Part shown: piece after piece, positions 1-57,194 of the stretch
Layout of the letters: every line of letters starts with the position of its first letter
Numbering within the stretch: position 1 is the first letter of the stretch
Position numbers and translations under genes: made by a program
IMG/VR virus record: IMGVR_UViG_2778261542_000002
Location: 1 to 57,194 of that record
DNA: 57,194 nucleotides
Direction: 5' to 3' (one strand)
Source: a virus
Lineage: Duplodnaviria; Heunggongvirae; Uroviricota; Caudoviricetes
The notes under the pieces: model-generated
What the model was told of the DNA's origin: nothing
The model's input: only the letters and a program-made list of their open reading frames with translations
Databases searched by the model: none

Positions 1-1374
1 ATGTTAGTTAGTAAAAGCAACGGATTTAACGCTAGCGCAGTTTTGGGTAGTGGAAGTTATAATGAAAATAAATCTTCTAAACACATGGAGCTACTAGCTC
101 ATAGTATTTTAAAATTAATTTGTAAGGAAGCTGCATCAGAGACGTATCGCGGTGCTCTTGAAACTTTACAAAAAATGATGTCTGAATGTATATATCAAGA
201 AGGCAACGCCTTTGTCATTATGGGAGCTGGAGAACAATTAAAACGTATTAAATATGAAGTTGGTGAAAATAACTTAAAGGTATTCAACGTACACTTTAAT
301 AATAATCACGAGTTAGTTAGTTCTGGTGAGCCTGACGTAATATGTTTAAGCAAGCAGGTCTGGGAAAATCTTCTCATTAAACTAAAGCTGGAAAACAATG
401 AAAATGTGTTTTCTGAAACTAAAAAATTATCGAATAAAAATAATGCCGATCAGTTTTTTGAATGCGCTAAAAGAAATGAACAGAACCTTTTCGATAATAT
501 AAGAAAAAGTGATTTTCATGTTGGTTTACTTAAGCCAAGTAGTACGCGTAGTGTTATTTTAGAAACGCCGCCAAATGTCTGTATGGAATCACGTAATTCA
601 TATGAAAACAAAATAGATGAGATTTCATCTTTGTCAGAGTCAAAGGAACACCCCATAGATATTCAAGAAAAAAAAGATGCGTTTGTGAATGAGTTCAAGG
701 GGATATTATTTGATAAAAATGGAAGGTCTTCAGAGTTTCTACTTAATTTTTATGAATGTTGCTATGAGTTTTTACCAAGAGCGCAGCCTCAGGATAAAAT
801 CGAAAGCTATAATTCAGCACTGCAAGCTTTCTCCATCTTTTGTTCATCTACGTTGATACATAATAATATAGGCTTTGATTTCAAATTATTTCCAGAAGTC
901 AAACTGTGTGGGGAAAATCTTGAAACGGTATTCAAATATAAAAATGGCGATGATGTCCGGGAGATAGCCAAAATTAACATTACTCTCCAAAAAGAAGAGG
1001 ATGGTTTATATAATTTAGGTGGATTGGATTTTAAGGGATGCTTCTTTTCTGGACAGAACTTCAGTAACTATGATATTCAATATGTGAACTGGGGAACGTC
1101 ATTGTTTGATCTTGATACTCCGTGTATTTTTAATGCGCCTGCTTACAACAAGAGTAATGAAAAATCATTAAAACCTGTGAGCGAAAACGGTTTAAGTGGA
1201 GTCTTGACTGATCGTAATAATAAAATAAAACTCATCACGGGCGTGGCACCATTCGATGATATTTTATTTATGGATGATGACTTTGATGATAGTTCCTCTG
1301 AGGATGATCCCGTTGAGAATAGTCCTGTTGTGACTAGTCCCGTTGTATCAAGTTCTAAAAGCAGTTTTCAATGA
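1..1374 (+). CDS. hypothetical protein (457 aa), AT-rich, C-terminal pentapeptide-like repeats; possibly 5-prime truncated by the window edge
   Basis: Uninterrupted ORF from base 1; low GC; 5-residue periodicity near C-terminus (LDFKG CFFSG QNFSN YDIQY); no catalytic motif recognised. Confidence 0.45.
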   Translation: MLVSKSNGFNASAVLGSGSYNENKSSKHMELLAHSILKLICKEAASETYRGALETLQKMMSECIYQEGNAFVIMGAGEQLKRIKYEVGENNLKVFNVHFNNNHELVSSGEPDVICLSKQVWENLLIKLKLENNENVFSETKKLSNKNNADQFFECAKRNEQNLFDNIRKSDFHVGLLKPSSTRSVILETPPNVCMESRNSYENKIDEISSLSESKEHPIDIQEKKDAFVNEFKGILFDKNGRSSEFLLNFYECCYEFLPRAQPQDKIESYNSALQAFSIFCSSTLIHNNIGFDFKLFPEVKLCGENLETVFKYKNGDDVREIAKINITLQKEEDGLYNLGGLDFKGCFFSGQNFSNYDIQYVNWGTSLFDLDTPCIFNAPAYNKSNEKSLKPVSENGLSGVLTDRNNKIKLITGVAPFDDILFMDDDFDDSSSEDDPVENSPVVTSPVVSSSKSSFQ

Positions 1375-1496
1375 TTAATAAATGGCTATTTTTACAAAGA
1401 GATAATAACGTAGATTGAAACAATATGTATTATTGATTGATTAAACGGGATTATTTTTTACACTACAACCATTTTGCTGCCACTACCAAAGAAAAA

Positions 1497-1534
1497 GGGG
1501 CTACGCTTTCACGTAACCCCTTGATTTATTTGTT
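1497..1534 (+). terminator. putative rho-independent terminator after the 457-aa ORF
   Basis: GGGGCTACG / CGTAACCCC stem followed by TTGATTTATTTGTT. Confidence 0.3.
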
Positions 1535-1647
1535 GAGCTGGCGGTGTCTGAATTGGTGCTGTAATTGGTTGAAATATTTATTCTAATGTCTGGTTCAACT
1601 TTCCTTAGCTGCCTGAAAGTTTTTTTGATCTTACCCATCAATAATAG

Positions 1648-1782
1648 GGTTACGGTACACCACGCCTGACTGATGAACTGCGTGCTCAGGGTTACCTCTT
1701 CAACGTAAAACCGTGGCAGGAGGTCCGGACTGAAAAAACTGCTCAGGACATTATCGGCGGTGGACGCACGGGTAGTCTGTAA
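1648..1782 (+). pseudogene. IS3-family (IS629-like) transposase OrfB remnant
   Basis: Short frame reading GYGTPRLTDELRAQGYLFNVK, resembling the IS3-family OrfB N-terminal region as I recall it, then diverging into a stop; no intact transposase. Confidence 0.4.
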
Positions 1783-1870
1783 ACCGAACCGACTGGGGCG
1801 CAGTATGTGGCATCTTGTCGTGCTGTTGGAGGAGCTGTGCAAACGTGGTATTAACTTTCGTGCTCTGGCC
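1760..1870 (+). pseudogene. internal fragment of a Pin/Gin/Hin-type serine DNA invertase
   Basis: Frame reads DARVVCKPNRLGRSMWHLVVLLEELCKRGINFRAL, matching the conserved invertase core (LVVWKLDRLGRSM.HL..LV.EL.ERGINFRSL); no catalytic N-terminus or C-terminal HTH. Confidence 0.45.
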
Positions 1871-2286
1871 CAATCTATATTTGCCCAACAATGGGGGGAC
1901 GAATGCTGTAAAAGTAAAAGAATCTGCGATCTCAAAGTTATTGTGTGATTTTTATGTGAGCAGAAGATATTCATCAGAAACGATTATGTAAATCATTTTA
2001 TTTTGCCGACGACCTGATTGTCGAAAGAAAAGAATACCCCCGTATTCCCTGAATAGATTGACTTTTTTATCCAACCATACTTCAGCGCACTGCGTTTAAA
2101 AAATGCTTCTTTCTTATGTGGAATATCATCATTTCATCATGATGTCTTTGATGAGCGGTGAACACAATACACTTGCGCTGTCTCTTCAGGATGAATCCCC
2201 TGGTCTGGTGCCTGTGGGCTGATGTTGCAGCAGAGCTAAGGTCGCTTAAACGCTACTCAGTATTCACTTTTCAGAGGATGAAATTT

Positions 2287-5200
2287 ATGAACAGGACCAG
2301 TCCCCATTATTGTCGCCGCTCAGTACTTTCCTTATTGATATCTGCCTTGATATATGCCCCGCCCGGTATGGCGGCCTTCACTCCTGATGTTATTGGTGTG
2401 GTAAACGATGAGACTGTAGATGGCAACCAAAAAGTGGATGAACGAGGTACAACAAATAACACTCATATTATCAACCATGGCCAGCAGAATGTTCATGGCG
2501 GGGTATCTAATGGAAGTCTTATTGAATCTGGTGGATATCAAGATATAGGAAGTCATAACAATTTTGTGGGGCAGGCTAATAATACAACCATTAACGGTGG
2601 CAGACAGTCAATTCATGACGGGGGTATTTCCACAGGTACGACAATCGAGAGTGGCAATCAGGACGTTTATAAAGGGGGTATCAGCAATGGAACGACAATT
2701 AAGGGCGGTGCTTCACGCGTAGAGGGAGGGAGTGCGAATGGAATACTCATTGATGGTGGTAGCCAGATAGTAAAAGTTCAAGGGCATGCTGATGGTACAA
2801 CGATAAATAAGTCTGGCTCTCAGGACGTAGTACAAGGAAGTCTGGCAACGAACACAACCATAAATGGTGGTCGACAGTATGTTGAACAGAGCACAGTAGA
2901 AACAACAACCATTAAAAATGGCGGTGAGCAAAGAGTATATGAGAGCCGTGCGCTGGACACGACGATTGAAGGCGGAACTCAGTCTCTGAATAGTAAGTCA
3001 ACGGCAAAAATTACGCAGATCTATTCTGGTGGCACGCAAATTGTTGATAACACCAGCACCTCGGATGTTATTGAAGTTTATTCCGGTGGCGTGCTTGATG
3101 TTAGTGGTGGTACGGCAACAAATGTTACCCAGCACGATGGTGCAATTTTAAAAACAAACACTAACGGTACGACGGTGAGCGGTACGAATAGTGAAGGTGC
3201 ATTCTCCATCCACAATAAAGTGGAAGACAATGTGTTGCTGGAAAATGGAGGCCATTTAGAAGTATCTCATTCCGCAAACAAGACGATTATTAAAGATAAA
3301 GGAACAATGTCAGTTTTAACGAATGCTAAAGCTGATGCGACCCGAATAGATAATGGCGGGGTTATGGATGTTGCAGGAAACGCGACAAATACCATAATTA
3401 ATGGTGGCACACAGAATCTTAATAATTATGGCATAGCCACAGGCACCAATATCAACAGCGGAACGCAAAATATCAAAAGCGGTGGGAAAGCTGACACAAC
3501 AATTATATCCTCCGGGAGCCAGCAAGTTGTTGAGAAAGATGGTACGGCAATTGGCAGCAATATTAGCGCCGGAGGCTCGCTGATTGTCTATACCGGCGGT
3601 ATTGCACATGGGGTTAACCAGGAGACGGGCAGTGCTTTAGTTGCCAACACGGGCGCAGGGACTGATATTGAAGGATACAACAAGCTCTCTCACTTCACTA
3701 TTACCGGAGGGGAGGCTAATTATGTTGTGCTGGAAAATACCGGCGAACTGACGGTAGTGGCTAAAACCTCGGCGAAAAATACTACCGTTGATGCTGGCGG
3801 TAAGCTGATTGTCCAGAAGGAGGCTAAAACAGATACCACCAGACTTAATAATGGTGGCGTTCTGGAGGTTCAGGACGGTGGTGAGGCTAAGCATGTTGAG
3901 CAACAATCCGGCGGCGCATTAATTGCTTCCACAACTTCCGGAACCCTTATCGAAGGAACCAACAGTTATGGTGATGCTTTCTACATCAGGAATTCAGAAG
4001 CTAAAAATGTAGTGCTGGAAAACGCTGGCTCATTAACAGTCGTCACTGGTTCCCGGGCAGTTGATACGATTATTAATGCCAACGGCAAAATGGATGTTTA
4101 TGGAAAAGATGTTGGCACTGTACTTAATAGTGCTGGCACCCAAACAATATATGCCAGTGCCACTTCTGATAAAGCAAATATCAAAGGTGGCAAGCAAACG
4201 GTATATGGTTTAGCCACTGAGGCAAATATTGAAAGTGGTGAACAAATTGTTGATGGTGGGTCAACTGACAAAACGCACATCAATGGCGGCACACAAACCG
4301 TTCAGAATTATGGTAAGGCGATCAATACCGATATCGTCTCTGGCCTACAACAAATTATGGCAAACGGGATAGCGGAAGGTTCCATTATTAATGGGTGTTC
4401 ACAGGTAGTTAATGAGGGCGGTCTGGCTGAAAACTCGGTGCTTAATGACGGCGGCACACTCGATGTGCGGGAGAAAGGCAGCGCAACGGGGATACAGCAG
4501 AGTAGCCAGGGCGCTTTGGTTGCAACCACCAGGGCGACGCGGGTCACAGGAACACGCGCGGATGGCGTCGCGTTCAGCATCGAGCAGGGTGCGGCGAACA
4601 ATATCCTGCTGGCAAATGGCGGCGTGTTAACCGTGGAGTCAGACACCTCTTCTGACAAAACACAGGTCAATACGGGCGGACGGGAGATCGTCAAAACAAA
4701 AGCCACTGCGACAGGCACGACGCTCACCGGCGGCGAACAAATCGTCGAGGGGGTGGCGAATGAGACAACGATTAACGACGGCGGAATACAAACAGTTTCA
4801 GCTAACGGAGAGGCAATAAAAACAAAGATCAATGAAGGCGGTACGCTGACAGTTAACGATAATGGCAAAGCGACAGATATCGTCCAGAACAGCGGTGCCG
4901 CTCTCCAGACGAGCACGGCTAACGGTATTGAAATCAGCGGTACTCACCAGTACGGCACTTTTTCCATTTCCGGCAATTTAGCGACCAATATGTTGCTGGA
5001 AAATGGCGGTAATTTATTGGTATTAGCAGGTACCGAAGCTCGCGACTCCACGGTTGGCAGCGGTGGAGCCGCCAACGGCAGTTATCGCAGCTACGGGCTG
5101 GGCGGTCACATTGAAACCGGGATGCGATTTACCGATGGTAACTGGAACCTGACGCCGTATGCATCGTTAACGGGGGTTCACCGCTGATAACCCTGAATAT

Positions 5201-5542
5201 CATTTATCCAATGGCATGGAATCGAAATCAGTCGATACCCGCAGTTTATATCGTGAACTGGGTGCAACGCTGAGTTACAACATGCGTCTGGGGAACGGTA
5301 TGGAAGTTGAGCCGTGGCTGAAGGCGGCTGTGCGCAAAGAATTTGTCGATGATAACCGGGTGAAAGTGAATAGTGACGGTAATTTCGTCAATGATTTGTC
5401 GGGCAGACGTGGAATATACCAGGCAGGTATTAAAGCCTCATTCAGCAGTACGTTAAGCGGGCATCTTGGGGTGGGGTATAGCCATGGTGCCGGTGTGGAA
5501 TCCCCGTGGAACGGGGTAGCTGGTGTGAACTGGTCGTTCTGA
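2287..5542 (+). pseudogene. AIDA-I/Ag43-type autotransporter adhesin, disrupted by frameshift with truncated beta-domain
   Basis: Signal-peptide-like start MNRTSPHYCRRSVLSLLISALIYAPPGMAA; ~950 aa of degenerate G-rich passenger repeats (NGG.Q.V..GG); frame-1 stop at 5185-5187; a different frame continues from 5171 to 5542 and ends in the canonical aromatic C-terminus NWSF; beta-domain far shorter than a full ~280-aa barrel. Confidence 0.6.
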
Positions 5543-5694
5543 CCATCAACGAAAAAGCCCACATCTGTGGGCTTTCATGTCACCAGGAGCCGCGGCTCCT
5601 TTGCGTATCCTTTTATGTCTCTTCACCGTCTGGTCGGTGTCCTGCTGAGACTGCTAACTTCCTGTTTTTATTGGTGTTGTCCTTATACCGTCCA

Positions 5695-5720
5695 ATCATG
5701 ATTGGCTGGCGGAGTTTGAA
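5695..5720. repeat. degenerate left copy of the att core (imperfect direct repeat of 17464-17496)
   Basis: ATCATGATTGGCTGGCGGAGTTTGAA versus ATCATGATTTGGTGGAGCTGGCGGGAGTTGAA at the integrase-proximal end. Confidence 0.35.
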
Positions 5721-5773
5721 TAAATATTGTATTGCTTTGATTTTTAATGATTTTGTTTAATTCAGTTTTTGTG

Positions 5774-5796
5774 CGTATACCTAATCGTATACCAAT
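5774..5796. repeat. 23-bp motif CGTATACCTAATCGTATACCAAT, possible integrase arm-type site (copy 1)
   Basis: Near-identical copy (one mismatch) at 17339-17361 in the same orientation, each just inside an att-like repeat. Confidence 0.3.
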
Positions 5797-5857
5797 GGCT
5801 GTAAGTTAATGTGAAATGAAAGCGCATTTTTACTTGGATTGATGCTATATCGTACAG

Positions 5858-6156
5858 GAAAAAAATTTTTTTTCGGAAGAACTGTTCACACTGTTCACCT
5901 TTCTGTTTTTTCCTTTTATTTCAGTTGGATAGGTGGTGAATAATGGGTGAAGGGTGAACATTCGATTCTTCACCTCCGGCATTCTGCCGGTGTGACTCAT
6001 ACCGGCGATTAATCCTCCGCACTGAAAATCACACAGGAAGAAAAAAAGTTTTTTTTGATTTGATTGTTCACACTGTTCACCTTTCGTTTTTCTCTTTTGA
6101 TTTCAGTGTGATAACGGGTGAACATACGGTGAAGGGTGAACACTGGATTGTTCACC
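5858..6156. repeat. crr-like cis replication region: two ~115-bp direct repeats carrying TGTTCACC iterons
   Basis: Repeat units at about 5858-5974 and 6038-6156 are near-identical; each contains TGTTCACACTGTTCACC and GGGTGAAGGGTGAACA; sits just 3-prime of alpha, as crr does in P4. Confidence 0.55.
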
Positions 6157-6171
6157 TTCGGGGGATTCAGG

Positions 6172-6199
6172 GATGAAAAAAGACCGGCAGATGCCGGTC
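6172..6199 (-). terminator. putative rho-independent terminator of the alpha operon
   Basis: Perfect palindrome GACCGGCA/TGCCGGTC followed on the minus strand by a T-run, 17 nt after the alpha stop. Confidence 0.4.
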
Positions 6200-6215
6200 A
6201 GATGAGTCATGATGG

Positions 6216-8549
6216 TCAGGTTGTTGCAGGGTCGTCACATTTTGGCAGCCAGTCGCCGTAGCTTTCCTCTTTCAGCGTCAGGTTGGTCTGTATCCCCTGT
6301 TTGGTATGGCGCTTCTCGTAATTCAGTCCGTATTCCTTCAGCATCACCGGCAGCCCCAGCCCGAACATTTTCAGACTGAGTACATTCCGGTAGCCGTTTG
6401 CCTCCATGTAGGCCAGATAGGCGTGATAGAGGTATTTACGGTAATTACGCGGGATGATACTGGCGTTCCCCATATACATGCCGCTGGTCTGCGGCAGGGT
6501 TTCCAGATAGCCGATAAAATCAAACGTCGGGTCGGCATCCCGTTTGATGTTCAGTGCCTCGTCTGAGTTCTGCTGGGACTGAAGCAGTGACCGGGCGAGC
6601 ATCGGGTCGCTGAACTTCTGCATCAGGTGACGCACGATGACCGCCAGCTCGCGGGTGATTTTGTCCTTAAGCTGCGGGTCGCGCTCCTGCGGGGCTATCT
6701 GTTCCGGGAAGTGAATAATCACCCGCCGGCGTGACACGCCGCCGCTGCGGTCGGTGAAGCGCATCGGGTTATTGTTCACGGCCAGAATTACCGCCGGGAT
6801 GTGCGTGGAGTACGCATCCCGGTATTTCGGGTCAACGGACACCGCATCGCCGCCGGTGATGGCCTTGAGTCCGGCTCCGTCGCCGCTCCATTTTTCCTGG
6901 TCCGGCAGGCGTATCAGTGAGAAGCCAGTTAACGCGGCACGTTCACGCGGGGATTCCAGCGTCTCGATGGTGGCCGACGTGGCGTTATCCTCACCAGCCA
7001 GCAGGGTGGCTATTTCGGCCATGATACTTTTGCCGCTGCCGCCGGGACCGGTCACCTCCAGAAAGAGCTGCCAGTCGTAGCGGTTTGCCAGCACCATAAA
7101 CAGTGCGGCCAGAATCACGTCGCGTTTTTCCGCACGGCCACCGGCGGCACGGTCAAGCCAGCGCCAGAACGCGGGGGCGTGGGTCTCCAGTGTTTCACCG
7201 TCCACCGGCGGGGTGAAATCCACATCGCACAGGGTGCGCATCCAGTGTGACGGACTGTGCGGGTGGAACGTGCCGTTCTGCGTGTCGAGCACGCCGTTAC
7301 GAAAGCCAATCAGGCGGCGGGAGGGGGCTTCCTGCTGCGGAATAATCAGCTTCAGGGTGTCCACCACGGAGGCCACCTTCCCGGAGGAGAACGGCGCGCG
7401 CAGACGCTGAAACAGCCCGGCCACATCCCGGGCAAAGTCCTGTGGTGGCAGCACCTTCCAGACACCATTTTCATAGCGGGACAGAAGCTGGCCGTTGGCA
7501 TCAACCGCGAGCGCCTCGCCGTAATGCTCATAGATACGCATGGCCTTTTCGCTGGTACTCATGGCGGAAAACTCCGCTTCGCTCATGGTGTCGAACGGGC
7601 TTTCAGCCGGTGGCCGGATGGCATCGTAAATGGCCTTACGGGTGGCCTCCCCGCCGTACTGCGTGAAGGCATCATTCCAGTCACCGAAGACCGGCGGCAG
7701 GGCAACAACGCCCTCACACGCATCTGCGGCTGCGGCGGCTTTTGTCTGGCCGTCACCGCTGAGGTCACGGTCTGCGGCAAGGACAATCTGACAGGCCGGA
7801 TACTTCTGTCGGGCAAGGCTGGCCAGAGAAAGGAGGTTCACGGAAGAAAGCGCCACCATCACCGTTTCACCGGTCAGGTGATGCACGGTAAGTGCGGTCG
7901 CGTATCCCTCCGCTATCCACAGACGTTTTCCTGCCTGATTCTGTCCTTCAAGGGTGTGACAGGTGCCCCTGACCTGTCCGCCTTTCAGGGTGCGCTTACG
8001 GCCGTCAGCACTGATTAACTGAAGGTTAACCAGTTCGCCGCTGTCGTCATACAGTGGCACCACAAGGTCACCGGCGCGCCAGCTCACGCCACCGGCTCTG
8101 TGTGTGCCGGTCAGCATCCGGCATTCCCGGCCGGGAAAGCCCTTGCGGGTCAGGTAGGCGTTACCGGTTCCGGGACGGGTTTTTGCCATCAGGGTTTGTG
8201 CCAGTGCGGCGGCGTTCTTCCGGGCGGCTTCTGTTTCAGCACCGGCGGCGGCCGTCACTGCCGGGTCAGCCGGGGGCAGGCAGCCGGTCACGGCAGCCAC
8301 CTTTGCGGCCGCGTCGGACGGGGAAACACCAAACACCTTTTCAACCAGTTTCAGGCCGTCACCGGCACCACACTGATTGCAGTACCAGGTGCCACGCCCC
8401 TCCCTGTCATCAAAACGGAAGCGGTCACTCCCGCCACAGACCGGACAGGGCTGATGACGGTTCTTCAGCACCTGAATCCCCAGCGCCGGGAGAATACGCG
8501 GCCAGTGGCCGAGCGCATGGCTGACGGTGGCGGTTACGTTCATTTTCAT
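6216..8549 (-). CDS. alpha: P4 alpha-type primase-helicase (777 aa)
   Basis: N-terminal zinc-binding primase motif CPVCGGSDRFRFDD...WYCNQCG; Walker A GPGGSGKS; length identical to P4 alpha; flanked by iteron clusters. Confidence 0.9.
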   Translation of the reverse strand: MKMNVTATVSHALGHWPRILPALGIQVLKNRHQPCPVCGGSDRFRFDDREGRGTWYCNQCGAGDGLKLVEKVFGVSPSDAAAKVAAVTGCLPPADPAVTAAAGAETEAARKNAAALAQTLMAKTRPGTGNAYLTRKGFPGRECRMLTGTHRAGGVSWRAGDLVVPLYDDSGELVNLQLISADGRKRTLKGGQVRGTCHTLEGQNQAGKRLWIAEGYATALTVHHLTGETVMVALSSVNLLSLASLARQKYPACQIVLAADRDLSGDGQTKAAAAADACEGVVALPPVFGDWNDAFTQYGGEATRKAIYDAIRPPAESPFDTMSEAEFSAMSTSEKAMRIYEHYGEALAVDANGQLLSRYENGVWKVLPPQDFARDVAGLFQRLRAPFSSGKVASVVDTLKLIIPQQEAPSRRLIGFRNGVLDTQNGTFHPHSPSHWMRTLCDVDFTPPVDGETLETHAPAFWRWLDRAAGGRAEKRDVILAALFMVLANRYDWQLFLEVTGPGGSGKSIMAEIATLLAGEDNATSATIETLESPRERAALTGFSLIRLPDQEKWSGDGAGLKAITGGDAVSVDPKYRDAYSTHIPAVILAVNNNPMRFTDRSGGVSRRRVIIHFPEQIAPQERDPQLKDKITRELAVIVRHLMQKFSDPMLARSLLQSQQNSDEALNIKRDADPTFDFIGYLETLPQTSGMYMGNASIIPRNYRKYLYHAYLAYMEANGYRNVLSLKMFGLGLPVMLKEYGLNYEKRHTKQGIQTNLTLKEESYGDWLPKCDDPATT

Positions 8550-8563
8550 GGTGTTGTTCTCCT

Positions 8564-8884
8564 TCAGTGCAGTACCGGCGCTTTTATGTGACGGGCACAG
8601 AGTTCATCCATCACAACCAGCCCGAGAAAGGACAGCGACGGCGCGGCCTTCAGGGGGCCGGATTCCATTAAATCTTCCAGCAGGGCACAGGCTATCTGAC
8701 GCCCTTTTTCCTCACCGTGCTGGCGCAGATAAAAGCCTTCCAGCTCAGCGGCGATGGCCGCCTCCAGTGACTCAAGGGTGAGATGCGGGTAGCGGTGCTG
8801 ACGTTCGCACACGGTCAGCCAGGCACAGGCGACAGCGCGACGGTAAAGGGCAGCGCGTAAGACGGGCGGTAAGGGTGTTTTCAT
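8564..8884 (-). CDS. hypothetical protein (106 aa) in the alpha operon
   Basis: ORF in operon context between the 151-aa ORF and alpha; no motif recognised. Confidence 0.55.
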
Positions 8885-9019
8885 TTGTTTTCCTCCCTGT
8901 GACAGATGACTGCATTCCGTGCCGGTTGCATTAACTGATAAGGCATATCTGCGTCTCCTGAAGACGTGCGTATCCCTGCGCGAATACGCACATTTAATTT
9001 TTCGGGTATCGTTTTTTAA

Positions 9020-9475
9020 TTACAGATAATTGCGGTAACTGTTATCCGGGGTGATTTCCGGGTCAGGCTCCGTGCGGGGAATTTCCCGCCATTCCCGCGC
9101 CACCGGTGCCGCCCGGCTGGCCGGAACAGTGTCCTGCGGGTAAATATCCAGATATTTCTCCCGCCATTTCTGTAATTCCGGGTCTCCGGCCATTTCTTTC
9201 AGTACCGCATGCCGGTTTACGGGGCTGCGTTTAAACAGGTCAGGACGGTCACAGGTAAATTCCCGCAGAAAACGCCCCAGCGGGATGTCTGTGGTGCGCC
9301 CGTCATCGAGGATACGCACAAGGATACTGAATTTACGGCGGTACGGGTTCCAGACAATGTCCGGGCAGCGGTACGGCATTTCCCACGGAATACCGTCTTC
9401 CAGAATGCCGACCACGGCCACATCGGGAAAACCGGCAGAACGGTAAATCTCACCGGGCTGGGGAAAATCAAACAT
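9020..9475 (-). CDS. hypothetical protein (151 aa), size-matched to P4 orf151
   Basis: ORF in operon; start overlaps the stop of the upstream gene (ATGTTTGA). Confidence 0.6.
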   Translation of the reverse strand: MFDFPQPGEIYRSAGFPDVAVVGILEDGIPWEMPYRCPDIVWNPYRRKFSILVRILDDGRTTDIPLGRFLREFTCDRPDLFKRSPVNRHAVLKEMAGDPELQKWREKYLDIYPQDTVPASRAAPVAREWREIPRTEPDPEITPDNSYRNYL

Positions 9476-9755
9476 GCGTCCTGTCTCCCCGGTCTTTCTG
9501 CTGGGCGAGAAAATCGCGGCACAGGCCTTTGGCTTTCAGCTCATTCAGCACAAAATCAATATCTTCATTCAGGTAGCTGAAAATATGCGGAATGTAGAGC
9601 TGATGCAGGCCGGAGAGTTCACGGTGAATCAAATCACCCCCAACAAACTGGGATACGGCGCTGGCGCGGTTGAGCTTATGGTAAGCCTCAATGCTGAGGT
9701 GTTCACGGGCGTCATGACGTGCTGAGACGGTCTGAGGGGCTTTTTTATTACGCAC
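9468..9755 (-). CDS. epsilon-like small protein (95 aa), GTG start
   Basis: GGAGGTG Shine-Dalgarno 5 nt before GTG at 9755; positioned where P4 encodes the derepression protein epsilon; identity to epsilon not verified. Confidence 0.45.
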
Positions 9756-9945
9756 GGGACACCTCCACCACCGGCAGACGGGCAGCAAGGGAGAGCACAT
9801 AGTCACGGACAAGGGAACGGCGGGCGCTGCGTTCATCACCGGCGACGGTGCGAAGCATGCAGATACGGGGATGACGGTCTGCGCGACGGACAGCCGCAAA
9901 CACAAAGACAAATTCAGGGTGTGAGGGGGTAAGGGTTGTAGCCAT
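9748..9945 (-). CDS. small hypothetical protein (65 aa)
   Basis: ATG at 9945 preceded by GGAGG with 7-nt spacing; stop overlaps the epsilon-like GTG (GTGCGTAA); the longer 211-aa ORF upstream is not supported. Confidence 0.3.
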
Positions 9946-10334
9946 AAGGCAGCCTCCTTCGAGTAGCAAATAACTGCTATCGCCGGAGTTCTCACGCTCG
10001 ATGGCGATAGCCCAGACGGGGGTGAGAATACCGGCCTCGAAGAATACCGGCCAGCCCGGAGGCTGCCCCGCCTGAGCTACCATTGACTCAGTGGCATAAC
10101 ATGCGATTGCGAACAGGATCATACCTGCACGGCAAACCACACGCCACACCATAATCTGGCGCTCTGTGGCGTTGATTGCGACACAAAAAAAGACGCATGG
10201 CGCGTCATATGTCGCCTTCGAGTTACACGGGTTCTCACGCCCGGCTGCCGATTTTGCGGCAGCGGAAAAACTATATCCGCAAATGCCGGAAAAAGGCAAG
10301 CCAGAAAAAGGGACTTTTTGCAGAACAGGCATCA

Positions 10335-10601
10335 TCATGCGTCGTACCCCCGTTTGCGTCCGGCAATGCGGCCGGCCATCCATGCGGTGACTTCAGAGTG
10401 CAGCCAGGCCACATTTTTACCGCCAAGACTCACCTGCGGCGGAAATTCCCCCTTACGGATGAGTTCATAGATGGTCGAGCGTGACAGGCCGCACAGGTGC
10501 ATCACTTCCGGAAGACGTAAAAAACGCTCCTGTGTGATGTCCGGCAGCGGCATCAGTGGCGTCACAGGGGCGGGAGACGGGGAAGAAAAAACAGCTTGCA
10601 T
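10335..10601 (-). CDS. alpA: AlpA-family phage transcriptional regulator
   Basis: HTH segment [50 protein letters not shown] typical of AlpA; Shine-Dalgarno GAGGT before the ATG. Confidence 0.8.
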
Positions 10602-10750
10602 CGGGCTACCTCGTTAATGTCCATACAGCACCGGATAAGTCCGTCCGGCTTCGGGTAGCGCTTTATTTTGTGAATATTTTCAGCAGACGCAACAGGGGGG
10701 ATTTGTTCCGGCAGCCTTACAATGGTTGTGTGTTTTTTGTTCATTTCCAC

Positions 10751-10780
10751 TTAAAGTCATTTAAAGCCACTTAAAGCAAT
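10751..10780. repeat. three tandem 10-bp repeats TTAAAG(T/C)CA(T/C) upstream of the alpA-alpha operon
   Basis: TTAAAGTCAT TTAAAGCCAC TTAAAGCAAT in helical phase; candidate operator. Confidence 0.3.
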
Positions 10781-10880
10781 TTGTAATTTTTATAGTGAAA
10801 TACAAATCGTTTCTTCTTATTCATTCCCGGCGAATTAATAAAAACAAACAGTAGTAAACAGCACAAAAAGTCCATGAGCG

Positions 10881-10985
10881 GGTGAACAGTGGTGAACAGA
10901 CGGTGAACAGTCATTACTGCGATTGTTCATCCTTTAACTTACTGTATTACTTATCTTTTTTATTAAGGTGAACAGAGGTGAACAG
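10881..10985. repeat. ori-like iteron cluster (five GGTGAACAG = TGTTCACC reverse complement)
   Basis: Three tandem GGTGAACAG at 10881-10910, two more at 10967-10985, plus inverted GATTGTTCATCC; lies ~4.8 kb from the crr cluster with alpha between, as in P4. Confidence 0.55.
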
Positions 10986-11063
10986 TAAAATATAAAAAAA
11001 CAAACAGTAAGCCGGTTTTTCCTGCGACCTTTTCCTGGCTTGCCGGTGTGAGGATGAGTCTCC

Positions 11064-11081
11064 TGTGTCAGGGCTGGCACA
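11064..11081 (+). promoter_or_regulatory. TGT-N12-ACA dyad, candidate Ogr/Delta activator site of the sid late promoter
   Basis: TGTgtcagggctggcACA centred ~80 bp upstream of the sid ATG; P2/P4 late promoters use this dyad. Confidence 0.4.
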
Positions 11082-11153
11082 TCTGCAATGCGTCGTGTTG
11101 CTGTCCGGTGTACGTCACAATTTTCTTAACCTGAAGTGACGAGGAGCCGGAAA

Positions 11154-11888
11154 ATGTCTGACCACACTATCCCTGAATATCTGAAACCCGCACTGGCACA
11201 ACTGGAAAAGGCCAGAGCCGCCCATCTTGAGAACGCCCGCCTGATGGATGAGACCGTCACGGCCATTGAACGGGCAGAGCAGGAAAAAAATGCGCTGGCG
11301 CAGGCCGACGGAAACGACGCTGACGACTGGCGCACGGCCTTTCGTGCAGCCGGTGGTGTCCTGAGCGACGAGCTGAAACAGCGCCACATTGAGCGCGTGG
11401 CACGCCGGGAGCTGGTACAGGAATATGACAATCTGGCCGTGGTGCTGAATTTTGAACGCGAACGCCTGAAAGGGGCGTGTGACAGCACGGCCACCGCCTA
11501 CCGGAAGGCACATCATCACCTGCTGAGTCTGTATGCAGAGCATGAGCTGGAACACGCCCTGAATGAAACCTGTGAGGCGCTTGTCCGGGCAATGCATCTG
11601 AGCATCCTGGTACAGGAAAATCCGCTCGCCAACACCACCGGCCATCAGGGCTACGTCGCACCGGAAAAGGCTGTCATGCAGCAGGTGAAATCATCGCTGG
11701 AACAGAAAATAAAACAGATGCAAATCAGCCTCACCGGCGAGCCGGTTCTCCGGCTGACCGGACTGTCAGCGGCAACACTCCCGCACATGGATTATGAGGT
11801 GGCAGGCACACCGGCACAGCGCAAGGTGTGGCAGGACAAAATAGACCAGCAGGGAGCAAAGCTTAAGGCCAGAGGACTGCTGTCATGA
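11154..11888 (+). CDS. sid: Sid-like capsid size-determination protein (244 aa)
   Basis: GAGGAG Shine-Dalgarno; 244 aa as in P4 Sid; position sid-delta-psu; helical, Ala/Glu/Gln-rich. Confidence 0.75.
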   Translation: MSDHTIPEYLKPALAQLEKARAAHLENARLMDETVTAIERAEQEKNALAQADGNDADDWRTAFRAAGGVLSDELKQRHIERVARRELVQEYDNLAVVLNFERERLKGACDSTATAYRKAHHHLLSLYAEHELEHALNETCEALVRAMHLSILVQENPLANTTGHQGYVAPEKAVMQQVKSSLEQKIKQMQISLTGEPVLRLTGLSAATLPHMDYEVAGTPAQRKVWQDKIDQQGAKLKARGLLS

Positions 11889-12385
11889 TTTACTGCCCGT
11901 CGTGTGGACATGTTGCTCACACCCGTCGCGCACATTTCATGGACGATGGCACCAAGATAATGATTGCACAGTGCCGGAATATTTATTGCTCTGCGACATT
12001 TGAAGCGAGTGAAAGCTTTTTCTCTGACTGTAAAGATTCAGGAATGGAATACATTTCAGGCAAACAGAGATACCGCGATTCACTGACGTCAGCCTCCGGC
12101 AGCATGAAGCGCCCGAAAAGAATGCTTGTTACCGGATATTGTTGTCGGAGATGTAAAGGCCTTGCGCTGTCAAGAACATCGCGGCGTCTGTCTCAGGAAG
12201 TCACCGAGCGTTTTTATGTGTGCACGGATCCGGGCTGTGGTCTGGTGTTTAAAACGCTTCAGACCATCAACCGCTTCATTGTCCGCCCGGTCACGCCGGA
12301 CGAGCTTGCAGAAAGCCTGCATGAAAAACAGGAACTGCCGCCAGTACGGTTAAAAACACAATCATATTCGCTGCGTCTGGAATGA
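11885..12385 (+). CDS. delta: Delta-type late-gene transactivator (166 aa, two Ogr-like zinc-finger repeats)
   Basis: Two Cys clusters (CPSCGH...C..IYC and CCRRCKG...CTDPGCG), the P4 Delta duplicated-Ogr architecture; 166 aa. Confidence 0.8.
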   Translation: MIYCPSCGHVAHTRRAHFMDDGTKIMIAQCRNIYCSATFEASESFFSDCKDSGMEYISGKQRYRDSLTSASGSMKRPKRMLVTGYCCRRCKGLALSRTSRRLSQEVTERFYVCTDPGCGLVFKTLQTINRFIVRPVTPDELAESLHEKQELPPVRLKTQSYSLRLE

Positions 12386-12458
12386 GGGCTGCCGGTTAAC
12401 ACCGGCCGTCGCCGCACACCGTATTTTTATTCTTCAGCATGATGAGAAAGAGATAACG

Positions 12459-13031
12459 ATGGAAAGCACAGCCTTACAGCAGGCCTTTGACACCTGTCAG
12501 AATAACAAAGCAGCATGGCTGCAACGCAAAAATGAGCTGGCTGCGGCCGAACAGGAATATCTGCGGATTCAGTCAGGAGAAGGCAGAAACGTCAGTCGCC
12601 TGGACGAATTACGCAATATTATCGAAGTCAGAAAATGGCAGGTGAATCAGGCCGCCGGTCGTTATATTCGTTCGCATGAAGCCGTTCAGCACATCAGCAT
12701 CCGCGACCGGCTGAATGATTTTATGCAGCAGCACGGCACAGCACTGGCGGCGGCACTGGCACCGGAGCTGATGGGCTACAGTGAGCTGACGGCCATTGCC
12801 CGAAACTGTGCCATACAGCGTGCCACAGATGCCCTGCGTGAAGCCCTTCTGTCCTGGCTTGCGAAGGGGGAAAAAATTAATTATTCCGCACAGGATAGTG
12901 ACATTTTAACGACCATCGGATTCAGGCCTGACGCGGCTTCGGTGGATGACAGCCGTGAAAAATTCACCCCTGCGCAGAACATGATTTTTTCGCGTAAAAG
13001 TGCGCAACTGGCATCACGTCAGTCTGTGTAA
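12459..13031 (+). CDS. psu: Psu-like polarity suppression / capsid decoration protein (190 aa)
   Basis: 190 aa as in P4 Psu; last gene before cos; sequence begins MESTALQQAF, as I recall for P4 Psu. Confidence 0.75.
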   Translation: MESTALQQAFDTCQNNKAAWLQRKNELAAAEQEYLRIQSGEGRNVSRLDELRNIIEVRKWQVNQAAGRYIRSHEAVQHISIRDRLNDFMQQHGTALAAALAPELMGYSELTAIARNCAIQRATDALREALLSWLAKGEKINYSAQDSDILTTIGFRPDAASVDDSREKFTPAQNMIFSRKSAQLASRQSV

Positions 13032-13066
13032 AATTCCCCGAAAATCCTCCCGTTTTTACTGAAAAA

Positions 13067-13106
13067 AGCCATGCATCGATAAGGTGCATGGCTTTGCATG
13101 CGTTTT
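13067..13106 (+). terminator. putative terminator after psu
   Basis: 9-bp perfect stem AGCCATGCA/TGCATGGCT followed by a T-containing tract. Confidence 0.3.
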
Positions 13107-13195
13107 CCTGCCTCATTTTCTGCAGACCGCACCATTCCCGGCGCGGTCTGAGCGTGTCAGTGCAACTGCATTAAAACCGCCCCGCAAAGCGGGCG

Positions 13196-13214
13196 GGCGA
13201 GGCGGGGAAAGCAC
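13196..13214. other. cos site (P2/P4 19-nt cohesive end)
   Basis: Exact GGCGAGGCGGGGAAAGCAC, the P2/P4 cohesive-end sequence as I recall it, immediately after psu. Confidence 0.6.
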
Positions 13215-13334
13215 TGCGCGCTGTGGGTGCATAACCAAAAGTTTTGATGTCGTAAATATGCGCAAGATACTGGTTTCTGAAACTCGAGGTTGATATCTTA
13301 CTTGTCAAAAGGATATGAGATAAGGAGTGTATAA

Positions 13335-16076
13335 ATGGCCAGGCCGTTACCACTGAATAAAGATTTGATAGTTTGTGTACCTAGTAATTATTCCAATACC
13401 TCGAGAGGGAAGTTTTTCGAGAATTTTTGCGCTGATATACTCCGCCGGCAATCGTATAGAATTGATGGTATGGAAGTCAGAAAATCTGGCATGGAAATTG
13501 ATATTCAGGCTACTCATACACCATCAAATGAAAAGCTGTATGTAGAATGTAAATTCATGCAGCAAAAAGTTGATTCATCTGTGGTTGATTTGGCATTTTC
13601 TCAAGCATTTAGGTTGAGAGTTAAAAAAATTGCACTTTTTTCAATTTCTGATTTGGGTAAAGATGCTCAGTCAACGCTTGAGGATTATAGACTTGATGAG
13701 CGTATAGATTATTCTTTTTTTGATAAAAAAGAGATTCTTATATCTATACTTGCAACAGGTAAGGTTGAGGATATTCCAACAGATGACATTCCGGCAAAAT
13801 ATACTAGTGCAACACTTTTAGTTCATCCTGAAATAGAAATGACTTGGCTTTTGCAAGAAGTTGAAAATGGTAGCCCTATAAGAGTGGTGCCGTTCGCTAT
13901 AAATAAAAATAGTAAAATTCCAAGTGTCAGTCGCATAAGTGATATTATAAAGGAGCAAGGGCTTTTTGAAGGGTTGGAAGTAACTGATTTTTATATATTA
14001 TCTGAACCGGAACAAACTGTTTCGTCTTCAAAATTATCTGAAAATTACGAAAGGGAAATTGTCAGTGAAATAATTCTTGCTGACGATTTTATGGATTATA
14101 AGCCATGTCAGCCGAAAGACTTTGTTGGTCGCGAATATATACAGAAAGAAGTTTGGGATTATCTTGAGAATGTTAGAGGAAATAGCTCTCAAAGTAGAGT
14201 CCTATCACTTATAGGCGGTTCAGGAAATGGAAAGTCATCTTTAATAGCAAGGCTATCCTCAAGATTTAAAAATCAAAAATGGAAGAATAAATTCTTCCTT
14301 ACACCAGTCGATGTCCGTTCTGCTAGAGGCGGACGTTTTGTGGCAGAAGCTGTCGTTAAAGCTTTCAGCAGTGCGATCAAAGAAGGTTTTATCGAATATG
14401 AAAAACCATTCCTGATTGAGAGTGTTACGGATATCATAGGATCTGAGAGTGTTCAGGAATGTTTAAAATACCTTTCCGAACATGATAAGGTATTGACTAT
14501 TTTCTTTGATCAGTTCGAAGAAGTCTTTATGAAAGAGGAACTATTCGGGCTATTTAAAGAATTTGAACGATTCGCACTCGATGTCTCGGCACTACAAAGC
14601 AATTTAGTTGTAGGGTTCTCATGGAGAACTGGTATTACTTTAGGGGATGAAAATCCAGCGTACTCAATGTGGAATCGGCTAAAAGATTATAGGGTTGAAA
14701 AGAAACTTGAGCCTTTTGATCTAAAAGATTCATCTAAATTAATTAATAGTTTCGAGCTAAATACAGGGTTTAAATTAAATAAACCTTTACGCACGCGTCT
14801 TATTCAGCAAGCTCAAGGTTATCCATGGTTATTGAAAAAGCTTTGTATTCATGTATTCAAAAAACTAAAAGGAGGTATCTCACAGGATCAAATGTTGGTT
14901 AGTCAACTACAGATCTCAAATTTATTTCATGAGGATTTAGATAGGCCTGAAAAACAAAATTCATGTTTAAAATTTGTGGCAAAGAACTCTCCGATTAGTC
15001 AATATGAAGTTACTAAAGAGTTTGGGAGTGATACTGTTTTAGAGCTAATTTCAGATAGGATGGTAATTAAAACAGGTGAAAAATTATCAGTGTATTGGGA
15101 CGTTTTTCGAGATTACTTGAAAGGAAATGACCTTCCAGTTATACCATGGTCATATATGCCATCAACATCTCCGAAAATGGTTTTGTTAATTCTTGATGTT
15201 GTAAACTCGTTCAAAACCATTAGCTTGGATGAACTGCAAACTAAACTAAAATATAGTCGGGGAACATTAATAAATGTTTTAATGGATTTGCAGTATTTTG
15301 TTCTCATAGACAGAGATTTAAATGGGAATATAGTTTGTAAACAGACTATCACAAATGTCCCTGAGTTTCTTCGTGAGCATTTTAAGAGTCATAGTGTTTT
15401 GTTAGAATTGGCAGAGAATATTGTTGATGCCGATTTAAGAAGAGTTCCTATCGATAAGTATGAATCTATAATAGCCCATACTTATAAGAATAAAGACGGT
15501 GGTTATCCTAAGTCTTATAGTTCAAAATTATTGGCTTGGTTACAATTTACGGGGCTGATAGCGGTTATCGGGAAATCTGTGGTTATATATGATGGCGAGT
15601 TGTTTTCCCCAGCATTTGGGGCGATTGATCTAGATAAAAGAGGGGCACGCAATAGAAGAGGATCACTTTTCTTAGCTGCTACTTCGCCAGAAAAAACACT
15701 CGAAGTTGCCGAGTATCTGTGCGCCAATAAAAAAATGAGCCATTCATTCATTCAGGCGAATAAACATAGGAATGCAGTGCAGGATTTAATTTCTTTAGGT
15801 TTTTGTTCTCGACAAGATGATGGTGTGGTGATAAATAATAAAATAGAAGTTATATTAGAAAGCATCAGCCTTGAAAGGGCTTTAGCTAGGTTAGTCACTG
15901 AATCTCCAGCTATCAAAATATTAAATGCTTATGTAAATAAATTTGGCGATGATGATAAGAAAATGATGGGGGCAGCACTAGCAAAAGAACTTGAGAGAAC
16001 ATGGACACCTGCATCTACTACTAGATATATTTATGCACTAATGAGATATCGAAATTTCGCATTGGAAACTTTATAA
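13335..16076 (+). CDS. 913-aa fusion protein: N-terminal Mrr-type PD-(D/E)xK nuclease signature + STAND-type P-loop NTPase + ~350-aa C-terminal region; candidate antiviral gene
   Basis: AAGGAG Shine-Dalgarno; AT-rich in a GC-rich element; N-terminus FENFCADILRRQSYRIDGMEVRKSGMEIDIQA...LYVECKF (Mrr catalytic pattern); DFVGRE lead-in, Walker A LIGGSGNGKSS, Walker B LTIFFDQFEE, GYPWLL (GxP-like). Confidence 0.85.
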   Translation: MARPLPLNKDLIVCVPSNYSNTSRGKFFENFCADILRRQSYRIDGMEVRKSGMEIDIQATHTPSNEKLYVECKFMQQKVDSSVVDLAFSQAFRLRVKKIALFSISDLGKDAQSTLEDYRLDERIDYSFFDKKEILISILATGKVEDIPTDDIPAKYTSATLLVHPEIEMTWLLQEVENGSPIRVVPFAINKNSKIPSVSRISDIIKEQGLFEGLEVTDFYILSEPEQTVSSSKLSENYEREIVSEIILADDFMDYKPCQPKDFVGREYIQKEVWDYLENVRGNSSQSRVLSLIGGSGNGKSSLIARLSSRFKNQKWKNKFFLTPVDVRSARGGRFVAEAVVKAFSSAIKEGFIEYEKPFLIESVTDIIGSESVQECLKYLSEHDKVLTIFFDQFEEVFMKEELFGLFKEFERFALDVSALQSNLVVGFSWRTGITLGDENPAYSMWNRLKDYRVEKKLEPFDLKDSSKLINSFELNTGFKLNKPLRTRLIQQAQGYPWLLKKLCIHVFKKLKGGISQDQMLVSQLQISNLFHEDLDRPEKQNSCLKFVAKNSPISQYEVTKEFGSDTVLELISDRMVIKTGEKLSVYWDVFRDYLKGNDLPVIPWSYMPSTSPKMVLLILDVVNSFKTISLDELQTKLKYSRGTLINVLMDLQYFVLIDRDLNGNIVCKQTITNVPEFLREHFKSHSVLLELAENIVDADLRRVPIDKYESIIAHTYKNKDGGYPKSYSSKLLAWLQFTGLIAVIGKSVVIYDGELFSPAFGAIDLDKRGARNRRGSLFLAATSPEKTLEVAEYLCANKKMSHSFIQANKHRNAVQDLISLGFCSRQDDGVVINNKIEVILESISLERALARLVTESPAIKILNAYVNKFGDDDKKMMGAALAKELERTWTPASTTRYIYALMRYRNFALETL

Positions 16077-16083
16077 TTATTAA

Positions 16084-16107
16084 ATCATAGGGCGAAAGCC
16101 CTATGAT
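16084..16107. terminator. bidirectional hairpin between the convergent 913-aa gene and int
   Basis: Perfect 10-bp stem ATCATAGGGC/GCCCTATGAT with GAAA loop, T-rich flank. Confidence 0.4.
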
Positions 16108-17288
16108 TTTACTTTTATACCCCACCATGACATCAATTCTCTGCGTTGTTCTAAATAAATAGAACGATTATACGCCCGCCGTACTTCATTTTTATCTATA
16201 TGCGCTAAAGCTGATTCTATAATATCGGAATTAAAACCAGACTCGTTCAACGCTGTGCTAGCTATAGAACGAAGCCCATGAGCAACGAGTTTACCGCCAT
16301 AACCAATCCTTTTAAGAGCAGCATTAGCAGTTTGGCTATTCATAGGTTGTTTAGGATCATTCCTGCTGGGAAAAACATGTTCTCGGTGAGCGCTAATTGG
16401 CTTCATTACATCCAGAATCTCTAATGCCTGTGGTGATAAAGGAACAATGTGTTCCCGCTTAGCTTTCATCCGTTCGGCTGGAATAGTCCAGAGCTTCGTA
16501 TCGAGATCGATCTCTGCCCAACGGGCACCAGAGGCCTCAGAAGGGCGCACGAGCGTCAGGAGTTGCCATTCAATGAGACAGCGAGTCGGAACAGACAGAT
16601 TTGACATGACTAAAGAACGCATCAGCTTCGGCAATTCTTCTGGCCGCAGCGTCGGCATGTTTTGTTTTTTGGGCTTCTCAAAGGCCATTCCAATACCTGA
16701 TGCTGGATTGGCATCAATCAGACCAGTGTTTACGGCATAAATCATTATCTCGTTAATACGCTGCACTAGTCGACGTACAGTCTCAAGCGCTCCACGAGCT
16801 TTGATTGGTTCCAATGCTTCAACTAATATTCGGGCTTTAATTTGCTGAACGGGGATCTCACCGATGGCAGGGAATACATCTTTCTCCAATGAGCGCCAAA
16901 TGTCTTTTGCGTAATCAGGGGTAACGCTTTTACTTTTGAGCTGGAACCAGTTAGCGGCGACCATTGAGAAAATACTGTCCAGAGCGATTTGCTGCTGTTC
17001 CTCTGCAACTTCGGCCTGAATTTGTGGGTCAATTCCGTTGGCTAACAAGGCAAGGTAATCCGCTCTTAACCCTCGGGCGTCAGCAAGTGAAAGGGCGGGG
17101 AAAGCACCAAGCCCCATCATTGTCCGCTGTTTTGTCGCTGGACGTTGATAACGGAAACGCCAGAGCTTTTTCCCGCTGGTTTTCACTATCAGGAAAAGGC
17201 CATCGCCATCATGCAGAGTTAGATCCTTCTCTAACGCTTTAGCGCGAAGAACTTCGGTGTTGGTAAGGGGGCGTGTTGTCCGTGCCAC
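16101..17288 (-). CDS. int: P4-type tyrosine integrase (395 aa)
   Basis: Catalytic-domain boxes (LTLVRPSEASGARWAEIDL; HGLRSIASTAL...RAYNRSIY); adjacent to att core; GTG start. Confidence 0.9.
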   Translation of the reverse strand: MARTTRPLTNTEVLRAKALEKDLTLHDGDGLFLIVKTSGKKLWRFRYQRPATKQRTMMGLGAFPALSLADARGLRADYLALLANGIDPQIQAEVAEEQQQIALDSIFSMVAANWFQLKSKSVTPDYAKDIWRSLEKDVFPAIGEIPVQQIKARILVEALEPIKARGALETVRRLVQRINEIMIYAVNTGLIDANPASGIGMAFEKPKKQNMPTLRPEELPKLMRSLVMSNLSVPTRCLIEWQLLTLVRPSEASGARWAEIDLDTKLWTIPAERMKAKREHIVPLSPQALEILDVMKPISAHREHVFPSRNDPKQPMNSQTANAALKRIGYGGKLVAHGLRSIASTALNESGFNSDIIESALAHIDKNEVRRAYNRSIYLEQRRELMSWWGIKVKS

Positions 17289-17338
17289 TGTGGCCGCTCC
17301 TTCATGAATTGGTATACGCTTTTAGGTATACATCCTAC

Positions 17339-17361
17339 CGTATACCTAAACGTATACCAAT
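17339..17361. repeat. 23-bp motif CGTATACCTAAACGTATACCAAT, possible integrase arm-type site (copy 2) within a cluster of GTATAC repeats
   Basis: Direct repeat of 5774-5796; additional GTATAC copies at 17311-17336. Confidence 0.3.
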
Positions 17362-17402
17362 AATCACCGGATTTAGCCGGATGTTCTCGGACAACGACAG
17401 AC

Positions 17403-17437
17403 ACAAAAAAGCCCGCAGGGCTTGTGCCATGCGGGCT
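17403..17437 (-). terminator. rho-independent terminator between att core and int
   Basis: AGCCCGCA/TGCGGGCT stem followed on the minus strand by TTTTTT; positioned as a tmRNA-gene terminator would be. Confidence 0.45.
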
Positions 17438-17472
17438 TTCTGTACTTCACCGGACGTATCCGGATCATGATT

Positions 17473-17503
17473 TGGTGGAGCTGGCGGGAGTTGAACCCGC
17501 GTC
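17473..17503 (-). other. att core identical to the 3-prime 31 nt of ssrA (tmRNA); the tmRNA gene itself is absent
   Basis: Minus strand reads GACGCGGGTTCAACTCCCGCCAGCTCCACCA, the tmRNA acceptor/T-arm end as I recall it; upstream sequence does not continue as tmRNA. Confidence 0.7.
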
Positions 17504-17628
17504 AAAATTTATATAATCTTTTGTAAAATATACGTTTTTTCTATTGTTTTTGATCCGCGTATACTTCGCGTACACTTTGCCATTTGAACTTAAACATGCT
17601 GCCGTCGCTACATCATGACATGTTATTT

Positions 17629-18315
17629 TTACTTCTCATTTTCAAAGTCATCACGAATGTTAATTAGATCTGTAATCAAAGCGCCAACTTTAGTTGAAGG
17701 ATTTATCGAACCGTCTTTTTTGGCGGCATCTTCGACTCTTTTAGCATTGATTAATGCCGTATCGAGCCGATCTTGCAATTTATTAAATACACCTGATGCC
17801 TTTTTCTCATAATCTGGCATGTATTTTTTTAACTCAGCTAGCATTTGTGCGCCTTCACTTTTGCCTTTCTGAGGTGAAAATGATTTTCGGGTGTATCCAA
17901 AATGTAGTATCAGCCAGTACTCGAAACATGGTATGGAAGTTATAGCAACAAAAATCCCTTTTGGATTTAAGGAATTAATCCTGCTAAGAGCTTCATCATA
18001 GTTAGGGTGAGCGTCTCTATCAAAGACACAATAAACCTTATCATAAGGGTCGCTCCTTTTTTTTTCCGTATTATATTTTTCTTTTGCCCAAGATACCACA
18101 TTCATAGGGCTTGAGCCGCACTCTCCAGAAATCTCAACTATGCTTGCCGTGCTTATACGGCAATGTTTTATAAAATCTGTAAAATATGCGGGCTCAGTCT
18201 TCTCTCCCTCACAGACGATAAGAATTTTCTTCATTTGAGCTCGTGCTTTACTAACTCGTTTGAATTCATTATTACGCCGAGCCTTTCTTTTTTTGAACAG
18301 ATCTTCGCTTCCCAT
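17629..18315 (-). CDS. RloB-like protein (AbiLii-like partner of the ATPase)
   Basis: N-terminal ILIVCEGEKTEPAYF and CVFDRDAHPNYDE acidic motifs, read as RloB/Toprim-like; likely start is the ATG overlapping the upstream stop (TAATG), preceded by GGGAGAG. Confidence 0.65.
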   Translation of the reverse strand: MGSEDLFKKRKARRNNEFKRVSKARAQMKKILIVCEGEKTEPAYFTDFIKHCRISTASIVEISGECGSSPMNVVSWAKEKYNTEKKRSDPYDKVYCVFDRDAHPNYDEALSRINSLNPKGIFVAITSIPCFEYWLILHFGYTRKSFSPQKGKSEGAQMLAELKKYMPDYEKKASGVFNKLQDRLDTALINAKRVEDAAKKDGSINPSTKVGALITDLINIRDDFENEK

Positions 18316-19580
18316 TAATATCTCTCCCATTTCCCAATGAGTGGTAAAGCCCCATATCTACCGTCAAGATAAGAAGCTTCTAAATTCTCCCTTCCTTTTC
18401 TTGGACTAAAATCCGTAAGTGGGAAAAGATTTGTTTGCTTTGAATTGTCTTTTTCTACAAACCAAATCTGATCTCGTCTGAAAACATCTTGATTTAAAAT
18501 AGACGTCTCATGAGTTGTAAAGATTAACTGGGCACCATTCTTATTGATATTTTTATCGTGAAATAAACCTACAATAAACTCAACTAATTTGGGGTGTAAG
18601 TTATCATTTAATTCATCAATAAACAGGATGTTTCCTGTCTCGAGTGAATGTGATAAGGGACCCGCGAAACTAAAGATTTTTCTAGTTCCATGCGATTCAT
18701 CTTTTAAATCGAATGGAATTGGCTCTCCATCCTCATTATTATGAAGTGTTTTAATGACATATTCTTCCTTGCCTTGCATATTCTTAATCACTAGTTCCTT
18801 GATGGCTGCAGGCATATCATCAGGAAGAGCATTGGGATTGAATTTTTCTTTTGTTACATGAATGTCATCAATACCTACATCGGCAGCTTTTAAAAAATTG
18901 AGAATCTCATCTTTCTTATCATTTAAGCATTGCTTTGCACTGTAATCACTATCCCAACCTGTTAATTCAGTAAATTTAACTTTGTAATAAAACCAATCGT
19001 ATACAGGTTTTAGTTGTACACTGTTTAATTGTACCGCTGTAGAAAGAAAGAGCGCATTAGGCCTGGTTGATTTCAACCATGTTTGTTTTTCTCCTGTCAA
19101 CGATGGCCCCAACTCCCATTCATGGGTTTGTTTTTCTTCATCCCATAGACGTAAAAACCATTTTTGTGGTCTGCCTTTGGGGAATGCAAATAACCATTCG
19201 TCGTGAATAAAATCTTCTGTTGCAGAAAAACCATACTGGTATCTGATGCCTTCGGAAATAAAGTTAATTTCAAATTCAGATGGTTGATTAATCTTCTTTG
19301 AGTCTAGTCTAAAAGGCGTGATATCAAGTTTATCACCACTTTTATAACCTGTAGCAGACCGGACAATAAGTTCAGCCATAGTTGTAATAGCGTTAATAAT
19401 GTTTGATTTTCCGGCAGCATTAGGGCCATAAATCACAGCACTTTTAAGCAATTCAAGAGATTTAGGTTCATCAATACTGAACAGATTATTAGGCAAATCG
19501 TTAAGTTTTGATGCAACTAAACTCAGTGTTTGTTTCTCTGAAATAGATTTATAGTTTTGTACTGTAAACTCAATCAACAT
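18315..19580 (-). CDS. ABC/AAA-type ATPase (AbiLi-like)
   Basis: Walker A GPNAAGKSN, Walker B ILFIDELNDNLHP, H-loop-like QLIFTTHETS; AT-rich; translationally coupled to the RloB-like gene. Confidence 0.8.
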   Translation of the reverse strand: MLIEFTVQNYKSISEKQTLSLVASKLNDLPNNLFSIDEPKSLELLKSAVIYGPNAAGKSNIINAITTMAELIVRSATGYKSGDKLDITPFRLDSKKINQPSEFEINFISEGIRYQYGFSATEDFIHDEWLFAFPKGRPQKWFLRLWDEEKQTHEWELGPSLTGEKQTWLKSTRPNALFLSTAVQLNSVQLKPVYDWFYYKVKFTELTGWDSDYSAKQCLNDKKDEILNFLKAADVGIDDIHVTKEKFNPNALPDDMPAAIKELVIKNMQGKEEYVIKTLHNNEDGEPIPFDLKDESHGTRKIFSFAGPLSHSLETGNILFIDELNDNLHPKLVEFIVGLFHDKNINKNGAQLIFTTHETSILNQDVFRRDQIWFVEKDNSKQTNLFPLTDFSPRKGRENLEASYLDGRYGALPLIGKWERY

Positions 19581-19770
19581 AATTTATACCCTTTTAACTT
19601 CCCATAGCTTAAAAACCACTAAAAGTGATTTTATAGCACAAATTTGACAAAAAACGTCAAATCTTTGCATTTAATGCACACTAAAACCATTGTACACTAT
19701 CCTCATCATCCTGCTAACATTCTTGTAAGCTTTACTGTTTTGCGAAGGGGGGCTAGTGCTATCGGGCGTT

Positions 19771-20967
19771 TTACTTCTCAATTTTCATGTTCTCCGGATT
19801 TTTTGATACTTGGTCCTTACAAGCTGTCTTGCCATCATAGTCTACGAGATACGAACCATAATGCCTGAAAAGCATTTCCGGCCCTTTATGCCCCATTTGA
19901 GCTGCAAGCCAAAACAGATTTGCTCCTCGGCTGATATGGCTGGTGGCGAATGTATGCCTAGTTTGATATGGATTTCTGTATCGAATACCTGCTTTCCGTA
20001 ATGTTGGCACCCATGCTTTTTTCCTGATTGCATCAGCACTTGCCCAAGGCTTATTGGTCTTTGGGTCTTCAAAGACAGTAGCATCCTTCATGAATGTAAA
20101 TGGCTTCTGATTTATCAGCGCCAACATAGCCTCTTCTGTCAGTTCAACTTTACGAGTACCGGCTTTTGTCTTTGTTCCTTTGATAACACCGACAACACTT
20201 GCACTCTGGACATGGGCAGTTTTTCCAACAAAGTCGATATCACGCCATCTAAGGGCACATAATTCAGAACTACGCAGGCCTGTATGTATAGCGAACCGGA
20301 ACAGATTCTCCCATTGTTTGTTTCCGGCTGCTGCTAGTAATGCATCAACTTCTGTTGGTGATAGCGGATCAACCACGTAGCAGCTTTCTGCTTCTGACTT
20401 ATCACTTTGGTAGCGCGAAGCAGTTACCAACGATACGGGGTTAATTTGAAGTACCCCATCGGTTACGGCTTCATCAAGTGCTGACCGCAGGAAAGATAAC
20501 TGGTTGCGAATTGTTTTTAAGGTCGTTTTCTGGCTTTGAATCCACGCTTTCAGGATTGCTGGTGTTAATTCACTTGCAGGGCAAATGTGGAGTGAGGCTA
20601 ACGCACTGCGGCATTTTTTATAACCACCAATCGTTGAGGGTGAGAGTTTTCTCGTTTCGCAGATTTCAAGGTATTCGTCCAGGTACATTTTTACCGTTTT
20701 GCCTGCAGCAGCATTACCAAAAATTTTCAAACGAGCAGAACGGGGAAAATATTCCGCATAAATGAATGTTCCCCTTTCGATCTTATTATGAATTTCGCCG
20801 AGTGTGCGCTCGGCGTATTTAATGTTCTTTGGTGTTACTTCCAGATTGGAAAGAGGCTCACGACATTTAACTCCTTTGTAGGTGAAAGTTATATTGATCG
20901 TTTCGCCCTGGCGGTGTTTCCTGATTGTTACGCCGCGCGGTAGTTTGAGCAGTTTTGTCTGGCCCAT
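19771..20967 (-). CDS. int: phage tyrosine integrase (398 aa)
   Basis: Catalytic boxes TGLRSSELCALRWRDID and RHTFATS...LAAQMGHKGPEMLFRHYGSY. Confidence 0.9.
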   Translation of the reverse strand: MGQTKLLKLPRGVTIRKHRQGETINITFTYKGVKCREPLSNLEVTPKNIKYAERTLGEIHNKIERGTFIYAEYFPRSARLKIFGNAAAGKTVKMYLDEYLEICETRKLSPSTIGGYKKCRSALASLHICPASELTPAILKAWIQSQKTTLKTIRNQLSFLRSALDEAVTDGVLQINPVSLVTASRYQSDKSEAESCYVVDPLSPTEVDALLAAAGNKQWENLFRFAIHTGLRSSELCALRWRDIDFVGKTAHVQSASVVGVIKGTKTKAGTRKVELTEEAMLALINQKPFTFMKDATVFEDPKTNKPWASADAIRKKAWVPTLRKAGIRYRNPYQTRHTFATSHISRGANLFWLAAQMGHKGPEMLFRHYGSYLVDYDGKTACKDQVSKNPENMKIEK

Positions 20968-21146
20968 TTTGCAACCTCACTAAGATCAATCCACCTCTCC
21001 TTAACGCCTTCAACCTTTAAAACCTGAACACCTTCACGCCAAACACCGCGCTGTACACGTTTGTTTATTGCTTCAGGAGTTTCGCCAGTTTCTTTGCAAT
21101 AAGTTGAGATTGGAACACAATCGAGGTTCAGCATATGTTTCTCCAC
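20928..21146 (-). CDS. xis: excisionase-like protein
   Basis: Small basic protein just upstream of and overlapping int; CKETGETPEAINKRVQRGVWREGV winged-helix-like segment. Confidence 0.6.
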   Translation of the reverse strand: MEKHMLNLDCVPISTYCKETGETPEAINKRVQRGVWREGVQVLKVEGVKERWIDLSEVAKWARQNCSNYRAA

Positions 21147-21193
21147 TTAGCCCGCTGCACACGGGCAGTAATACCAAATTCCAGTCCTGATAA

Positions 21194-21409
21194 TTAATTT
21201 TGTTCCCTGGTTGCTACCTGTTTTATTGGCCTGATGCTGTCCAGTAGCAGACGGCGACGCATGTTAGGTGCACCCCAACGGTAACCAGTCTTTTTGTCGT
21301 AGGATTCACAACGTCCGGCAACCCAGGACGTTTCAGTGGAATGTAATTTCATCCGCTTTTCACCGTCTCGGGTGATAACAATTCCTGTATGAGTTTTTAT
21401 CACGCTCAT
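21194..21409 (-). CDS. hypothetical protein (71 aa)
   Basis: ORF in early-left operon, overlaps neighbour by 4 nt. Confidence 0.45.
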   Translation of the reverse strand: MSVIKTHTGIVITRDGEKRMKLHSTETSWVAGRCESYDKKTGYRWGAPNMRRRLLLDSIRPIKQVATREQN

Positions 21410-21768
21410 TTCTTAGTCTCTGGTGCTTTCGGCATTACTGCCCAGTGAGTGATATTGACGTTTTCAAGGTCCCCGATCTGAAATGTCCACTGCCATTCTC
21501 CGGTTTCTTTTTGTCCCCAGGTGTACCAGAGAGAACGCCAGCCAATCAGCCAGCCTTCTCCGTTAGCATCAAATAACAGAACACTTTCATTTGCTGGAGG
21601 CAGTTCAGCTGACACTGGTATTATTTTGCTTTCCAGTGCCGCACATTTAGCTTCAAGCGCGTCGAATTTACGTACCAGGTACTCAGCATTTGTTTCGTTC
21701 ACTTTCAGATCTCGCGGTACACATTTCCCGCGAAGAAACCCTTCCATTTCGAAAACATTCATGCGCAT
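21406..21768 (-). CDS. DUF551-type prophage protein
   Basis: C-terminal W-rich signature WQWTFQIGDLENVNITHWAVMPKAPE, read as DUF551 family. Confidence 0.6.
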   Translation of the reverse strand: MRMNVFEMEGFLRGKCVPRDLKVNETNAEYLVRKFDALEAKCAALESKIIPVSAELPPANESVLLFDANGEGWLIGWRSLWYTWGQKETGEWQWTFQIGDLENVNITHWAVMPKAPETKK

Positions 21769-22322
21769 TTGCGTAACTCCGATAATTCGTTAAAGCGTTC
21801 CATAAACATCCCGTAGGCATGGCCTGGAGCCAGTGGAATCACGTTGAACATCTCTGTTGCCGGGATACCTTCCAGCACAGGCCAGAAAGAGCCATCATCA
21901 AGCCCGAGATCGCGGCGTTCGGTTGCCAGCATGATGAGATCGGCATATTTCACGGGTGTACTCATAACCGGGGGTAACCCGTATTTCTCACGGATTGCGG
22001 CGTCTATTTTTTCTTCCATCCGTTTATAGTCAGGAAGAAGGCGTTTCAGTGGAGCCGGGATGTCCTGGCAATACGCTTCTGTTGCATCATGCATTAACGC
22101 TTCAAAAGCAAATTCCTGCGGTACCAGCTGGCTGCAAAGCACCGCATGTTGGGCGACGCTGTAGAAGTGTGAAAGATGTCCTGCAAAGCGACAGATATTT
22201 GAAAGGGAAACCGCGATATCGTTAATAACGATGTCGTCTTTATTTATCCTGTCATAATAAAAATGCTTCCCGGAAAAAGTTTTAATAAATGACATTTTGT
22301 TCTCCACGTATATGCGCTGCAC
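21759..22322 (-). CDS. HD-domain phosphohydrolase
   Basis: H..H and HD motifs (SVAQHAVLCS; MHDATEAY). Confidence 0.7.
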   Translation of the reverse strand: MQRIYVENKMSFIKTFSGKHFYYDRINKDDIVINDIAVSLSNICRFAGHLSHFYSVAQHAVLCSQLVPQEFAFEALMHDATEAYCQDIPAPLKRLLPDYKRMEEKIDAAIREKYGLPPVMSTPVKYADLIMLATERRDLGLDDGSFWPVLEGIPATEMFNVIPLAPGHAYGMFMERFNELSELRKCA

Positions 22323-22808
22323 CGCGCTGAATTCGGGTAAAAGGAAGCCCTCACCGTCCGGCGATTATTGAGTCAATTACATTTCCATAAATGCCCCCGT
22401 AGGGGCGGTTAGTTTCTCCACAAAACAGAGAAGAACACCTGCGGTGGCAGCCGCCCGGATGGATTGGGTTATGAGCCTGTCGTCCGATGATGCTCTTCTC
22501 TGTTTTGTAAAAAGGATGGTACCAGCCGGAAGCAAGGGTACAAACTGGTACCGCCAAGACTACACACAGCATAAAGTTGTGGTGCAGGGTGCCTCCCGGT
22601 GCCTGGCGAAGGTTGCACACCAGGCGGGTGGGTATCCACAGAAGGTCGACTGTCAGCCTCAACCTTAACCCGCGTGCGCTGAGCCGCATTCACCACAACG
22701 CTAAGGATTCTCTTTGGTTGAAAATACTTAGCTGTTATGTGCCTGTCTTTTCACCACTTCAGGCTCGGTGGTATCCTTTTAAGCCCGTATACATAAAAGG
22801 AAAATCAA

Positions 22809-23006
22809 ATGACTTTTGATGAAAAAGAACTTGATAATGCAATTAATAAAATCATCGTAACGTCGCTCTTTTCCTGTCTCAGCGACACTCAGCAGAAACA
22901 GTTCTACGAATCGGCTTTCAACATGATCGAGCGTTGTTGTTTCTGCGATGCCGACGAGTTACCTGAAAAAATCAGGAAACAGTTGGCTGATGCTCTTCGA
23001 GTGTGA
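22809..23006 (+). CDS. hypothetical protein (65 aa)
   Basis: ORF only; converges on the next gene. Confidence 0.35.
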   Translation: MTFDEKELDNAINKIIVTSLFSCLSDTQQKQFYESAFNMIERCCFCDADELPEKIRKQLADALRV

Positions 23007-23247
23007 CTTTCTGACCAATTTTCTGAAATGTGCTCTCCGAATTTGGACAAATAGAAAAAGGCCATTTCCATTCAGGGTCTGATGGAAATACTTCAGCCTG
23101 TTCCAAAGCACGGCGTAAAGAGAACACAACTCCAGCCATAATCTGATGTTTCCCATTGGTCCAGCTATCGCCGCTCTGATCTACAGGGGCGGCTATGTCG
23201 TATGACCAAACGACTTCACAGTTATTGTTTAAAATCTGGACTTTCAT
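22972..23247 (-). CDS. hypothetical protein (~91 aa), first gene of the leftward early operon
   Basis: ATG at 23247 preceded by AGGTG; no N-like motif recognised. Confidence 0.35.
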   Translation of the reverse strand: MKVQILNNNCEVVWSYDIAAPVDQSGDSWTNGKHQIMAGVVFSLRRALEQAEVFPSDPEWKWPFSICPNSESTFQKIGQKVTLEEHQPTVS

Positions 23248-23453
23248 TTCATACACCTGCTTTAACATGAGTGCCTGGTGGCACAACATGACTCAACGAA
23301 TCATCCTGGACTTCATATGCCCCAGGCGGCTACTTCGTGGGCGTCCTGCCTGTTCGTTATCTTTGATATAAAATCTAACTTAACTTAGTTATTATGGCAA
23401 GAGAAAACACCAAACTTTTCTTAGTTCGGTGCCTTAGTTAGAGAAGAGAGGTC

Positions 23454-24080
23454 TTAGAGTTCGTATTGAACTCCTTTGACTACACCAATGATAAGGCAAT
23501 TACCATTGATAGGGATGTTGGGATACCGAGGATTTAATGGCACTAAAAACTTTTGAGGGCCATCGATGACTAATTTTTTTACTGTAGCTTCGTTTGTTCC
23601 ATCAAGTCGAGCGATGACTATTTTTCCATGACGAGGTTCTGCATCTGGATCTACAATCACTGTTGCGCCTTCTGGTATTGTTGGGAGGCCATTAGGGTTA
23701 GTCATGGAGTCACCTTTAACCTCTAATGCAAATGAGTTATCACCAATCTTTAATGATGTATCTACCCACTTGTCCACTTCACTAAACACTTCTGCTGCCC
23801 TGCACTCAGTAAACTGCCCAGCCTGAACCCACGATATTACAGGAACTCTGCGCATGTTTGTGACGAGTTTGCCTTCAAACTCAGCACCATAAAGAATGTA
23901 ATCTATTGACGTATTGAAGAACTTCGCTAATTTCGAAAGTGCCTCCCCACCAGGGGTATTGATGTCTTTCTCCCAGTACCCCACAGCAACGTCGCTTACT
24001 CCACAAAATTTACCCAATTCTTTCTGGGACGTTCCGGTAACTCTTCTCAGAGCTTTTATACGCTGACCAACCGTTTCCAT
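23454..24080 (-). CDS. cI: CI-type repressor (HTH + S24 LexA-like peptidase domain)
   Basis: N-terminal HTH (GTSQKELGKFCGVSDVAVGYWE) and C-terminal autocleavage domain with GDSM; divergent from the cro-like gene. Confidence 0.85.
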   Translation of the reverse strand: METVGQRIKALRRVTGTSQKELGKFCGVSDVAVGYWEKDINTPGGEALSKLAKFFNTSIDYILYGAEFEGKLVTNMRRVPVISWVQAGQFTECRAAEVFSEVDKWVDTSLKIGDNSFALEVKGDSMTNPNGLPTIPEGATVIVDPDAEPRHGKIVIARLDGTNEATVKKLVIDGPQKFLVPLNPRYPNIPINGNCLIIGVVKGVQYEL

Positions 24081-24177
24081 AGGAGCACCATTTCTTGAAT
24101 TGCTAAGTAATCTTAGTTTTTATTGACCAAAGATAGATTTGTAATTAGCATCTAATAAAACTTAGTTTGGAGGGCGT

Positions 24178-24378
24178 ATGACAACTGACGATATCGAAAG
24201 CTACTTCGGCAGTATTGAGAAAGTTGCTGCTTTTTTCGGCATAACAACTGAAGCCGTTTATCAGTGGCGAAACCGTCCGGGCCAGTTAATTCCAAAAGGA
24301 CGTGCAGCAGAAGCTGCATATAGAACTTGCGGACGGTTGCCATTTAAACCTGAGCTTTATGAAAAATCTAATGGATAA
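24178..24378 (+). CDS. cro: Cro-like HTH regulator
   Basis: 66-aa protein divergent from cI with helix-turn-helix-like segment. Confidence 0.6.
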   Translation: MTTDDIESYFGSIEKVAAFFGITTEAVYQWRNRPGQLIPKGRAAEAAYRTCGRLPFKPELYEKSNG

Positions 24379-24967
24379 ATCGATTAACAGAAACCACAGA
24401 ACGATGAGGCTAACCGTGGGTAAGCATCACTGGAAAGTAGAAAAACAGCCTGAGTGGTACGTGAAAGCTGTCAGAAAAACTATCGCAGCGTTGCCGGGTG
24501 GTTACGCTGAAGCAGCTGACTGGCTGGATGTAACAGAAAACGCATTATTTAACCGCCTTCGTGCCGATGGCGATCAGATTTTCCCGCTGGGATGGGCAAT
24601 GATTTTGCAACGTGCTGGTGGAACTCACTTCATTGCTGACGCTGTGGCGCAGTCTGCAAATGGCGTCTTTGTGTCTCTTCCTGACGTCGAGGATGTGGAC
24701 AACGCCGATATTAACCAGCGCCTGCTGGAAGTCATTGAACAGATTGGCAGTTATTCCAGACAGATTCGTTCGGCAATCGAAGACGGTGTGGTGGAACCGC
24801 ATGAGAAGACAGCAATTAACGACGAGCTGTATCTCTCAATTTCGAAGCTGCAGGAGCATGCAGCACTGGTCTACAAAATCTTTTGCATTTCAGAAAGTAA
24901 TGACGCCCGCGAGTGTGCAGCTCCGGGCGCCGTGGCGTGTCGTGACTGTGGAGAAACTAACGCATGA
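24359..24967 (+). CDS. phage regulatory protein (CII/YdaT-like, putative)
   Basis: Position immediately after cro; start uncertain (ATG 24359 or 24371). Confidence 0.45.
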
Positions 24968-25322
24968 ACAGTTTAACAACACACTACCGTCGCTCGCAAC
25001 TGATTGCGCTTCCTGTACCGGGTGGAAAAGCGAAGGTGGAGTATTGCTATGCAGTTAATGTACCAGGTGACAGGGAAATTGTAACCCACAGCTTTGCTGA
25101 GTGGGCTGTGGGTGATTTCAACCGGCAGAAGGAGACAGTCCTTTGCGACAAGTTAACCGCTGGTTCAAAGATCACTACGGAGTGCCCGTCAGAGTCATTC
25201 GTTGGGAGCCGGAAACACAACGGGTTATCTACCTCCGTGAAGGCTATGAGCATGAGTGCTTCAGCCCGCTCGAACAGTTTCGTCGTAAATTCAGGGAAAT
25301 AGAGGTCGGTCATGAGCACTAA
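24964..25322 (+). pseudogene. small gene apparently frameshifted between cII-like and replication genes
   Basis: Frame-1 ORF starts by ATGA overlap with the upstream stop; a second frame (from about 25113) reads ..[51 protein letters not shown] and ends overlapping the next start. Confidence 0.3.
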
Positions 25323-26223
25323 ATTAACCGGCTATGTATGGGATGGTTGCGCAGCGTCAGGCATGAAATTATCCAGCGTGGCAATTATGGCCCGCCTGGC
25401 TGATTTCAGTAATGACGAAGGTGTGTGCTGGCCATCAATTGAAACCATTGCCCGTCAGATTGGCGCGGGGATGAGTACCGTCAGGACGGCTATCGCACGG
25501 CTGGAAGCAGAAGGCTGGTTAACGCGTAAGGCGCGTCGCCAGGGTAACCGCAATGCGTCGAATGTTTATCAGCTTAACGTTGCGAAGCTTCAGGCAGCGG
25601 CATTTTCTCAACTGTCAGATTCTGACCCGTCAAAATTTGATGCGTCGAAATCTGGCAAAAAAGCGGGTTTTCACCCGTCAGAATCTGGCGGGGATCCGTC
25701 AGTAAAATCAAAACATGATCCGTCAGATAAAAAACCTTCTCGTCCGGACGCTTCGCAACCGGACACGCAGACGGATGAACAGGATTTTTTAACTCGCCAT
25801 CCTGATGCGGTTGTATTCAGCCCTAAAAAGCGCCAGTGGGGGACGCAGGATGATTTGACCTGCGCACAGTGGCTTTGGAAAAAAATCATCGCCCTGTACG
25901 AGCAGGCCGCCGAATGTGACGGCGAGGTGGTTCGTCCCAAAGAACCTAACTGGACAGCCTGGGCAAACGAAATTCGCCTGATGTGTGTGCAGGATGGTCG
26001 TACTCACAAACAAATCTGCGAGATGTACAGCCGCGTCAGCCGCGATCCGTTCTGGTGCCGTAACGTGATCAGCCCGTCGAAGTTGCGGGAAAAATGGGAT
26101 GAGCTTTCCCTGCGCTTATCGCCGTCCGTCAGCACGCACACAGAAAAACGTGAAGACCCGTACTTCAAAGCCAGTTACGACAACGTGGACTACAGCCAGA
26201 TCCCGGCAGGATTTAGGGGGTGA
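25312..26223 (+). CDS. phage replication initiation protein (N-terminal winged-helix DNA-binding domain)
   Basis: N-terminus MSTKLTGYVWDGCAASGMKLSSVAIMARLADFSNDEGVCWPSIETIARQIGAGMSTVRTAIARLEAEGWL, typical of phage replication proteins; acidic/Ser-rich linker. Confidence 0.65.
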   Translation: MSTKLTGYVWDGCAASGMKLSSVAIMARLADFSNDEGVCWPSIETIARQIGAGMSTVRTAIARLEAEGWLTRKARRQGNRNASNVYQLNVAKLQAAAFSQLSDSDPSKFDASKSGKKAGFHPSESGGDPSVKSKHDPSDKKPSRPDASQPDTQTDEQDFLTRHPDAVVFSPKKRQWGTQDDLTCAQWLWKKIIALYEQAAECDGEVVRPKEPNWTAWANEIRLMCVQDGRTHKQICEMYSRVSRDPFWCRNVISPSKLREKWDELSLRLSPSVSTHTEKREDPYFKASYDNVDYSQIPAGFRG

Positions 26224-26714
26224 TCATGAGTCTGTTAAATGACGTTCAGAAATTCATTGAAGCCCATCCGGGGTGCACTTCCGGAGACATTGCGGATGCT
26301 TTTGCTGGTTACTCACGGCAGCGCGTTCTGCAGTCAGCAAGCAAGTTACGTCAGAGTGGGCGTGTGGCTCACCGTTGTGAAGGAGATACACGCAGACATT
26401 TCCCGCGCCTGACTGAGAGAGCGCAGGAACCGGAACCACAACCAGTTCGAGAAACCAGACCTGTGCGCAATTTCTATGTCTGCACTAACGATCCCCGGGT
26501 GATTTTGTGCCTGACCCGCCAGGCTGAAGAACTGGAGTCAAGGGGCTTATACCGTCGTGCTGCAACCGTGTGGATGGCGGCATTCCGTGAAAGCCACTCC
26601 CAGCCAGAACGAAACAATTTTCTGACGCGTCGTGAGCGGTGCTTACGGAAAAGCAGCAAGCGCGCTGCATCGGGTGAAGAGTGGTATCTGTCAGGGAATT
26701 ACGTGGGGGCTTAA
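26220..26714 (+). CDS. hypothetical regulatory protein (164 aa; N-terminal winged-helix-like, basic C-terminus)
   Basis: ORF coupled to flanking genes (overlapping stops/starts). Confidence 0.5.
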   Translation: MIMSLLNDVQKFIEAHPGCTSGDIADAFAGYSRQRVLQSASKLRQSGRVAHRCEGDTRRHFPRLTERAQEPEPQPVRETRPVRNFYVCTNDPRVILCLTRQAEELESRGLYRRAATVWMAAFRESHSQPERNNFLTRRERCLRKSSKRAASGEEWYLSGNYVGA

Positions 26715-27367
26715 TGAGTAATAAATATTGCCAGGCGCTGGTGGAACTGCGGAACAAACCAGCCCATGAACTGAAGGAAGTGGGCGATCAGTGGCGCACG
26801 CCGGACAACATTTTCTGGGGAATTAACACCCTGTTTGGCCCGTTTGTTCTGGATCTGTTTACTGACGGTGATAACGCCAAATGTGCCGCGTATTACACGG
26901 CGGAAGATAACGCGCTGGCGCATGACTGGTCAGAACGTCTTGCGGAGCTTAAAGGTGCTGCCTTTGGTAATCCCCCATACAGCCGCGCCAGTCAGCATGA
27001 GGGGCAATACATCACCGGCATGCGTTACATCATGAAACATGCCAGTTCCATGCGTGATAAGGGCGGGCGCTATGTTTTCCTGATCAAAGCTGCCACCAGC
27101 GAAGTGTGGTGGCCGGAAGATGCGGACCATATTGCTTTTATTCGCGGGCGTATTGGTTTTGAACTGCCTGCCTGGTTTATCCCGAAGGATGAGAAGCAGG
27201 TGCCGACAGGAGCGTTCTTCGCTGGCGCTATTGCTGTTTTCGATAAGACCTGGAAGGGAGCGGCAATCAGCTACATCGGGCGCGATGAACTTGAGGCATG
27301 TGGTGAGGCCTTTCTGGCGCAGGTTCGCCAGCAGGCAGAAAAACTGGTCAGGGAGATGGCGGCATGA
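26714..27367 (+). CDS. phage N6-adenine DNA methyltransferase (Dam-like)
   Basis: NPPY catalytic motif (FGNPPYS) with the preceding WRTPDNIFW block. Confidence 0.8.
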   Translation: MSNKYCQALVELRNKPAHELKEVGDQWRTPDNIFWGINTLFGPFVLDLFTDGDNAKCAAYYTAEDNALAHDWSERLAELKGAAFGNPPYSRASQHEGQYITGMRYIMKHASSMRDKGGRYVFLIKAATSEVWWPEDADHIAFIRGRIGFELPAWFIPKDEKQVPTGAFFAGAIAVFDKTWKGAAISYIGRDELEACGEAFLAQVRQQAEKLVREMAA

Positions 27368-27690
27368 CGACGTTAACTCAATGCCAGCAGCAGGTGCTGG
27401 ATATGCTGATTTCTTACCAGAAAGAGCGTGGCTTTCCGCCAACCAATCAGGAGGTGGCAACCATGCTGGGATACCGTTCAGTGAATGCAGCGGTGGAGCA
27501 TCTTCGCGCACTGGAGAAAAAAGGCGTCATCACGATAAAGCGTGGCGTGGCCCGGGGTATCACTCTTCATACCGCGGTGAAGGACGACGACAGCGAGGCG
27601 GCCGGGATTATCCGCTCACTGCTTGCCGGTGAGGAAAACGCCAGGCTGCGTGCAGCCCACTGGTTATATGAGAGGGGCCTGAAAGTATGA
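27364..27690 (+). CDS. LexA-N-terminal-like DNA-binding protein
   Basis: QQQVLDMLISYQKERGFPPTNQEVATMLGYRSVNAAVEHLRALEKKGVI resembles the LexA DNA-binding domain; no peptidase domain. Confidence 0.55.
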   Translation: MTTLTQCQQQVLDMLISYQKERGFPPTNQEVATMLGYRSVNAAVEHLRALEKKGVITIKRGVARGITLHTAVKDDDSEAAGIIRSLLAGEENARLRAAHWLYERGLKV

Positions 27691-28076
27691 AGCTGATTCT
27701 GCCGTTTCCGCCCAGCGTGAACACGTACTGGCGACACCCCAACAAAGGGGCGTTTGCAGGTAAGAGCCTGATAAGTGCGGCGGGGCGAAAATTCCAGAGC
27801 GCGGCGTGCGCAGCAATAGTTGAACAGTTACGTCGTCTGCCGAAACCAACGTCGGCACCTGCTTCAGTGGAGATCGTGTTGTTTCCTCCGGATAACAGGA
27901 TCCGCGATCTGGACAACTATAACAAGGCGCTGTTTGACGCCCTGACCCACGCGGGGGTGTGGGAAGACGACAGTCAGGTGAAAAGAATGCTGGTGGAGTG
28001 GGGACCGGTTATCCCGGAAGGGAAGGTCGAGATCACTATCAGTAAGTATGAGAAACCGGCGGGTGCAGCCGCCTGA
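27687..28076 (+). CDS. rusA: RusA Holliday-junction resolvase
   Basis: LPFPPSVNTYWR ... RDLDNYNKALFDALTHAGVWEDDSQV matches the RusA signature. Confidence 0.85.
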   Translation: MKLILPFPPSVNTYWRHPNKGAFAGKSLISAAGRKFQSAACAAIVEQLRRLPKPTSAPASVEIVLFPPDNRIRDLDNYNKALFDALTHAGVWEDDSQVKRMLVEWGPVIPEGKVEITISKYEKPAGAAA

Positions 28077-28095
28077 TTAAGAGGAGAAACGAAGT

Positions 28096-28893
28096 ATGAA
28101 TAATCTGATGGTTATTGATGGTATTGAAGTTCGTCGTGATGCTTATGGGCGTTACAGCCTGAACGATCTGCACAGGGCTGCTGGTTCTCTGGATAAGCAT
28201 AAGCCTGCATTCTGGCTCCGCAATGAGCAAACTGAGCGTTTAATAAGCGAGTTGCAGATTTGCAACTCGGTCAATATAGAGCCAGTTAACGTTATTCGTG
28301 GCGGAAATAACCAGGGGACGTATGTCTGCAAAGAACTGGTGTATGCCTATGCAATGTGGATCAGCCCGTCATTCCATCTGAAGGTGATCCGTACTTTCGA
28401 TATGGTAACCAGCGCACCGGAAAAATTATCCGGGCAGGCTGCTGACAAGATGCAGGCTGGAGTGATTCTGCTGGACTTTATGCGCAGGGAGTTAAACCTG
28501 TCTAACTCTTCAGTGCTTGGGGCCTGTCAGAAACTCCAGGAGGCTGTTGGCTTACCGAATCTGGCACCGCGCTATGTCATTGATGCTCCTGCTGATGCGC
28601 CTGATGGCTCAAGCCGCCCCACGCTGTCACTGAGTGCACTGCTGAAGCAGTATGGTATCCGCCTGACAGCTAATCAGGCATATCACCAAATGGTGAAGCT
28701 GGGGATCGTCGAGCAGCGCGAACGATACAGCCGTACCGCGATTAACAACATCAAAAAATTCTGGTCGCTGACAGCGAAAGGCTGCATGTTCGGCAAGAAC
28801 ATCACCAGTCCCGCAAATCCGCGCGAGACGCAGCCGCATTTCTTCGAATCCCGATTCCCTGAGCTGTTAAAGCTGCTCGATACCGTTCATTGA
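28096..28893 (+). CDS. KilA-N domain protein (antirepressor-like)
   Basis: N-terminal IDGIEVRRDAYGRYSLNDLHRAAG..KPAFWLRN KilA-N pattern. Confidence 0.7.
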   Translation: MNNLMVIDGIEVRRDAYGRYSLNDLHRAAGSLDKHKPAFWLRNEQTERLISELQICNSVNIEPVNVIRGGNNQGTYVCKELVYAYAMWISPSFHLKVIRTFDMVTSAPEKLSGQAADKMQAGVILLDFMRRELNLSNSSVLGACQKLQEAVGLPNLAPRYVIDAPADAPDGSSRPTLSLSALLKQYGIRLTANQAYHQMVKLGIVEQRERYSRTAINNIKKFWSLTAKGCMFGKNITSPANPRETQPHFFESRFPELLKLLDTVH

Positions 28894-28894
28894 G

Positions 28895-29890
28895 GTGACC
28901 GTGAGAGCACTACTGACCCCTGAAATTGCCCCGCGTATGGGGATCGTATTGTTCAGACCAGGTTCAGAGCTGATGCCCCTGTTTATGCAGGGGCGTGTCC
29001 TGCTGGAGCCTGAGCCGGAACGTTATTCATCTTTCGCCAGTGGTGCCGTTCCGGCGGCATCACAAACGCTGGCGGATGATCCTGCCGTTCGGGCCGTGTT
29101 CCGCAATGAGGCAGTGATCCGTCGTGCTGGTGGCGTGGAATGTCTTGAAAGCTGGTTACTTCGTGAAAAAGGCTGCCAGTGGCCTCATTCCGACTGGCAC
29201 AGCGAGAACATGACAACAATGCGACACGCGCCGGGCGCAATCCGTCTGTGCTGGCACTGCGATAACCAGCTGCGCGATCAGTTCACGGAACGGCTGGAAT
29301 CAATGGCAACGGATAACTGTGCCCGCTGGGTGTTGTCTGTTGTGCGTCGGGATCTCGGTTTTGATGATAGTCACGTTGTGACAATGCCGGAACTGTGCTG
29401 GTGGCTGATTCGTAATGACTTGGCGGATGCCTTACCGGAAAGTGCAGCCCGTAAGGCACTGAGATTACCGAAGCCTGTTGTGCCGTCTGTCACCCGGGAA
29501 AGTGACCTTGTGCCTTCGGTTCCTGCCACCAGCATCATCCAGGGTAAGGCGAAAAAGGTGCTGGTGCTGAAAGTGGATCCGGAGTCGCCGGAGTCTTTTA
29601 TGTTACGCCCAAAACGTCGCCGCTGGGTTAATGAAAAGTACACACGTTGGGTTAAGACACAGCCGTGTGCATGTTGTGGAAAGCCTGCTGATGATCCCCA
29701 CCACCTGATAGGCCACGGTCAGGGTGGAATGGGTACAAAAGCGCATGACCTCTTTGTGTTGCCTTTGTGCAGAAAGCATCACGACGAGCTGCATGCGGAT
29801 ACCGTGGCATTTGAAGAGAAATATGGCTCCCAGCTGGAGCTGATATTTCGTTTTATCGATCGTGCACTGGCAATAGGCGTGCTGGCCTGA
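28895..29890 (+). CDS. DUF968-like protein with C-terminal Cys/His (HNH-like) cluster
   Basis: C-terminus CACCGKPADDPHHLIGHGQGG..CRKHHDELH. Confidence 0.55.
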   Translation: MTVRALLTPEIAPRMGIVLFRPGSELMPLFMQGRVLLEPEPERYSSFASGAVPAASQTLADDPAVRAVFRNEAVIRRAGGVECLESWLLREKGCQWPHSDWHSENMTTMRHAPGAIRLCWHCDNQLRDQFTERLESMATDNCARWVLSVVRRDLGFDDSHVVTMPELCWWLIRNDLADALPESAARKALRLPKPVVPSVTRESDLVPSVPATSIIQGKAKKVLVLKVDPESPESFMLRPKRRRWVNEKYTRWVKTQPCACCGKPADDPHHLIGHGQGGMGTKAHDLFVLPLCRKHHDELHADTVAFEEKYGSQLELIFRFIDRALAIGVLA

Positions 29891-29907
29891 TTTTGTGGAG
29901 AAAGTTG

Positions 29908-30255
29908 ATGCGTGATATGTATGAAGTATTGGACCGCTGGGGAGCATGGGCTGCAGCAGATAACAGTGGCGTGGACTGGCAGCCGATAGCAGCAGGCTTC
30001 AAGGGGCTTTTACCTCATGGCAAAAAGTCCCGGATTCAGTGTGATGATGACGAAGGCATTATGATAGACAGTTGTGTGGCTCGGTTGAGAAAGTATAAAC
30101 CAGAGGAATATGAGCTAATCATAGCTCACTTTGTCATTGGTATCTCATTACGCACTATTGCCAAGAAGAGAAGATGTTCAGATGGCACAGTTAGGAAAAA
30201 ATTGCAGACTGCCTTGGGGTTTGTTGAAGGATGTATTTGTTTGATTGAGTTCTAA
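29908..30255 (+). CDS. Q: 933W/H-19B-type antiterminator Q
   Basis: Starts MRDMYEVLDRWGAWAA..AAGFKGL, closely matching the 933W-type Q N-terminus as I recall it; GGAGA Shine-Dalgarno; last gene before the lysis region. Confidence 0.8.
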   Translation: MRDMYEVLDRWGAWAAADNSGVDWQPIAAGFKGLLPHGKKSRIQCDDDEGIMIDSCVARLRKYKPEEYELIIAHFVIGISLRTIAKKRRCSDGTVRKKLQTALGFVEGCICLIEF

Positions 30256-30274
30256 AAAGAATGAGGCGTAAGCC

Positions 30275-30844
30275 TCATTCTTTATCTTTAATTATAAGTT
30301 TCGATTTTTCATCATGCATTTTGTCTATCATAAAATACATACCTAATGCCGTTGTGTATATAATGTTGCATATGGTACTTAAATAAATAAACAAAAGTAA
30401 TGATTTCACTAGTGGATATGATGAAAGGTGTAACTCCTTGATGCTTGCGCTGGTTAGTTGAAGTGCGCCTCCAACGAAATACAGCGCGATACTCATAAAC
30501 GCTAAATAACCAAATAGATAAGTGAGGAATTTACGCCTTGTAAGTTTTTTACCTTTTAATACCGGAGGTATGCCATGCATAACTTCATCCATACCATCCT
30601 TACTGAAGGTTGCAACTGCAGCCATAGATGCAATGTAAAAACCAGATAGTATTTGAAGTATCCCGTTTACTAAAGACACAAGACTATCCTTCCCGAGAAG
30701 TGAGATGGTTTTCGGTAAGTAATAGATGGATAAAGTAATAATTGCAGCAGTGAAAATGGGTAAAACCCAGTCAAAAAATCGCTTCTCAGGATGCTTTATG
30801 CGTAGGTAGTCTATAGGTGTAAAAACCTTAGATAAAACATACAT
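30275..30844 (-). CDS. small four-pass membrane protein (189 aa) - cargo gene 2 of the Q-lysis cassette
   Basis: AAGGAGG Shine-Dalgarno before ATG at 30844; four hydrophobic ~20-aa segments; AT-rich; opposite strand to the phage late operon. Confidence 0.6.
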   Translation of the reverse strand: MYVLSKVFTPIDYLRIKHPEKRFFDWVLPIFTAAIITLSIYYLPKTISLLGKDSLVSLVNGILQILSGFYIASMAAVATFSKDGMDEVMHGIPPVLKGKKLTRRKFLTYLFGYLAFMSIALYFVGGALQLTSASIKELHLSSYPLVKSLLLFIYLSTICNIIYTTALGMYFMIDKMHDEKSKLIIKDKE

Positions 30845-30876
30845 ATATGCCTCCTTTTGACAGGTTTTCCATGCCT

Positions 30877-31812
30877 TCACTTTAACATAAAGTTTTGCAT
30901 TTTTGCGAGAAGTTCTTCGTGAAATGCTGTTTGGCAAACGGCAATTGTTGATGCCAACACTGCTTTTTCACGTTGTGCCAATTGTGCTGTTGCGAGTTCC
31001 TGTAAGCTCATTTCTTTTCCGATGGAAACAAGATCTGATGAAACGCGTTTATTTTTGTCTTTATAAGAAATTCTTAACATTGTATACTTTCTACCACGAA
31101 GTTTGTCATATGCAGACTTAATCGCCTTAATTGCACCCTCTCCGCGACGTATTTTTGTTGATAGCTTTAGTGTTTCTTCTTCAACCATTACTGTGCCATC
31201 ATCATCTAAAGAGTTATCTTTAAAGCGACGAGTAGCAGTAAGTCCACATAAATAACCAGTGGATAGAGATTGCTCAAGTGTTGTTGCAGCCAAAAAATCA
31301 ATGTCGAAAATAGGTCTGCACTTAAGTTCTTTTTTCCCTCCTGAACGGATAAAGGAAAAATTATTTTCTCGCAGGAAATAAGTTAAAGCTTGGGCTAATA
31401 AACCTCTGGTAATGCCCGGAACTTCTTCTAAAATTGCCTCATAACAATCTTGGAATGATGAGTCGCTCGGTCTTTTTTTTATAAGCACATGAGCAGAGTA
31501 CCCCATACCTTCATCATTTTGCTTTTTCTCAATTCTGGTTTCACCAGTTTTTATGTTGGAAAAGGCGGGATCAGAAGCATCTTTATTTATATATTGAAAA
31601 AGCAATTTCAGGTAATTTTCATCGTCTTTTATGGATAGCAATCTTATGACAGAACGTCCTTTGTTTAATTCGTAAACAGCTTCTCCTTTGTTATAGCGAT
31701 TTTTTAAAACAGGAATACAGTTTACTAAAGGCATGTCAGGTGCGTCATTAGGATACTTCTTTAAAGTAACCTGGCATTTGATCATGAAACGTTCATTATC
31801 TCCCAAGAGCAT
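30877..31812 (-). CDS. hypothetical soluble protein (311 aa) - cargo gene 1 of the Q-lysis cassette
   Basis: AT-rich ORF immediately upstream of the membrane-protein gene on the same strand; no motif confidently recognised. Confidence 0.6.
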   Translation of the reverse strand: MLLGDNERFMIKCQVTLKKYPNDAPDMPLVNCIPVLKNRYNKGEAVYELNKGRSVIRLLSIKDDENYLKLLFQYINKDASDPAFSNIKTGETRIEKKQNDEGMGYSAHVLIKKRPSDSSFQDCYEAILEEVPGITRGLLAQALTYFLRENNFSFIRSGGKKELKCRPIFDIDFLAATTLEQSLSTGYLCGLTATRRFKDNSLDDDGTVMVEEETLKLSTKIRRGEGAIKAIKSAYDKLRGRKYTMLRISYKDKNKRVSSDLVSIGKEMSLQELATAQLAQREKAVLASTIAVCQTAFHEELLAKMQNFMLK

Positions 31813-31965
31813 ATCTGTTCCTTATACGAGCACTAATACTGATTGCTGTTTTTAGTTCAGCAGAACCAAAGGTTAACTGATGGTGCTTGATAGTATATAT
31901 TTTTCACTAACGCGTACGCAAAAAGTATTGTATCGTGTTAAGAGTGGTTACTTCGCCACACAGCT

Positions 31966-31997
31966 TAAACCCGCCGTCGAGCGGGTTTTGTCGTTTC
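31966..31997 (+). terminator. tR-prime-like terminator of the late promoter leader
   Basis: AACCCGC/GCGGGTT stem followed by TTTTGTCGTTT, ~150 bp upstream of the holin gene. Confidence 0.35.
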
Positions 31998-32140
31998 TGG
32001 GGCTGGGGATTCGTTGGTCCTAGTCTATTCCGCAGTTATCCATTGGTTCGGCTTCTTTGACGTTTCCGCTTCTAATTTGCTGTACATGATGTTCCCTCAA
32101 TTTGCACCTGCTGTATCAGCGAGGTGAGAGATAACTACAA

Positions 32141-32467
32141 ATGCCTCATAACCCAAATACCTGGCTGGACTTGCTCCAGAGCTGGTGGCGTGGAGACACA
32201 CCGCTGGGCGCAGTGATTATGTCGATCGTTATGGCTGGCTTGCGCATTGCCTATTTTGGCGGTGGTGGTGGCTGGAAACGAAAAACGCTCGAGATTTTGC
32301 TCTGTGGTGCTCTGACGCTGACTTTTGCATCCGCTCTTGAGTATGTCGGATGGCCTAAATCTCTTTCTGTTGCCATTGGTGGCGGCGTTGGGCTGATCGG
32401 GGTCGATGCTATTCGTGGGGCTGCAATGAGAGTAATCGGTAATAAGTTTGGTGGCTCTAAGGAGTAA
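32141..32467 (+). CDS. putative holin
   Basis: 108-aa protein with hydrophobic segments directly preceding the endolysin gene. Confidence 0.55.
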   Translation: MPHNPNTWLDLLQSWWRGDTPLGAVIMSIVMAGLRIAYFGGGGGWKRKTLEILLCGALTLTFASALEYVGWPKSLSVAIGGGVGLIGVDAIRGAAMRVIGNKFGGSKE

Positions 32468-32470
32468 TTT

Positions 32471-32947
32471 ATGCAGGTACTAAATTCCCAGCGTAAAGCT
32501 TTCCTCGATATGGTGGCATGGTCAGAAGGAACGGATAACGGGCGACAACCGACACGTAACCACGGTTATGATGTTATTGTCGGTGGAGAACTCTTCACTG
32601 ATTACTCCGATCACCCTCGCAAGCTTGTCACGCTAAACCCGAAACTCAAATCAACAGCTGCAGGCCGTTATCAACTTCTTTCGCGCTGGTGGGATGCTTA
32701 CCGCAAGCAGTTAGGGCTGACAGACTTCTCTCCTAAAAGCCAGGATGCTGTTGCATTACAGCAGATTAAAGAGCGTGGCGCTTTACCGATGATTGATCGC
32801 GGCGATATTCGTCAGGCTATCGATCGTTGCAGCAATATCTGGGCGTCGTTACCTGGTGCAGGTTACGGTCAGTATGAACATAAAATCGGTGACCTGATTT
32901 CCCGGTTTAAAGAGGCTGGTGGGGTGGTAAATGAAGTTGAGCTATAA
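32471..32947 (+). CDS. R: lambda R-type endolysin (lytic transglycosylase)
   Basis: Near-colinear with lambda R as I recall it: NSQRKAFLDMVAWSEGTDNGRQ.TRNHGYDVIVGGELFTDYSDHPRKLVTLNPKLKSTAAGRYQLLSRWWDAYRKQLGL. Confidence 0.9.
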   Translation: MQVLNSQRKAFLDMVAWSEGTDNGRQPTRNHGYDVIVGGELFTDYSDHPRKLVTLNPKLKSTAAGRYQLLSRWWDAYRKQLGLTDFSPKSQDAVALQQIKERGALPMIDRGDIRQAIDRCSNIWASLPGAGYGQYEHKIGDLISRFKEAGGVVNEVEL

Positions 32948-33311
32948 GCTGGCTATCTCTGCATTCATCTTTACTGTCATCGGTTCTTTCATCTGGTCTG
33001 CCAACCACTACTACAGCAAATATCAGCACGAAAAGAAACGTGCTGATGAGGCTGTACAAAATGCTGAATCTGCAACAGCCATTACCCGTAACGTCCTGCA
33101 ATCACTGCAAATCGTCAATACAGTTATAGAGGTTAACCAGCATGCAAAACAGCAGATCGCACTGGAGTCACAGAGAACCCAGAAAGATATCAAAGTGGCT
33201 GTTGCGGATGATGATTGTGCTGCACGCCTTGTGCCTGCTGCCGCTGCTGAGCGGTTGCGGAAGTACGCGGACAGTTTACGTGAGCACTCCGGCTACAACA
33301 TTACCGACTAG
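32931..33311 (+). CDS. Rz: Rz-like i-spanin
   Basis: N-terminal TM segment then coiled-coil; follows R with overlap. Confidence 0.6.
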   Translation: MKLSYKLAISAFIFTVIGSFIWSANHYYSKYQHEKKRADEAVQNAESATAITRNVLQSLQIVNTVIEVNQHAKQQIALESQRTQKDIKVAVADDDCAARLVPAAAAERLRKYADSLREHSGYNITD

Positions 33312-33465
33312 TCTGACTTCTGAAACACCTGTACCGTTCATACCAAATCCTCTGACGTATGGTGCCAGCCTGGAGCTGAATGTGAGTCTGTTGTCTGCAC
33401 TGGCTAACTGCAATCGGGATAAAGCTGATATTCGTAAAATAGATGCAGAGAGAACTAACCATTAA
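33208..33465 (+). CDS. Rz1: Rz1-like o-spanin lipoprotein (overlapping reading frame)
   Basis: Starts inside Rz in another frame and extends beyond it; lipobox LLSGC; Pro-rich mature region. Confidence 0.5.
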   Translation: MMIVLHALCLLPLLSGCGSTRTVYVSTPATTLPTSLTSETPVPFIPNPLTYGASLELNVSLLSALANCNRDKADIRKIDAERTNH

Positions 33466-33486
33466 GCAATAAAATTGTCAAATTGA

Positions 33487-34113
33487 TCAGTTGTCAAATG
33501 AATATACGTTAAAGGTATATGTCGACATAATTTCACCAAGTACCTCAATACATATACTTTTTTTATGAAAATTACTGGGAAATGAACTTAGCTCTTCAAG
33601 GTATTGCACATAAGTGCTGATATCACTTGCATCACGTTCAAGGAATTTCACTTGGCCAAAAGAAGGAGTATTAATCCTGGTTCTTTGCTGGATTATATGG
33701 ATAAAATGTGTAGTTGGTGAAACTATTACTCTTGAAATATCGGAAATGATGTCTTCTTGAACTTGCCGATAAAGTAAATCCTTTGGGTAATGGTGTTTTA
33801 TCTCGATGGTTGCAACATTGCCATTATGTTCAGACGTTAATATCGACTGGTTATAAAGTGATATGTCAACAGCGCCGATACCGAGTTTTGGATGCTCACT
33901 TAAAGCAGTTAGTGTGCTGATTTGATTGAGTATAACAACTAACTCATCACGTATTTGTGTTTCATGTTTGCGATTGTAGAAGTAGCCATTCAGTTCATTT
34001 AACTTTTTATGCATCCTATCGTGACTAATTGCTTCGATCAGTAAATCCTGAATCATACTTTTCTCTAGGTAATCCGAACGGTTGTAAGTGACAGTATTGT
34101 GCTGGCATGTCAT
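33487..34113 (-). CDS. hypothetical protein (208 aa) - cargo gene 2 of the lysis-terminase cassette
   Basis: AT-rich ORF on the strand opposite to the late operon; no motif recognised. Confidence 0.55.
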   Translation of the reverse strand: MTCQHNTVTYNRSDYLEKSMIQDLLIEAISHDRMHKKLNELNGYFYNRKHETQIRDELVVILNQISTLTALSEHPKLGIGAVDISLYNQSILTSEHNGNVATIEIKHHYPKDLLYRQVQEDIISDISRVIVSPTTHFIHIIQQRTRINTPSFGQVKFLERDASDISTYVQYLEELSSFPSNFHKKSICIEVLGEIMSTYTFNVYSFDN

Positions 34114-34156
34114 TAATATGTAAAGGTATTGTGAATACCAGAAAGATAACGAAGTA

Positions 34157-34510
34157 TCATCGATAGAAAAACTTTACAGCCCACTCGTAAACAGCTTTGT
34201 AAATCGGTTCATGGTAAATACTATCGATACTATTCAGATGTGCGATCATCGCCTCCACAGTTGTAGTGGTTGTTTCTAATATTTCGATTATTGCAGGGCG
34301 GTCATCATCTTCATCGAAGTATTCGAACAGCAGTACAGGTTTACCATGCCATTCAGCATCTGAGACTCTAAGGTTACAACTACCGCTCAACTCAAAGTGA
34401 ATTTTGTAATTACCTTCTACAGAATGGCCTACGGGGAAAAAGTATAGGGTGTCATCTTTGTTCAAAAGCCATTCCCATTCATAACTATTCATTTGTGAAC
34501 TCCTGTTCAT
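34157..34510 (-). CDS. hypothetical protein (117 aa) - cargo gene 1 of the lysis-terminase cassette
   Basis: AT-rich ORF, acidic, upstream of the 208-aa gene on the same strand. Confidence 0.55.
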   Translation of the reverse strand: MNRSSQMNSYEWEWLLNKDDTLYFFPVGHSVEGNYKIHFELSGSCNLRVSDAEWHGKPVLLFEYFDEDDDRPAIIEILETTTTTVEAMIAHLNSIDSIYHEPIYKAVYEWAVKFFYR

Positions 34511-34642
34511 TGAGTTTCAACAACTATCAACTACATCCAGCGAAGCATAAAAGATCGTTTATGGCAAAACCGGAATGGAGTGCGATTCGATTCTGAGAAG
34601 GATGCCACGTATCGTACGCGAACCATCCAAGAGGATTATGCA

Positions 34643-34993
34643 ATGCCCCTACGAACCCCAAAAGCCTGCCGTGTTCGCGGCTGCCGCCATACCACTACTG
34701 ACCCGTCAGGCTACTGCGAAAGCCACAAAAGCGAAGGCTGGAAGCAATACAAGCCAGGCCAGTCCCGACACCAGCGCGGTTATGGTTCGAAATGGGATGT
34801 TATCCGTGAACGTGTGCTCAAGCGTGACAAAGGCCTGTGCCAGTTGTGCCTGCGTGCTGGTGTGGTGCGCGAGGCGAAAACCGTTGACCACATCATCCCT
34901 AAAGCGCATGGCGGCACTGATGCCGACTGTAATCTGCAGAGTCTGTGCTGGCCGTGTCATAAGGCGAAGACGGCCCGTGAACGGTTGAAGTGA
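34643..34993 (+). CDS. HNH endonuclease (terminase-associated)
   Basis: C..C ... DHIIPKAHGG ... NLQSLCWPCH..K HNH/zinc motif; GAGGA Shine-Dalgarno; upstream of terminase small subunit. Confidence 0.7.
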   Translation: MPLRTPKACRVRGCRHTTTDPSGYCESHKSEGWKQYKPGQSRHQRGYGSKWDVIRERVLKRDKGLCQLCLRAGVVREAKTVDHIIPKAHGGTDADCNLQSLCWPCHKAKTARERLK

Positions 34994-35118
34994 TAATAAT
35001 TCTCAACTGCCTGAGGGGAGGGGCGGGTCAAATCCCTGCGGCCTGACGTCTTCCGGACTGCCCGCCCCATCGTTTTTTTATACCCGCGAAAAATGAAATT
35101 TAACCAGGAGTGCCGCAT

Positions 35119-35613
35119 ATGGCTGGAACGGCGGGGCGTTCCGGGCGTCGCCCCAAGCCAACGGCGCGCAAGGCGCTGGCCGGAAACCCCGGCAAGCGAG
35201 CCCTGAATAAAGATGAACCTGTTTTTACGCCCATCAAAGGTGTTGAGCCACCGGAGTGGTTCGCTGAAGAAGATCTCCCTCTCGCCACGATCATGTGGCA
35301 ACTGACAACCAAAGAACTCTGCGGTCAGGGCCTGCTGTGCGTGACTGACCTCGCGGTGCTTGAGCGGTGGTGCGTGGCCTACGAGTTCTGGCGACGTGCC
35401 GTGAAAAATATTGCCAGACAGGGCAACACCATCACCGGTGCAATGGGCGGTATGGTCAAAAATCCGGAGCTGACCGCCAAAAAAGAACAGGAGTCCGAGA
35501 TGAGCAGTACGGGGGCAATGCTCGGACTCGACCCCAGCAGCCGCCAGCGTCTGATTGGCCTGGCGGGGAAGAAGAAAGCCACTAACCCGTTTCTGAAAAT
35601 TATCGAATCATGA
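35119..35613 (+). CDS. terminase small subunit (P27-family-like)
   Basis: N-terminus [14 protein letters not shown]; AGGAG Shine-Dalgarno; overlaps large-subunit start. Confidence 0.7.
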
Positions 35614-37343
35614 GCCGGAAATCTTACCCCAACGTAAATGCTGCAAATCAGTATGCCCGGGATGTCGTGCGCGGAAAGATTGTTGCCTGCCAGTTTGTGA
35701 TTCAGGCCTGCCAGCGCCATCTTGATGACCTGATGGCGGAAAAAAGTAAGTCGTTTCGTTACCGCTTCGACAAGGACCTGGCTGAACGGGCCGCCAAATT
35801 TATTCAGCTGTTGCCGCACACCAAGGGTGAGTGGGCATTTAAACGGATGCCCATCACGCTGGAGCCGTGGCAGCTATTTGTGATCTGCTGTGCGTTTGGC
35901 TGGGTCAATAAAGGCACCCGGTTGCGCCGCTTCCGGGAGGTGTATACCGAAATTCCCCGTAAGAACGGCAAATCGGCAATCTCTGCCGGTGTTGCCCTGT
36001 ATTGTTTTGCCTGTGATAACGAGTTCGGCGCGGAAGTGTATTCCGGTGCCACGACGGAGAAACAGGCGTGGGAAGTCTTTCGTCCGGCACGACTGATGTG
36101 TAAACGCACACCCATGCTGACGGAAGCGTTCGGGATTGAGGTTAACGCCTCAAACATGAACCGTCCGGAGGATGGTGCGCGGTTTGAACCGCTGATCGGT
36201 AACCCCGGTGATGGTTCATCACCCCACTGTGCCGTGGTGGATGAATATCACGAGCACGCCACAGATGCGCTTTACACCACGATGCTTACCGGGATGGGGG
36301 CGCGACGCCAGCCACTGATGTGGGCCATTACCACCGCCGGGTACAACATTGAGGGGCCGTGCTACGACAAACGGCGGGAAGTCATCGAGATGCTCAACGG
36401 CTCGGTACCAAACGATGAACTGTTCGGGATCATCTATACCGTTGATGAAGGTGACGACTGGACCGACCCGCAGGTGCTGGAAAAAGCCAATCCAAATATT
36501 GGCGTGTCGGTTTATCGCGAATTTTTGTTAAGTCAGCAGCAGCGTGCGAAAAATAACGCCCGTCTGGCAAACGTTTTTAAAACAAAACACCTCAATATCT
36601 GGGTGTCGGCGCGTTCGGCGTATTTCAACCTGGTGAGCTGGCAGAGCTGCGAGGATAAATCACTGACCCTTGAGCAGTTCGAGGGGCAGCCGTGCATTCT
36701 GGCCTTTGACCTGGCGCGTAAGCTGGATATGAACAGCATGGCGCGACTTTATACCCGCGAGATTGACGGTAAAACGCATTACTACAGTGTGGCCCCGCGT
36801 TTCTGGGTACCGTATGACACGGTGTACAGCGTCGAGAAAAATGAAGATCGCCGGACAGCCGAACGCTTTCAGAAATGGGTGGAAATGGGCGTCCTGACCG
36901 TTACCGATGGTGCAGAGGTGGATTATCGCTACATCCTCGAGGAGGCCAAAGCGGCGAACAAAATCAGCCCGGTCAGCGAGTCACCCATCGACCCCTTCGG
37001 GGCGACCGGGTTGTCACATGACCTTGCTGATGAAGACCTGAACCCCGTCACCATCATTCAGAACTACACCAACATGTCCGACCCGATGAAAGAGCTGGAA
37101 GCGGCAATTGAATCGGGGCGCTTTCATCATGATGGCAATCCCATCATGACCTGGTGTATCGGCAACGTGGTCGGCAAAACCATTCCGGGTAACGATGATG
37201 TGGTGAAGCCCGTCAAAGAGCAGGCGGAAAACAAAATCGATGGTGCAGTTGCGCTGATTATGGCGGTTGGCAGAGCCATGCTGTACGAGAAAGAAGACAC
37301 GCTGTCTGACCACATTGAGTCCTATGGGATCCGCTCGCTTTAA
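35610..37343 (+). CDS. terminase large subunit
   Basis: 577 aa; P-loop-like PRKNGKS; position between small terminase and portal. Confidence 0.9.
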
Positions 37344-37354
37344 CTGAGGTAATT

Positions 37355-37537
37355 ATGATCATGCTGATTCTCGCGCCTCTGGTGGGCGTGCTGGGGGCGC
37401 TTTTGCTGGCGTATGGTGCCTGGCTGATTTATCCCCCGGCGGGGTTTGTTGTTGCCGGGGCGTTGTGTCTGTTCTGGTCGTGGCTGGTGGCGCGATATCT
37501 CGACCGTACACAGTCGTCTGTCGGCGGAGGTAAATAG
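37355..37537 (+). CDS. small hydrophobic protein (60 aa)
   Basis: Two hydrophobic segments; fills the terminase-portal gap. Confidence 0.35.
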
Positions 37538-38778
37538 TGTTCTTTTCGGGATTATTTCAACGAAAAAGTGACGCACCGGTGACCACGCCAGCAGAGCTGG
37601 CGGATGCTATCGGGTTGTCCTACGACACCTATACCGGAAAGCAGATCAGCAGCCAGCGGGCCATGCGACTGACGGCGGTTTTTTCCTGTGTCAGGGTGCT
37701 GGCGGAGTCGGTCGGGATGTTGCCCTGCAACCTGTATCACCTGAACGGCAGCCTGAAGCAGAGAGCCACTGGCGAACGTCTGCATAAGCTGATCTCCACG
37801 CATCCCAATGGCTATATGACGCCGCAGGAGTTCTGGGAGCTGGTGGTCACCTGTCTGTGCCTGCGGGGAAACTTTTACGCCTACAAAGTGAAAGCATTTG
37901 GCGAAGTGGCTGAACTGCTGCCCGTCGATCCCGGCTGTGTGGTACCGAAGCTTAACAGTAGCTGGGAGCCGGTCTATCAGGTCACATTCCCGGATGGCTC
38001 CACGGATGTACTGAGCCAGGAGGATATCTGGCATGTGCGCACGCTGACGCTGGACGGACTGGTGGGGCTGAATCCCATCGCCTATGCCCGCGAGGCAATA
38101 TCGCTGGCGGCAGCGACCGAAGAGCACGGGGCCAGACTGTTCAGCAATGGCGCGGTGACGTCGGGTGTGTTGCGTACAGAGCAGACGCTGTCAGATCAGG
38201 CTTATGAGCGCCTGAAGAAAGATTTTGAGGAGCGTCACACCGGGCTTGGCAATGCTCACCGCCCGATGATCCTTGAGATGGGGCTGGACTGGAAGTCGAT
38301 GGCGCTGAACGCCGAGGACAGCCAGTTCCTGGAAACCCGCAAGTTTCAGCTTGAAGAAATCTGTCGTCTGTTCCGGGTGCCGTTGCACATGGTGCAGAAC
38401 ACCGATCGCGCCACCTTCAACAATATCGAAGAGCTGGGGCTGGGATTTATCAACTATTCACTGGTGCCGTATCTGACCCGCATCGAACAGCGGATCAACA
38501 CCGGACTGGTACGAAAAAGTAAGCAGGGCGTTTATTACGCCAAATTTAACGCCGGGGCGTTACTGCGCGGGGATATGAAGTCCCGTTTTGAAGCCTACGC
38601 CACCGGGATCAACTGGGGAATTTACTCTCCCAATGACTGCCGCGACCTGGAAGATATGAATCCACGTCCCGGTGGTGATGTCTATCTCACACCGATGAAC
38701 ATGACCACGAAACCCTCCGATGGCAGTAAAGCCGGTAAGCAGAAGGATAACGCCAATGCAGACGAAACAACGTCTTGA
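37537..38778 (+). CDS. portal protein (HK97-family-like)
   Basis: 413 aa, position after terminase and before prohead protease. Confidence 0.85.
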   Translation: MFFSGLFQRKSDAPVTTPAELADAIGLSYDTYTGKQISSQRAMRLTAVFSCVRVLAESVGMLPCNLYHLNGSLKQRATGERLHKLISTHPNGYMTPQEFWELVVTCLCLRGNFYAYKVKAFGEVAELLPVDPGCVVPKLNSSWEPVYQVTFPDGSTDVLSQEDIWHVRTLTLDGLVGLNPIAYAREAISLAAATEEHGARLFSNGAVTSGVLRTEQTLSDQAYERLKKDFEERHTGLGNAHRPMILEMGLDWKSMALNAEDSQFLETRKFQLEEICRLFRVPLHMVQNTDRATFNNIEELGLGFINYSLVPYLTRIEQRINTGLVRKSKQGVYYAKFNAGALLRGDMKSRFEAYATGINWGIYSPNDCRDLEDMNPRPGGDVYLTPMNMTTKPSDGSKAGKQKDNANADETTS

Positions 38779-39406
38779 TGTACCGCTGAGTCTGAAATCT
38801 GTCAGTGACTCCGGTGAGTTTGAAGGGTATGGCTCCGTCTTTGGTGTAAAGGACAGCCACGATGATGTGGTGATGTCCGGGGCATTTGCTGCTTCCCTGC
38901 GGGTGTGGAGTGACAGAAAAGCGTTACCTGCGCTGCTCTGGCAGCACCGCATGGATGAGCCCATCGGTGTTTACACCGAAATGAAGGAAGACGATGTCGG
39001 GCTTTACGTCAGGGGGCGGTTGCTCATTGATGATGATCCCCTGGCAAAACGCGCACATGCACACATGAAGGCCGGTTCGTTAACCGGCCTTTCTATTGGG
39101 TACGTCCTGAAGGACTGGGAATACGACCGGACGAAAGAAGCCTTTCTGCTGAAAGAAATCGACCTCTGGGAAGTCAGTCTGGTGACATTCCCGTCTAACG
39201 ACGAGGCGCGGATCAGCGACGTCAAGAACGCACTGGCCCGCGGGGAAATCCCCGAACAGAAAAAAATCGAAAGAGTCCTGCGTGATGTCGGACTCTCCCG
39301 TACCCAGGCCAAAGCATTCATGGCCGGGGGCTATGGCGCACTGTCCCTGCGCGACGCTGAGGATGTGGGCTCTGCACTGAATGCACTGAAAAATCTGAAC
39401 TTCTAA
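38756..39406 (+). CDS. prohead protease (HK97-family-like)
   Basis: GEFEGYGSVFGVKDSHDDVVMSGAF motif typical of HK97-type prohead proteases. Confidence 0.75.
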   Translation: MQTKQRLDVPLSLKSVSDSGEFEGYGSVFGVKDSHDDVVMSGAFAASLRVWSDRKALPALLWQHRMDEPIGVYTEMKEDDVGLYVRGRLLIDDDPLAKRAHAHMKAGSLTGLSIGYVLKDWEYDRTKEAFLLKEIDLWEVSLVTFPSNDEARISDVKNALARGEIPEQKKIERVLRDVGLSRTQAKAFMAGGYGALSLRDAEDVGSALNALKNLNF

Positions 39407-39420
39407 TCAGGAGAAATACG

Positions 39421-40626
39421 ATGGCAGTTGATATTAAAGATGTCGAACAGGTCGCGCAGGAGCTGCAGCAGAAGTTTGACGACTTCAAAGCAAAGAACGA
39501 CAAGCGCGTTGAGGCGATTGAGCAGGAAAAAGGCAAACTTGCCGGGCAGGTGGAAACCCTGAACGGAAAACTCAGCGAGCTGGAAAACCTCAAAAGCGAC
39601 CTTGAAAAAGAGCTGCTTGAGCTGAAACGTCCGGCAGGTGGTGCGCAAAATAAACTGGCCACCGAGCATAAAGAAGCGTTTGTGGGCTTCCTGCGTAAAG
39701 GCCGTGAAGATGGTCTGCGCGATCTGGAGCGCAAGGCATTACAGGTGGGCACCGATGAAGACGGTGGCTATGCCGTGCCGGAAGCGCTGGATCGCAACAT
39801 TCTGACCTTGCTGAAAGATGAAGTGGTGATGCGTCAGGAAGCCACGGTGATCACCGTTGGTGGTTCCGACTACAAAAAACTGGTGAATCTGGGCGGCACG
39901 GCTTCCGGATGGGTTGGCGAGACTGACGCGCGCTCCCAGACTGCCACCTCAAAACTGGGCCTGATTGAACCTTTCATGGGGGAAATCTACGGTAACCCGC
40001 AGGCCACTCAGAAAATGCTGGATGATGCCTTCTTCAACGTGGAGGCCTGGATCAACAGCGAGCTGGCGACCGAATTTGCTGAACAGGAAGAAATTGCCTT
40101 TACCACCGGCGATGGTACCAAGAAGCCGAAAGGGTTCCTGGCGTATGAATCCACGGATGAAACCGATAAGGTCCGGGCGTTCGGCAAACTTCAGCATATT
40201 GTATCCGGCGACGCGACGGCGGTGACCGCAGACGCCATTATCAAACTGATTTACACGCTGCGTAAGGCACACCGCACCGGCGCGAAGTTCATGATGAACA
40301 ACAATAGCCTGTTTGCCATCCGTCTGCTGAAAGACAGCGAGGGTAACTATCTGTGGCGTCCGGGGCTGGAGCTGGGGCAGCCGTCCTCTCTGGCGGGTTA
40401 CGGTATCGCTGAAAACGAACAGATGCCGGATATCGCCGCTGATGCGAAAGCCATTGCATTTGGTAACTTCAAACGGGGTTACACCATCGTTGACCGTATC
40501 GGCACCCGCATTCTGCGTGACCCGTACACCAATAAACCGTTTGTCGGTTTTTATACCACCAAGCGCACCGGCGGGATGCTGGTCGATTCGCAGGCCATCA
40601 AACTGCTGAAGATTGCAGCGGCGTAA
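39421..40626 (+). CDS. major capsid protein (HK97 fold, with N-terminal coiled-coil delta domain)
   Basis: 401 aa; N-terminal ~100 aa coiled-coil scaffold-like domain. Confidence 0.85.
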   Translation: MAVDIKDVEQVAQELQQKFDDFKAKNDKRVEAIEQEKGKLAGQVETLNGKLSELENLKSDLEKELLELKRPAGGAQNKLATEHKEAFVGFLRKGREDGLRDLERKALQVGTDEDGGYAVPEALDRNILTLLKDEVVMRQEATVITVGGSDYKKLVNLGGTASGWVGETDARSQTATSKLGLIEPFMGEIYGNPQATQKMLDDAFFNVEAWINSELATEFAEQEEIAFTTGDGTKKPKGFLAYESTDETDKVRAFGKLQHIVSGDATAVTADAIIKLIYTLRKAHRTGAKFMMNNNSLFAIRLLKDSEGNYLWRPGLELGQPSSLAGYGIAENEQMPDIAADAKAIAFGNFKRGYTIVDRIGTRILRDPYTNKPFVGFYTTKRTGGMLVDSQAIKLLKIAAA

Positions 40627-40675
40627 TCACTCAGGGGCGCGGAACCGCGCCCCCTGTTCTGACGGGTGAAGAATC

Positions 40676-40876
40676 ATGATCCTGAAACAAGATCTGAAAT
40701 GGTCACCGGACGGTATGCGTGTTGAGGTCATTCGGGCCGGTGAGTATGACGACGGGGCGCTTCCTGCCCGGGTGCAGGAGATTGCACTTCAGGCCGGGTT
40801 AGCAGAGCGCGGAATCAGTGCAAAAAGCAGTAAAGCGGCAAAAGAGAAAAAAGCCACGACCAGTAAAGAGGGCTGA
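40676..40876 (+). CDS. hypothetical small head-module protein (66 aa)
   Basis: ORF in operon. Confidence 0.4.
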   Translation: MILKQDLKWSPDGMRVEVIRAGEYDDGALPARVQEIALQAGLAERGISAKSSKAAKEKKATTSKEG

Positions 40877-40878
40877 GT

Positions 40879-41202
40879 ATGCTTCTGACAATGGAAGAGA
40901 TTAAAGCCCAACTCCGGCTGGATGAGGATTTCGATGCTGATGACCGTCATCTGCAACTGCTGGCCTGTGCGGCGCAAAAGCGGACGGAAACGTATCTGAA
41001 CCGGAAGCTCTATGCACCGGATGAAACCATTCCGGACAGCGATCCAGACGGGCTGCACCTGCCGGATGATATTCGCCTGGGGATGCTGATGCTTATCAGC
41101 CATTTTTACGAAAACCGCTCGTCGGTTACGGAAGTGGAGAAACTCGACATGCCGCAGAGTTTTGGCTGGCTTGTCGGCCCGTACAGGTACTTTCCGCAAT
41201 GA
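40879..41202 (+). CDS. head-tail connector (gp6-like)
   Basis: N-terminal MLLTMEEIKAQLRLDEDFDADD pattern typical of gp6-like connectors. Confidence 0.65.
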   Translation: MLLTMEEIKAQLRLDEDFDADDRHLQLLACAAQKRTETYLNRKLYAPDETIPDSDPDGLHLPDDIRLGMLMLISHFYENRSSVTEVEKLDMPQSFGWLVGPYRYFPQ

Positions 41203-41609
41203 AAATTCGTCAGGCGCAGACCAGCGCAACCTACATTCTGCCGGACCCCGGTGAACTGAATAAACGCGTCCTGATCCGCCAGCGGGTGGATATGCCCGCG
41301 GATAACTTTGGTGTGGAGTCTCAATACCCGGTTACGTTCCGGACATGGGCGAAGGTTATCCAGACCAGTGCCACCACCTGGCAGGAAACCGCGCAGACCG
41401 GGGACGCCATCACCCATTACATCACCATTCGCTACCGCCGGGGGATCACTGCTGATTATGAGGTGGTCTGTGATGACAGTGTGTACCGGGTGAAACGTCA
41501 GCGCGATCTGAACGGGGCGCGGCGCTTTCTGCTGCTGGAGTGTACGGAGCTGGGCGAATATAGGCAGAGTCATGGAGGCAACAATGACGACTTCCTTTTT
41601 GCACGTTGA
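41199..41609 (+). CDS. head closure / head-tail adaptor protein
   Basis: Operon position and size. Confidence 0.6.
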   Translation: MKIRQAQTSATYILPDPGELNKRVLIRQRVDMPADNFGVESQYPVTFRTWAKVIQTSATTWQETAQTGDAITHYITIRYRRGITADYEVVCDDSVYRVKRQRDLNGARRFLLLECTELGEYRQSHGGNNDDFLFAR

Positions 41610-42090
41610 TTTTCAGCAGCCCGCGGAGATGCGCTTTAACCGCGCCCGTGTCCGGCGGGCGTTTGTCACGATTGGTCAGCGTCATATGCGTGATGCCCGT
41701 CGGCTGGTGATGCGCCGTGCGCGGTCGGCACCGGGTGAAAACCCCGGTTATCAGACCGGACGCCTGGCACGTTCGATTGGGTATATGGTACCCAGAGCCA
41801 GTAAACATCGCCCTGGTTTTATGGCACGTATAGCCCCTAACCAGCGTAATGGAGAGGGAAACCGCCGTATCACCGGTGATTTTTATCCGGCTTTTTTGTT
41901 CTATGGCGTGAGGCGAGGGGCAAAGCGTCGTCGCAGCCATCATCGTGGTGCATCCGGTGGCAGCGGCTGGCGACTGGCTCCACGTAATAACTTCATGGTG
42001 GAAACGCTTGAAAAGAACCGCAGCTGGACACGCTATTTTCTGGCGCGGGAATTACGTAAATCACTGAAGCCGGAGCGACGACGCAGATGA
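41584..42090 (+). CDS. HK97 gp10-like head-tail joining protein
   Basis: Arg-rich ~170-aa protein; GGAGG Shine-Dalgarno before ATG 41584. Confidence 0.55.
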   Translation: MTTSFLHVDFQQPAEMRFNRARVRRAFVTIGQRHMRDARRLVMRRARSAPGENPGYQTGRLARSIGYMVPRASKHRPGFMARIAPNQRNGEGNRRITGDFYPAFLFYGVRRGAKRRRSHHRGASGGSGWRLAPRNNFMVETLEKNRSWTRYFLARELRKSLKPERRRR

Positions 42091-42647
42091 AACTGACGCC
42101 TGTTATTGCTGCGCTGCGTGCCCGCTGCCCGTATTTTGAAAACCGGGTGGCAGGCGCGGCACAGTTCAAAAATCTGCCGGAGGTCGGAAAGCTGAGACTC
42201 CCGGCGGCGTATGTGGTACCGGGTGATGACTCTCCGGGAGAAAACAAAAGCCAGACCGACTACTGGCAGGAGCTGAAAGAGGGTTTCTCCGTGGTTGTCA
42301 TACTGAGTAACGGGCGTGATGAGCGCGGTCAGTTTGCCTCGTATGATGTGGTGGACGATGTCCGGCAGATGCTCTTTAAGGCCATTCTGGGCTGGAACCC
42401 GGAAGCGTGCGGTAACCCGATTACTTATGACGGCGGCACGCTGCTGGATCTGAATCGTCATGAGCTGATTTATCAGTTCGATTTTTCGGTCATCAGCGAG
42501 CTGACCGAAGACGATACCCGCCAGCAGGATGACCTGAACAGTCTGGATGAACTGCGAACGCTGGCGATTGATGTTGATTATCTCGATCCCGGTAACGGGC
42601 CTGACGGCGATATCGAACATCACACCGAAATAACCCTTCCTTCCTGA
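42087..42647 (+). CDS. tail-associated protein (Mu gp37-like, putative)
   Basis: Position immediately upstream of the sheath module. Confidence 0.5.
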   Translation: MKLTPVIAALRARCPYFENRVAGAAQFKNLPEVGKLRLPAAYVVPGDDSPGENKSQTDYWQELKEGFSVVVILSNGRDERGQFASYDVVDDVRQMLFKAILGWNPEACGNPITYDGGTLLDLNRHELIYQFDFSVISELTEDDTRQQDDLNSLDELRTLAIDVDYLDPGNGPDGDIEHHTEITLPS

Positions 42648-42655
42648 GAATCTTC

Positions 42656-42826
42656 ATGTTTGTGAAACCTGTTAAAGGGCGGTCAGTTCCTGACCCTGCC
42701 CGCGGCGACCTTTTGCCCGCCGAGGGGCGAAATGTTGATGAGAACAACTACTGGCTGCGCCGTGAAGCAGCGGGTGATATCCGGCGCGTGAATAAAAAGG
42801 TGAATACCGATGACGATAAGCTTTAA
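42656..42826 (+). CDS. small conserved tail protein (56 aa) preceding the sheath gene
   Basis: ATG at 42656; reads MFVKPVKGRSVPDPARGDLLPAEGRNVDENNYWLRR..; absent from the ORF track (under 60 aa); overlaps sheath start. Confidence 0.45.
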   Translation: MFVKPVKGRSVPDPARGDLLPAEGRNVDENNYWLRREAAGDIRRVNKKVNTDDDKL

Positions 42827-44306
42827 CACCATTCCGTCGAATACGCTGGTTCCGATTTTTTATGCGGAAATGGATAACTCGGCGGCGAATACTGCACAGG
42901 ACAGCGGAGCATCGCTGCTGATTGGTCATGCCAATAACGGTGCAGAGATTGTTGCCAACAGTCTGGTGCTGATGCCATCGGCAGACTATGCACGCCAGAT
43001 TTGTGGTGCGGGAAGTCAGCTGGCGCGTATGGTCGAGGCTTATCGCCAGACCGACCCGTTTGGTGAACTGTATGTGATTGCCGTTCCTGAATCCACGGGC
43101 GCGGCGGCAACAGTTACGCTGACGGTGACCGGCGCGGCAACCGAAACCGGCACGGTGAATGTTTATGTGGGACGTACCCGCGTGCAGGCACCGGTGACCA
43201 ACGGCGATAACGTCGCGACGATTGCCAGCAGTATCAAAGATGCCATCAATGCCGTTCCGACCCTGCCGTTTACTGCCTCATCTTCGGCAGGCGTGGTCAC
43301 ACTGACCGCGCGTCATAAGGGGCTTTGCGGGAATGAAATTCCTGTCAGCCTCAATTACTACGGCTTTGGTGGGGGCGAAGTGCTGCCAGCGGGCGTACAG
43401 ATTGCCGTGGCGACGGGTACCGCCGGAACGGGCGCTCCTGTTCTCACCGGCGCGGTGGCTGCAATGGCGGATGAGCCGTTTGATTATATCGGCCTGCCGT
43501 TCAACGACACAGCCTCCGTTAACACGCTGGTGACTGAGATGAACGATACCAGCGGTCGCTGGAGCTATGCGCGTCAGCTGTATGGTCATGTGTATACGGC
43601 AAAGATCGGCACGCTGTCAGAACTGGTGACCGCAGGTGACCAGTTTAACCAGCAGCACATTACCCTGGCGGGATACGAAAAAGAGACCCAGACGCCTGCC
43701 GACGAGCTGGCGGCAAGCCGTACCGCCCGCGCAGCGGTGTTTATCCGCAACGATCCGGCACGTCCCACGCAGACCGGTGAGCTGGTGGGTATGCTGCCTG
43801 CGCCGAAGGGGAAACGGTTCACGATGACCGAACAACAGACCCTGCTGTCTCATGGCGTGGCAACGGCGTATGTCGAAAGCGGGGTACTGCGCATTCAGCG
43901 TGATGTCACCACGTACAGGAAAAACGCTTACGGGGTTGCGGATAACAGCTACCTCGACAGTGAGACACTGCATACCAGCGCGTATGTACTGCGCAAACTG
44001 AAATCCGTCATTACCAGTAAGTACGGGCGTCACAAGCTTGCCAGTGACGGTACCCGCTTTGGTCCCGGTCAGGCGATTGTCACCCCGGCGGTGATCAAAG
44101 GGGAACTGCTGGCAACCTACCGTCAGCTTGAGCGTGCGGGGATCGTGGAAAACTACGAACTGTTTAAGCAGTACCTGGTTGTGGAGCGTGATGCCAGCGA
44201 TCCGAACCGCCTGAACACGCTGTTCCCGCCTGACTATGTTAACCAGTTGCGTGTCTTTGCCGTGGTTAACCAGTTCCGTCTTCAGTATTCAGAGGAGTCT
44301 GCATAA
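42810..44306 (+). CDS. contractile tail sheath protein
   Basis: 498 aa, followed directly by tube, frameshift chaperone and tape measure. Confidence 0.85.
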   Translation: MTISFNTIPSNTLVPIFYAEMDNSAANTAQDSGASLLIGHANNGAEIVANSLVLMPSADYARQICGAGSQLARMVEAYRQTDPFGELYVIAVPESTGAAATVTLTVTGAATETGTVNVYVGRTRVQAPVTNGDNVATIASSIKDAINAVPTLPFTASSSAGVVTLTARHKGLCGNEIPVSLNYYGFGGGEVLPAGVQIAVATGTAGTGAPVLTGAVAAMADEPFDYIGLPFNDTASVNTLVTEMNDTSGRWSYARQLYGHVYTAKIGTLSELVTAGDQFNQQHITLAGYEKETQTPADELAASRTARAAVFIRNDPARPTQTGELVGMLPAPKGKRFTMTEQQTLLSHGVATAYVESGVLRIQRDVTTYRKNAYGVADNSYLDSETLHTSAYVLRKLKSVITSKYGRHKLASDGTRFGPGQAIVTPAVIKGELLATYRQLERAGIVENYELFKQYLVVERDASDPNRLNTLFPPDYVNQLRVFAVVNQFRLQYSEESA

Positions 44307-44662
44307 TGGCCCGTATCGGGGGAACCTGTTATTTCAAAATTGACGGTCAGCAGCTATCGCTGACCGGCGGCATTGAGGTGCCCATGAACAGGACGGTCAA
44401 TGATGACATCATCGGCCTGGACGGTTCAGTGGACCGCAAGGAAACTCACCGTGCGCCTTATGTCAAAGGGACCTTCAAGGTGCCGAAGAATTTTCCGGTG
44501 AGCAAAATCACCTCGTCTGATGAGATGACCATCACTGCCGAGCTGGCAAACGGTCAGGTCTATGTACTGTCGTCTGCCTGGCTGCACGGCGAAGCGAACC
44601 ATAATGCCGAAGAAGGCACGGTCGATCTTGAGTTCCACGGTGAAGAAGGGGATTACCAGTAA
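44306..44662 (+). CDS. tail tube protein
   Basis: 118 aa between sheath and chaperone. Confidence 0.75.
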   Translation: MARIGGTCYFKIDGQQLSLTGGIEVPMNRTVNDDIIGLDGSVDRKETHRAPYVKGTFKVPKNFPVSKITSSDEMTITAELANGQVYVLSSAWLHGEANHNAEEGTVDLEFHGEEGDYQ

Positions 44663-44931
44663 TGAAAGAGCTTGAGTTAAAGAAACCGATTACCGCTCAT
44701 GGCGAGACACTCTCCGTACTGGAGTTTGATGAGCCCACCGGGAAAGATGTCCGCGAGCTGGGATATCCCTACCAGATGAATCAGGATGAGTCCGTCAGAC
44801 TTCTGGCGCATGTGGTATCGAAATACATCGTGCGGCTGGCGAAAGTGCCGCAAAGCTCTGTCGACCAGATGTCTCCGGCAGACCTGAATGCAGCGGCGTG
44901 GCTTGTGGCCGGTTTTTTCCTCCAGGCCTGA
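44662..44931 (+). CDS. tail assembly chaperone (short form)
   Basis: 89 aa between tube and tape measure. Confidence 0.6.
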   Translation: MKELELKKPITAHGETLSVLEFDEPTGKDVRELGYPYQMNQDESVRLLAHVVSKYIVRLAKVPQSSVDQMSPADLNAAAWLVAGFFLQA

Positions 44932-45080
44932 CGGCTGAATACCTCACTGATCGCTTCTTTGACTGCGCCAGTTACTGGCGCATTAATCCCTTCGAATTGC
45001 TGAATATGCCGATCAGTGAAATTCCCTTGCTGGTCAGTCAGGCAAACAGGATAGAGCAGGAGAAACGCACACATGGCTGA
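44662..45080 (+). CDS. tail assembly chaperone, -1 frameshift-extended form
   Basis: Slippery heptamer T_TTT_TTC at 44913-44919 in the zero frame; the -1 frame continues to 45080 (FFPPGLTAEYLTDRFF...), ending at the tape-measure start. Confidence 0.5.
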
Positions 45081-46908
45081 ATTTGAGCTTAAGGCGTTGA
45101 TCACCGGTGTCGACAGGCTTTCTCCCGCGCTGTCGAAAATGCAAAAGAAAATCCGGGGATTTAAACGCCAGGCGGAAGAAGCGTCACAGGGTGGGCTGGC
45201 GCTTGGTGGCGGACTGGCAGCGGGTCTGACGCTTTCCCTGAAATCTTATGCCGATCAGGAAAACGCCGCCACCGGGCTGAAAGTCGCCATGATGGATGCG
45301 AACGGCGAGGTTGGAAAGAGCTTTCAGGACATCAATAAACTGGCTATTGGCCTGGGTAACCAGCTACCCGGTACAACGGCTGATTTCCAGAACATGATGC
45401 AGATGCTGGTGCGTCAGGGGATCCCGGCAGAAAACATTCTTGGTGGTGTGGGTAAAGCGACAGCTTATCTTGCGGTACAACTGAAAAAAACACCGGAAGC
45501 GGCTGCTGAGTTTGCTGCAAAGATGCAGGATGCTACCGGAACGGCGTCAGAAGACATGATGGGGCTGTTCGACACTATCCAGAAGGCGTTTTATCTGGGC
45601 GTTGACGATACCAACATGTTGTCCTTCTTCACTAAAACCAGTTCTGTTCTGAAGATGGTGAATAAGGACGGACTTCAGGCTGCACAGAGCCTTGCCCCTA
45701 TCAGCGTCATGATGGATCAGATGGGGATGAACGGGGAGTCGGCAGGTAATGCCCTGCGAAAAGTTATCCAGTCCGGATTAAGCGTTAAGAAAATCAGGGA
45801 CGTCAATAAAGTCATGGCCCGCCAGAAACTCGGAGTGCAGCTCGATTTTACTGATGGCAAAGGGAGTTTTGGCGGTCTTGATAACATGTTTAAGCAACTG
45901 GCAAAGCTGCGAAAACTGACCGACGTTAAGCGAACAGGTGTACTTAAGGCAATATTTGGTGATGATGCCGAAACCCTTCAGGTGGTCAATGCTCTGATCG
46001 ATAAAGGAAAGGATGGTTACGATCAGATCCAGCAGAAGATGAATAAACAGGCCAGCCTGAATAAACGTGTTCAGGCACAGCTTGGTACGCTGTCCAACCT
46101 GTGGGAGGCAATGACGGGGACCGCAACTAACGGTCTTGCAGCTATTGGCGGCGCATTTTCTGGTGACGCCCAAAATATCACGCAATGGCTGGGGGAGTTA
46201 GGGGAAAAATTCACGAAGTTTGCGGATGAAAATCCCCGGGTTATTCGCGGCGTCGTCGGGCTTGCTGCCGGTCTTGCGATTCTGAAACTGGGATTGATGG
46301 GCGTTGGCGGTGCCATCAGTATTGTCAGCAGGATCATGTCGATGACGCCGATTGGCATGATTGCGACGGCGATAGCCCTGGCTGCGGGATTAATTATCAC
46401 TAACTGGGATGTTGTCGGACCTTATTTCAAGAAGCTCTGGGAAACCATTGGTCCTTATTTTGAGGCTGGCTGGGAACTTCTGAAGAAGGTTTTTGCCTGG
46501 TCGCCGCTGGGGATGGTAATCAATAACTGGGGACCGGTTGTTAAGTGGTTTCAGGATATGTGGGACAAGCTGAAGCCAATTATTGAGTGGTTTACCGACA
46601 GTTCCGGTGACACGGTCGATGCCATTAACTCTGCGCAGTGGGGCGCGGGTGCTTATGATGCTTATGGGACGGGAATACCGGCACGGGGATACACACCTTA
46701 TCAGGCGGTGGATCCGGCTCAGTCAAACAACGCCTCCGATGCCACAGGCCCGAATCCCTTCATGATTAACAAAGCTTCTGCGCCAAAAGTTGATGGTGAG
46801 ATCAAGGTCTCTTTTGTGAATTCGCCTCCGGGTATGCGGGTTATGGAAACGCGATCCAGCGGTTTTGATGTCAGCCATGATGTTGGCTATACGCGCTTTG
46901 GCAGGTAA
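45073..46908 (+). CDS. tail tape measure protein
   Basis: 611 aa, helical with Gly/Ala-rich hydrophobic block. Confidence 0.85.
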   Translation: MAEFELKALITGVDRLSPALSKMQKKIRGFKRQAEEASQGGLALGGGLAAGLTLSLKSYADQENAATGLKVAMMDANGEVGKSFQDINKLAIGLGNQLPGTTADFQNMMQMLVRQGIPAENILGGVGKATAYLAVQLKKTPEAAAEFAAKMQDATGTASEDMMGLFDTIQKAFYLGVDDTNMLSFFTKTSSVLKMVNKDGLQAAQSLAPISVMMDQMGMNGESAGNALRKVIQSGLSVKKIRDVNKVMARQKLGVQLDFTDGKGSFGGLDNMFKQLAKLRKLTDVKRTGVLKAIFGDDAETLQVVNALIDKGKDGYDQIQQKMNKQASLNKRVQAQLGTLSNLWEAMTGTATNGLAAIGGAFSGDAQNITQWLGELGEKFTKFADENPRVIRGVVGLAAGLAILKLGLMGVGGAISIVSRIMSMTPIGMIATAIALAAGLIITNWDVVGPYFKKLWETIGPYFEAGWELLKKVFAWSPLGMVINNWGPVVKWFQDMWDKLKPIIEWFTDSSGDTVDAINSAQWGAGAYDAYGTGIPARGYTPYQAVDPAQSNNASDATGPNPFMINKASAPKVDGEIKVSFVNSPPGMRVMETRSSGFDVSHDVGYTRFGR

Positions 46909-46968
46909 TGAAAAATTAATCTGTTAATGAGTCCCACTCCGGTGGGATTTTTTATGTACGGAGTTTAT

Positions 46969-48297
46969 ATGACGTGGAAAGACAGACTTCAGGACGCGTC
47001 ATTTCGCGGTGTGCCATTTAAGGTTGAAGAAGAAAGTGCGGGAACCGGTCGTCGTGTGGAAACGCACGAATACCCGAACCGCGACAAACCCTATACCGAA
47101 GACCTGGGGAAAATCACTTTCCGCCCGTCCATCACAGCTTATGTGGTGGGAGATGACTGCTTTGACCAGCGCGATCGCCTGATTGACGCGCTGAATAAAC
47201 CCGGTCCCGGCACGCTTGTCCATCCGACTTACGGTGAGCTGAAAGTCTGTGTTGACGGGGAAGTTCGGGTCAGCACATCGAAGAGTGAAGGGCGTATTGT
47301 CCGCTTTGACCTGAAGTTTGTCGAAGCGGGAGAACTCTCTTACCCCACTTCAGGTGCGGCGACGGCGCAGACGCTGATGTCATCCTGTTCTGCACTGGAT
47401 GACTGCATCAGTGACAGCTTCAGTGGTTTCAGTATCGATGGCGTGGCAGATTTTGTGCAGAACGACGTCGTCGGTAATGCCAGCACAATGCTTGGGTATG
47501 TTTCTGATGCGATGAAAGTGGTGGATTCTGCCGTATCGGATGCCGCCAGGCTGTTGCAGGGGGATATCTCGGTACTTCTGCCGCCGCCATCGTCAGGCAA
47601 AAATTTCGTTGAGCAGGTGCAGAAAATGTGGCGTACCGGGAAACGCCTTTATGGTAACGCCAGCGACCTGGTCACCATGATCAAAACGCTTTCCGGTGTC
47701 AGCCTCGGCAGCGATCTGCAACCGCGCGGCGTCTGGAAAACGGACAGTAAAACCACCGCCACGGCGACGCAGCAGCGTAACGTGGTTGCCAGCACCCTTC
47801 GTACGACCGCAATCAGCGAAGCGGCGTATGCCGTCACACGATTGCCTGCGCCCACAACTTCCGCGGTGATGCAGAATGCCACAGTGGGGCAGTCAACAAC
47901 ACCCGCGCAGAGCACCGGCTGGCCTTCTGTCACGCATCCGGCACTGAACAATGCACCGGCGGTGAAAAACACGGTTGACCTGCCAACGTGGGAAGAACTG
48001 ACCGACATTCGCGACACACTGAATACGGCAATTGATAAGGAGTTGTCCCGTACAACCAGTGATGCGCTGTTTCTGGCGCTGCGCCGGGTGAAAGCAGATC
48101 TGAATGCGGATATCAACATGCGCCTTGAACAGTCTGCACGGATCATTCAGCGCACGCCGGATGAGGTTTTACCCGCGCTGGTGCTGGCGGCGACCTGGTT
48201 TGATAACGCGGCGCGTGACGCGGACATTATCCGGCGTAATGCCATTACGCATCCCGGCTTTGTGCCGGTGATCCCTCTGAAGGTGCCAGTGCAATGA
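46969..48297 (+). CDS. DNA circularisation-type tail protein (Mu gpN-like)
   Basis: MTWKDRLQDASFRGVPFKVEE..RRVETHEYPNRDKPYTEDLG N-terminal pattern; GGAG Shine-Dalgarno. Confidence 0.7.
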   Translation: MTWKDRLQDASFRGVPFKVEEESAGTGRRVETHEYPNRDKPYTEDLGKITFRPSITAYVVGDDCFDQRDRLIDALNKPGPGTLVHPTYGELKVCVDGEVRVSTSKSEGRIVRFDLKFVEAGELSYPTSGAATAQTLMSSCSALDDCISDSFSGFSIDGVADFVQNDVVGNASTMLGYVSDAMKVVDSAVSDAARLLQGDISVLLPPPSSGKNFVEQVQKMWRTGKRLYGNASDLVTMIKTLSGVSLGSDLQPRGVWKTDSKTTATATQQRNVVASTLRTTAISEAAYAVTRLPAPTTSAVMQNATVGQSTTPAQSTGWPSVTHPALNNAPAVKNTVDLPTWEELTDIRDTLNTAIDKELSRTTSDALFLALRRVKADLNADINMRLEQSARIIQRTPDEVLPALVLAATWFDNAARDADIIRRNAITHPGFVPVIPLKVPVQ

Positions 48298-49373
48298 ACG
48301 ACAATGTCACGCTACGGGTAAATGGCCGGGAGTGGAATGGCTGGACATCGGTGCGCATCGGTGCCGGTATTGAACGGCTGGCGCGGGATTTCAGTGTGGA
48401 GATCACTCGCCAGTGGCCGGGAGATGAGGGTATCACCACGCTTCAGCCGCGCATTAAAAACGGTTCAAAAGTGGAAGTGCTGATTGGTGATGAGCTGGTG
48501 ATCACCGGCTGGGTGGAGGCGACTCCCGTTCGTTACGATGCCCGTTCGGTCAGCACCGGTATTGCCGGACGTAGTCTGACGGCTGACCTGATTGACTGTG
48601 CAGCCGAACCGACACAGTTTAACGGACGCTCGCTGGTGCAGATTGCGCAGGCGCTTGCTGCGCCTTTCGGCATTGAGGTGGTGAACAGCGGTGCGCCGTC
48701 GGGTGTTATTCCTGATGTTCAGCCTGATCACGGTGAAACGGTGATTGAGGTAATCAACAAAATACTCGGTCAGCAGCAGGCACTGGCTTACGACGACCCG
48801 CACGGCAGGCTGGTGATTGGCGGTATTGGCTCAACGCGGGCACATACTGCGCTGGTACTCGGGGAAAACATCCTTTCCTGCGATACGGAGAAGAGTATCC
48901 GGGAGCGATTTTCTGTTTACCAGGTGGCGGGGCAGCGTGCCGGAAACGACGATGATTTCGGTGAGGCCACCACCACCGCGCTGCGGGCCCGCACAGAGGA
49001 CGCATTTATTGCCCGTTACCGTCCGATGTATATCAGGCAGACAGGGCAGGCTACGGGGGCAGGCTGTATTGCCCGTGCGGACTTTGAAGCCCGACAACGG
49101 GCGGCGCGGACGGATGAAACCACCTATGTGGTGCAGGGCTGGCGACAGGGTAACGGTACGCTGTGGCAGCCCAACCAGCGGGTGATTGTCTTTGATCCGG
49201 TCTGTGGTTTCGACAATACCGAACTGCTTGTTTCGGAAGTCACGTTTACTCAGGACCAGAACGGCACCCTGACGGAAATCCGTGTCGGCCCACCTGATGC
49301 TTATCTGCCTGAACCCGAAGATCCCGGTGCGCGGAAAAAGAAAAAAGCCAGAGTACAGGAGGACCCGTTCTGA
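48294..49373 (+). CDS. baseplate hub protein (Mu gpP-like)
   Basis: Operon position and size. Confidence 0.6.
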   Translation: MNDNVTLRVNGREWNGWTSVRIGAGIERLARDFSVEITRQWPGDEGITTLQPRIKNGSKVEVLIGDELVITGWVEATPVRYDARSVSTGIAGRSLTADLIDCAAEPTQFNGRSLVQIAQALAAPFGIEVVNSGAPSGVIPDVQPDHGETVIEVINKILGQQQALAYDDPHGRLVIGGIGSTRAHTALVLGENILSCDTEKSIRERFSVYQVAGQRAGNDDDFGEATTTALRARTEDAFIARYRPMYIRQTGQATGAGCIARADFEARQRAARTDETTYVVQGWRQGNGTLWQPNQRVIVFDPVCGFDNTELLVSEVTFTQDQNGTLTEIRVGPPDAYLPEPEDPGARKKKKARVQEDPF

Positions 49374-49921
49374 TGAGGACGATTGAAGCCATGCAGCGAC
49401 AACTTCTCGGCCTGATTGGGCGGGCAGTGGTGAAAAGCATCAGTGCCGCCACGAAATGTCAGACCGTGGATGTGTCCCTGATTGCCGGTGAACCCAAAGC
49501 CGGGGTTGAACATCTTGAACCCTACGGTTTTACCGCAAGGGCAAACAGCGGTGCGGAAGCGGTGGTGTTGTTTCCGGATGGCGACCGTTCTCATGCGGTG
49601 GTTGTTACGGTGTCGGACCGGCGCTACCGCCTGAAAGGGCTGCAGACGGGTGAGGTGGCTGTCTATGACGATCAGGGGCAGTCTGTGACGCTGACCCGGG
49701 AGGGGATCGTGGTGGACGGTGCAGGTAAAACGATCACGTTTCGCAATGCGCCCAGAGCACGTTTTGAAATGGACCTGGAAGTGACCGGACAGGTGAAAGA
49801 CCTGTGCGACTCCGGCGGTACCACCATGTCAGCGATGCGGCTTGCCTATAACGGGCATCGTCACAGAGAGAACGGTCAGGGCAGTAACACCGACAAACCT
49901 GATAAAGCGATGGAGGCATGA
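49373..49921 (+). CDS. baseplate spike / assembly protein V-like
   Basis: Operon position and size. Confidence 0.65.
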   Translation: MRTIEAMQRQLLGLIGRAVVKSISAATKCQTVDVSLIAGEPKAGVEHLEPYGFTARANSGAEAVVLFPDGDRSHAVVVTVSDRRYRLKGLQTGEVAVYDDQGQSVTLTREGIVVDGAGKTITFRNAPRARFEMDLEVTGQVKDLCDSGGTTMSAMRLAYNGHRHRENGQGSNTDKPDKAMEA

Positions 49922-50346
49922 TGGAACTGTGGCTGACGGTGAACGGTAAACGCACCTGCGCCAGCGCAGAACTGGATCCGCTGACCCGCGCCGTGGTGAT
50001 TTCCCTGTTTACCTGGCGGCGGGCGGAGCCTGATGACAACGCCGACGTCCCGATGGGATGGTGGGGGGATACCTGGCCTGCGGTACAGAATGACCGTTAC
50101 GGCTCCCGACTGTGGCTGCTTCAGCGCAGCAAACTGACCAATCAGCTGGTGCAGACGGTAAGGGGGTATATCCGCGAATGCCTGCAATGGATGATTGATG
50201 ACGGCGTGGTGTCCCGTATTGATCTGGATATCCGCCGCACCGGGATTAATGAACTGGGTAACAGTATCACTCTCTGGCGTCGTGACGGACCGGTAATGAT
50301 TTCTTTTGATGATCTGTGGAGTGCGATAACGCATGGCGGACAGTGA
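49918..50346 (+). CDS. baseplate protein (GP46-like)
   Basis: Operon position, overlapping starts. Confidence 0.55.
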   Translation: MMELWLTVNGKRTCASAELDPLTRAVVISLFTWRRAEPDDNADVPMGWWGDTWPAVQNDRYGSRLWLLQRSKLTNQLVQTVRGYIRECLQWMIDDGVVSRIDLDIRRTGINELGNSITLWRRDGPVMISFDDLWSAITHGGQ

Positions 50347-51391
50347 ATTTCAGCGCCCGACGCTGGCAGAAAATATCAGTATGCTCCGTAACGATTTATT
50401 CGCCAGGCTGGACGTCAGCGACACGCTCCGGCGCATGGATGAAGACGTGCGGGCAAAGGTGTATGCGGCGGCGCTGCATACGGTTTACGGTTACATCGAT
50501 TATCTGGCAATGAACATGCTGCCTGACCTGTGCGATGAGTCCTGGCTGGCGCGACATGCTGCGATGAAACGGTGTCCGCGCAAGGGGGCCACGGCTGCCA
50601 GCGGGTATATGCGCTGGGAAGGTGTCAGCGATGGCCTGAAGGTGACCGCCGGGAGTGTTATTCAGCGCGATGACCTGGTTCAGTACACGGCAACTGCCGA
50701 TGCAACCAGCTCCGGTGGTGTCCTGCGCGTGCCGATCGCCTGCTCAAGTGCAGGTGCGGTCGGTAACGCTGACGACGGTACGGCATTAATCCTGGTCACG
50801 CCGGTGAATGGTCTGCCGTCTTCCGGTGTGGCTGACACCCTTACAGGCGGATTTGATACTGAAGAGCTGGAAACGTGGCGCGCCCGCGTCATTGAGCGGT
50901 ATTACTGGACGCCTCAGGGCGGGGCTGACGGGGACTATGTCGTCTGGGCTAAAGAAGTGCCCGGCATTACCCGCGCATGGACATACCGTCACTGGATGGG
51001 AACGGGAACTGTCGGTGTGATGATTGCCAGCAGTGACCTGATTAATCCCATTCCGGAAGAATCAACGGAAACGGCAGCAAGACAACATATCGTGCCACTG
51101 GCCCCGGTGGCAGGCTCTGATTTGTATGTATTCAGGCCGGTGGCGCACAAAGTGGATTTTCATATCCGCGTGACGCCGGACACACCAGAAATACGAGCCG
51201 CCATCACCGCGGAGTTGCGTTCGTTTCTTCTGCGTGATGGTTATCCGCAGGGAGAACTGAAGGTATCGCGTATCAGTGAGGCGATTTCCGGTGCGAACGG
51301 GGAATACAGCCATCAGTTGCTTGCACCGGCAGACAATATCTCCATTGCAAAAAATGAACTGGCGGTACTGGGGACGATTTCATGGACGTGA
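50333..51391 (+). CDS. baseplate J-like protein
   Basis: 352 aa in baseplate block. Confidence 0.75.
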
Positions 51392-51966
51392 CAAACGATG
51401 ATTACATCCGTCTGTTGTCGGCACTGTTGCCCCCCGGTCCGGCGTGGTCAGCCAGCGATCCGGCGATTGCCGGTGCGGCACCGTCATTAACCCGTGCTCA
51501 TCAGCGTGCGGATGCCCTGATGCGGGAGCTGGATCCGCGCACCACCACCGAACTGATAAACCGCTGGGAGCGTCTGTGCGGCCTGCCGGATGAATGTATT
51601 CCGGCAGGGACGCAGACCCTTCGCCAGCGTCAGCAACGGCTGGATGCGAAGGTTAACCTGGCGGGTGGCATCAATGAGGATTTTTACCTTGCGCAGCTTG
51701 CTGCCCTGGGCAGACCAGATGCCACCATCACGCGATACGACAAAAGCACGTTCACCTGCTCATCGGCCTGTACTGACGCGGTGAATGCGCCGGAATGGCG
51801 GTATTACTGGCAGGTCAATATGCCAGCTGCCACCAACACCACCTGGATGACATGTGGCGATCCCTGCGATTCCGCACTGCGTATCTGGGGGGACACCGTT
51901 ATCGAGTGCGTGCTTAACAAACTCTGCCCGTCGCATACCTACGTAATTTTTAAATATCCGGAGTAA
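51382..51966 (+). CDS. tail protein (Mu gp48-like, putative)
   Basis: 194 aa after baseplate J. Confidence 0.55.
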
Positions 51967-51969
51967 TCC

Positions 51970-52896
51970 ATGCATCGTATAGACACGAAAACCGCGCAGA
52001 AGGATAAGTTCGGCGCGGGTAAGAACGGTTTTACCCGTGGTAACCCCCAGACCGGCACGCCTGCCACCGATCTGGATGATGACTACTTTGACATGTTGCA
52101 GGAGGAGCTCTGCAGCGTGGTGGAGGCATCCGGTGCCAGCCTGGAGAAGGGGCGGCATGACCAGCTGCTTACCGCGCTTCGTGCGCTGCTGTTAAGTCGC
52201 AAAAATCCGTTGGGCGATATCAAATCGGACGGCACGGTGAAAACGGCTCTTCAAAACCTTGGTTTGGGAGATACAAGCGGATACGTGGGACGCCGGCTGA
52301 GTACCCGGGCTTTCGCGTCATCAGGTACGTATACCCCATCACCAGAAACAAAACGGATCAGGGTCACAATAACGGGCGGCGGTGGCGGAGGGGGTGGCTG
52401 CCAGGCTATATCCAGTAACGAAACGTTTTTCGGTGCTGGCGGTGGGGCCGGAGGGACAGTAATCACCATACTGACCCCGACACAGAATAGTTATCCTGTC
52501 ACTATCGGCGCAGGTGGGGCCGGCGGCGTTGGTGCGACGAACGGCCTCAAGGGCGGTGATAGCTCGTTCGGATCGGTAATAGCCCCTGGTGGTGAAGGCG
52601 GCGGAAAAGTAGGAGTCACAAACACAAACGGCGGTAACGGAGGCGTACCGAATATTGGCGATATCCGCATCACTGGTGGAGATGGAGGCGACGGTCAGTC
52701 CGGGAATATCAGCGTCAGCGGTGAAGGCGGTGCATCGTACTGGGGAGGCGGTGGACGTGCAGGCGCTGGCGGTGGCGTTAGAGGCAGGGCATTTGGTTCA
52801 GGCGGAGGTGGTGCATACGATGCAGGTTATAGCGGAACCAGTATGACGGGCGGGAAAGGTGCTGATGGGGTTTGTATTATCGAGGAGTTTGCATAA
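51970..52896 (+). CDS. tail fibre protein, glycine-rich
   Basis: Poly-Gly tracts (GGGGGGGG, GGGAGG...); followed by a tail-fibre-assembly-like gene. Confidence 0.6.
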
Positions 52897-53306
52897 TGAA
52901 TGCGTCATATGCAGTTATTGAAAATGGGATGGTTGTGAATGTCATTGTCTGGGATGGCGAGGATGAATTCACTGTGCCGGATAATCTGCAGCTCATTAAT
53001 ATTTCTGATATCAGTGAGCAGCCCGGAATCGGCTGGGCGTATTCAGACGGGGTATTTACTGCGCCGCTCCCTCCGGAACGTTCTCATGATGAACTGGTAG
53101 CTGACGCTGAACAGAAAAAACAGTCGTTGATAGACGCAGCAATGGTCAATATCAGCGTGATTCAGTTAAAGCTGCAGGCCGGGCGCAAACTGACGCAAGA
53201 AGAAACTACCCGACTTAACGTTGTGCTGGATTATATCGACGCTGTGACGGCAACAGATACCAGCACCGCACCGGATGTCATCTGGCCTGAACTGCCGGAG
53301 GAGTAG
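52896..53306 (+). CDS. tail fibre assembly protein
   Basis: GAGGAG Shine-Dalgarno, TAATG overlap with the fibre gene; C-terminal ..DVIWPELPEE pattern. Confidence 0.6.
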   Translation: MNASYAVIENGMVVNVIVWDGEDEFTVPDNLQLINISDISEQPGIGWAYSDGVFTAPLPPERSHDELVADAEQKKQSLIDAAMVNISVIQLKLQAGRKLTQEETTRLNVVLDYIDAVTATDTSTAPDVIWPELPEE

Positions 53307-53465
53307 GCCATTCAATATCTGGCGCACTGGAGGTATCAACCAGCTCCAGTGCATCCAGATAATCCAGCCACAGATTAAACTGCACTTTTTATCATCAGAC
53401 AATCGTCCAGGCGCGAGCCTGGATGCTGGCATCTCTGCCCAATTTAAATTTGAGAGGTAATTATG

Positions 53466-54020
53466 TTAACAGTTAATCCACCAGTATGTGCCGGGTGCCT
53501 GCGGGTAAGTGGCGGCGGCAACCTCGTGAACCATCCCCCAATCCAGAGCTGTGGAGGCATTGGCTATGGTGGCGGCGGAGATAACCTCCTTCCACTCATT
53601 GCGGCTCTTACTGAGCTCAATCTGACTCTCCAAAATATCGACAAAACGCTCCAGGTCATTATTGAGACACGCGCTCCACTCACTGACGCGTGAGTGATCC
53701 ACGCTTGGGCCCATCAAGCCCCAGTGAAAAGGATGCAGTAAGAACCGACTCCCAGGATTCGCCTTACGTTCAGACCCTGCAAGAAAAATGATATTAGCGA
53801 CTGATTCAACATTGCTAAGGTTATGGGTCTTTACTGGGATTGGTAGGGCCTTTAGAAAGTGATAAGCAGTAAAACCTGCAACGAGGTCACCGCCCGGACT
53901 GGAAATGTAAATGTTTAACTCAGTCGCCCCCTGATTGATAGCTCCAAGGCAATTGCTAATTAAAGCGTTAACGGTGGACTGATTTACGGGCACCGTGAAA
54001 TTCATAGTATGCAGCATCAC
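53466..54020 (-). CDS. Clp-protease-fold (ClpP-like) serine peptidase, 184 aa
   Basis: IYISSPGGDLVAGFTAYHFLKALPIPVKTHNLSNVESVANIIFLAGSERKANPGSRFLLHP aligns by eye with the ClpP core (IYINSPGG...AAS..GKR...RVMIHQP), including catalytic Ser and His positions. Confidence 0.6.
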   Translation of the reverse strand: MMLHTMNFTVPVNQSTVNALISNCLGAINQGATELNIYISSPGGDLVAGFTAYHFLKALPIPVKTHNLSNVESVANIIFLAGSERKANPGSRFLLHPFHWGLMGPSVDHSRVSEWSACLNNDLERFVDILESQIELSKSRNEWKEVISAATIANASTALDWGMVHEVAAATYPQAPGTYWWINC

Positions 54021-54129
54021 TATCTCCTTGTTTAGTTAGTGGACACATTACCTTGGGAGCAATAAAAAACATAACGCATACTGCATGCTTAGTTGGTGAC
54101 CGGCGATCTAAGTTTAGCAAGGATGCATA

Positions 54130-54528
54130 TCTGAAGGCGATACGCTGGTGGTCTGAAAGCGTGACCGCCTCGGTCGCAGCATGCGACATCTTGTTGGGTT
54201 AGTGGAGGAACTGCGGGAGAAAGGTGTTAACTTCCGGAGCCTGACGGATAGCATCGATACGAGTACGCCTATGGGGCGCTTCTTCTTTCATGTGATGGGT
54301 GCCCTGGCTGAAATGGAACGAGAACTGATTGTTGAACGAACAAAAGCTGGCCTGGAAGCTGCTCGCGCACAGGGACGAATTGGTGGACGACGTCCCAAAC
54401 TTACACCAGAACAATGGGCACAGGCCGGACGATTAATTGCATCAGGTGTTCCTCGCCAGAAGGTGGCGATCATCTATGATGTTGGTATATCGACACTGTA
54501 TAAGAAGTTTCCGGTCGGAGATAAATGA
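54130..54528 (+). pseudogene. pin: Pin/Gin-type DNA invertase, 5-prime truncated with in-frame TGA
   Basis: Upstream frame reads EGDTLVV*KRDRLGRSM (TGA where invertases have Trp), then RHLVGLVEELREKGVNFRSLTDSIDTSTPMGRFFFHVMGALAEMERE...HTH; N-terminal catalytic Ser region absent. Confidence 0.7.
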
Positions 54529-54585
54529 AACCGTAGCACGTCGTATGCAAGATCGTGCTGCGGTTTATGCTTATCACTTAAAGAC

Positions 54586-55455
<870 letters not shown>

Positions 55456-55760
55456 CTAATCATTTGAATTTACATAGTAAAAAAGATACTTTTCCTCATA
55501 GTGTGAGCTAATTTTATGTTTCGTTTGATGATCGGACCGGTCTCAAAAACCGCAGGCACGTTGTATGCGTTAATTTATGAACAAACTACTTGTCTGCTGT
55601 TTTTCTGTCATTAGTCGTATATAGAATGATTCTCTATGCCTAACAAAGCATCACCAGTGCTAGATTACGTTGTAGTCACTGTTTAAATATCCAGATAAAA
55701 CATTTCCTTCTGGGTTGAATGAGTGATAAAGTTTCACCCATTAGACCCCTTGGAGGAATT

Positions 55761-57194
55761 ATGTCTGAATTTGAAGTGTTGGCACAGCATCTGCTGAAGG
55801 AAGCCGAGGCGGAAGAAAAGCTGCGACAGGAAAATGATAAAAAGCTTATCGAGAAAGTGCTGGAAATCTATGATCAGAAGTATGTGGCTGAATTACTGAG
55901 AAAAGTCGGAAAAAATGAGTGGAGCCGTGAAACCATTAACCGCTGGATTAATGGCAAGTGTTTACCAAAATCGTTGACTTCAGTAGAAGAGTCTCTTCTG
56001 CGTAAGATGCTACCAGAACCACCTGCAAACCATCCGGAATATGCTTTCCGCTTCATTGACTTATTTGCTGGAATTGGAGGGATACGGAAAGGTTTTGAGG
56101 CCATTGGAGGTCAGTGTGTTTTTACCAGTGAATGGAATAAAGATGCTGTGCGTACATACAAGGCCAACTGGTTTAACGATGAACAGGTGCATAAATTCAA
56201 TCTCGATATTCGGGAAGTCACGCTGAGTGATAAAACCGATGTATTGGAAACGGATGCTTATGCATATATTGATGAGCATGTGCCGGATCATGATGTGCTT
56301 CTTGCGGGGTTCCCGTGCCAGCCATTTAGCCTTGCTGGTGTTAGTAAGAAAAACTCACTTGGTCGTGCGCATGGTTTTGAATGTGAAGCACAAGGAACAC
56401 TTTTTTTTGACGTGGCACGTATTATACGAGCAAAAAAACCGGCAATTTTTGTGCTGGAAAATGTCAAAAATCTGAAGAGCCATGATAAGGGTAAAACTTT
56501 CAAAGTCATTATGGAGACCCTTGACGAGCTGGGCTACGAAGTTGCCGATGCTGCAGAAATGGGAAAAAACGATCCAAAGATTATCGATGGGAAGCATTTT
56601 TTGCCTCAGCATCGTGAACGCATTGTTCTGGTCGGATTTAGACGAGATCTGAATATTCACAAGGGGTTTACCTTGCGTGATATCAGTCGTTTTTATCCGG
56701 AACACCGCCCATCATTTGGTGAATTGCTGGAGCCTGTAGTCGACAGTAAATATATACTTACGCCAAAACTATGGGAGTACCTTTATAACTACGCCAAAAA
56801 GCATGCAGCCAAGGGGAATGGTTTTGGCTTTGGGTTGGTCAATCCTGAGAATAAGGAAAGCATTGCACGCACACTTTCTGCCAGATATCACAAAGACGGA
56901 TCAGAAATTCTTATTGATCGTGGTTGGGATATGGCAACGGGAGAGGCTGACTTTATGAATGAGAGTAACCAGGCTCGTCGACCACGCAGGCTGACTCCCC
57001 GAGAGTGCGCACGCCTTATGGGGTTTGAAAAACCTGGAGGGAAACCATTCCGTATTCCGGTTTCAGATACTCAGTCATATCGGCAGTTCGGTAACTCCGT
57101 TGTGGTGCCAGTATTTGAAGCCGTTGCCAGACTTCTGGAACCCTATATCCTCAAAGCTGTTTCTGCTGATGCTGGTAAGACTGGGCAGCCTTGA
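55761..57194 (+). CDS. dcm: DNA cytosine-5 methyltransferase, Dcm family
   Basis: Motifs [36 protein letters not shown]; near-colinear with E. coli Dcm as I recall it but clearly diverged; GGAGG before ATG 55761; stop is the last base of the window. Confidence 0.8.

Follow-up and report, generated by a model that had tools for sequence, protein, structure and literature searches.

We analysed a 57,194-nucleotide stretch of DNA from a tailed virus of the Caudoviricetes (IMG/VR record IMGVR_UViG_2778261542_000002), hereafter called the window. In this E. coli prophage, the region 3' of the gene for the antiterminator Q contained a 1.65-kb AT-rich insert that was filled by two intact minus-strand genes, A and B (Table 1). 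This cassette was located 3' of the Q stop codon and 5' of the -35 region of the late promoter pR'. Its genes point towards Q (convergent) and away from pR' (divergent), and 32 nt separate A from B. The original prediction, made from the sequence alone, had described an AT-rich, opposite-strand pair consisting of a 311-aa soluble protein and a 189-aa protein with four transmembrane helices. Both open reading frames were indeed intact, four hydrophobic segments were present in B, and the GC content was 0.34-0.39 over positions 30150-31950 versus 0.52-0.58 in the phage genes on either side. The 933W-type Q on the flank was likewise recovered, as the window Q shared 46% identity with 933W Q and 87% identity with the Q of the Stx2a phage Stx2a_1447. 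The Q open reading frame reached further upstream, to a TTG at 29893.

The hairpin between the two convergent transcription units is, judged from its sequence, a likely bidirectional terminator for both the Q transcript and the cassette, and the B stop codon TGA (30275-30277) was located inside it. The strong Shine-Dalgarno sequence expected for B was found, and an AAGGA ribosome-binding site preceded the start codon of A in the leader. A generic sigma-70 scan of the cassette revealed no strong or convincing minus-strand promoter; the best candidate was a weak putative one, with a -35 element TTGCGT (31916-31921), an 18-nt spacer and a -10 element TATACT (31892-31897). At the slot boundary, TTTTGCGTACGCGTTAG was kept in 10 diverged alleles. 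Beyond the pR' module, the RefSeq copy annotated the holin and the endolysin as a lambda-family holin and a GH24 lysozyme, respectively.

Table 1. Features of the cassette and its flanks, in window coordinates.
Feature	Position	Strand	Evidence
Q antiterminator gene; left boundary of the slot	29908..30255	+	Pfam PF06530, 9.3e-46; RefSeq copy "antiterminator Q family protein"
GC-rich hairpin AAAGAATGAGGC-GTAA-GCCTCATTCTTT with T-runs on both strands	30256..30283	.	Plus-strand terminator scan, 12 pairs; minus-strand reading and TTTTT tail from sequence
Gene B, 189-aa four-TM inner-membrane protein	30275..30844	-	PDC-M53B HMM, 1.6e-39; phrog_8257; hydropathy; AF2 model
Shine-Dalgarno AAGGAGG, 5 nt 5' of the B start codon	30850..30856	-	Read from sequence
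Gene A, 311-aa soluble basic protein; predicted RexA/RdgC-like fold, predicted sensor	30877..31812	-	
5' leader/promoter region of the cassette, allele-specific	31813..31906	-	Homology between alleles (window, SfII) ends at ~31906
Core of late promoter pR'; right boundary of the slot; includes conserved palindrome GCGTACGC	31907..31936	+	Aligned to annotated 933W pR'
qut-element equivalent	31950..31957	+	Alignment to 933W "qut" feature; by homology only
tR'-type intrinsic terminator, 3' of pR'	31967..31988	+	Terminator scan; aligned to annotated 933W terminator
Holin (32141-32467) and endolysin (32471-32947); start of late/lysis operon, divergent from cassette	32141..32947	+	ORFs

In the original prediction, this cargo shared its insertion site with the stx genes of Stx phages and was transcribed against the late operon. 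The alignment to 933W revealed a different arrangement. The stx position lies downstream of the pR'-qut-tR' module, while the cassette was found between the Q stop and the pR' -35 region, upstream of this module and on the opposite strand. Because it is placed upstream of pR' and not at the stx site, the cassette is not transcribed against the late operon. For the same reasons of position and strand, we rejected an assignment as a Stx-type late-operon moron, which would be co-directional with the late genes, downstream of pR'-qut-tR' and Q-dependent. The expectation of a moron site nevertheless held in part, as the slot was genuinely variable, although it was distinct from the stx site. In particular, phage SfII carried a 25-27% identical allele in the same slot, and in Stx2a_1447 the Q/pR' gap was filled by an unrelated pair that also consisted of a soluble and a four-TM protein; this pair, which includes a 343-aa protein, shared the layout of the window pair, and no homology between them was detected. 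In Stx2a_1447, stx was located approximately 1.9 kb downstream of the pR'-qut-tR' module, so that both sites were occupied independently. The Q-pR' junction is therefore a variable cargo slot in which alleles and unrelated pairs are replaced. The cargo is a horizontally exchanged unit of two genes, and its layout of one soluble and one small membrane protein agrees with the earlier description.

Profile matches assign the pair to PDC-M53, a candidate defence system in PADLOC, with the genes in the A-then-B order. Gene A matched the PDC-M53A model with an E-value of 1e-17 (62 bits), as well as four further PDC-M53A sub-models, and B matched PDC-M53B over its full length (residues 3-178). The relatives from SfII and Pasteurella also matched PDC-M53 models. 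Consistent with the earlier statement that no recognisable motif was present, neither A nor B belonged to a Pfam or NCBIfam family, and PHROGs gave no match or families of "unknown function" only. PDC-x systems are described in the literature as unpublished candidates; the term "PDC-M53" was absent from the papers of the literature searched, and our searches revealed no validated system matching the A and B pair.

Homologue searches returned 39 word-indexed and 749 profile hits for A and 164 for B, and PDC-M53 comprised at least 749 clusters at 50% identity. Fetching viral loci through B alone gave 69 loci, and in every one of them A lay immediately 5' of B. The family was distributed among phages of Enterobacterales, Pasteurellaceae, Vibrio, Aeromonas and Shewanella, and within prophages the pair recurred at three places: immediately 3' of the cI repressor gene, convergent with Q, and between Q and the holin. 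The first of these corresponds to the rexAB position; here the pair directly followed a gene for an S24 cI-type repressor that had the same orientation, and this arrangement was observed in Pasteurella prophages and approximately 9 IMG/VR phages. About 18 or more relatives were co-directional between Q and the holin, and may therefore be expressed late, with a possible lysis-related role. Additionally, the pair followed gpA in a P2-like element, adjoined the integrase in a P4-like island and was present in a non-phage islet, and these settings favour portable cargo over a lambdoid regulatory part. A search of 5,426 complete E. coli genomes recovered the window allele in only 4, while the conserved flank beside the cassette gave matches in 2,573. 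Natural lysogens include E. coli H22, D1, MLI104K1 and 3045.

A comparison with an 81-84% identical allele yielded pN/pS values of 0.102/0.824 for A and 0.125/0.803 for B (ratios of ~0.12-0.16), and the copy in E. coli H22 differed at six nucleotides, all of them synonymous changes. Both genes are thus under strong purifying selection. Of 63 pairs compared, 60 showed higher conservation in B than in A, which diverges faster.

Gene A starts with an ATG. Its structural model, which was of moderate confidence, was predicted to have a RexA/RdgC-type fold; a fold search with the model returned RexA and RdgC and no nucleotidyltransferase. The A model also appeared structurally nearer to both RexA and RdgC than these two proteins are to each other. 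Sequence comparisons did not recover this relationship: when the A family was aligned with hhalign to RexA, taken as a single sequence and as a 3-sequence profile, the probabilities were 0.2-1.8%, and for RdgC the probability was 0.2%; neither was significant, and none of 134 family members matched Pfam RexA (PF15969) or RdgC (PF04381). Likewise, A gave no hit at E<=1 with the PADLOC RexA model or Pfam RexA, whereas lambda RexA itself scored 9e-110 on the PADLOC model, and nothing was found in a profile search of PDB sequences. The link between A and RexA is thus seen at fold level only, and the structural model behind it is a prediction of moderate confidence. Conservation within A peaked at residues 80-102, where the model confidence was low. 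In the A family we found a near-invariant polar constellation of R8, R93, E101, H108, E129 and D203. No counterpart of this constellation is described for RexA, and A may therefore act in ways that RexA does not.

The longest B open reading frame spanned 30275-30937. We assigned the biological start to the ATG at 30844, which gives 189 aa, because the N-termini of homologues and the RefSeq annotation of near-identical copies agree on it. The four hydrophobic segments corresponded to residues ~23-44, 56-80, 106-128 and 145-167. The N-terminus, the central loop and the C-terminus were rich in K/R, and the positive-inside analysis therefore predicted an N-in/C-in topology. The AlphaFold (AF2) model of B contained four long helices (pLDDT 82.9, pTM 0.78), and B is predicted to be the effector of the pair. 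With regard to RexB, hhalign of the two families (single sequence and 14-sequence profile) was not significant, with a probability of 0.16%; B showed no match to RexB (PF15968) in PADLOC and Pfam; and a Foldseek search of the B model against BFVD returned nothing below an E-value of 0.4 and no structural link to RexB.

Taken together, these results favour, at a probability of roughly 0.55, a self-contained prophage-borne RexAB-type exclusion (abortive-infection) module of the PDC-M53 family. By analogy, the pair is probably a variant of the RexAB-type kind, with a predicted anti-phage function. The earlier proposal of a defence logic was reasonable, given the PDC-M53 matches of both genes and a predicted A fold that points to RexA, and no homology of the pair to a lysis accessory or virulence factor was found. 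In such a module, the pair would be expressed in the lysogen from its own promoter, apart from the late operon. A, probably as a dimer, would sense a nucleic-acid or protein-DNA intermediate of a superinfecting phage and would then switch on B, which would harm the membrane potential or integrity, so that the infected cell would cease to support phage growth. The fast-evolving A might set the trigger specificity, with the conserved B as the common effector. This model, in which A activates B at the membrane, is the one proposed for lambda RexA/RexB and experimentally reported for RexABpp of Pseudomonas putida, a RexAB-type pair defined by structure (PMC12894663).

The physiological role of Rex is debated even for lambda, and the pair could instead tune the development of its own prophage, with the putatively DNA-binding, RexA/RdgC-like A acting on the lysis-lysogeny switch or on RecA/SOS-dependent induction and B adjusting lysis timing or the energetics of the membrane. 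In lambda, RexA biases the bistable switch without RexB, the authors of the RexA structure paper doubt that exclusion is its true function, RdgC modulates RecA, and in lambdoid phages the family neighbours cI and Q, the two regulatory hubs, with the holin often the next gene. We nevertheless consider this explanation unlikely, as the same pair occurs in the P2-like and P4-like elements and the non-phage islet, unrelated pairs substitute for it in the same slot, and PADLOC lists it as a defence candidate. In the window, moreover, it forms an opposite-strand unit with a likely terminator of its own, and its allele is rare beside a widespread flank.

Non-abortive superinfection exclusion, in which B, aided by A, would keep incoming phage DNA out or halt an early step at the membrane without cell death in a Sie/Imm-like manner, would suit an inner-membrane protein that is the more conserved partner in a prophage-borne pair at moron sites. 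We regard it as rather improbable in view of the obligate soluble partner with its predicted DNA-binding-type fold, the abortive infection with membrane damage that is described for the analogues, lambda Rex and P. putida RexABpp, and the lack of homology to known Sie-type proteins in PADLOC or Pfam. Still lower in standing are a role as a toxin-antitoxin or addiction module and one in host interaction (virulence or fitness) that has nothing to do with phages. Such a role would fit an operon of two genes whose membrane protein is potentially toxic, carried as AT-rich foreign cargo by a prophage of human or animal E. coli, whereas no TA, secretion or virulence domain was found, a signal peptide was noted in neither protein, and the family extends across phages of very different hosts and niches.

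The analogy with Kiwa, CBASS or Pycsar drawn in the original prediction, in which a signal-making or attachment-sensing component would act with a membrane effector, is very improbable: it shares with the window pair only the general architecture of a soluble and a small membrane protein, no PADLOC model of these systems matched at E<=1, and DUF4868, CD-NTase and cyclase domains were absent from the window protein and from 134 family members. All three systems were rejected; for CBASS and Pycsar, PADLOC and Pfam revealed no CD-NTase or pyrimidine cyclase, and the fold search with the A model led to RexA/RdgC.

Beyond the RexAB-type reading of this one cassette, a broader and more doubtful view can be put forward tentatively. 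PDC-M53 might represent a large, previously unrecognised branch of a RexA/RdgC superfamily, in which the polar constellation could form a site for ligand binding or catalysis that RexA lacks. Rex-type immunity, in the form of a DNA-sensing clamp with a four-TM effector, might then be widespread and modular in temperate phages, and the gap between a PF06530-type Q and pR', including that of Stx phages, might be a dedicated exchange site for such pairs, with their promoter and pR' facing away from each other at a palindrome that both share.

RexAB was among the first phage-exclusion systems described. A large and diverse family with the same architecture and a predicted RexA/RdgC-like sensor offers a comparative handle on Rex, as it provides conserved residues to mutate, a conserved B combined with many natural variants of A, and alleles in E. 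coli and Shigella phages that are easy to work with, SfII among them. In addition, the PADLOC candidate PDC-M53 gains a concrete, testable mechanism. For phages with a 933W-family Q, the variable Q-pR' cargo slot, which differs in position from the stx site and is filled in some Stx2a phages as well, matters for reading the accessory gene content of Shiga-toxin prophages.

We compared the pair with known systems. Kiwa (KwaA/KwaB) similarly combines a four-TM protein with a soluble protein of ~310 aa, but its gene order (kwaA-kwaB) is the reverse, and no HMM, Pfam (DUF4868) or fold match was found. E. coli RdgC, a nucleoid-associated, RecA-modulating ring dimer, shows no sequence similarity to A and is encoded by a stand-alone chromosomal housekeeping gene without a membrane partner. 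PDC-M53 is identical in kind to the window pair, although it is a computational candidate only.

The overall organization was most readily compared with that of lambda RexAB, in which a soluble gene is followed by a four-TM inner-membrane gene in one operon, in the order rexA-rexB. RexB has the N-in/C-in topology and basic central loop that were predicted for B, and relatives of the pair sit at the rexAB position directly after cI. In contrast, there was no sequence-level homology for A or B, the proteins were longer (311 versus 279 aa for A and 189 versus 144 aa for B), and the polar constellation of A is not described for RexA. The window pair is also located in the Q/pR' gap on the opposite strand instead of in the PRM operon downstream of cI.

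RexABpp (PP_5643/PP_5644), from a Pseudomonas putida prophage, requires both genes for defence, and its membrane protein is a growth-arresting effector that permeabilises the membrane (PMC12894663). RexBpp has at least 181 residues, as mutated residues are reported up to Y181, and is thus near B in length (PMC12894663). In a comparison of the pairs by description, PP_5643 differed from the A family in having an HHpred link to RexA (98%) (PMC12894663). The Rex-like pairs of actinobacteriophages (Sbash gp30/31, CarolAnn gp44/43 and Butters) belong to another host phylum, and it was BLAST similarity to RexA that revealed them, which does not hold for the A family. They nonetheless resemble the window pair in combining RexA-like dimeric DNA binders with membrane partners and in a place and orientation that vary relative to the repressor, and they exclude heterotypic phages.

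The original prediction described the insert as AT-rich and as containing two genes, one for a protein with four transmembrane (TM) segments behind a strong Shine-Dalgarno sequence; the gene order, GC drop, ribosome-binding motif and hydrophobic segments revealed that this description was correct. In particular, the GC content was 0.34-0.39 precisely across gene A (311-aa soluble protein) and gene B (189-aa membrane protein), compared with 0.52-0.58 around them, and AAGGAGG was located 5 nt 5' of the B ATG. The B protein contained four hydrophobic segments; both of its termini and the central loop (residues 81-105, 7 K/R) were basic, so an N-in/C-in topology is predicted. A and B are real genes and not chance ORFs, as evident from their homologues (39 close and 749 profile-level cluster representatives for A; 164 for B), from pN/pS against an 81-84% identical allele (A, 0.10/0.82; B, 0.125/0.80) and from the E. 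coli H22 copy, in which all six nucleotide differences were synonymous.

Features of the cassette region and genomic settings of the A-B pair
Feature	Position	Strand	Remarks
Q	29908-30255	+	Pfam PF06530, 9.3e-46
GC-rich hairpin, 28 nt	30256-30283		
Gene B, 189 aa	30275-30844	minus	
Gene A, 311 aa	30877-31812	minus	
Leader, 94 nt	between A and conserved promoter-terminator module		
Conserved promoter-terminator module, then holin, endolysin, Rz/Rz1	beyond leader	+	
Lambdoid pair, convergent with PF06530 Q	<=90 bp from Q stop		13 viral loci + window, SfII, E. coli H22, Siccibacter
Lambdoid pair, rexAB position	directly downstream of S24 cI-type repressor	same as repressor	~9 viral loci + two Pasteurella multocida prophages
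Lambdoid pair, co-directional	between Q gene and holin/endolysin		~18 viral loci; Q lambda-type PF03589 in 8
Pair after gpA	L082 6058-7579		P2-like Aeromonas element
Pair adjoining integrase	L083 6040-7585		P4-like Vibrio island, RES-domain gene also present
Pair as lone chromosomal islet	L081 6112-7552		Shewanella, beside DEAD-box helicase

The 82 bp at 31907-31989 were conserved across thousands of E. coli prophages as well as SfII, SfIV and Stx2a phages, and aligned base for base with the annotated pR' promoter, qut element and terminator of 933W. The mutual homology of cassette alleles ended at ~31906, immediately 5' of the pR' -35 region; thus, the insert spans the interval from the Q stop codon to pR', and its genes converge on Q and are transcribed away from the late operon. 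The proposed location at the stx site was inexact, since the Stx2-converting phage Stx2a_1447 has the order Q, opposite-strand gene pair, conserved module, methylase, tRNAs and stx2AB, with the stx genes downstream of the pR'-tR' module and elsewhere than the cassette. Calling the window Q 933W-type was acceptable at the family level (46% identity to 933W Q; 87% to Stx2a_1447 Q). We also observed that TTTTGCGTACGCGTTAG (cassette strand, 31907-31923; palindrome GCGTACGC) was conserved exactly at the cassette/pR' boundary, with equivalents in nine comparison loci (L001, L007, L012, L014, L017 and L019-L022) whose coding regions had diverged to 30-60% identity; TTGCGT on the cassette strand could be a shared -35 element, back to back with pR'. 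A promoter-like TTAACT-17-TATATT at 31873-31901 (+), in the allele-specific leader immediately 5' of pR', is probably not meaningful, since its conservation did not extend to SfII and shuffled controls had more promoter-like sites than the region.

The SfII allele in this slot was 25-27% identical to the window pair, and the exact window allele was rare among complete E. coli genomes (4 of 5,426). The Stx2a_1447 slot (L003 2390-3953) contained an opposite-strand pair whose 343-aa member is soluble and whose 179-aa member has four hydrophobic segments and a central loop rich in K/R, an architecture analogous to that of the window pair; this pair showed no detectable homology to the window pair and no PADLOC system match, only a weak PtuA-like one (E 0.018). 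The conserved pR' segment of Stx2a_1447 was also matched in Stx2a_WGPS2. Another opposite-strand pair, likewise AT-rich (GC 0.32-0.39) and encoding proteins of 208 aa and 117 aa, lay at 33487-34510 (minus), with Rz/Rz1 on one side and the HNH/terminase genes on the other; it matched PHROGs 12494 and 14397 (unknown function), had no PADLOC, Pfam or NCBIfam match and no TM segment, and probably marks another moron slot, as a different gene occupies this position in E. coli H22.

Among 69 IMG/VR phage loci retrieved via B alone, every one had an A homologue directly upstream on the same strand. Of 63 pairs compared, 60 had a B more conserved than A (on average 48% vs 33.5% identical to the window), and R8, L71, P82, R93, E101, G102, H108, E129 and D203 were near-invariant in 134 A-family members of 19-86% identity. 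In one IMG/VR phage (L062), an insertion of ~1.1 kb interrupted A, leaving two fragments (4865-5401 and 6485-6985) and an intact B; A was uninterrupted in its close relatives L061 and L063. The pair recurred at three positions in lambdoid phages and in three settings outside them (Table).

PADLOC-DB matched both proteins to the two components of the candidate system PDC-M53 (A, 1e-17; B, 1.6e-39). Pfam, NCBIfam and PHROGs returned nothing informative for the window proteins, Pfam matched none of the 134 A-family members, and PDC-M53 was not mentioned in the literature searched, where PDC-x entries are described as unpublished candidates. Comparison by hhalign gave no sequence-level link of the A family to RexA (probability 0.2-1.8%) or RdgC (0.2%). 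Judged by published calibration scores, the predicted A structure resembles RexA no less than an accepted Rex-type protein does; it may also form a bridge between RexA and RdgC, which score only 4.4 against each other. The B model was a four-helix bundle (pLDDT 82.9, pTM 0.78), and no specific structural or sequence relative was found for B, RexB included.

We consider a RexAB-type exclusion (abortive-infection) module the best explanation, with a probability of roughly 0.55. It fits the obligate operon of a RexA-fold soluble protein followed by a four-TM protein, the fast evolution of A beside a conserved B, the location in phage cargo hotspots, the rexAB position itself among them, and the allelic turnover and PADLOC candidate status. 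The main rival, in which the pair acts on the switch or lysis timing of its own prophage, is unlikely: the disputed physiology of RexA and the proximity of the pair to cI, Q and holin speak for it, but the cassette is freely replaceable and also occurs in P2-like, P4-like and chromosomal contexts. Non-abortive superinfection exclusion appears slightly less probable again, and an addiction or host-interaction factor is improbable. The Kiwa, CBASS or Pycsar analogies originally drawn have very little probability, as PADLOC, Pfam, the 134 A-family members and the fold search revealed no such identity.

As a RexAB-type module, A would sense a nucleic-acid or nucleoprotein cue specific to infection and trigger B, upon which membrane function would collapse and the infection would be aborted. 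The cassette is similar to Rex in anatomy, and the predicted A structure is similar to RexA in fold; expression in the lysogen, an interaction of A with B, a trigger and an effect on the membrane are suggested by analogy with lambda Rex and the P. putida prophage pair RexABpp (PP_5643/PP_5644; PMC12894663). The size of the PDC-M53 family, the conserved polar constellation of the A family and the recognition of the Q/pR' gap as a cargo slot separate from the stx site appear to be new, as does the model-based placement of PDC-M53 in the RexA/RdgC fold. The cassette itself is not a new kind of system, because the pair already has a catalogue entry as the candidate PDC-M53 and publication of a RexAB-type system defined by its structure followed in 2026.

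Follow-up and report, generated by a model that had tools for sequence, protein, structure and literature searches.

The DNA analysed here, a stretch of 57,194 nucleotides referred to below as the window, carries a prophage of the SfII/e14-like Escherichia coli type, whose head is of HK97 type and whose tail is contractile. Between its lysis genes and its packaging genes, the list of open reading frames holds two neighbouring ORFs on the minus strand, 33487..34113 (208 aa) and 34157..34510 (117 aa). The E. coli chromosome NZ_CP128596.1 shares 99.8% identity with the 1.4 kb that was queried around this cassette, and its RefSeq annotation gives, from left to right, a lambda-family holin, an endolysin, DUF2570 (Rz), LysC (Rz1), two minus-strand hypothetical proteins, an HNH endonuclease, a P27-family terminase small subunit (terS), the large subunit TerL, a portal protein and the HK97 protease and capsid. 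The wider annotation describes an SfII/e14-like prophage with a contractile tail at tRNA-Thr. ORF list and RefSeq agree on the layout that had been proposed from the letters alone (hereafter the sequence-only reading), namely two adjacent minus-strand genes interrupting the plus-strand late operon between Rz/Rz1 and the HNH-terminase block. The lower GC content claimed for the pair is likewise borne out by a GC profile, with values of 0.34-0.40 over 33350-34550 against 0.45-0.50 on the left (lysis genes) and 0.54-0.59 on the right (HNH/terminase). No methyltransferase is annotated in the related prophage and none lies in the cassette. The features of the region are collected in Table 1.

Table 1. 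Features of the Rz1-HNH interval and its flanks, in positions of the window.
Feature	Position	Strand	Basis or remark
Rz (DUF2570)	32931..33311	+	ORF list, RefSeq annotation of homologous locus
Rz1/LysC, embedded	about 33202..33465	+	ORF list, RefSeq annotation of homologous locus
AT-rich cargo segment in the Rz1-HNH slot, ~1.15 kb	approx. 33466..34620		GC profile and empty-slot comparison
189-aa predicted nuclease, CDS	33487..34056	-	Mechanical ORF extends to 34113 (208 aa); conserved start M20 at 34056
Predicted catalytic codon K30	33969-33967	-	
Predicted catalytic codon E32	33963-33961	-	
Predicted catalytic codon D64	33867-33865	-	
Predicted catalytic codon E85	33804-33802	-	
Predicted catalytic codon K87	33798-33796	-	
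Spacer between the 189-aa and 111-aa genes, 100 bp	34057..34156	-	Holds sigma-70-like site
111-aa acidic protein, CDS	34157..34492	-	Mechanical ORF start 34510 (117 aa); conserved start M7
Divergent intergenic region, 111-aa gene to HNH gene, 150 bp	34493..34642		Transferred annotation
HNH endonuclease	34643..34993	+	ORF list, RefSeq
P27-family terminase small subunit	about 35119..35613	+	ORF list, RefSeq
TerL	35610..37343	+	ORF list, RefSeq

The lengths of 208 and 117 aa first given for the two products are those of the ORFs as listed and stand as such, but they are not the lengths of the proteins. Homologues, PHROG profiles and RefSeq agree that translation of the long ORF starts at M20 and that of the short ORF at M7, where AGGAG lies 8 nt upstream; the products are thus 189 and 111 aa long. 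Both proteins share 50-77% identity with orthologues of other genera, and in comparisons of both genes with these orthologues dN was 0.13-0.50 and dS saturated, with dN/dS of 0.15-0.17 where it could be computed. By this comparative evidence the two ORFs are real genes under purifying selection and not chance ORFs, which settles the concern, raised along with the sequence-only reading, that they might be unconserved. A promoter scan found a sigma-70-like site, TTTACA-17-CACAAT, at 34124..34096 in the spacer, which could drive the nuclease gene independently; it is a candidate only, as the scan of the region returned 2 sites against 4.7 expected by chance. No terminator was found in the cassette region, an Rfam scan of 33000-35200 returned no RNA family and a repeat search found no flanking direct repeats. 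Two short inverted repeats in the region look like chance occurrences.

The nature of the interval was established by searching E. coli genomes with the joined flanks and examining three examples. One of them (L026) has an empty slot, with 26 bp from Rz1 to HNH, whereas the second carries, between the same Rz1 and HNH flanks, a plus-strand gene of the GrlR family and the third an unrelated plus-strand gene for a 168-aa hypothetical protein. In the alignment with L026, homology resumes ~20 bp before the HNH ATG, and this point marks the right edge of the cargo; the boundaries of the cargo are approximate because the 3' end of Rz1 diverges as well. Of 5426 complete E. coli genomes, only ~75-79 have the cassette itself. 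The content between conserved phage genes is therefore variable (empty, GrlR-family gene, 168-aa gene or this cassette), and the Rz1-HNH interval is a cargo slot, filled here by a dispensable, horizontally acquired segment with its genes on the opposite strand. The earlier proposal of a moron site is thereby upheld, and the comparison with related prophages lacking the insert, which had been suggested alongside it, yielded precisely such an empty slot. In relative position, opposite strand, low GC and presence/absence polymorphism the cassette resembles the morons that lambdoid phages carry in the lysis-to-packaging interval. The bor gene of phage lambda, a moron downstream of Rz, encodes a lipoprotein, whereas the content here, a predicted cytoplasmic nuclease and an acidic soluble protein, is unrelated to it. 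Searches of 50,697 sequenced phage genomes at the DNA and protein level (tblastn) gave no match to either gene, and a plasmid collection gave one partial E. coli fragment only; both genes are known only from prophages. No literature was found on the RefSeq accessions of the two proteins, on this slot or on this family.

The larger protein is the more informative of the two. Among 21 aligned close homologues, the segments GAVDLS...IELKHHYP...QQR and FYNRKHETQIRDE are invariant. When 1.84 billion representatives were searched exhaustively with a profile, no more than 48 relatives came up at E<=0.001. Those that are close (>=50% identity) all belong to Enterobacterales, while distant ones come from Bacteroidota and metagenomes. 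In an alignment of 36 relatives, extending down to ~20% identity, the sole invariant columns are K30, E32, D64, E85 and K87. An AlphaFold2 model of the protein (pLDDT 85, pTM 0.85) places E32 on helix 29-46, the first core helix, D64 directly before strand 65-68 (beta-2), and E85 and K87 inside strand 80-89 (beta-3); helix 97-107 and strand 117-127 come next. The model thus has the alpha-beta-beta-beta-alpha-beta fold of the PD-(D/E)xK core, and D64, E85 and K87 supply the D...(D/E)-x-K signature on beta-2 and beta-3, with E32 as the acidic residue from the preceding helix. It is this placement of the invariant residues that allows the active site to be read as a canonical E...D...ExK core. 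Structure prediction, one of the checks proposed with the sequence-only reading, hence gave a confident model with a restriction-endonuclease core, and the claim that both proteins lack a recognisable motif fails for the larger one, with its invariant PD-(D/E)xK set; it stands for the smaller one insofar as that protein has no assignable fold.

Database comparisons at the level of sequence are fainter. EcoRV was the sole match of the nuclease family profile A3 among PDB sequences, at an E-value of 0.15, which is below significance; the alignment lays D64, E85 and K87 over the PD...D-I-K stretch of EcoRV, which we take to be its catalytic D74/D90/K92. Profiles A1 and A2 had no match among PDB sequences. 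Sub-threshold matches of distant family members comprise HSDR_N (two members, best 1.4e-4), PDDEXK_4 (0.013), PDDEXK_9 (0.022), Tox-REase-7 and, for one member, the DpnII-MboI restriction endonuclease family (E 0.046), while one distant member (P0058) matches the profile of the Shedu protein SduA at E 1e-5 over residues 22-90, which are exactly the catalytic core. Among the sub-threshold Pfam and PADLOC matches, those to HSDR_N and SduA rank highest, and unrelated families also occur among the weak ones. The 189-aa protein itself has no match in Pfam, NCBIfam or PADLOC, such that no curated profile places it in the PD-(D/E)xK superfamily, and a Foldseek search of its model against BFVD returned nothing at E<=0.001. 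Taken with the invariant residues and the model, the assignment of fold and active site to PD-(D/E)xK can be made with good confidence. On this predicted basis the protein represents a new, unnamed family within the superfamily, with the EcoRV/SwaI branch as the nearest, and is probably a minimal, catalytically active nuclease of EcoRV/SwaI-like restriction-endonuclease fold, its enzymatic activity being predicted from these features.

The 111-aa protein is acidic and beta-rich, with a pI of 4.56, a net charge of about -12 (D+E = 20, K+R = 8) and a patch, EYFDEDDDRP; LLFEY-x-DEDDD is invariant among the homologues. Its homologues form 14 clusters only, all of them from Enterobacterales. Scans against Pfam, NCBIfam and PADLOC returned nothing significant for it, no fold could be assigned, and PHROGs offered only families of unknown function for both proteins. 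In seven prophage loci, lone homologues of this gene lie between a Terminase_2 terS and the lysis cassette, starting ~68 bp from terS and divergent to it; in a Pectobacterium locus, the homologue has no called phage-family genes around it.

This charge and this position invite an explanation in which both genes benefit the phage during infection, the 111-aa product as an anti-defence protein resembling a DNA mimic and the nuclease by degrading host or competitor DNA or by processing phage DNA, with a near-cos position at the end of the virion DNA favouring early entry. Some anti-restriction DNA mimics are strongly acidic, as is the 111-aa protein with its DEDDD patch, and the constant distance of its prophage homologues from the divergent terS would suit such a role; moreover, the HNH gene stands at the very end of linear SfI-type phage records, so that the cassette would lie near a genome end. 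Nevertheless, neither fold nor family lends support to a DNA mimic, and the location is not tied to a DNA end in prophages of the pac type that have a P22-like terS. Dispensable cargo is suggested instead by the orientation of the genes opposite to the late operon, by their patchy occurrence and AT-richness, and by relatives with an empty slot; in addition, neither gene occurs in any of the 50,697 sequenced phage genomes. A phage-benefit role in infection is thus unlikely. The 111-aa protein is better regarded as the product of a second, independent cargo gene.

Whether the two genes belong together is a separate question. The sequence-only reading had found them compatible with an antitoxin or immunity protein plus an effector; in full, the 111-aa protein would neutralise the nuclease, and the two would form an obligate module. 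The likeness to toxin-antitoxin (TA) or effector/immunity pairs is superficial and consists in a small acidic gene upstream of a larger nuclease-fold gene on one strand. Co-occurrence within E. coli points the same way, with the nuclease in 75-80 and the 111-aa gene in 79 of 5426 complete genomes, nearly always together, and several distant relatives of the nuclease (from Bacteroidota and metagenomes) also have some small gene directly upstream. However, all E. coli copies of both genes are >=95% identical, and their linkage may therefore reflect recent common descent. Across all fetched loci in the tblastn table, the two genes stand together only in the near-identical E. coli locus, whereas the nuclease occurs without the 111-aa gene at ten loci (Enterobacter, Providencia, Yersinia, Citrobacter and Proteus) and the 111-aa gene without the nuclease at eight, each family being found alone at the same prophage slot in other genera. 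The two are joined only in the E. coli/Shigella lineage.

The neighbours of the nuclease in other genera lead to the same result. In Enterobacter hormaechei prophages, it is encoded on the opposite strand, with the lysis genes on one side and a Terminase_2 terS on the other, and the 75-aa gene that precedes it is unrelated. In Proteus it is flanked by Rz and an HNH/P27 terS block; the gene upstream, again unrelated, encodes 103 aa and is signal-peptide-like. The Providencia gene, between lysis genes and a GpA-type terminase, lacks an upstream partner, and so does that of Yersinia frederiksenii, which has no upstream gene on the same strand; the 206-aa ORF that comes after it is unrelated. As for the distant relatives, the small genes directly upstream are frequent but mutually unrelated, and include one for a basic membrane-anchored protein, one for a DUF6150 repeat protein and one that is a translated tandem DNA repeat. 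No conserved partner was found among the upstream and downstream neighbours of the nuclease homologues. In the cassette itself, the two genes are separated by 100 bp and are not translationally coupled, and neither protein has a TA or immunity family match in Pfam, NCBIfam or PADLOC. In contrast to TA pairs, then, obligate co-occurrence fails, the gap is wide and family matches are absent. The pair proposal is abandoned here as improbable, and it is very probable that the two genes are independent of each other, although a lineage-specific functional link may exist in E. coli, where they are almost always together.

The same loci bear on how the cargo reached its place. Both cargo families occur at the equivalent lysis-terminase junction even in prophages with unrelated lysis and terminase modules, which implies that the slot is broadly permissive rather than a target defined by its sequence. 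A homing endonuclease, free-standing and selfish, would insert copies of itself at the junction when related phages co-infect a cell, and would leave a small nuclease gene standing alone at an exact intergenic position, present in some and absent from other similar prophages, as is seen here; PD-(D/E)xK homing endonucleases do exist. Yet the nuclease family sits in the equivalent slot beside P27 terS, Terminase_2 or GpA-type terminase genes, and since the flanking lysis and terminase genes are unrelated across these prophages, a conserved homing target sequence is absent. The gene is moreover AT-rich and on the opposite strand, flanking repeats were not found, and distant relatives are chromosomal, in contexts resembling defence islands. 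Homing was rejected on account of the unrelated flanks and is highly improbable.

The contexts of the distant relatives, together with a second slot in the same prophage, provide circumstantial support for a role in defence. One distant relative adjoins Kiwa, upstream of hsdM-hsdS, in a defence island, and others adjoin HEPN AbiU2, a WYL regulator, or SLFN_AlbA_2 and nucleases; such neighbourhoods make up only about half of the eight distant contexts. The neighbouring Q-holin slot of the present prophage (30275-31812) holds the PADLOC candidate system PDC-M53 (B 2.7e-39, A 1e-17). The PADLOC-DB 2.0 models gave no match for either cassette protein at E<=1. Free-standing PD-(D/E)xK proteins are the largest class among the 42 newly validated E. 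coli defence systems of DefensePredictor (PMC13092281), and the motifs of both proteins are absent from those parts of its supplementary tables, which give the sequences of the proteins tested there, that were compared.

On these grounds, the following mechanism may be proposed. The ~1.15 kb of AT-rich foreign DNA filling the slot carries two independent accessory genes, both oriented against the late operon, which would be expressed in the lysogen from their own promoters. The nuclease would cut incoming foreign DNA, or possibly RNA, and thereby act as a single-gene exclusion or defence system. The host might be spared if the enzyme needs a substrate that the host lacks, say a phage-type modification of the DNA, a free end or some special structure; other options are masking of the sites by host methylation (Dam/Dcm), a Type IV-like specificity for modified DNA, a Shedu-like specificity for structure or ends, or tight regulation. 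An active DNA endonuclease without protection is expected to be toxic to its host. Lysogen expression, enzymatic activity of the nuclease, its role against phages and the means of telling self from non-self are what we infer from genome and model comparisons. As a whole, the reading of a cargo slot with two independent lysogen-expressed genes, of which the nuclease is a single-gene exclusion or defence enzyme, is somewhat favoured; for the anti-phage role of the nuclease taken by itself, the chances are put at slightly short of even.

The masking option can also be stated in its own right, as a solitary Type II-like restriction enzyme whose site is masked by host Dam/Dcm methylation and which restricts DNA lacking that methylation. 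The predicted fold and active site are those of EcoRV/SwaI-type (beta-class) Type IIP enzymes, and the alignment with the catalytic residues of EcoRV adds to the resemblance. These enzymes differ from the present one in having a cognate methyltransferase, which is absent here both locally and in ten homologous prophage loci, where none adjoins the nuclease homologues; the make-up of a Type II restriction-modification system is accordingly not found, and a solitary enzyme relying on host methylation would fit such an absence from the cassette and from the related annotated prophage. All close relatives (>=50% identity) belong, furthermore, to Enterobacterales, which are Dam-positive as a group, and one distant member shows the weak DpnII-MboI match. 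This support is purely circumstantial, however, and the DpnII-MboI match is far below threshold. The logic need not hold for the distant relatives in Bacteroidota and metagenomes, and most coliphages from Dam+ hosts would be equally protected, so that the benefit would be limited. Masking by Dam/Dcm is consequently considered quite unlikely as the specific explanation.

The nuclease is set apart from EcoRV/SwaI-type enzymes by its size as well, with 189 aa against 226 aa for SwaI; EcoRV, at 245 aa, is longer still, and sequence similarity to it is below significance. A further parallel is offered by the nuclease domain of Shedu SduA and by the PD-(D/E)xK proteins of DefensePredictor, single-gene systems in which a gene of nuclease fold likewise stands alone on a mobile element. 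The link to Shedu goes through the one distant member that matches SduA over the catalytic core; the 189-aa protein itself has no PADLOC match. Shedu proteins typically carry extra sensor or N-terminal domains, which the 189-aa protein lacks. A bolder interpretation would make it the founding member of a group of minimal, partner-less EcoRV-like nucleases that confer single-gene prophage immunity with no methyltransferase and with a self/non-self cue other than methylation by a system of their own, for instance a DNA modification specific to phages, Dam/Dcm masking in the host, or DNA ends; the family would have spread via the lysis-terminase slot of unrelated enterobacterial prophages, with the 111-aa gene as independent, possibly DNA-mimic-like cargo. 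This interpretation is tentative and, taken in full, rather unlikely to be correct in every part.

A prophage cargo slot is in itself an ordinary feature; what distinguishes this one is its content, a predicted new member of the PD-(D/E)xK superfamily and an orphan acidic protein. For the annotation of prophages, the locus illustrates that a small and a larger gene lying adjacent in a slot need not form a system, and that co-occurrence across genera should be checked first. The Rz1-to-terminase junction emerges as a cargo slot shared across phages and is useful for mining accessory and defence genes. Should the nuclease prove to be an active enzyme of exclusion, it would rank among the smallest stand-alone defence nucleases and would provide a clean system for understanding how an enzyme of restriction fold spares its host with neither a methyltransferase nor a partner.

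The slot between the lysis genes and the terminase repeatedly carries a GrlR-family gene (a lipocalin-like regulator) as alternative cargo, in E. coli prophages as well as in Escherichia sp. ESNIH1, where this gene adjoins a homologue of the 111-aa acidic protein of the cassette. In the seven loci around such homologues (L012-L018), the 111-aa homologue is divergent from the Terminase_2 small-subunit gene, and starts ~68 bp from it every time, while the genes downstream of it vary despite this constant spacing. Such an arrangement suggests either a conserved divergent promoter region or pac/terS linkage.

Cargo variation is not confined to the lysis-terminase slot. The first opposite-strand, AT-rich cassette of the window matched PDC-M53, a PADLOC candidate defence system (B, E 2.7e-39; A, E 1e-17). 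The prophage that is 99.8% identical to the window over the queried 1.4 kb carries other genes at that position; therefore, this slot, flanked by the Q-like antiterminator and the holin, is a second cargo hot spot.

Coordinates of the cassettes, homologues and repeats (L-numbers denote loci around homologues or alternative cargo)
Feature	Location	Strand	Setting
Region with distant nuclease relative (195 aa)	L020 5001-8521		Tamlana haliotis, NCBI GCA_008806375.1
GrlR-family gene	L016-L018 4416-4736; L027 1184-1504		Lysis-terminase slot
111-aa protein homologues	Position 4001 in each of L012-L018		Divergent from Terminase_2 small-subunit gene
First opposite-strand AT-rich cassette, 220 aa + 311 aa	Window 30275-31812	minus	Between Q-like antiterminator and holin
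Called 90-aa 'gene'	L033 4703-4975		Upstream of distant nuclease relative
16-nt inverted repeat, 88% complementary	Window 33489-33504 and 34486-34501

The arms of the 16-nt inverted repeat lie inside coding sequences, each near one outer edge of the cassette, and are probably due to chance. The ENA metagenome protein P0031 (119 aa) links the 111-aa protein's C-terminal half with the beginning of the long nuclease ORF; it probably represents the same cassette, either altered by a frameshift or deletion or misassembled. The 90-aa 'gene' of L033 is a tandem DNA repeat in translation (MQRSEIKIVSSSSVRVIL x 4-5) and is probably non-coding repeat DNA rather than a protein.

Two members of the nuclease family yielded weak matches to HSDR_N, the nuclease domain of HsdR. 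Directly 3' of the distant relative in Tamlana haliotis lie hsdM-hsdS, with KwaA/KwaB (Kiwa) just upstream of it and HsdR absent from this 10.6-kb locus. The adjacency to hsdM-hsdS may be a defence-island coincidence, or it may be a clue to the origin of the nuclease family.

Follow-up and report, generated by a model that had tools for sequence, protein, structure and literature searches.

A short ClpP-like gene in place of part of the Pin-invertible tail-fibre segment of an e14-like prophage

The 57,194-nt stretch of viral DNA analysed here (the window), from an E. coli prophage, has a tail module of the e14 type: as far as the crossover site, an e14-like prophage shares 97% identity with it in ymfQ, stf and tfa, which bears out the assignment to Mu/P1/e14-type modules in an earlier, sequence-only reading of the same DNA. 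The tail fibre gene (51970..52896, plus strand) consists of an e14-type constant N-terminal part, which extends to 52271 and up to that point is 97% identical to the sister e14-like prophage of E. coli CH423 (L011), and a glycine-rich variable end that matches Pfam Gly_rich_2 (residues 119-305) and PHROG tail fibre families. Of the two crossover sites that once flanked the Pin-invertible segment, the left one, AAACCTTGGTTTGGGAGATA, was located at 52254..52273 (plus strand) by its match to the L011 site. In L011 the invertible segment lies between two inverted 20-nt copies of the crossover sequence (2898-2917 and 4799-4818), whereas a search of the window returned a single copy, with 2 mismatches and with 0 copies expected by chance. 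The tail fibre assembly (chaperone) gene (52872..53306, plus strand; Pfam Caudo_TAP, 3.4e-21) is chimeric: its N-terminus resembles a 60-aa ORF of E. coli 100416 (L065), and its C-terminal half is e14 TfaE-like, with residues 69-143 showing 79% identity to L011 TfaE; its equivalent is marked as partial in RefSeq. On the opposite strand, at about 53278..53385, there is a remnant of tfa', the inverted gene for an alternative chaperone, of which the last ~35 codons are left; it is annotated as a pseudogene in RefSeq, and its translation ends in NLWLDYLDALELVDTSSAPDIEWPTPPAVQAR and there matches the C-terminus of the L011 tfa' product; e14 homology stops at 53383. This remnant lies within the interval covered by the sequence-only reading, which does not mention it.

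The pin serine invertase is represented by a pseudogene (54128..54528, plus strand) that retains only codons 52-184. In a tblastn comparison, residues 52-184 of L011 PinE match with 92% identity up to the stop at 54528, and an in-frame TGA at 54154-54156 replaces the Trp61 codon (TGG->TGA) in LVVWKLDRLGRSM. The first 51 codons, i.e. the catalytic N-terminus including the Ser, are absent, and Pfam detects only profile positions 79-144 of Resolvase, plus HTH_7. No intact invertase was found in the window, where the sole other match is a 57-aa fragment at 1709-1879; the decay of the invertase proposed in the sequence-only reading, together with the TGA in place of Trp, is thus confirmed. Judging from the sequence, the fibre switch is dead, with one site left, the alternative fibre end gone, and an invertase that has a stop codon and no catalytic third; the fibre appears to be locked in one orientation, since only the left crossover site survives.

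Downstream of pin lie genes of known defence systems. The first is PD-T4-3, a single-gene GIY-YIG system (54586..55359, minus strand; PADLOC 2.7e-140; Pfam LEM-3_GIY-YIG), and the second is a Dcm-type cytosine methyltransferase of a type II restriction-modification (R-M) pair (55761..57194, plus strand; Pfam DNA_methylase 4.7e-78; PADLOC MTase_II), whose endonuclease is located just past the end of the window and is followed by ssrA (L001 annotation). Further defence genes in the window comprise AbiL, a PDC-M53 candidate pair and an Mrr-STAND protein.

Between the tfa' remnant and pin, the sequence-only reading had noticed a minus-strand gene for a 184-aa ClpP-like protein in the place where the invertible segment should be. 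The ORF is present (53466-54020, minus strand, 184 aa from a GTG at 54020 in the ORF listing), and its product matches Pfam CLP_protease (PF00574) at residues 7-169 with an E-value of 5.2e-13 (49.7 bits, cutoff 20.2). The true start is likely the ATG at 54017, which gives a CDS of 183 aa (53466..54017, minus strand); we prefer it because an AAGGAG Shine-Dalgarno motif (54024..54029, minus strand), read from the sequence and kept in the L065 copy, stands 6 nt upstream of this ATG, and the length of 183 aa is also given in the RefSeq annotation of a 99.9%-identical genome. The cassette proper (53430..54079, minus strand) comprises the gene with 36 bp downstream and 59-62 bp upstream, and aligns over 651 bp with the copy in E. 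coli 100416, at 87.6% identity. Alignment of the upstream regions showed conservation restricted to the two E. coli alleles, and a consensus scan revealed no sigma-70 site upstream of the gene on the minus strand. A plus-strand ORF of 76 aa (53463-53693), antisense to the ClpP-like gene, has no Pfam match and was treated as spurious; an overlapping 73-aa ORF gave no match in PADLOC.

Comparison with L011 confirms the position. This prophage possesses the full segment (tfaE, tfa', the alternative fibre end and pinE); pinE is intact there and has the PD-T4-3 gene known from the window behind it, from which it follows that the ClpP-like cassette sits in place of the right half of the segment and the 5' end of pin. 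The blastn breakpoints against L011 and K-12 e14 fall at 53383/53384 and 54127/54128 and delimit a replacement segment of 744 bp without e14 homology (53384..54127). It replaces 952 bp (L011 4082-5033), which in L011 carry the remainder of tfa' and the alternative fibre end as well as the right crossover site and pin codons 1-51. Inspection of the breakpoints showed no evident microhomology. The same junction occurs in 25 of the 5426 complete E. coli genomes, at no fewer than two chromosomal sites (>=2), and the allele that bears it is nearly clonal (99% or more identity). The flanks of the gene within the replacement segment (53384-53465 and 54021-54127) were found only in the 25 genomes with this junction, apart from a partial match in strain 100416. 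We also considered the arrival of the cassette and the glycine-rich fibre end as one recent block, and rejected it, as the fibre is 44% and the cassette 88% identical to L065. The history would then be that an ancestor of the e14-like prophage received a 0.74-kb piece with the ClpP-like gene in exchange for 0.95 kb; the swap would have locked the fibre orientation, and the remaining part of pin would have decayed afterwards.

The protein has a ClpP fold but is not a canonical ClpP. A profile of the ClpP-like family searched against the PDB matches ClpPs at 1e-24 to 1e-30 and PpClpP1 of Pseudomonas plecoglossicida (PDB 9UXT) at 7e-64 over residues 3-182, values at which the resemblance cannot be due to chance; identity to 9UXT is 42% (BLASTP, E 3e-47). 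An AF2 model (pLDDT 94.1) displays the ClpP alpha/beta fold with the handle helix, and its first Foldseek match is 9uxt_A (TM 0.93/0.93, rmsd 1.8 Å, 183 columns), while other solved ClpPs, including E. coli 1yg6, reach TM 0.80-0.83. In Pfam, PHROG and Foldseek comparisons the ORF does not behave as a variant of a tail fibre or fibre assembly protein. The Ser and His of the Clp-protease core, pointed out in the sequence-only reading, correspond to Ser73 and His96 (numbering of the 184-aa ORF), which are aligned with Ser97 and His122 of E. coli ClpP and are invariant in 50 of 50 family members. The Ser-His-Asp triad of canonical ClpP is nevertheless incomplete: the position of Asp171 is occupied by Ala here, and in the 50 family members by Ala (37), Ser (8) or Pro (3). 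The protein begins at the equivalent of E. coli ClpP residue 25, so that residues 1-24, which form the axial loops, have no counterpart. At the ten positions that we take to line the IGF/LGF docking pocket of E. coli ClpP, seven residues are no longer hydrophobic (F49G, Y60N, F82A, I90H, F112K, L114N, L189A), and hydrophobic character is kept solely at L48, Y62 and M92(L). The equivalog model of canonical ClpP, TIGR00493, scores 28.2 bits against a cutoff of 308.6, and all PRK ClpP models score far under their cutoffs. Loss of the Asp, the missing N-terminal loops, the reduced ATPase-docking pocket and the relationship to 9UXT had gone unseen in the sequence-only reading. With a length of about 183 aa, a truncated N-terminus, Ser73/His96 and a third residue that is not acidic, the protein shows all hallmarks of the PpClpP1 type, and we regard membership in this short family, taken jointly with the replacement history outlined above, as highly probable.

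Members of the short ClpP family, which counts 265 clusters, occur in about 3% of complete E. coli genomes, at roughly 160 loci, so the gene, called unusual at this position in the sequence-only reading, is indeed uncommon but not unique. All sampled enterobacterial members are single genes in prophages, antisense to the late genes, while the copies in Pseudomonas and Massilia are chromosomal and lie in conserved housekeeping neighbourhoods. In unrelated prophages we found the family, each time as an isolated antisense gene, in five other kinds of position: at the lysis-terminase junction; beside tfa in P2-like prophages; in Mu-like tails, flanked by the genes for the tape measure and for DNA circularisation; behind a glycine-rich fibre gene in E. 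coli 100416, where no invertase lies nearby; and, in E. coli phages of the P22-like and lambdoid kinds, immediately behind an Arc-family gene (82 aa) that takes the mnt position. In the last case the Arc-family gene overlaps the ClpP-like gene by 1 nt and is divergent from arc-ant; in P22 the place after mnt is taken by orf59a/sieA. Linkage to the Arc-family gene is limited to this P22-like and lambdoid subset, and no conserved partner gene was found among the neighbours at about 30 prophage loci. This scatter of isolated, antisense copies over unrelated prophages argues that the ClpP-like gene is acquired cargo, as the sequence-only reading had suspected, and to all appearances a one-gene "moron" of temperate Enterobacterales phages.

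The gene itself is intact and kept by strong purifying selection between alleles. Comparison with the L065 allele (the 90% allele) gives a dN/dS ratio of 0.09, and comparison with Enterobacter one of 0.055. None of the copies examined has a broken reading frame, not even that in the ST540 prophage, which is badly eroded, with truncated terminase and tail genes. From its orientation and from the mnt linkage in other phages we infer that the gene is expressed in the lysogen.

The only biochemistry on the family comes from the fish pathogen P. plecoglossicida (PMC12900304). PpClpP1 forms a homotetradecamer with a 42.7 Å pore and has low peptidase activity, for which Ser and His are essential; alone it degrades neither casein nor GFP-ssrA, its peptidase activity is 13-fold below that of canonical ClpP, and it does not pull down ClpX. 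It assembles with canonical ClpP into a heterotetradecamer, in which peptidase activity is raised and ClpX-dependent degradation slightly so. Extrapolating from this study, the prophage protein would form heptameric ClpP-type rings unable to bind an unfoldase; such a ring, stacked onto one of host ClpP, would yield a hybrid tetradecamer with one ClpX/ClpA-competent face, and the hybrid would alter how fast, or on which substrates, ClpXP/ClpAP proteolysis proceeds in the lysogen. We consider this hybrid-ring mechanism possible, at somewhat less than an even chance: the homologue shown to pair with its own ClpP is only 42% identical and belongs to the chromosomal clade. The benefit to the prophage would be lysogenic conversion, as the positions and neighbours of the gene suggest, most plausibly superinfection exclusion or control of lysogeny; that defence or exclusion is the selected role is, in our view, rather unlikely. 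That the gene adjoins defence genes here amounts to no more than guilt by association, and its neighbours vary between contexts. Overall, we slightly favour the interpretation that the gene is an intact PpClpP1-type prophage moron that supplies, in the lysogen, an accessory ClpP ring which alters host Clp proteolysis. Its extension to temperate phages of Enterobacterales at large, in which a gate-less, unfoldase-blind ring expressed in the lysogen would cap host ClpP and rewire proteolysis towards exclusion or lysogeny control, is doubtful at present.

The foremost alternative, improbable in our estimate, is that the protein is a stand-alone anti-phage or exclusion protease, whose gate-less barrel would act without host ClpP or an unfoldase and would block superinfection by degrading a host factor or else phage proteins that are unstructured or have just been injected. 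The ungated 42.7 Å pore and the Ser/His-dependent peptidase activity of the homologue are consistent with this, as are PD-T4-3 and the R-M system adjoining the gene, the wealth of other defence genes in the window (AbiL, the PDC-M53 candidate pair, Mrr-STAND) and the location of the ClpP-like gene after mnt, in the place of orf59a/sieA, in P22-like phages. Against it stand the inactivity of isolated PpClpP1 on casein and GFP-ssrA and its 13-fold lower peptidase activity. In addition, no family of PADLOC-DB v2.0.0 matches the protein at E-values up to 0.1, and in the literature searched we found neither a reported phenotype nor a paper that ties the short ClpP family to phages or defence.

Somewhat less probable still is a poison or decoy subunit, which would co-assemble with host ClpP and lower ClpXP/ClpAP activity, thereby stabilising a prophage protein, for instance a repressor, an antitoxin or a lysogeny regulator, or blunting protease-dependent host responses. 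The family lacks the Asp, and with most of the ATPase-docking pocket lost a hybrid would offer fewer faces able to engage an unfoldase; binding of ClpX is absent in the homologue, and in several phages the gene appears to be co-transcribed with mnt, the repressor gene of lysogeny maintenance. However, the sole hybrid tested (PpClpP1 with ClpP) is more active, not less, and the invariance of Ser73 and His96 in all 50 members argues for kept catalysis.

We give very little credence to a neutral passenger that arrived by illegitimate recombination, plays no role here and persists because it is recent. The junction allele is rare (25/5426 genomes) and nearly clonal, and its surroundings are decaying (pin pseudogene, tfa' remnant, partial tfa), but the purifying selection between alleles, the intact frame in all copies examined, that of the eroded ST540 prophage included, and the retention of the family across many unrelated prophage backbones are hard to reconcile with this view. 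Least probable of all is a ClpP-type head maturation protease, either a relic of a head module or still active in capsid processing, for although the best PHROG match is phrog_94 (head maturation protease, 1.6e-27), NCBIfam Clp_rel_HeadMat is hit at 2.8e-13 and one phage record annotates a homologue in this way, the prophage has an HK97-type S78 prohead protease at 38720-39406, between the portal and capsid genes of its head module (35610-40626), NF045542 scores 50.2 bits against a cutoff of 120, the gene is without exception antisense to late genes and never part of a head module, its product lacks any scaffold or targeting extension, the best viral structures (BFVD) are no closer than cellular ClpPs (<=23% identity, TM about 0.8), and a dN/dS of 0.09 excludes a decaying relic.

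Among the substrates of ClpXP and ClpAP are lambda O, the Mu repressor, antitoxins, RpoS and ssrA-tagged proteins. To our knowledge, E. coli is the textbook case of a one-ClpP organism, with a single clpP, yet in about 3% of its complete genomes a prophage adds a second, atypical ClpP subunit. If hybrid barrels of prophage and host ClpP form, a mobile element would modulate a protease that is central to regulation. The recurrence of the gene in cargo slots that are probably expressed in the lysogen, beside defence genes, makes it a candidate for a new single-gene exclusion or defence function; if the extended reading given above is true, it would represent a mode of prophage immunity or host manipulation missing from the 2023 PADLOC catalogue and from the literature searched. 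The locus also serves as a clean, dated case in which gain of cargo has frozen a fibre-switching segment. Phages are not mentioned in the study of PpClpP1 (PMC12900304), and the lineage it covers has a large phage-borne branch, unconsidered there; if our reading is correct, the PpClpP1 family should be reinterpreted as having a mobile, phage-borne branch.

Among known systems, the ClpP-related head maturation proteases (NF045542, PHROG 94) share with our protein the ClpP fold, the Ser/His motifs and significant profile matches, but it scores below their cutoff, has no scaffold domain and is encoded outside the head module on the opposite strand. In the immI region of P22, sieA and orf59a, exclusion genes expressed in the lysogen, follow mnt and take the place that the ClpP-like gene has in the P22-like and lambdoid E. 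coli phages; the ClpP-like protein has no sequence relation to SieA, the window gene has no mnt linkage, and a role in exclusion is hinted at by position alone. The e14 P-region, Mu G and P1 C segments share the layout of the window, with a constant fibre part, a crossover site where the variable part begins, convergent tfa genes, and pin directly behind them, and the window backbone is 83-97% identical to e14-type prophages; in contrast to these Pin, Gin and Cin systems, the switch in the window appears dead. Accessory ClpP isoforms, which enter mixed tetradecamers (P. aeruginosa ClpP2 with ClpP1, PMC13056064; Listeria ClpP1/2, PDB 4RYF), offer a working model in which a second subunit, not engaged by the unfoldase, alters ClpXP output via the canonical ring. 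These isoforms are only about 20% identical to our protein and are host-encoded, (nearly) full-length and regulated by the cell, whereas here the subunit is supplied by a mobile element. The closest counterpart is PpClpP1, which likewise has 183 aa, starts at the first core beta-strand without axial loops, and has the catalytic Ser73 and His96 at identical positions with a non-acidic third residue; this residue is Pro there and Ala here, and the PpClpP1 gene is chromosomal, while the gene in the window and its sampled enterobacterial relatives are prophage cargo.

The window is a segment of an E. coli chromosome, matched at 99.9% identity by strain EC1722-1, in which the prophage borders ssrA. 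The e14-like prophage starts about 19.8 kb into the window and continues onward, with its integrase at 19771-20967. The head module is of HK97 type and encodes the large terminase, the portal, an S78 prohead protease (38720-39406) and the major capsid protein; the baseplate is Mu-type and includes ymfQ. A tail fibre gene occupies 51970-52896 and the gene for a tail-fibre chaperone 52872-53306. Beyond the latter, the interval 53307-54528 is occupied by the minus-strand remnant of a second, inverted chaperone gene (tfa', ~53278-53385, the last ~35 codons), whose translation ..NLWLDYLDALELVDTSSAPDIEWPTPPAVQAR* agrees with the alternative chaperone of an intact e14-type segment, by an intact minus-strand ClpP-like ORF (53466-54020), and by a plus-strand serine-invertase (pin) pseudogene, in which PinE homology runs from 54127/54128 to the stop at 54528. 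Translation of the ClpP-like gene almost certainly begins with the ATG at 54017, 6 nt after an AAGGAG Shine-Dalgarno sequence; this start yields 183 aa, the length of nearly all homologues. In the pin pseudogene the first homologous position is PinE residue 52, from which 92% identity extends to the stop; a TGA at 54154-54156 stands where LVVWKLDRLGRSM has Trp, and Pfam detects only positions 79-144 of the Resolvase profile and the HTH. The sequence-only reading, which had reported a decayed invertase beside a Clp-protease ORF with its Ser and His positions, was thus right in all particulars. The window has no intact invertase elsewhere; the sole other trace is a plus-strand fragment of 57 aa at 1709-1879, which shares 68% identity with PinE residues 38-94. 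This fragment, a short way ahead of an AIDA-type autotransporter gene (2158-5187), could be a relic of another inversion or phase-variation switch.

A sister e14-like prophage in strain CH423 (L011) retains the segment arrangement intact: the constant fibre part is followed by a crossover site, the variable end and tfaE, then by tfa' and the alternative fibre end, both inverted, and then by the second crossover site and pinE. After pinE comes the GIY-YIG gene that also succeeds the pin remnant in the window. The two sequences are 97% identical as far as 52271, and homology resumes at 53121-53383 (the convergent 3' ends of the two chaperone genes) and once more at 54128 and beyond, with 744 bp of the window (53384-54127) in place of 952 bp of L011 (4082-5033). 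Thereby pin lost its promoter and codons 1-51, and the segment lost its right crossover site, its alternative fibre end and most of tfa'. The crossover site is a 20-nt inverted pair with one copy per segment end in L011, and only the left copy is found in the window (52254-52273; a single match versus zero expected by chance). Both the intact relative and the solitary site bear out the earlier suggestion that the ClpP-like gene lies where an invertible segment should be. With one crossover site and no enzyme, the fibre switch is frozen. The variable end of the fibre has been swapped separately, precisely at this site, for a glycine-rich domain (52254-52896; 44% identity with the E. coli 100416 fibre), and the chaperone gene is a chimera of a foreign N-terminal part and an e14 TfaE-like C-terminal half.

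Among 5426 complete E. coli genomes, 25 have the same junctions with both unique flanks, and no other genome of that collection does. The prophages that bear them reside at at least two chromosomal sites, beside ssrA (the window) and on the paoD side (strain ST540), which points to one ancestral event and later spread with the phage. The ST540 prophage (L027, 1-8621) is a badly eroded copy of the same prophage, with the terminase fused to a tail-terminator fragment and IS1 after pin; its ClpP-like gene is still intact and its junctions are identical to those of the window. The loss of half a Pin-invertible fibre segment, and of a working invertase, to incoming cargo is prophage mosaicism of the ordinary sort, here unusually cleanly resolved.

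That the protein has the ClpP fold is beyond doubt: Pfam recognizes it with E 5e-13, the family profile matches PDB ClpPs at 1e-24 to 1e-30, and the AF2 model (pLDDT 94) gives TM ~0.8 on many ClpPs. It is not a canonical ClpP, scoring 28 bits with the NCBIfam clpP equivalog versus a cutoff of 309. In the alignment with E. coli ClpP, Ser97 and His122 correspond to Ser73 and His96, both invariant in 50 of 50 relatives, and the position of Asp171 is occupied by Ala (Ala 37, Ser 8, Pro 3 across the family). The axial N-terminal loops are absent, since the chain starts at the equivalent of E. coli ClpP residue 25, and seven of the ten residues that we take to form the IGF-loop docking pocket are changed, to Gly, Asn, Ala, His, Lys, Asn and Ala. 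The best PDB match is ClpP1 of Pseudomonas plecoglossicida (PpClpP1, 9UXT; full-length profile match with E 7e-64, 42% identity, TM 0.93), and the protein is a further member of this short ClpP family. The family alignment also reveals two motifs that are missing from canonical ClpP: D108-H109-x-R111-x-x-E114, nearly invariant, where the handle helix begins, and WW(V/I) in the C-terminal tail (residues 178-182). They might serve in ring-ring contact or supply an alternative third catalytic residue. We hold both the identity of the gene and its replacement history with high confidence.

An exhaustive profile search recovered 265 clusters (built at 50% identity) with E <=1e-30, nearly all of 180-200 aa. 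The Pseudomonas and Massilia copies lie in conserved chromosomal neighbourhoods without phage genes (purine permease and aldo-keto reductase; HIUase and deacetylase; DUF2795 and LigD), and all sampled members from Enterobacterales and one from Chromobacterium are lone genes in prophages or isolated temperate phages. All the sampled phage-borne copies are antisense to the late genes that flank them. Lambdoid prophages of Klebsiella, Leclercia, E. coli and others have the gene at the junction of lysis cassette and terminase, P2-like Enterobacter prophages have it next to the chaperone gene, and in the Mu-type tail modules of Pantoea it separates the tape-measure gene from the DNA-circularisation gene. 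In Chromobacterium and E. coli 100416 it comes after a gene for a glycine-rich fibre. In P22-like phiv205-1 (L015, 3756-4540), the APEC O1 prophage (L025, 4716-5500), PhiR12 (L016; tail genes of PhiR12_1 are lambda-type) and EC.P3 (L017) it directly follows an 82-aa Arc-family repressor gene, with a one-base overlap. The repressor gene, divergent from arc-ant, is in the mnt position, after which P22 carries orf59a and the exclusion gene sieA on the lysogen-expressed strand; the overlap with its stop suggests translational coupling in a lysogeny-maintenance transcript. SocA/Panacea-domain and YafO-toxin genes adjoin the ClpP-like gene at these loci. Some allele is carried by ~159 of the 5426 E. 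coli genomes. The possibility raised earlier that the gene is acquired cargo is borne out by this habit of a mobile, antisense, single gene at varied positions in many prophages.

The end of the prophage (54586-57194, continued in the EC1722-1 locus L001, 10962-13638) is a defence island with the order PD-T4-3 (GIY-YIG), Dcm-type methyltransferase, type II endonuclease, ssrA. PD-T4-3 (PADLOC match 2.7e-140) and the type II restriction-modification pair are thus neighbours of the ClpP-like gene. Post-pin cargo varies among sister prophages, being mcrA in K-12 e14, and IS1 with a hypothetical gene in ST540. Inside the prophage, two antisense genes (30275-31812, minus strand) match the PADLOC candidate PDC-M53 (subunit A 1e-17, subunit B 2.7e-39). 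An AbiL pair (17629-19580, minus strand; AbiLi 4e-101, AbiLii 3e-29) is flanked by the prophage integrase and that of a P4-like satellite (6216-17288: primase 6216-8549, Ash 9748-10383 and integrase 16101-17288 on the minus strand, Psu 12459-13031 on the plus strand). Between psu and int (13335-16076) the satellite encodes a 913-aa protein that joins an Mrr_cat nuclease to a STAND NTPase; a PADLOC search gave no match for it, and it may therefore be an uncatalogued Avs-like defence protein.

PpClpP1 forms a homotetradecamer with a 42.7 A axial pore; of its triad "S73-H96-P151" it needs Ser and His but not the third residue, its peptidase activity is 13-fold below that of the canonical paralogue, and it does not pull down ClpX (PMC12900304). 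With canonical ClpP it assembles into a stable heterotetradecamer, in which peptidase activity is raised and ClpX-dependent degradation is raised slightly; that paper does not use the word "phage" (PMC12900304). By analogy, the prophage protein would form heptameric rings unable to recruit ClpX or ClpA, which may stack on a host ClpP ring to give hybrid barrels of altered activity that could engage an unfoldase at one face, so that expression in the lysogen could retune ClpXP/ClpAP proteolysis; we advance this mechanism tentatively, as a real possibility. ClpXP/ClpAP acts on several phage and lysogeny regulators. The positions occupied by the gene are classic cargo or exclusion slots, and with the PD-T4-3 and restriction-modification neighbours they point toward selection for superinfection exclusion, defence or control of lysogeny. 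A defence role as such we consider rather doubtful. PADLOC models gave no match to the protein, the literature searched had nothing relevant on ClpP-like prophage genes in a phage or defence role, and a search for a promoter upstream of the gene found none.

A stand-alone gate-less protease acting on phage proteins would also fit the wide pore and the gene neighbourhood, although PpClpP1 alone degraded no protein substrate. Loss of the docking pocket would suit a poison subunit that damps host Clp activity, but the one hybrid tested, PpClpP1 with canonical ClpP, was more active, and the invariant Ser/His argue that catalysis is kept. The gene is under purifying selection, with dN/dS 0.09 versus the strain 100416 allele (90% identical) and 0.055 versus the Enterobacter allele, and its frame is intact in all copies seen, including that of ST540, where terminase, tail and chaperone genes are truncated. 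Such strong selection contradicts a relic head-maturation protease, as do the position and strand of the gene, the lack of a scaffold domain, the sub-threshold NCBIfam score and the distant BFVD matches, despite a PHROG 94 match (1.6e-27); because the prophage has its own S78 protease, the gene is dispensable for capsid maturation. Leclercia prophages (L022/L023, 43-897 and 6001-6540) carry two ClpP-fold genes, a 282-aa head-module protease between portal and capsid genes and a short antisense paralogue at the lysis-terminase junction, which shows that the two have distinct functions. A neutral passenger is contradicted by the dN/dS values and by retention in decayed prophages.

E. coli is known as a one-ClpP organism, and the literature searched contained neither a large phage-borne branch of the PpClpP1-type family nor its presence in E. 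coli. Nothing in the finding is categorically new; the gene is a well-defined, cheaply testable candidate for a means by which prophages manipulate a central host protease, and its product would probably act in the manner of the Pseudomonas and Listeria accessory ClpP isoforms.
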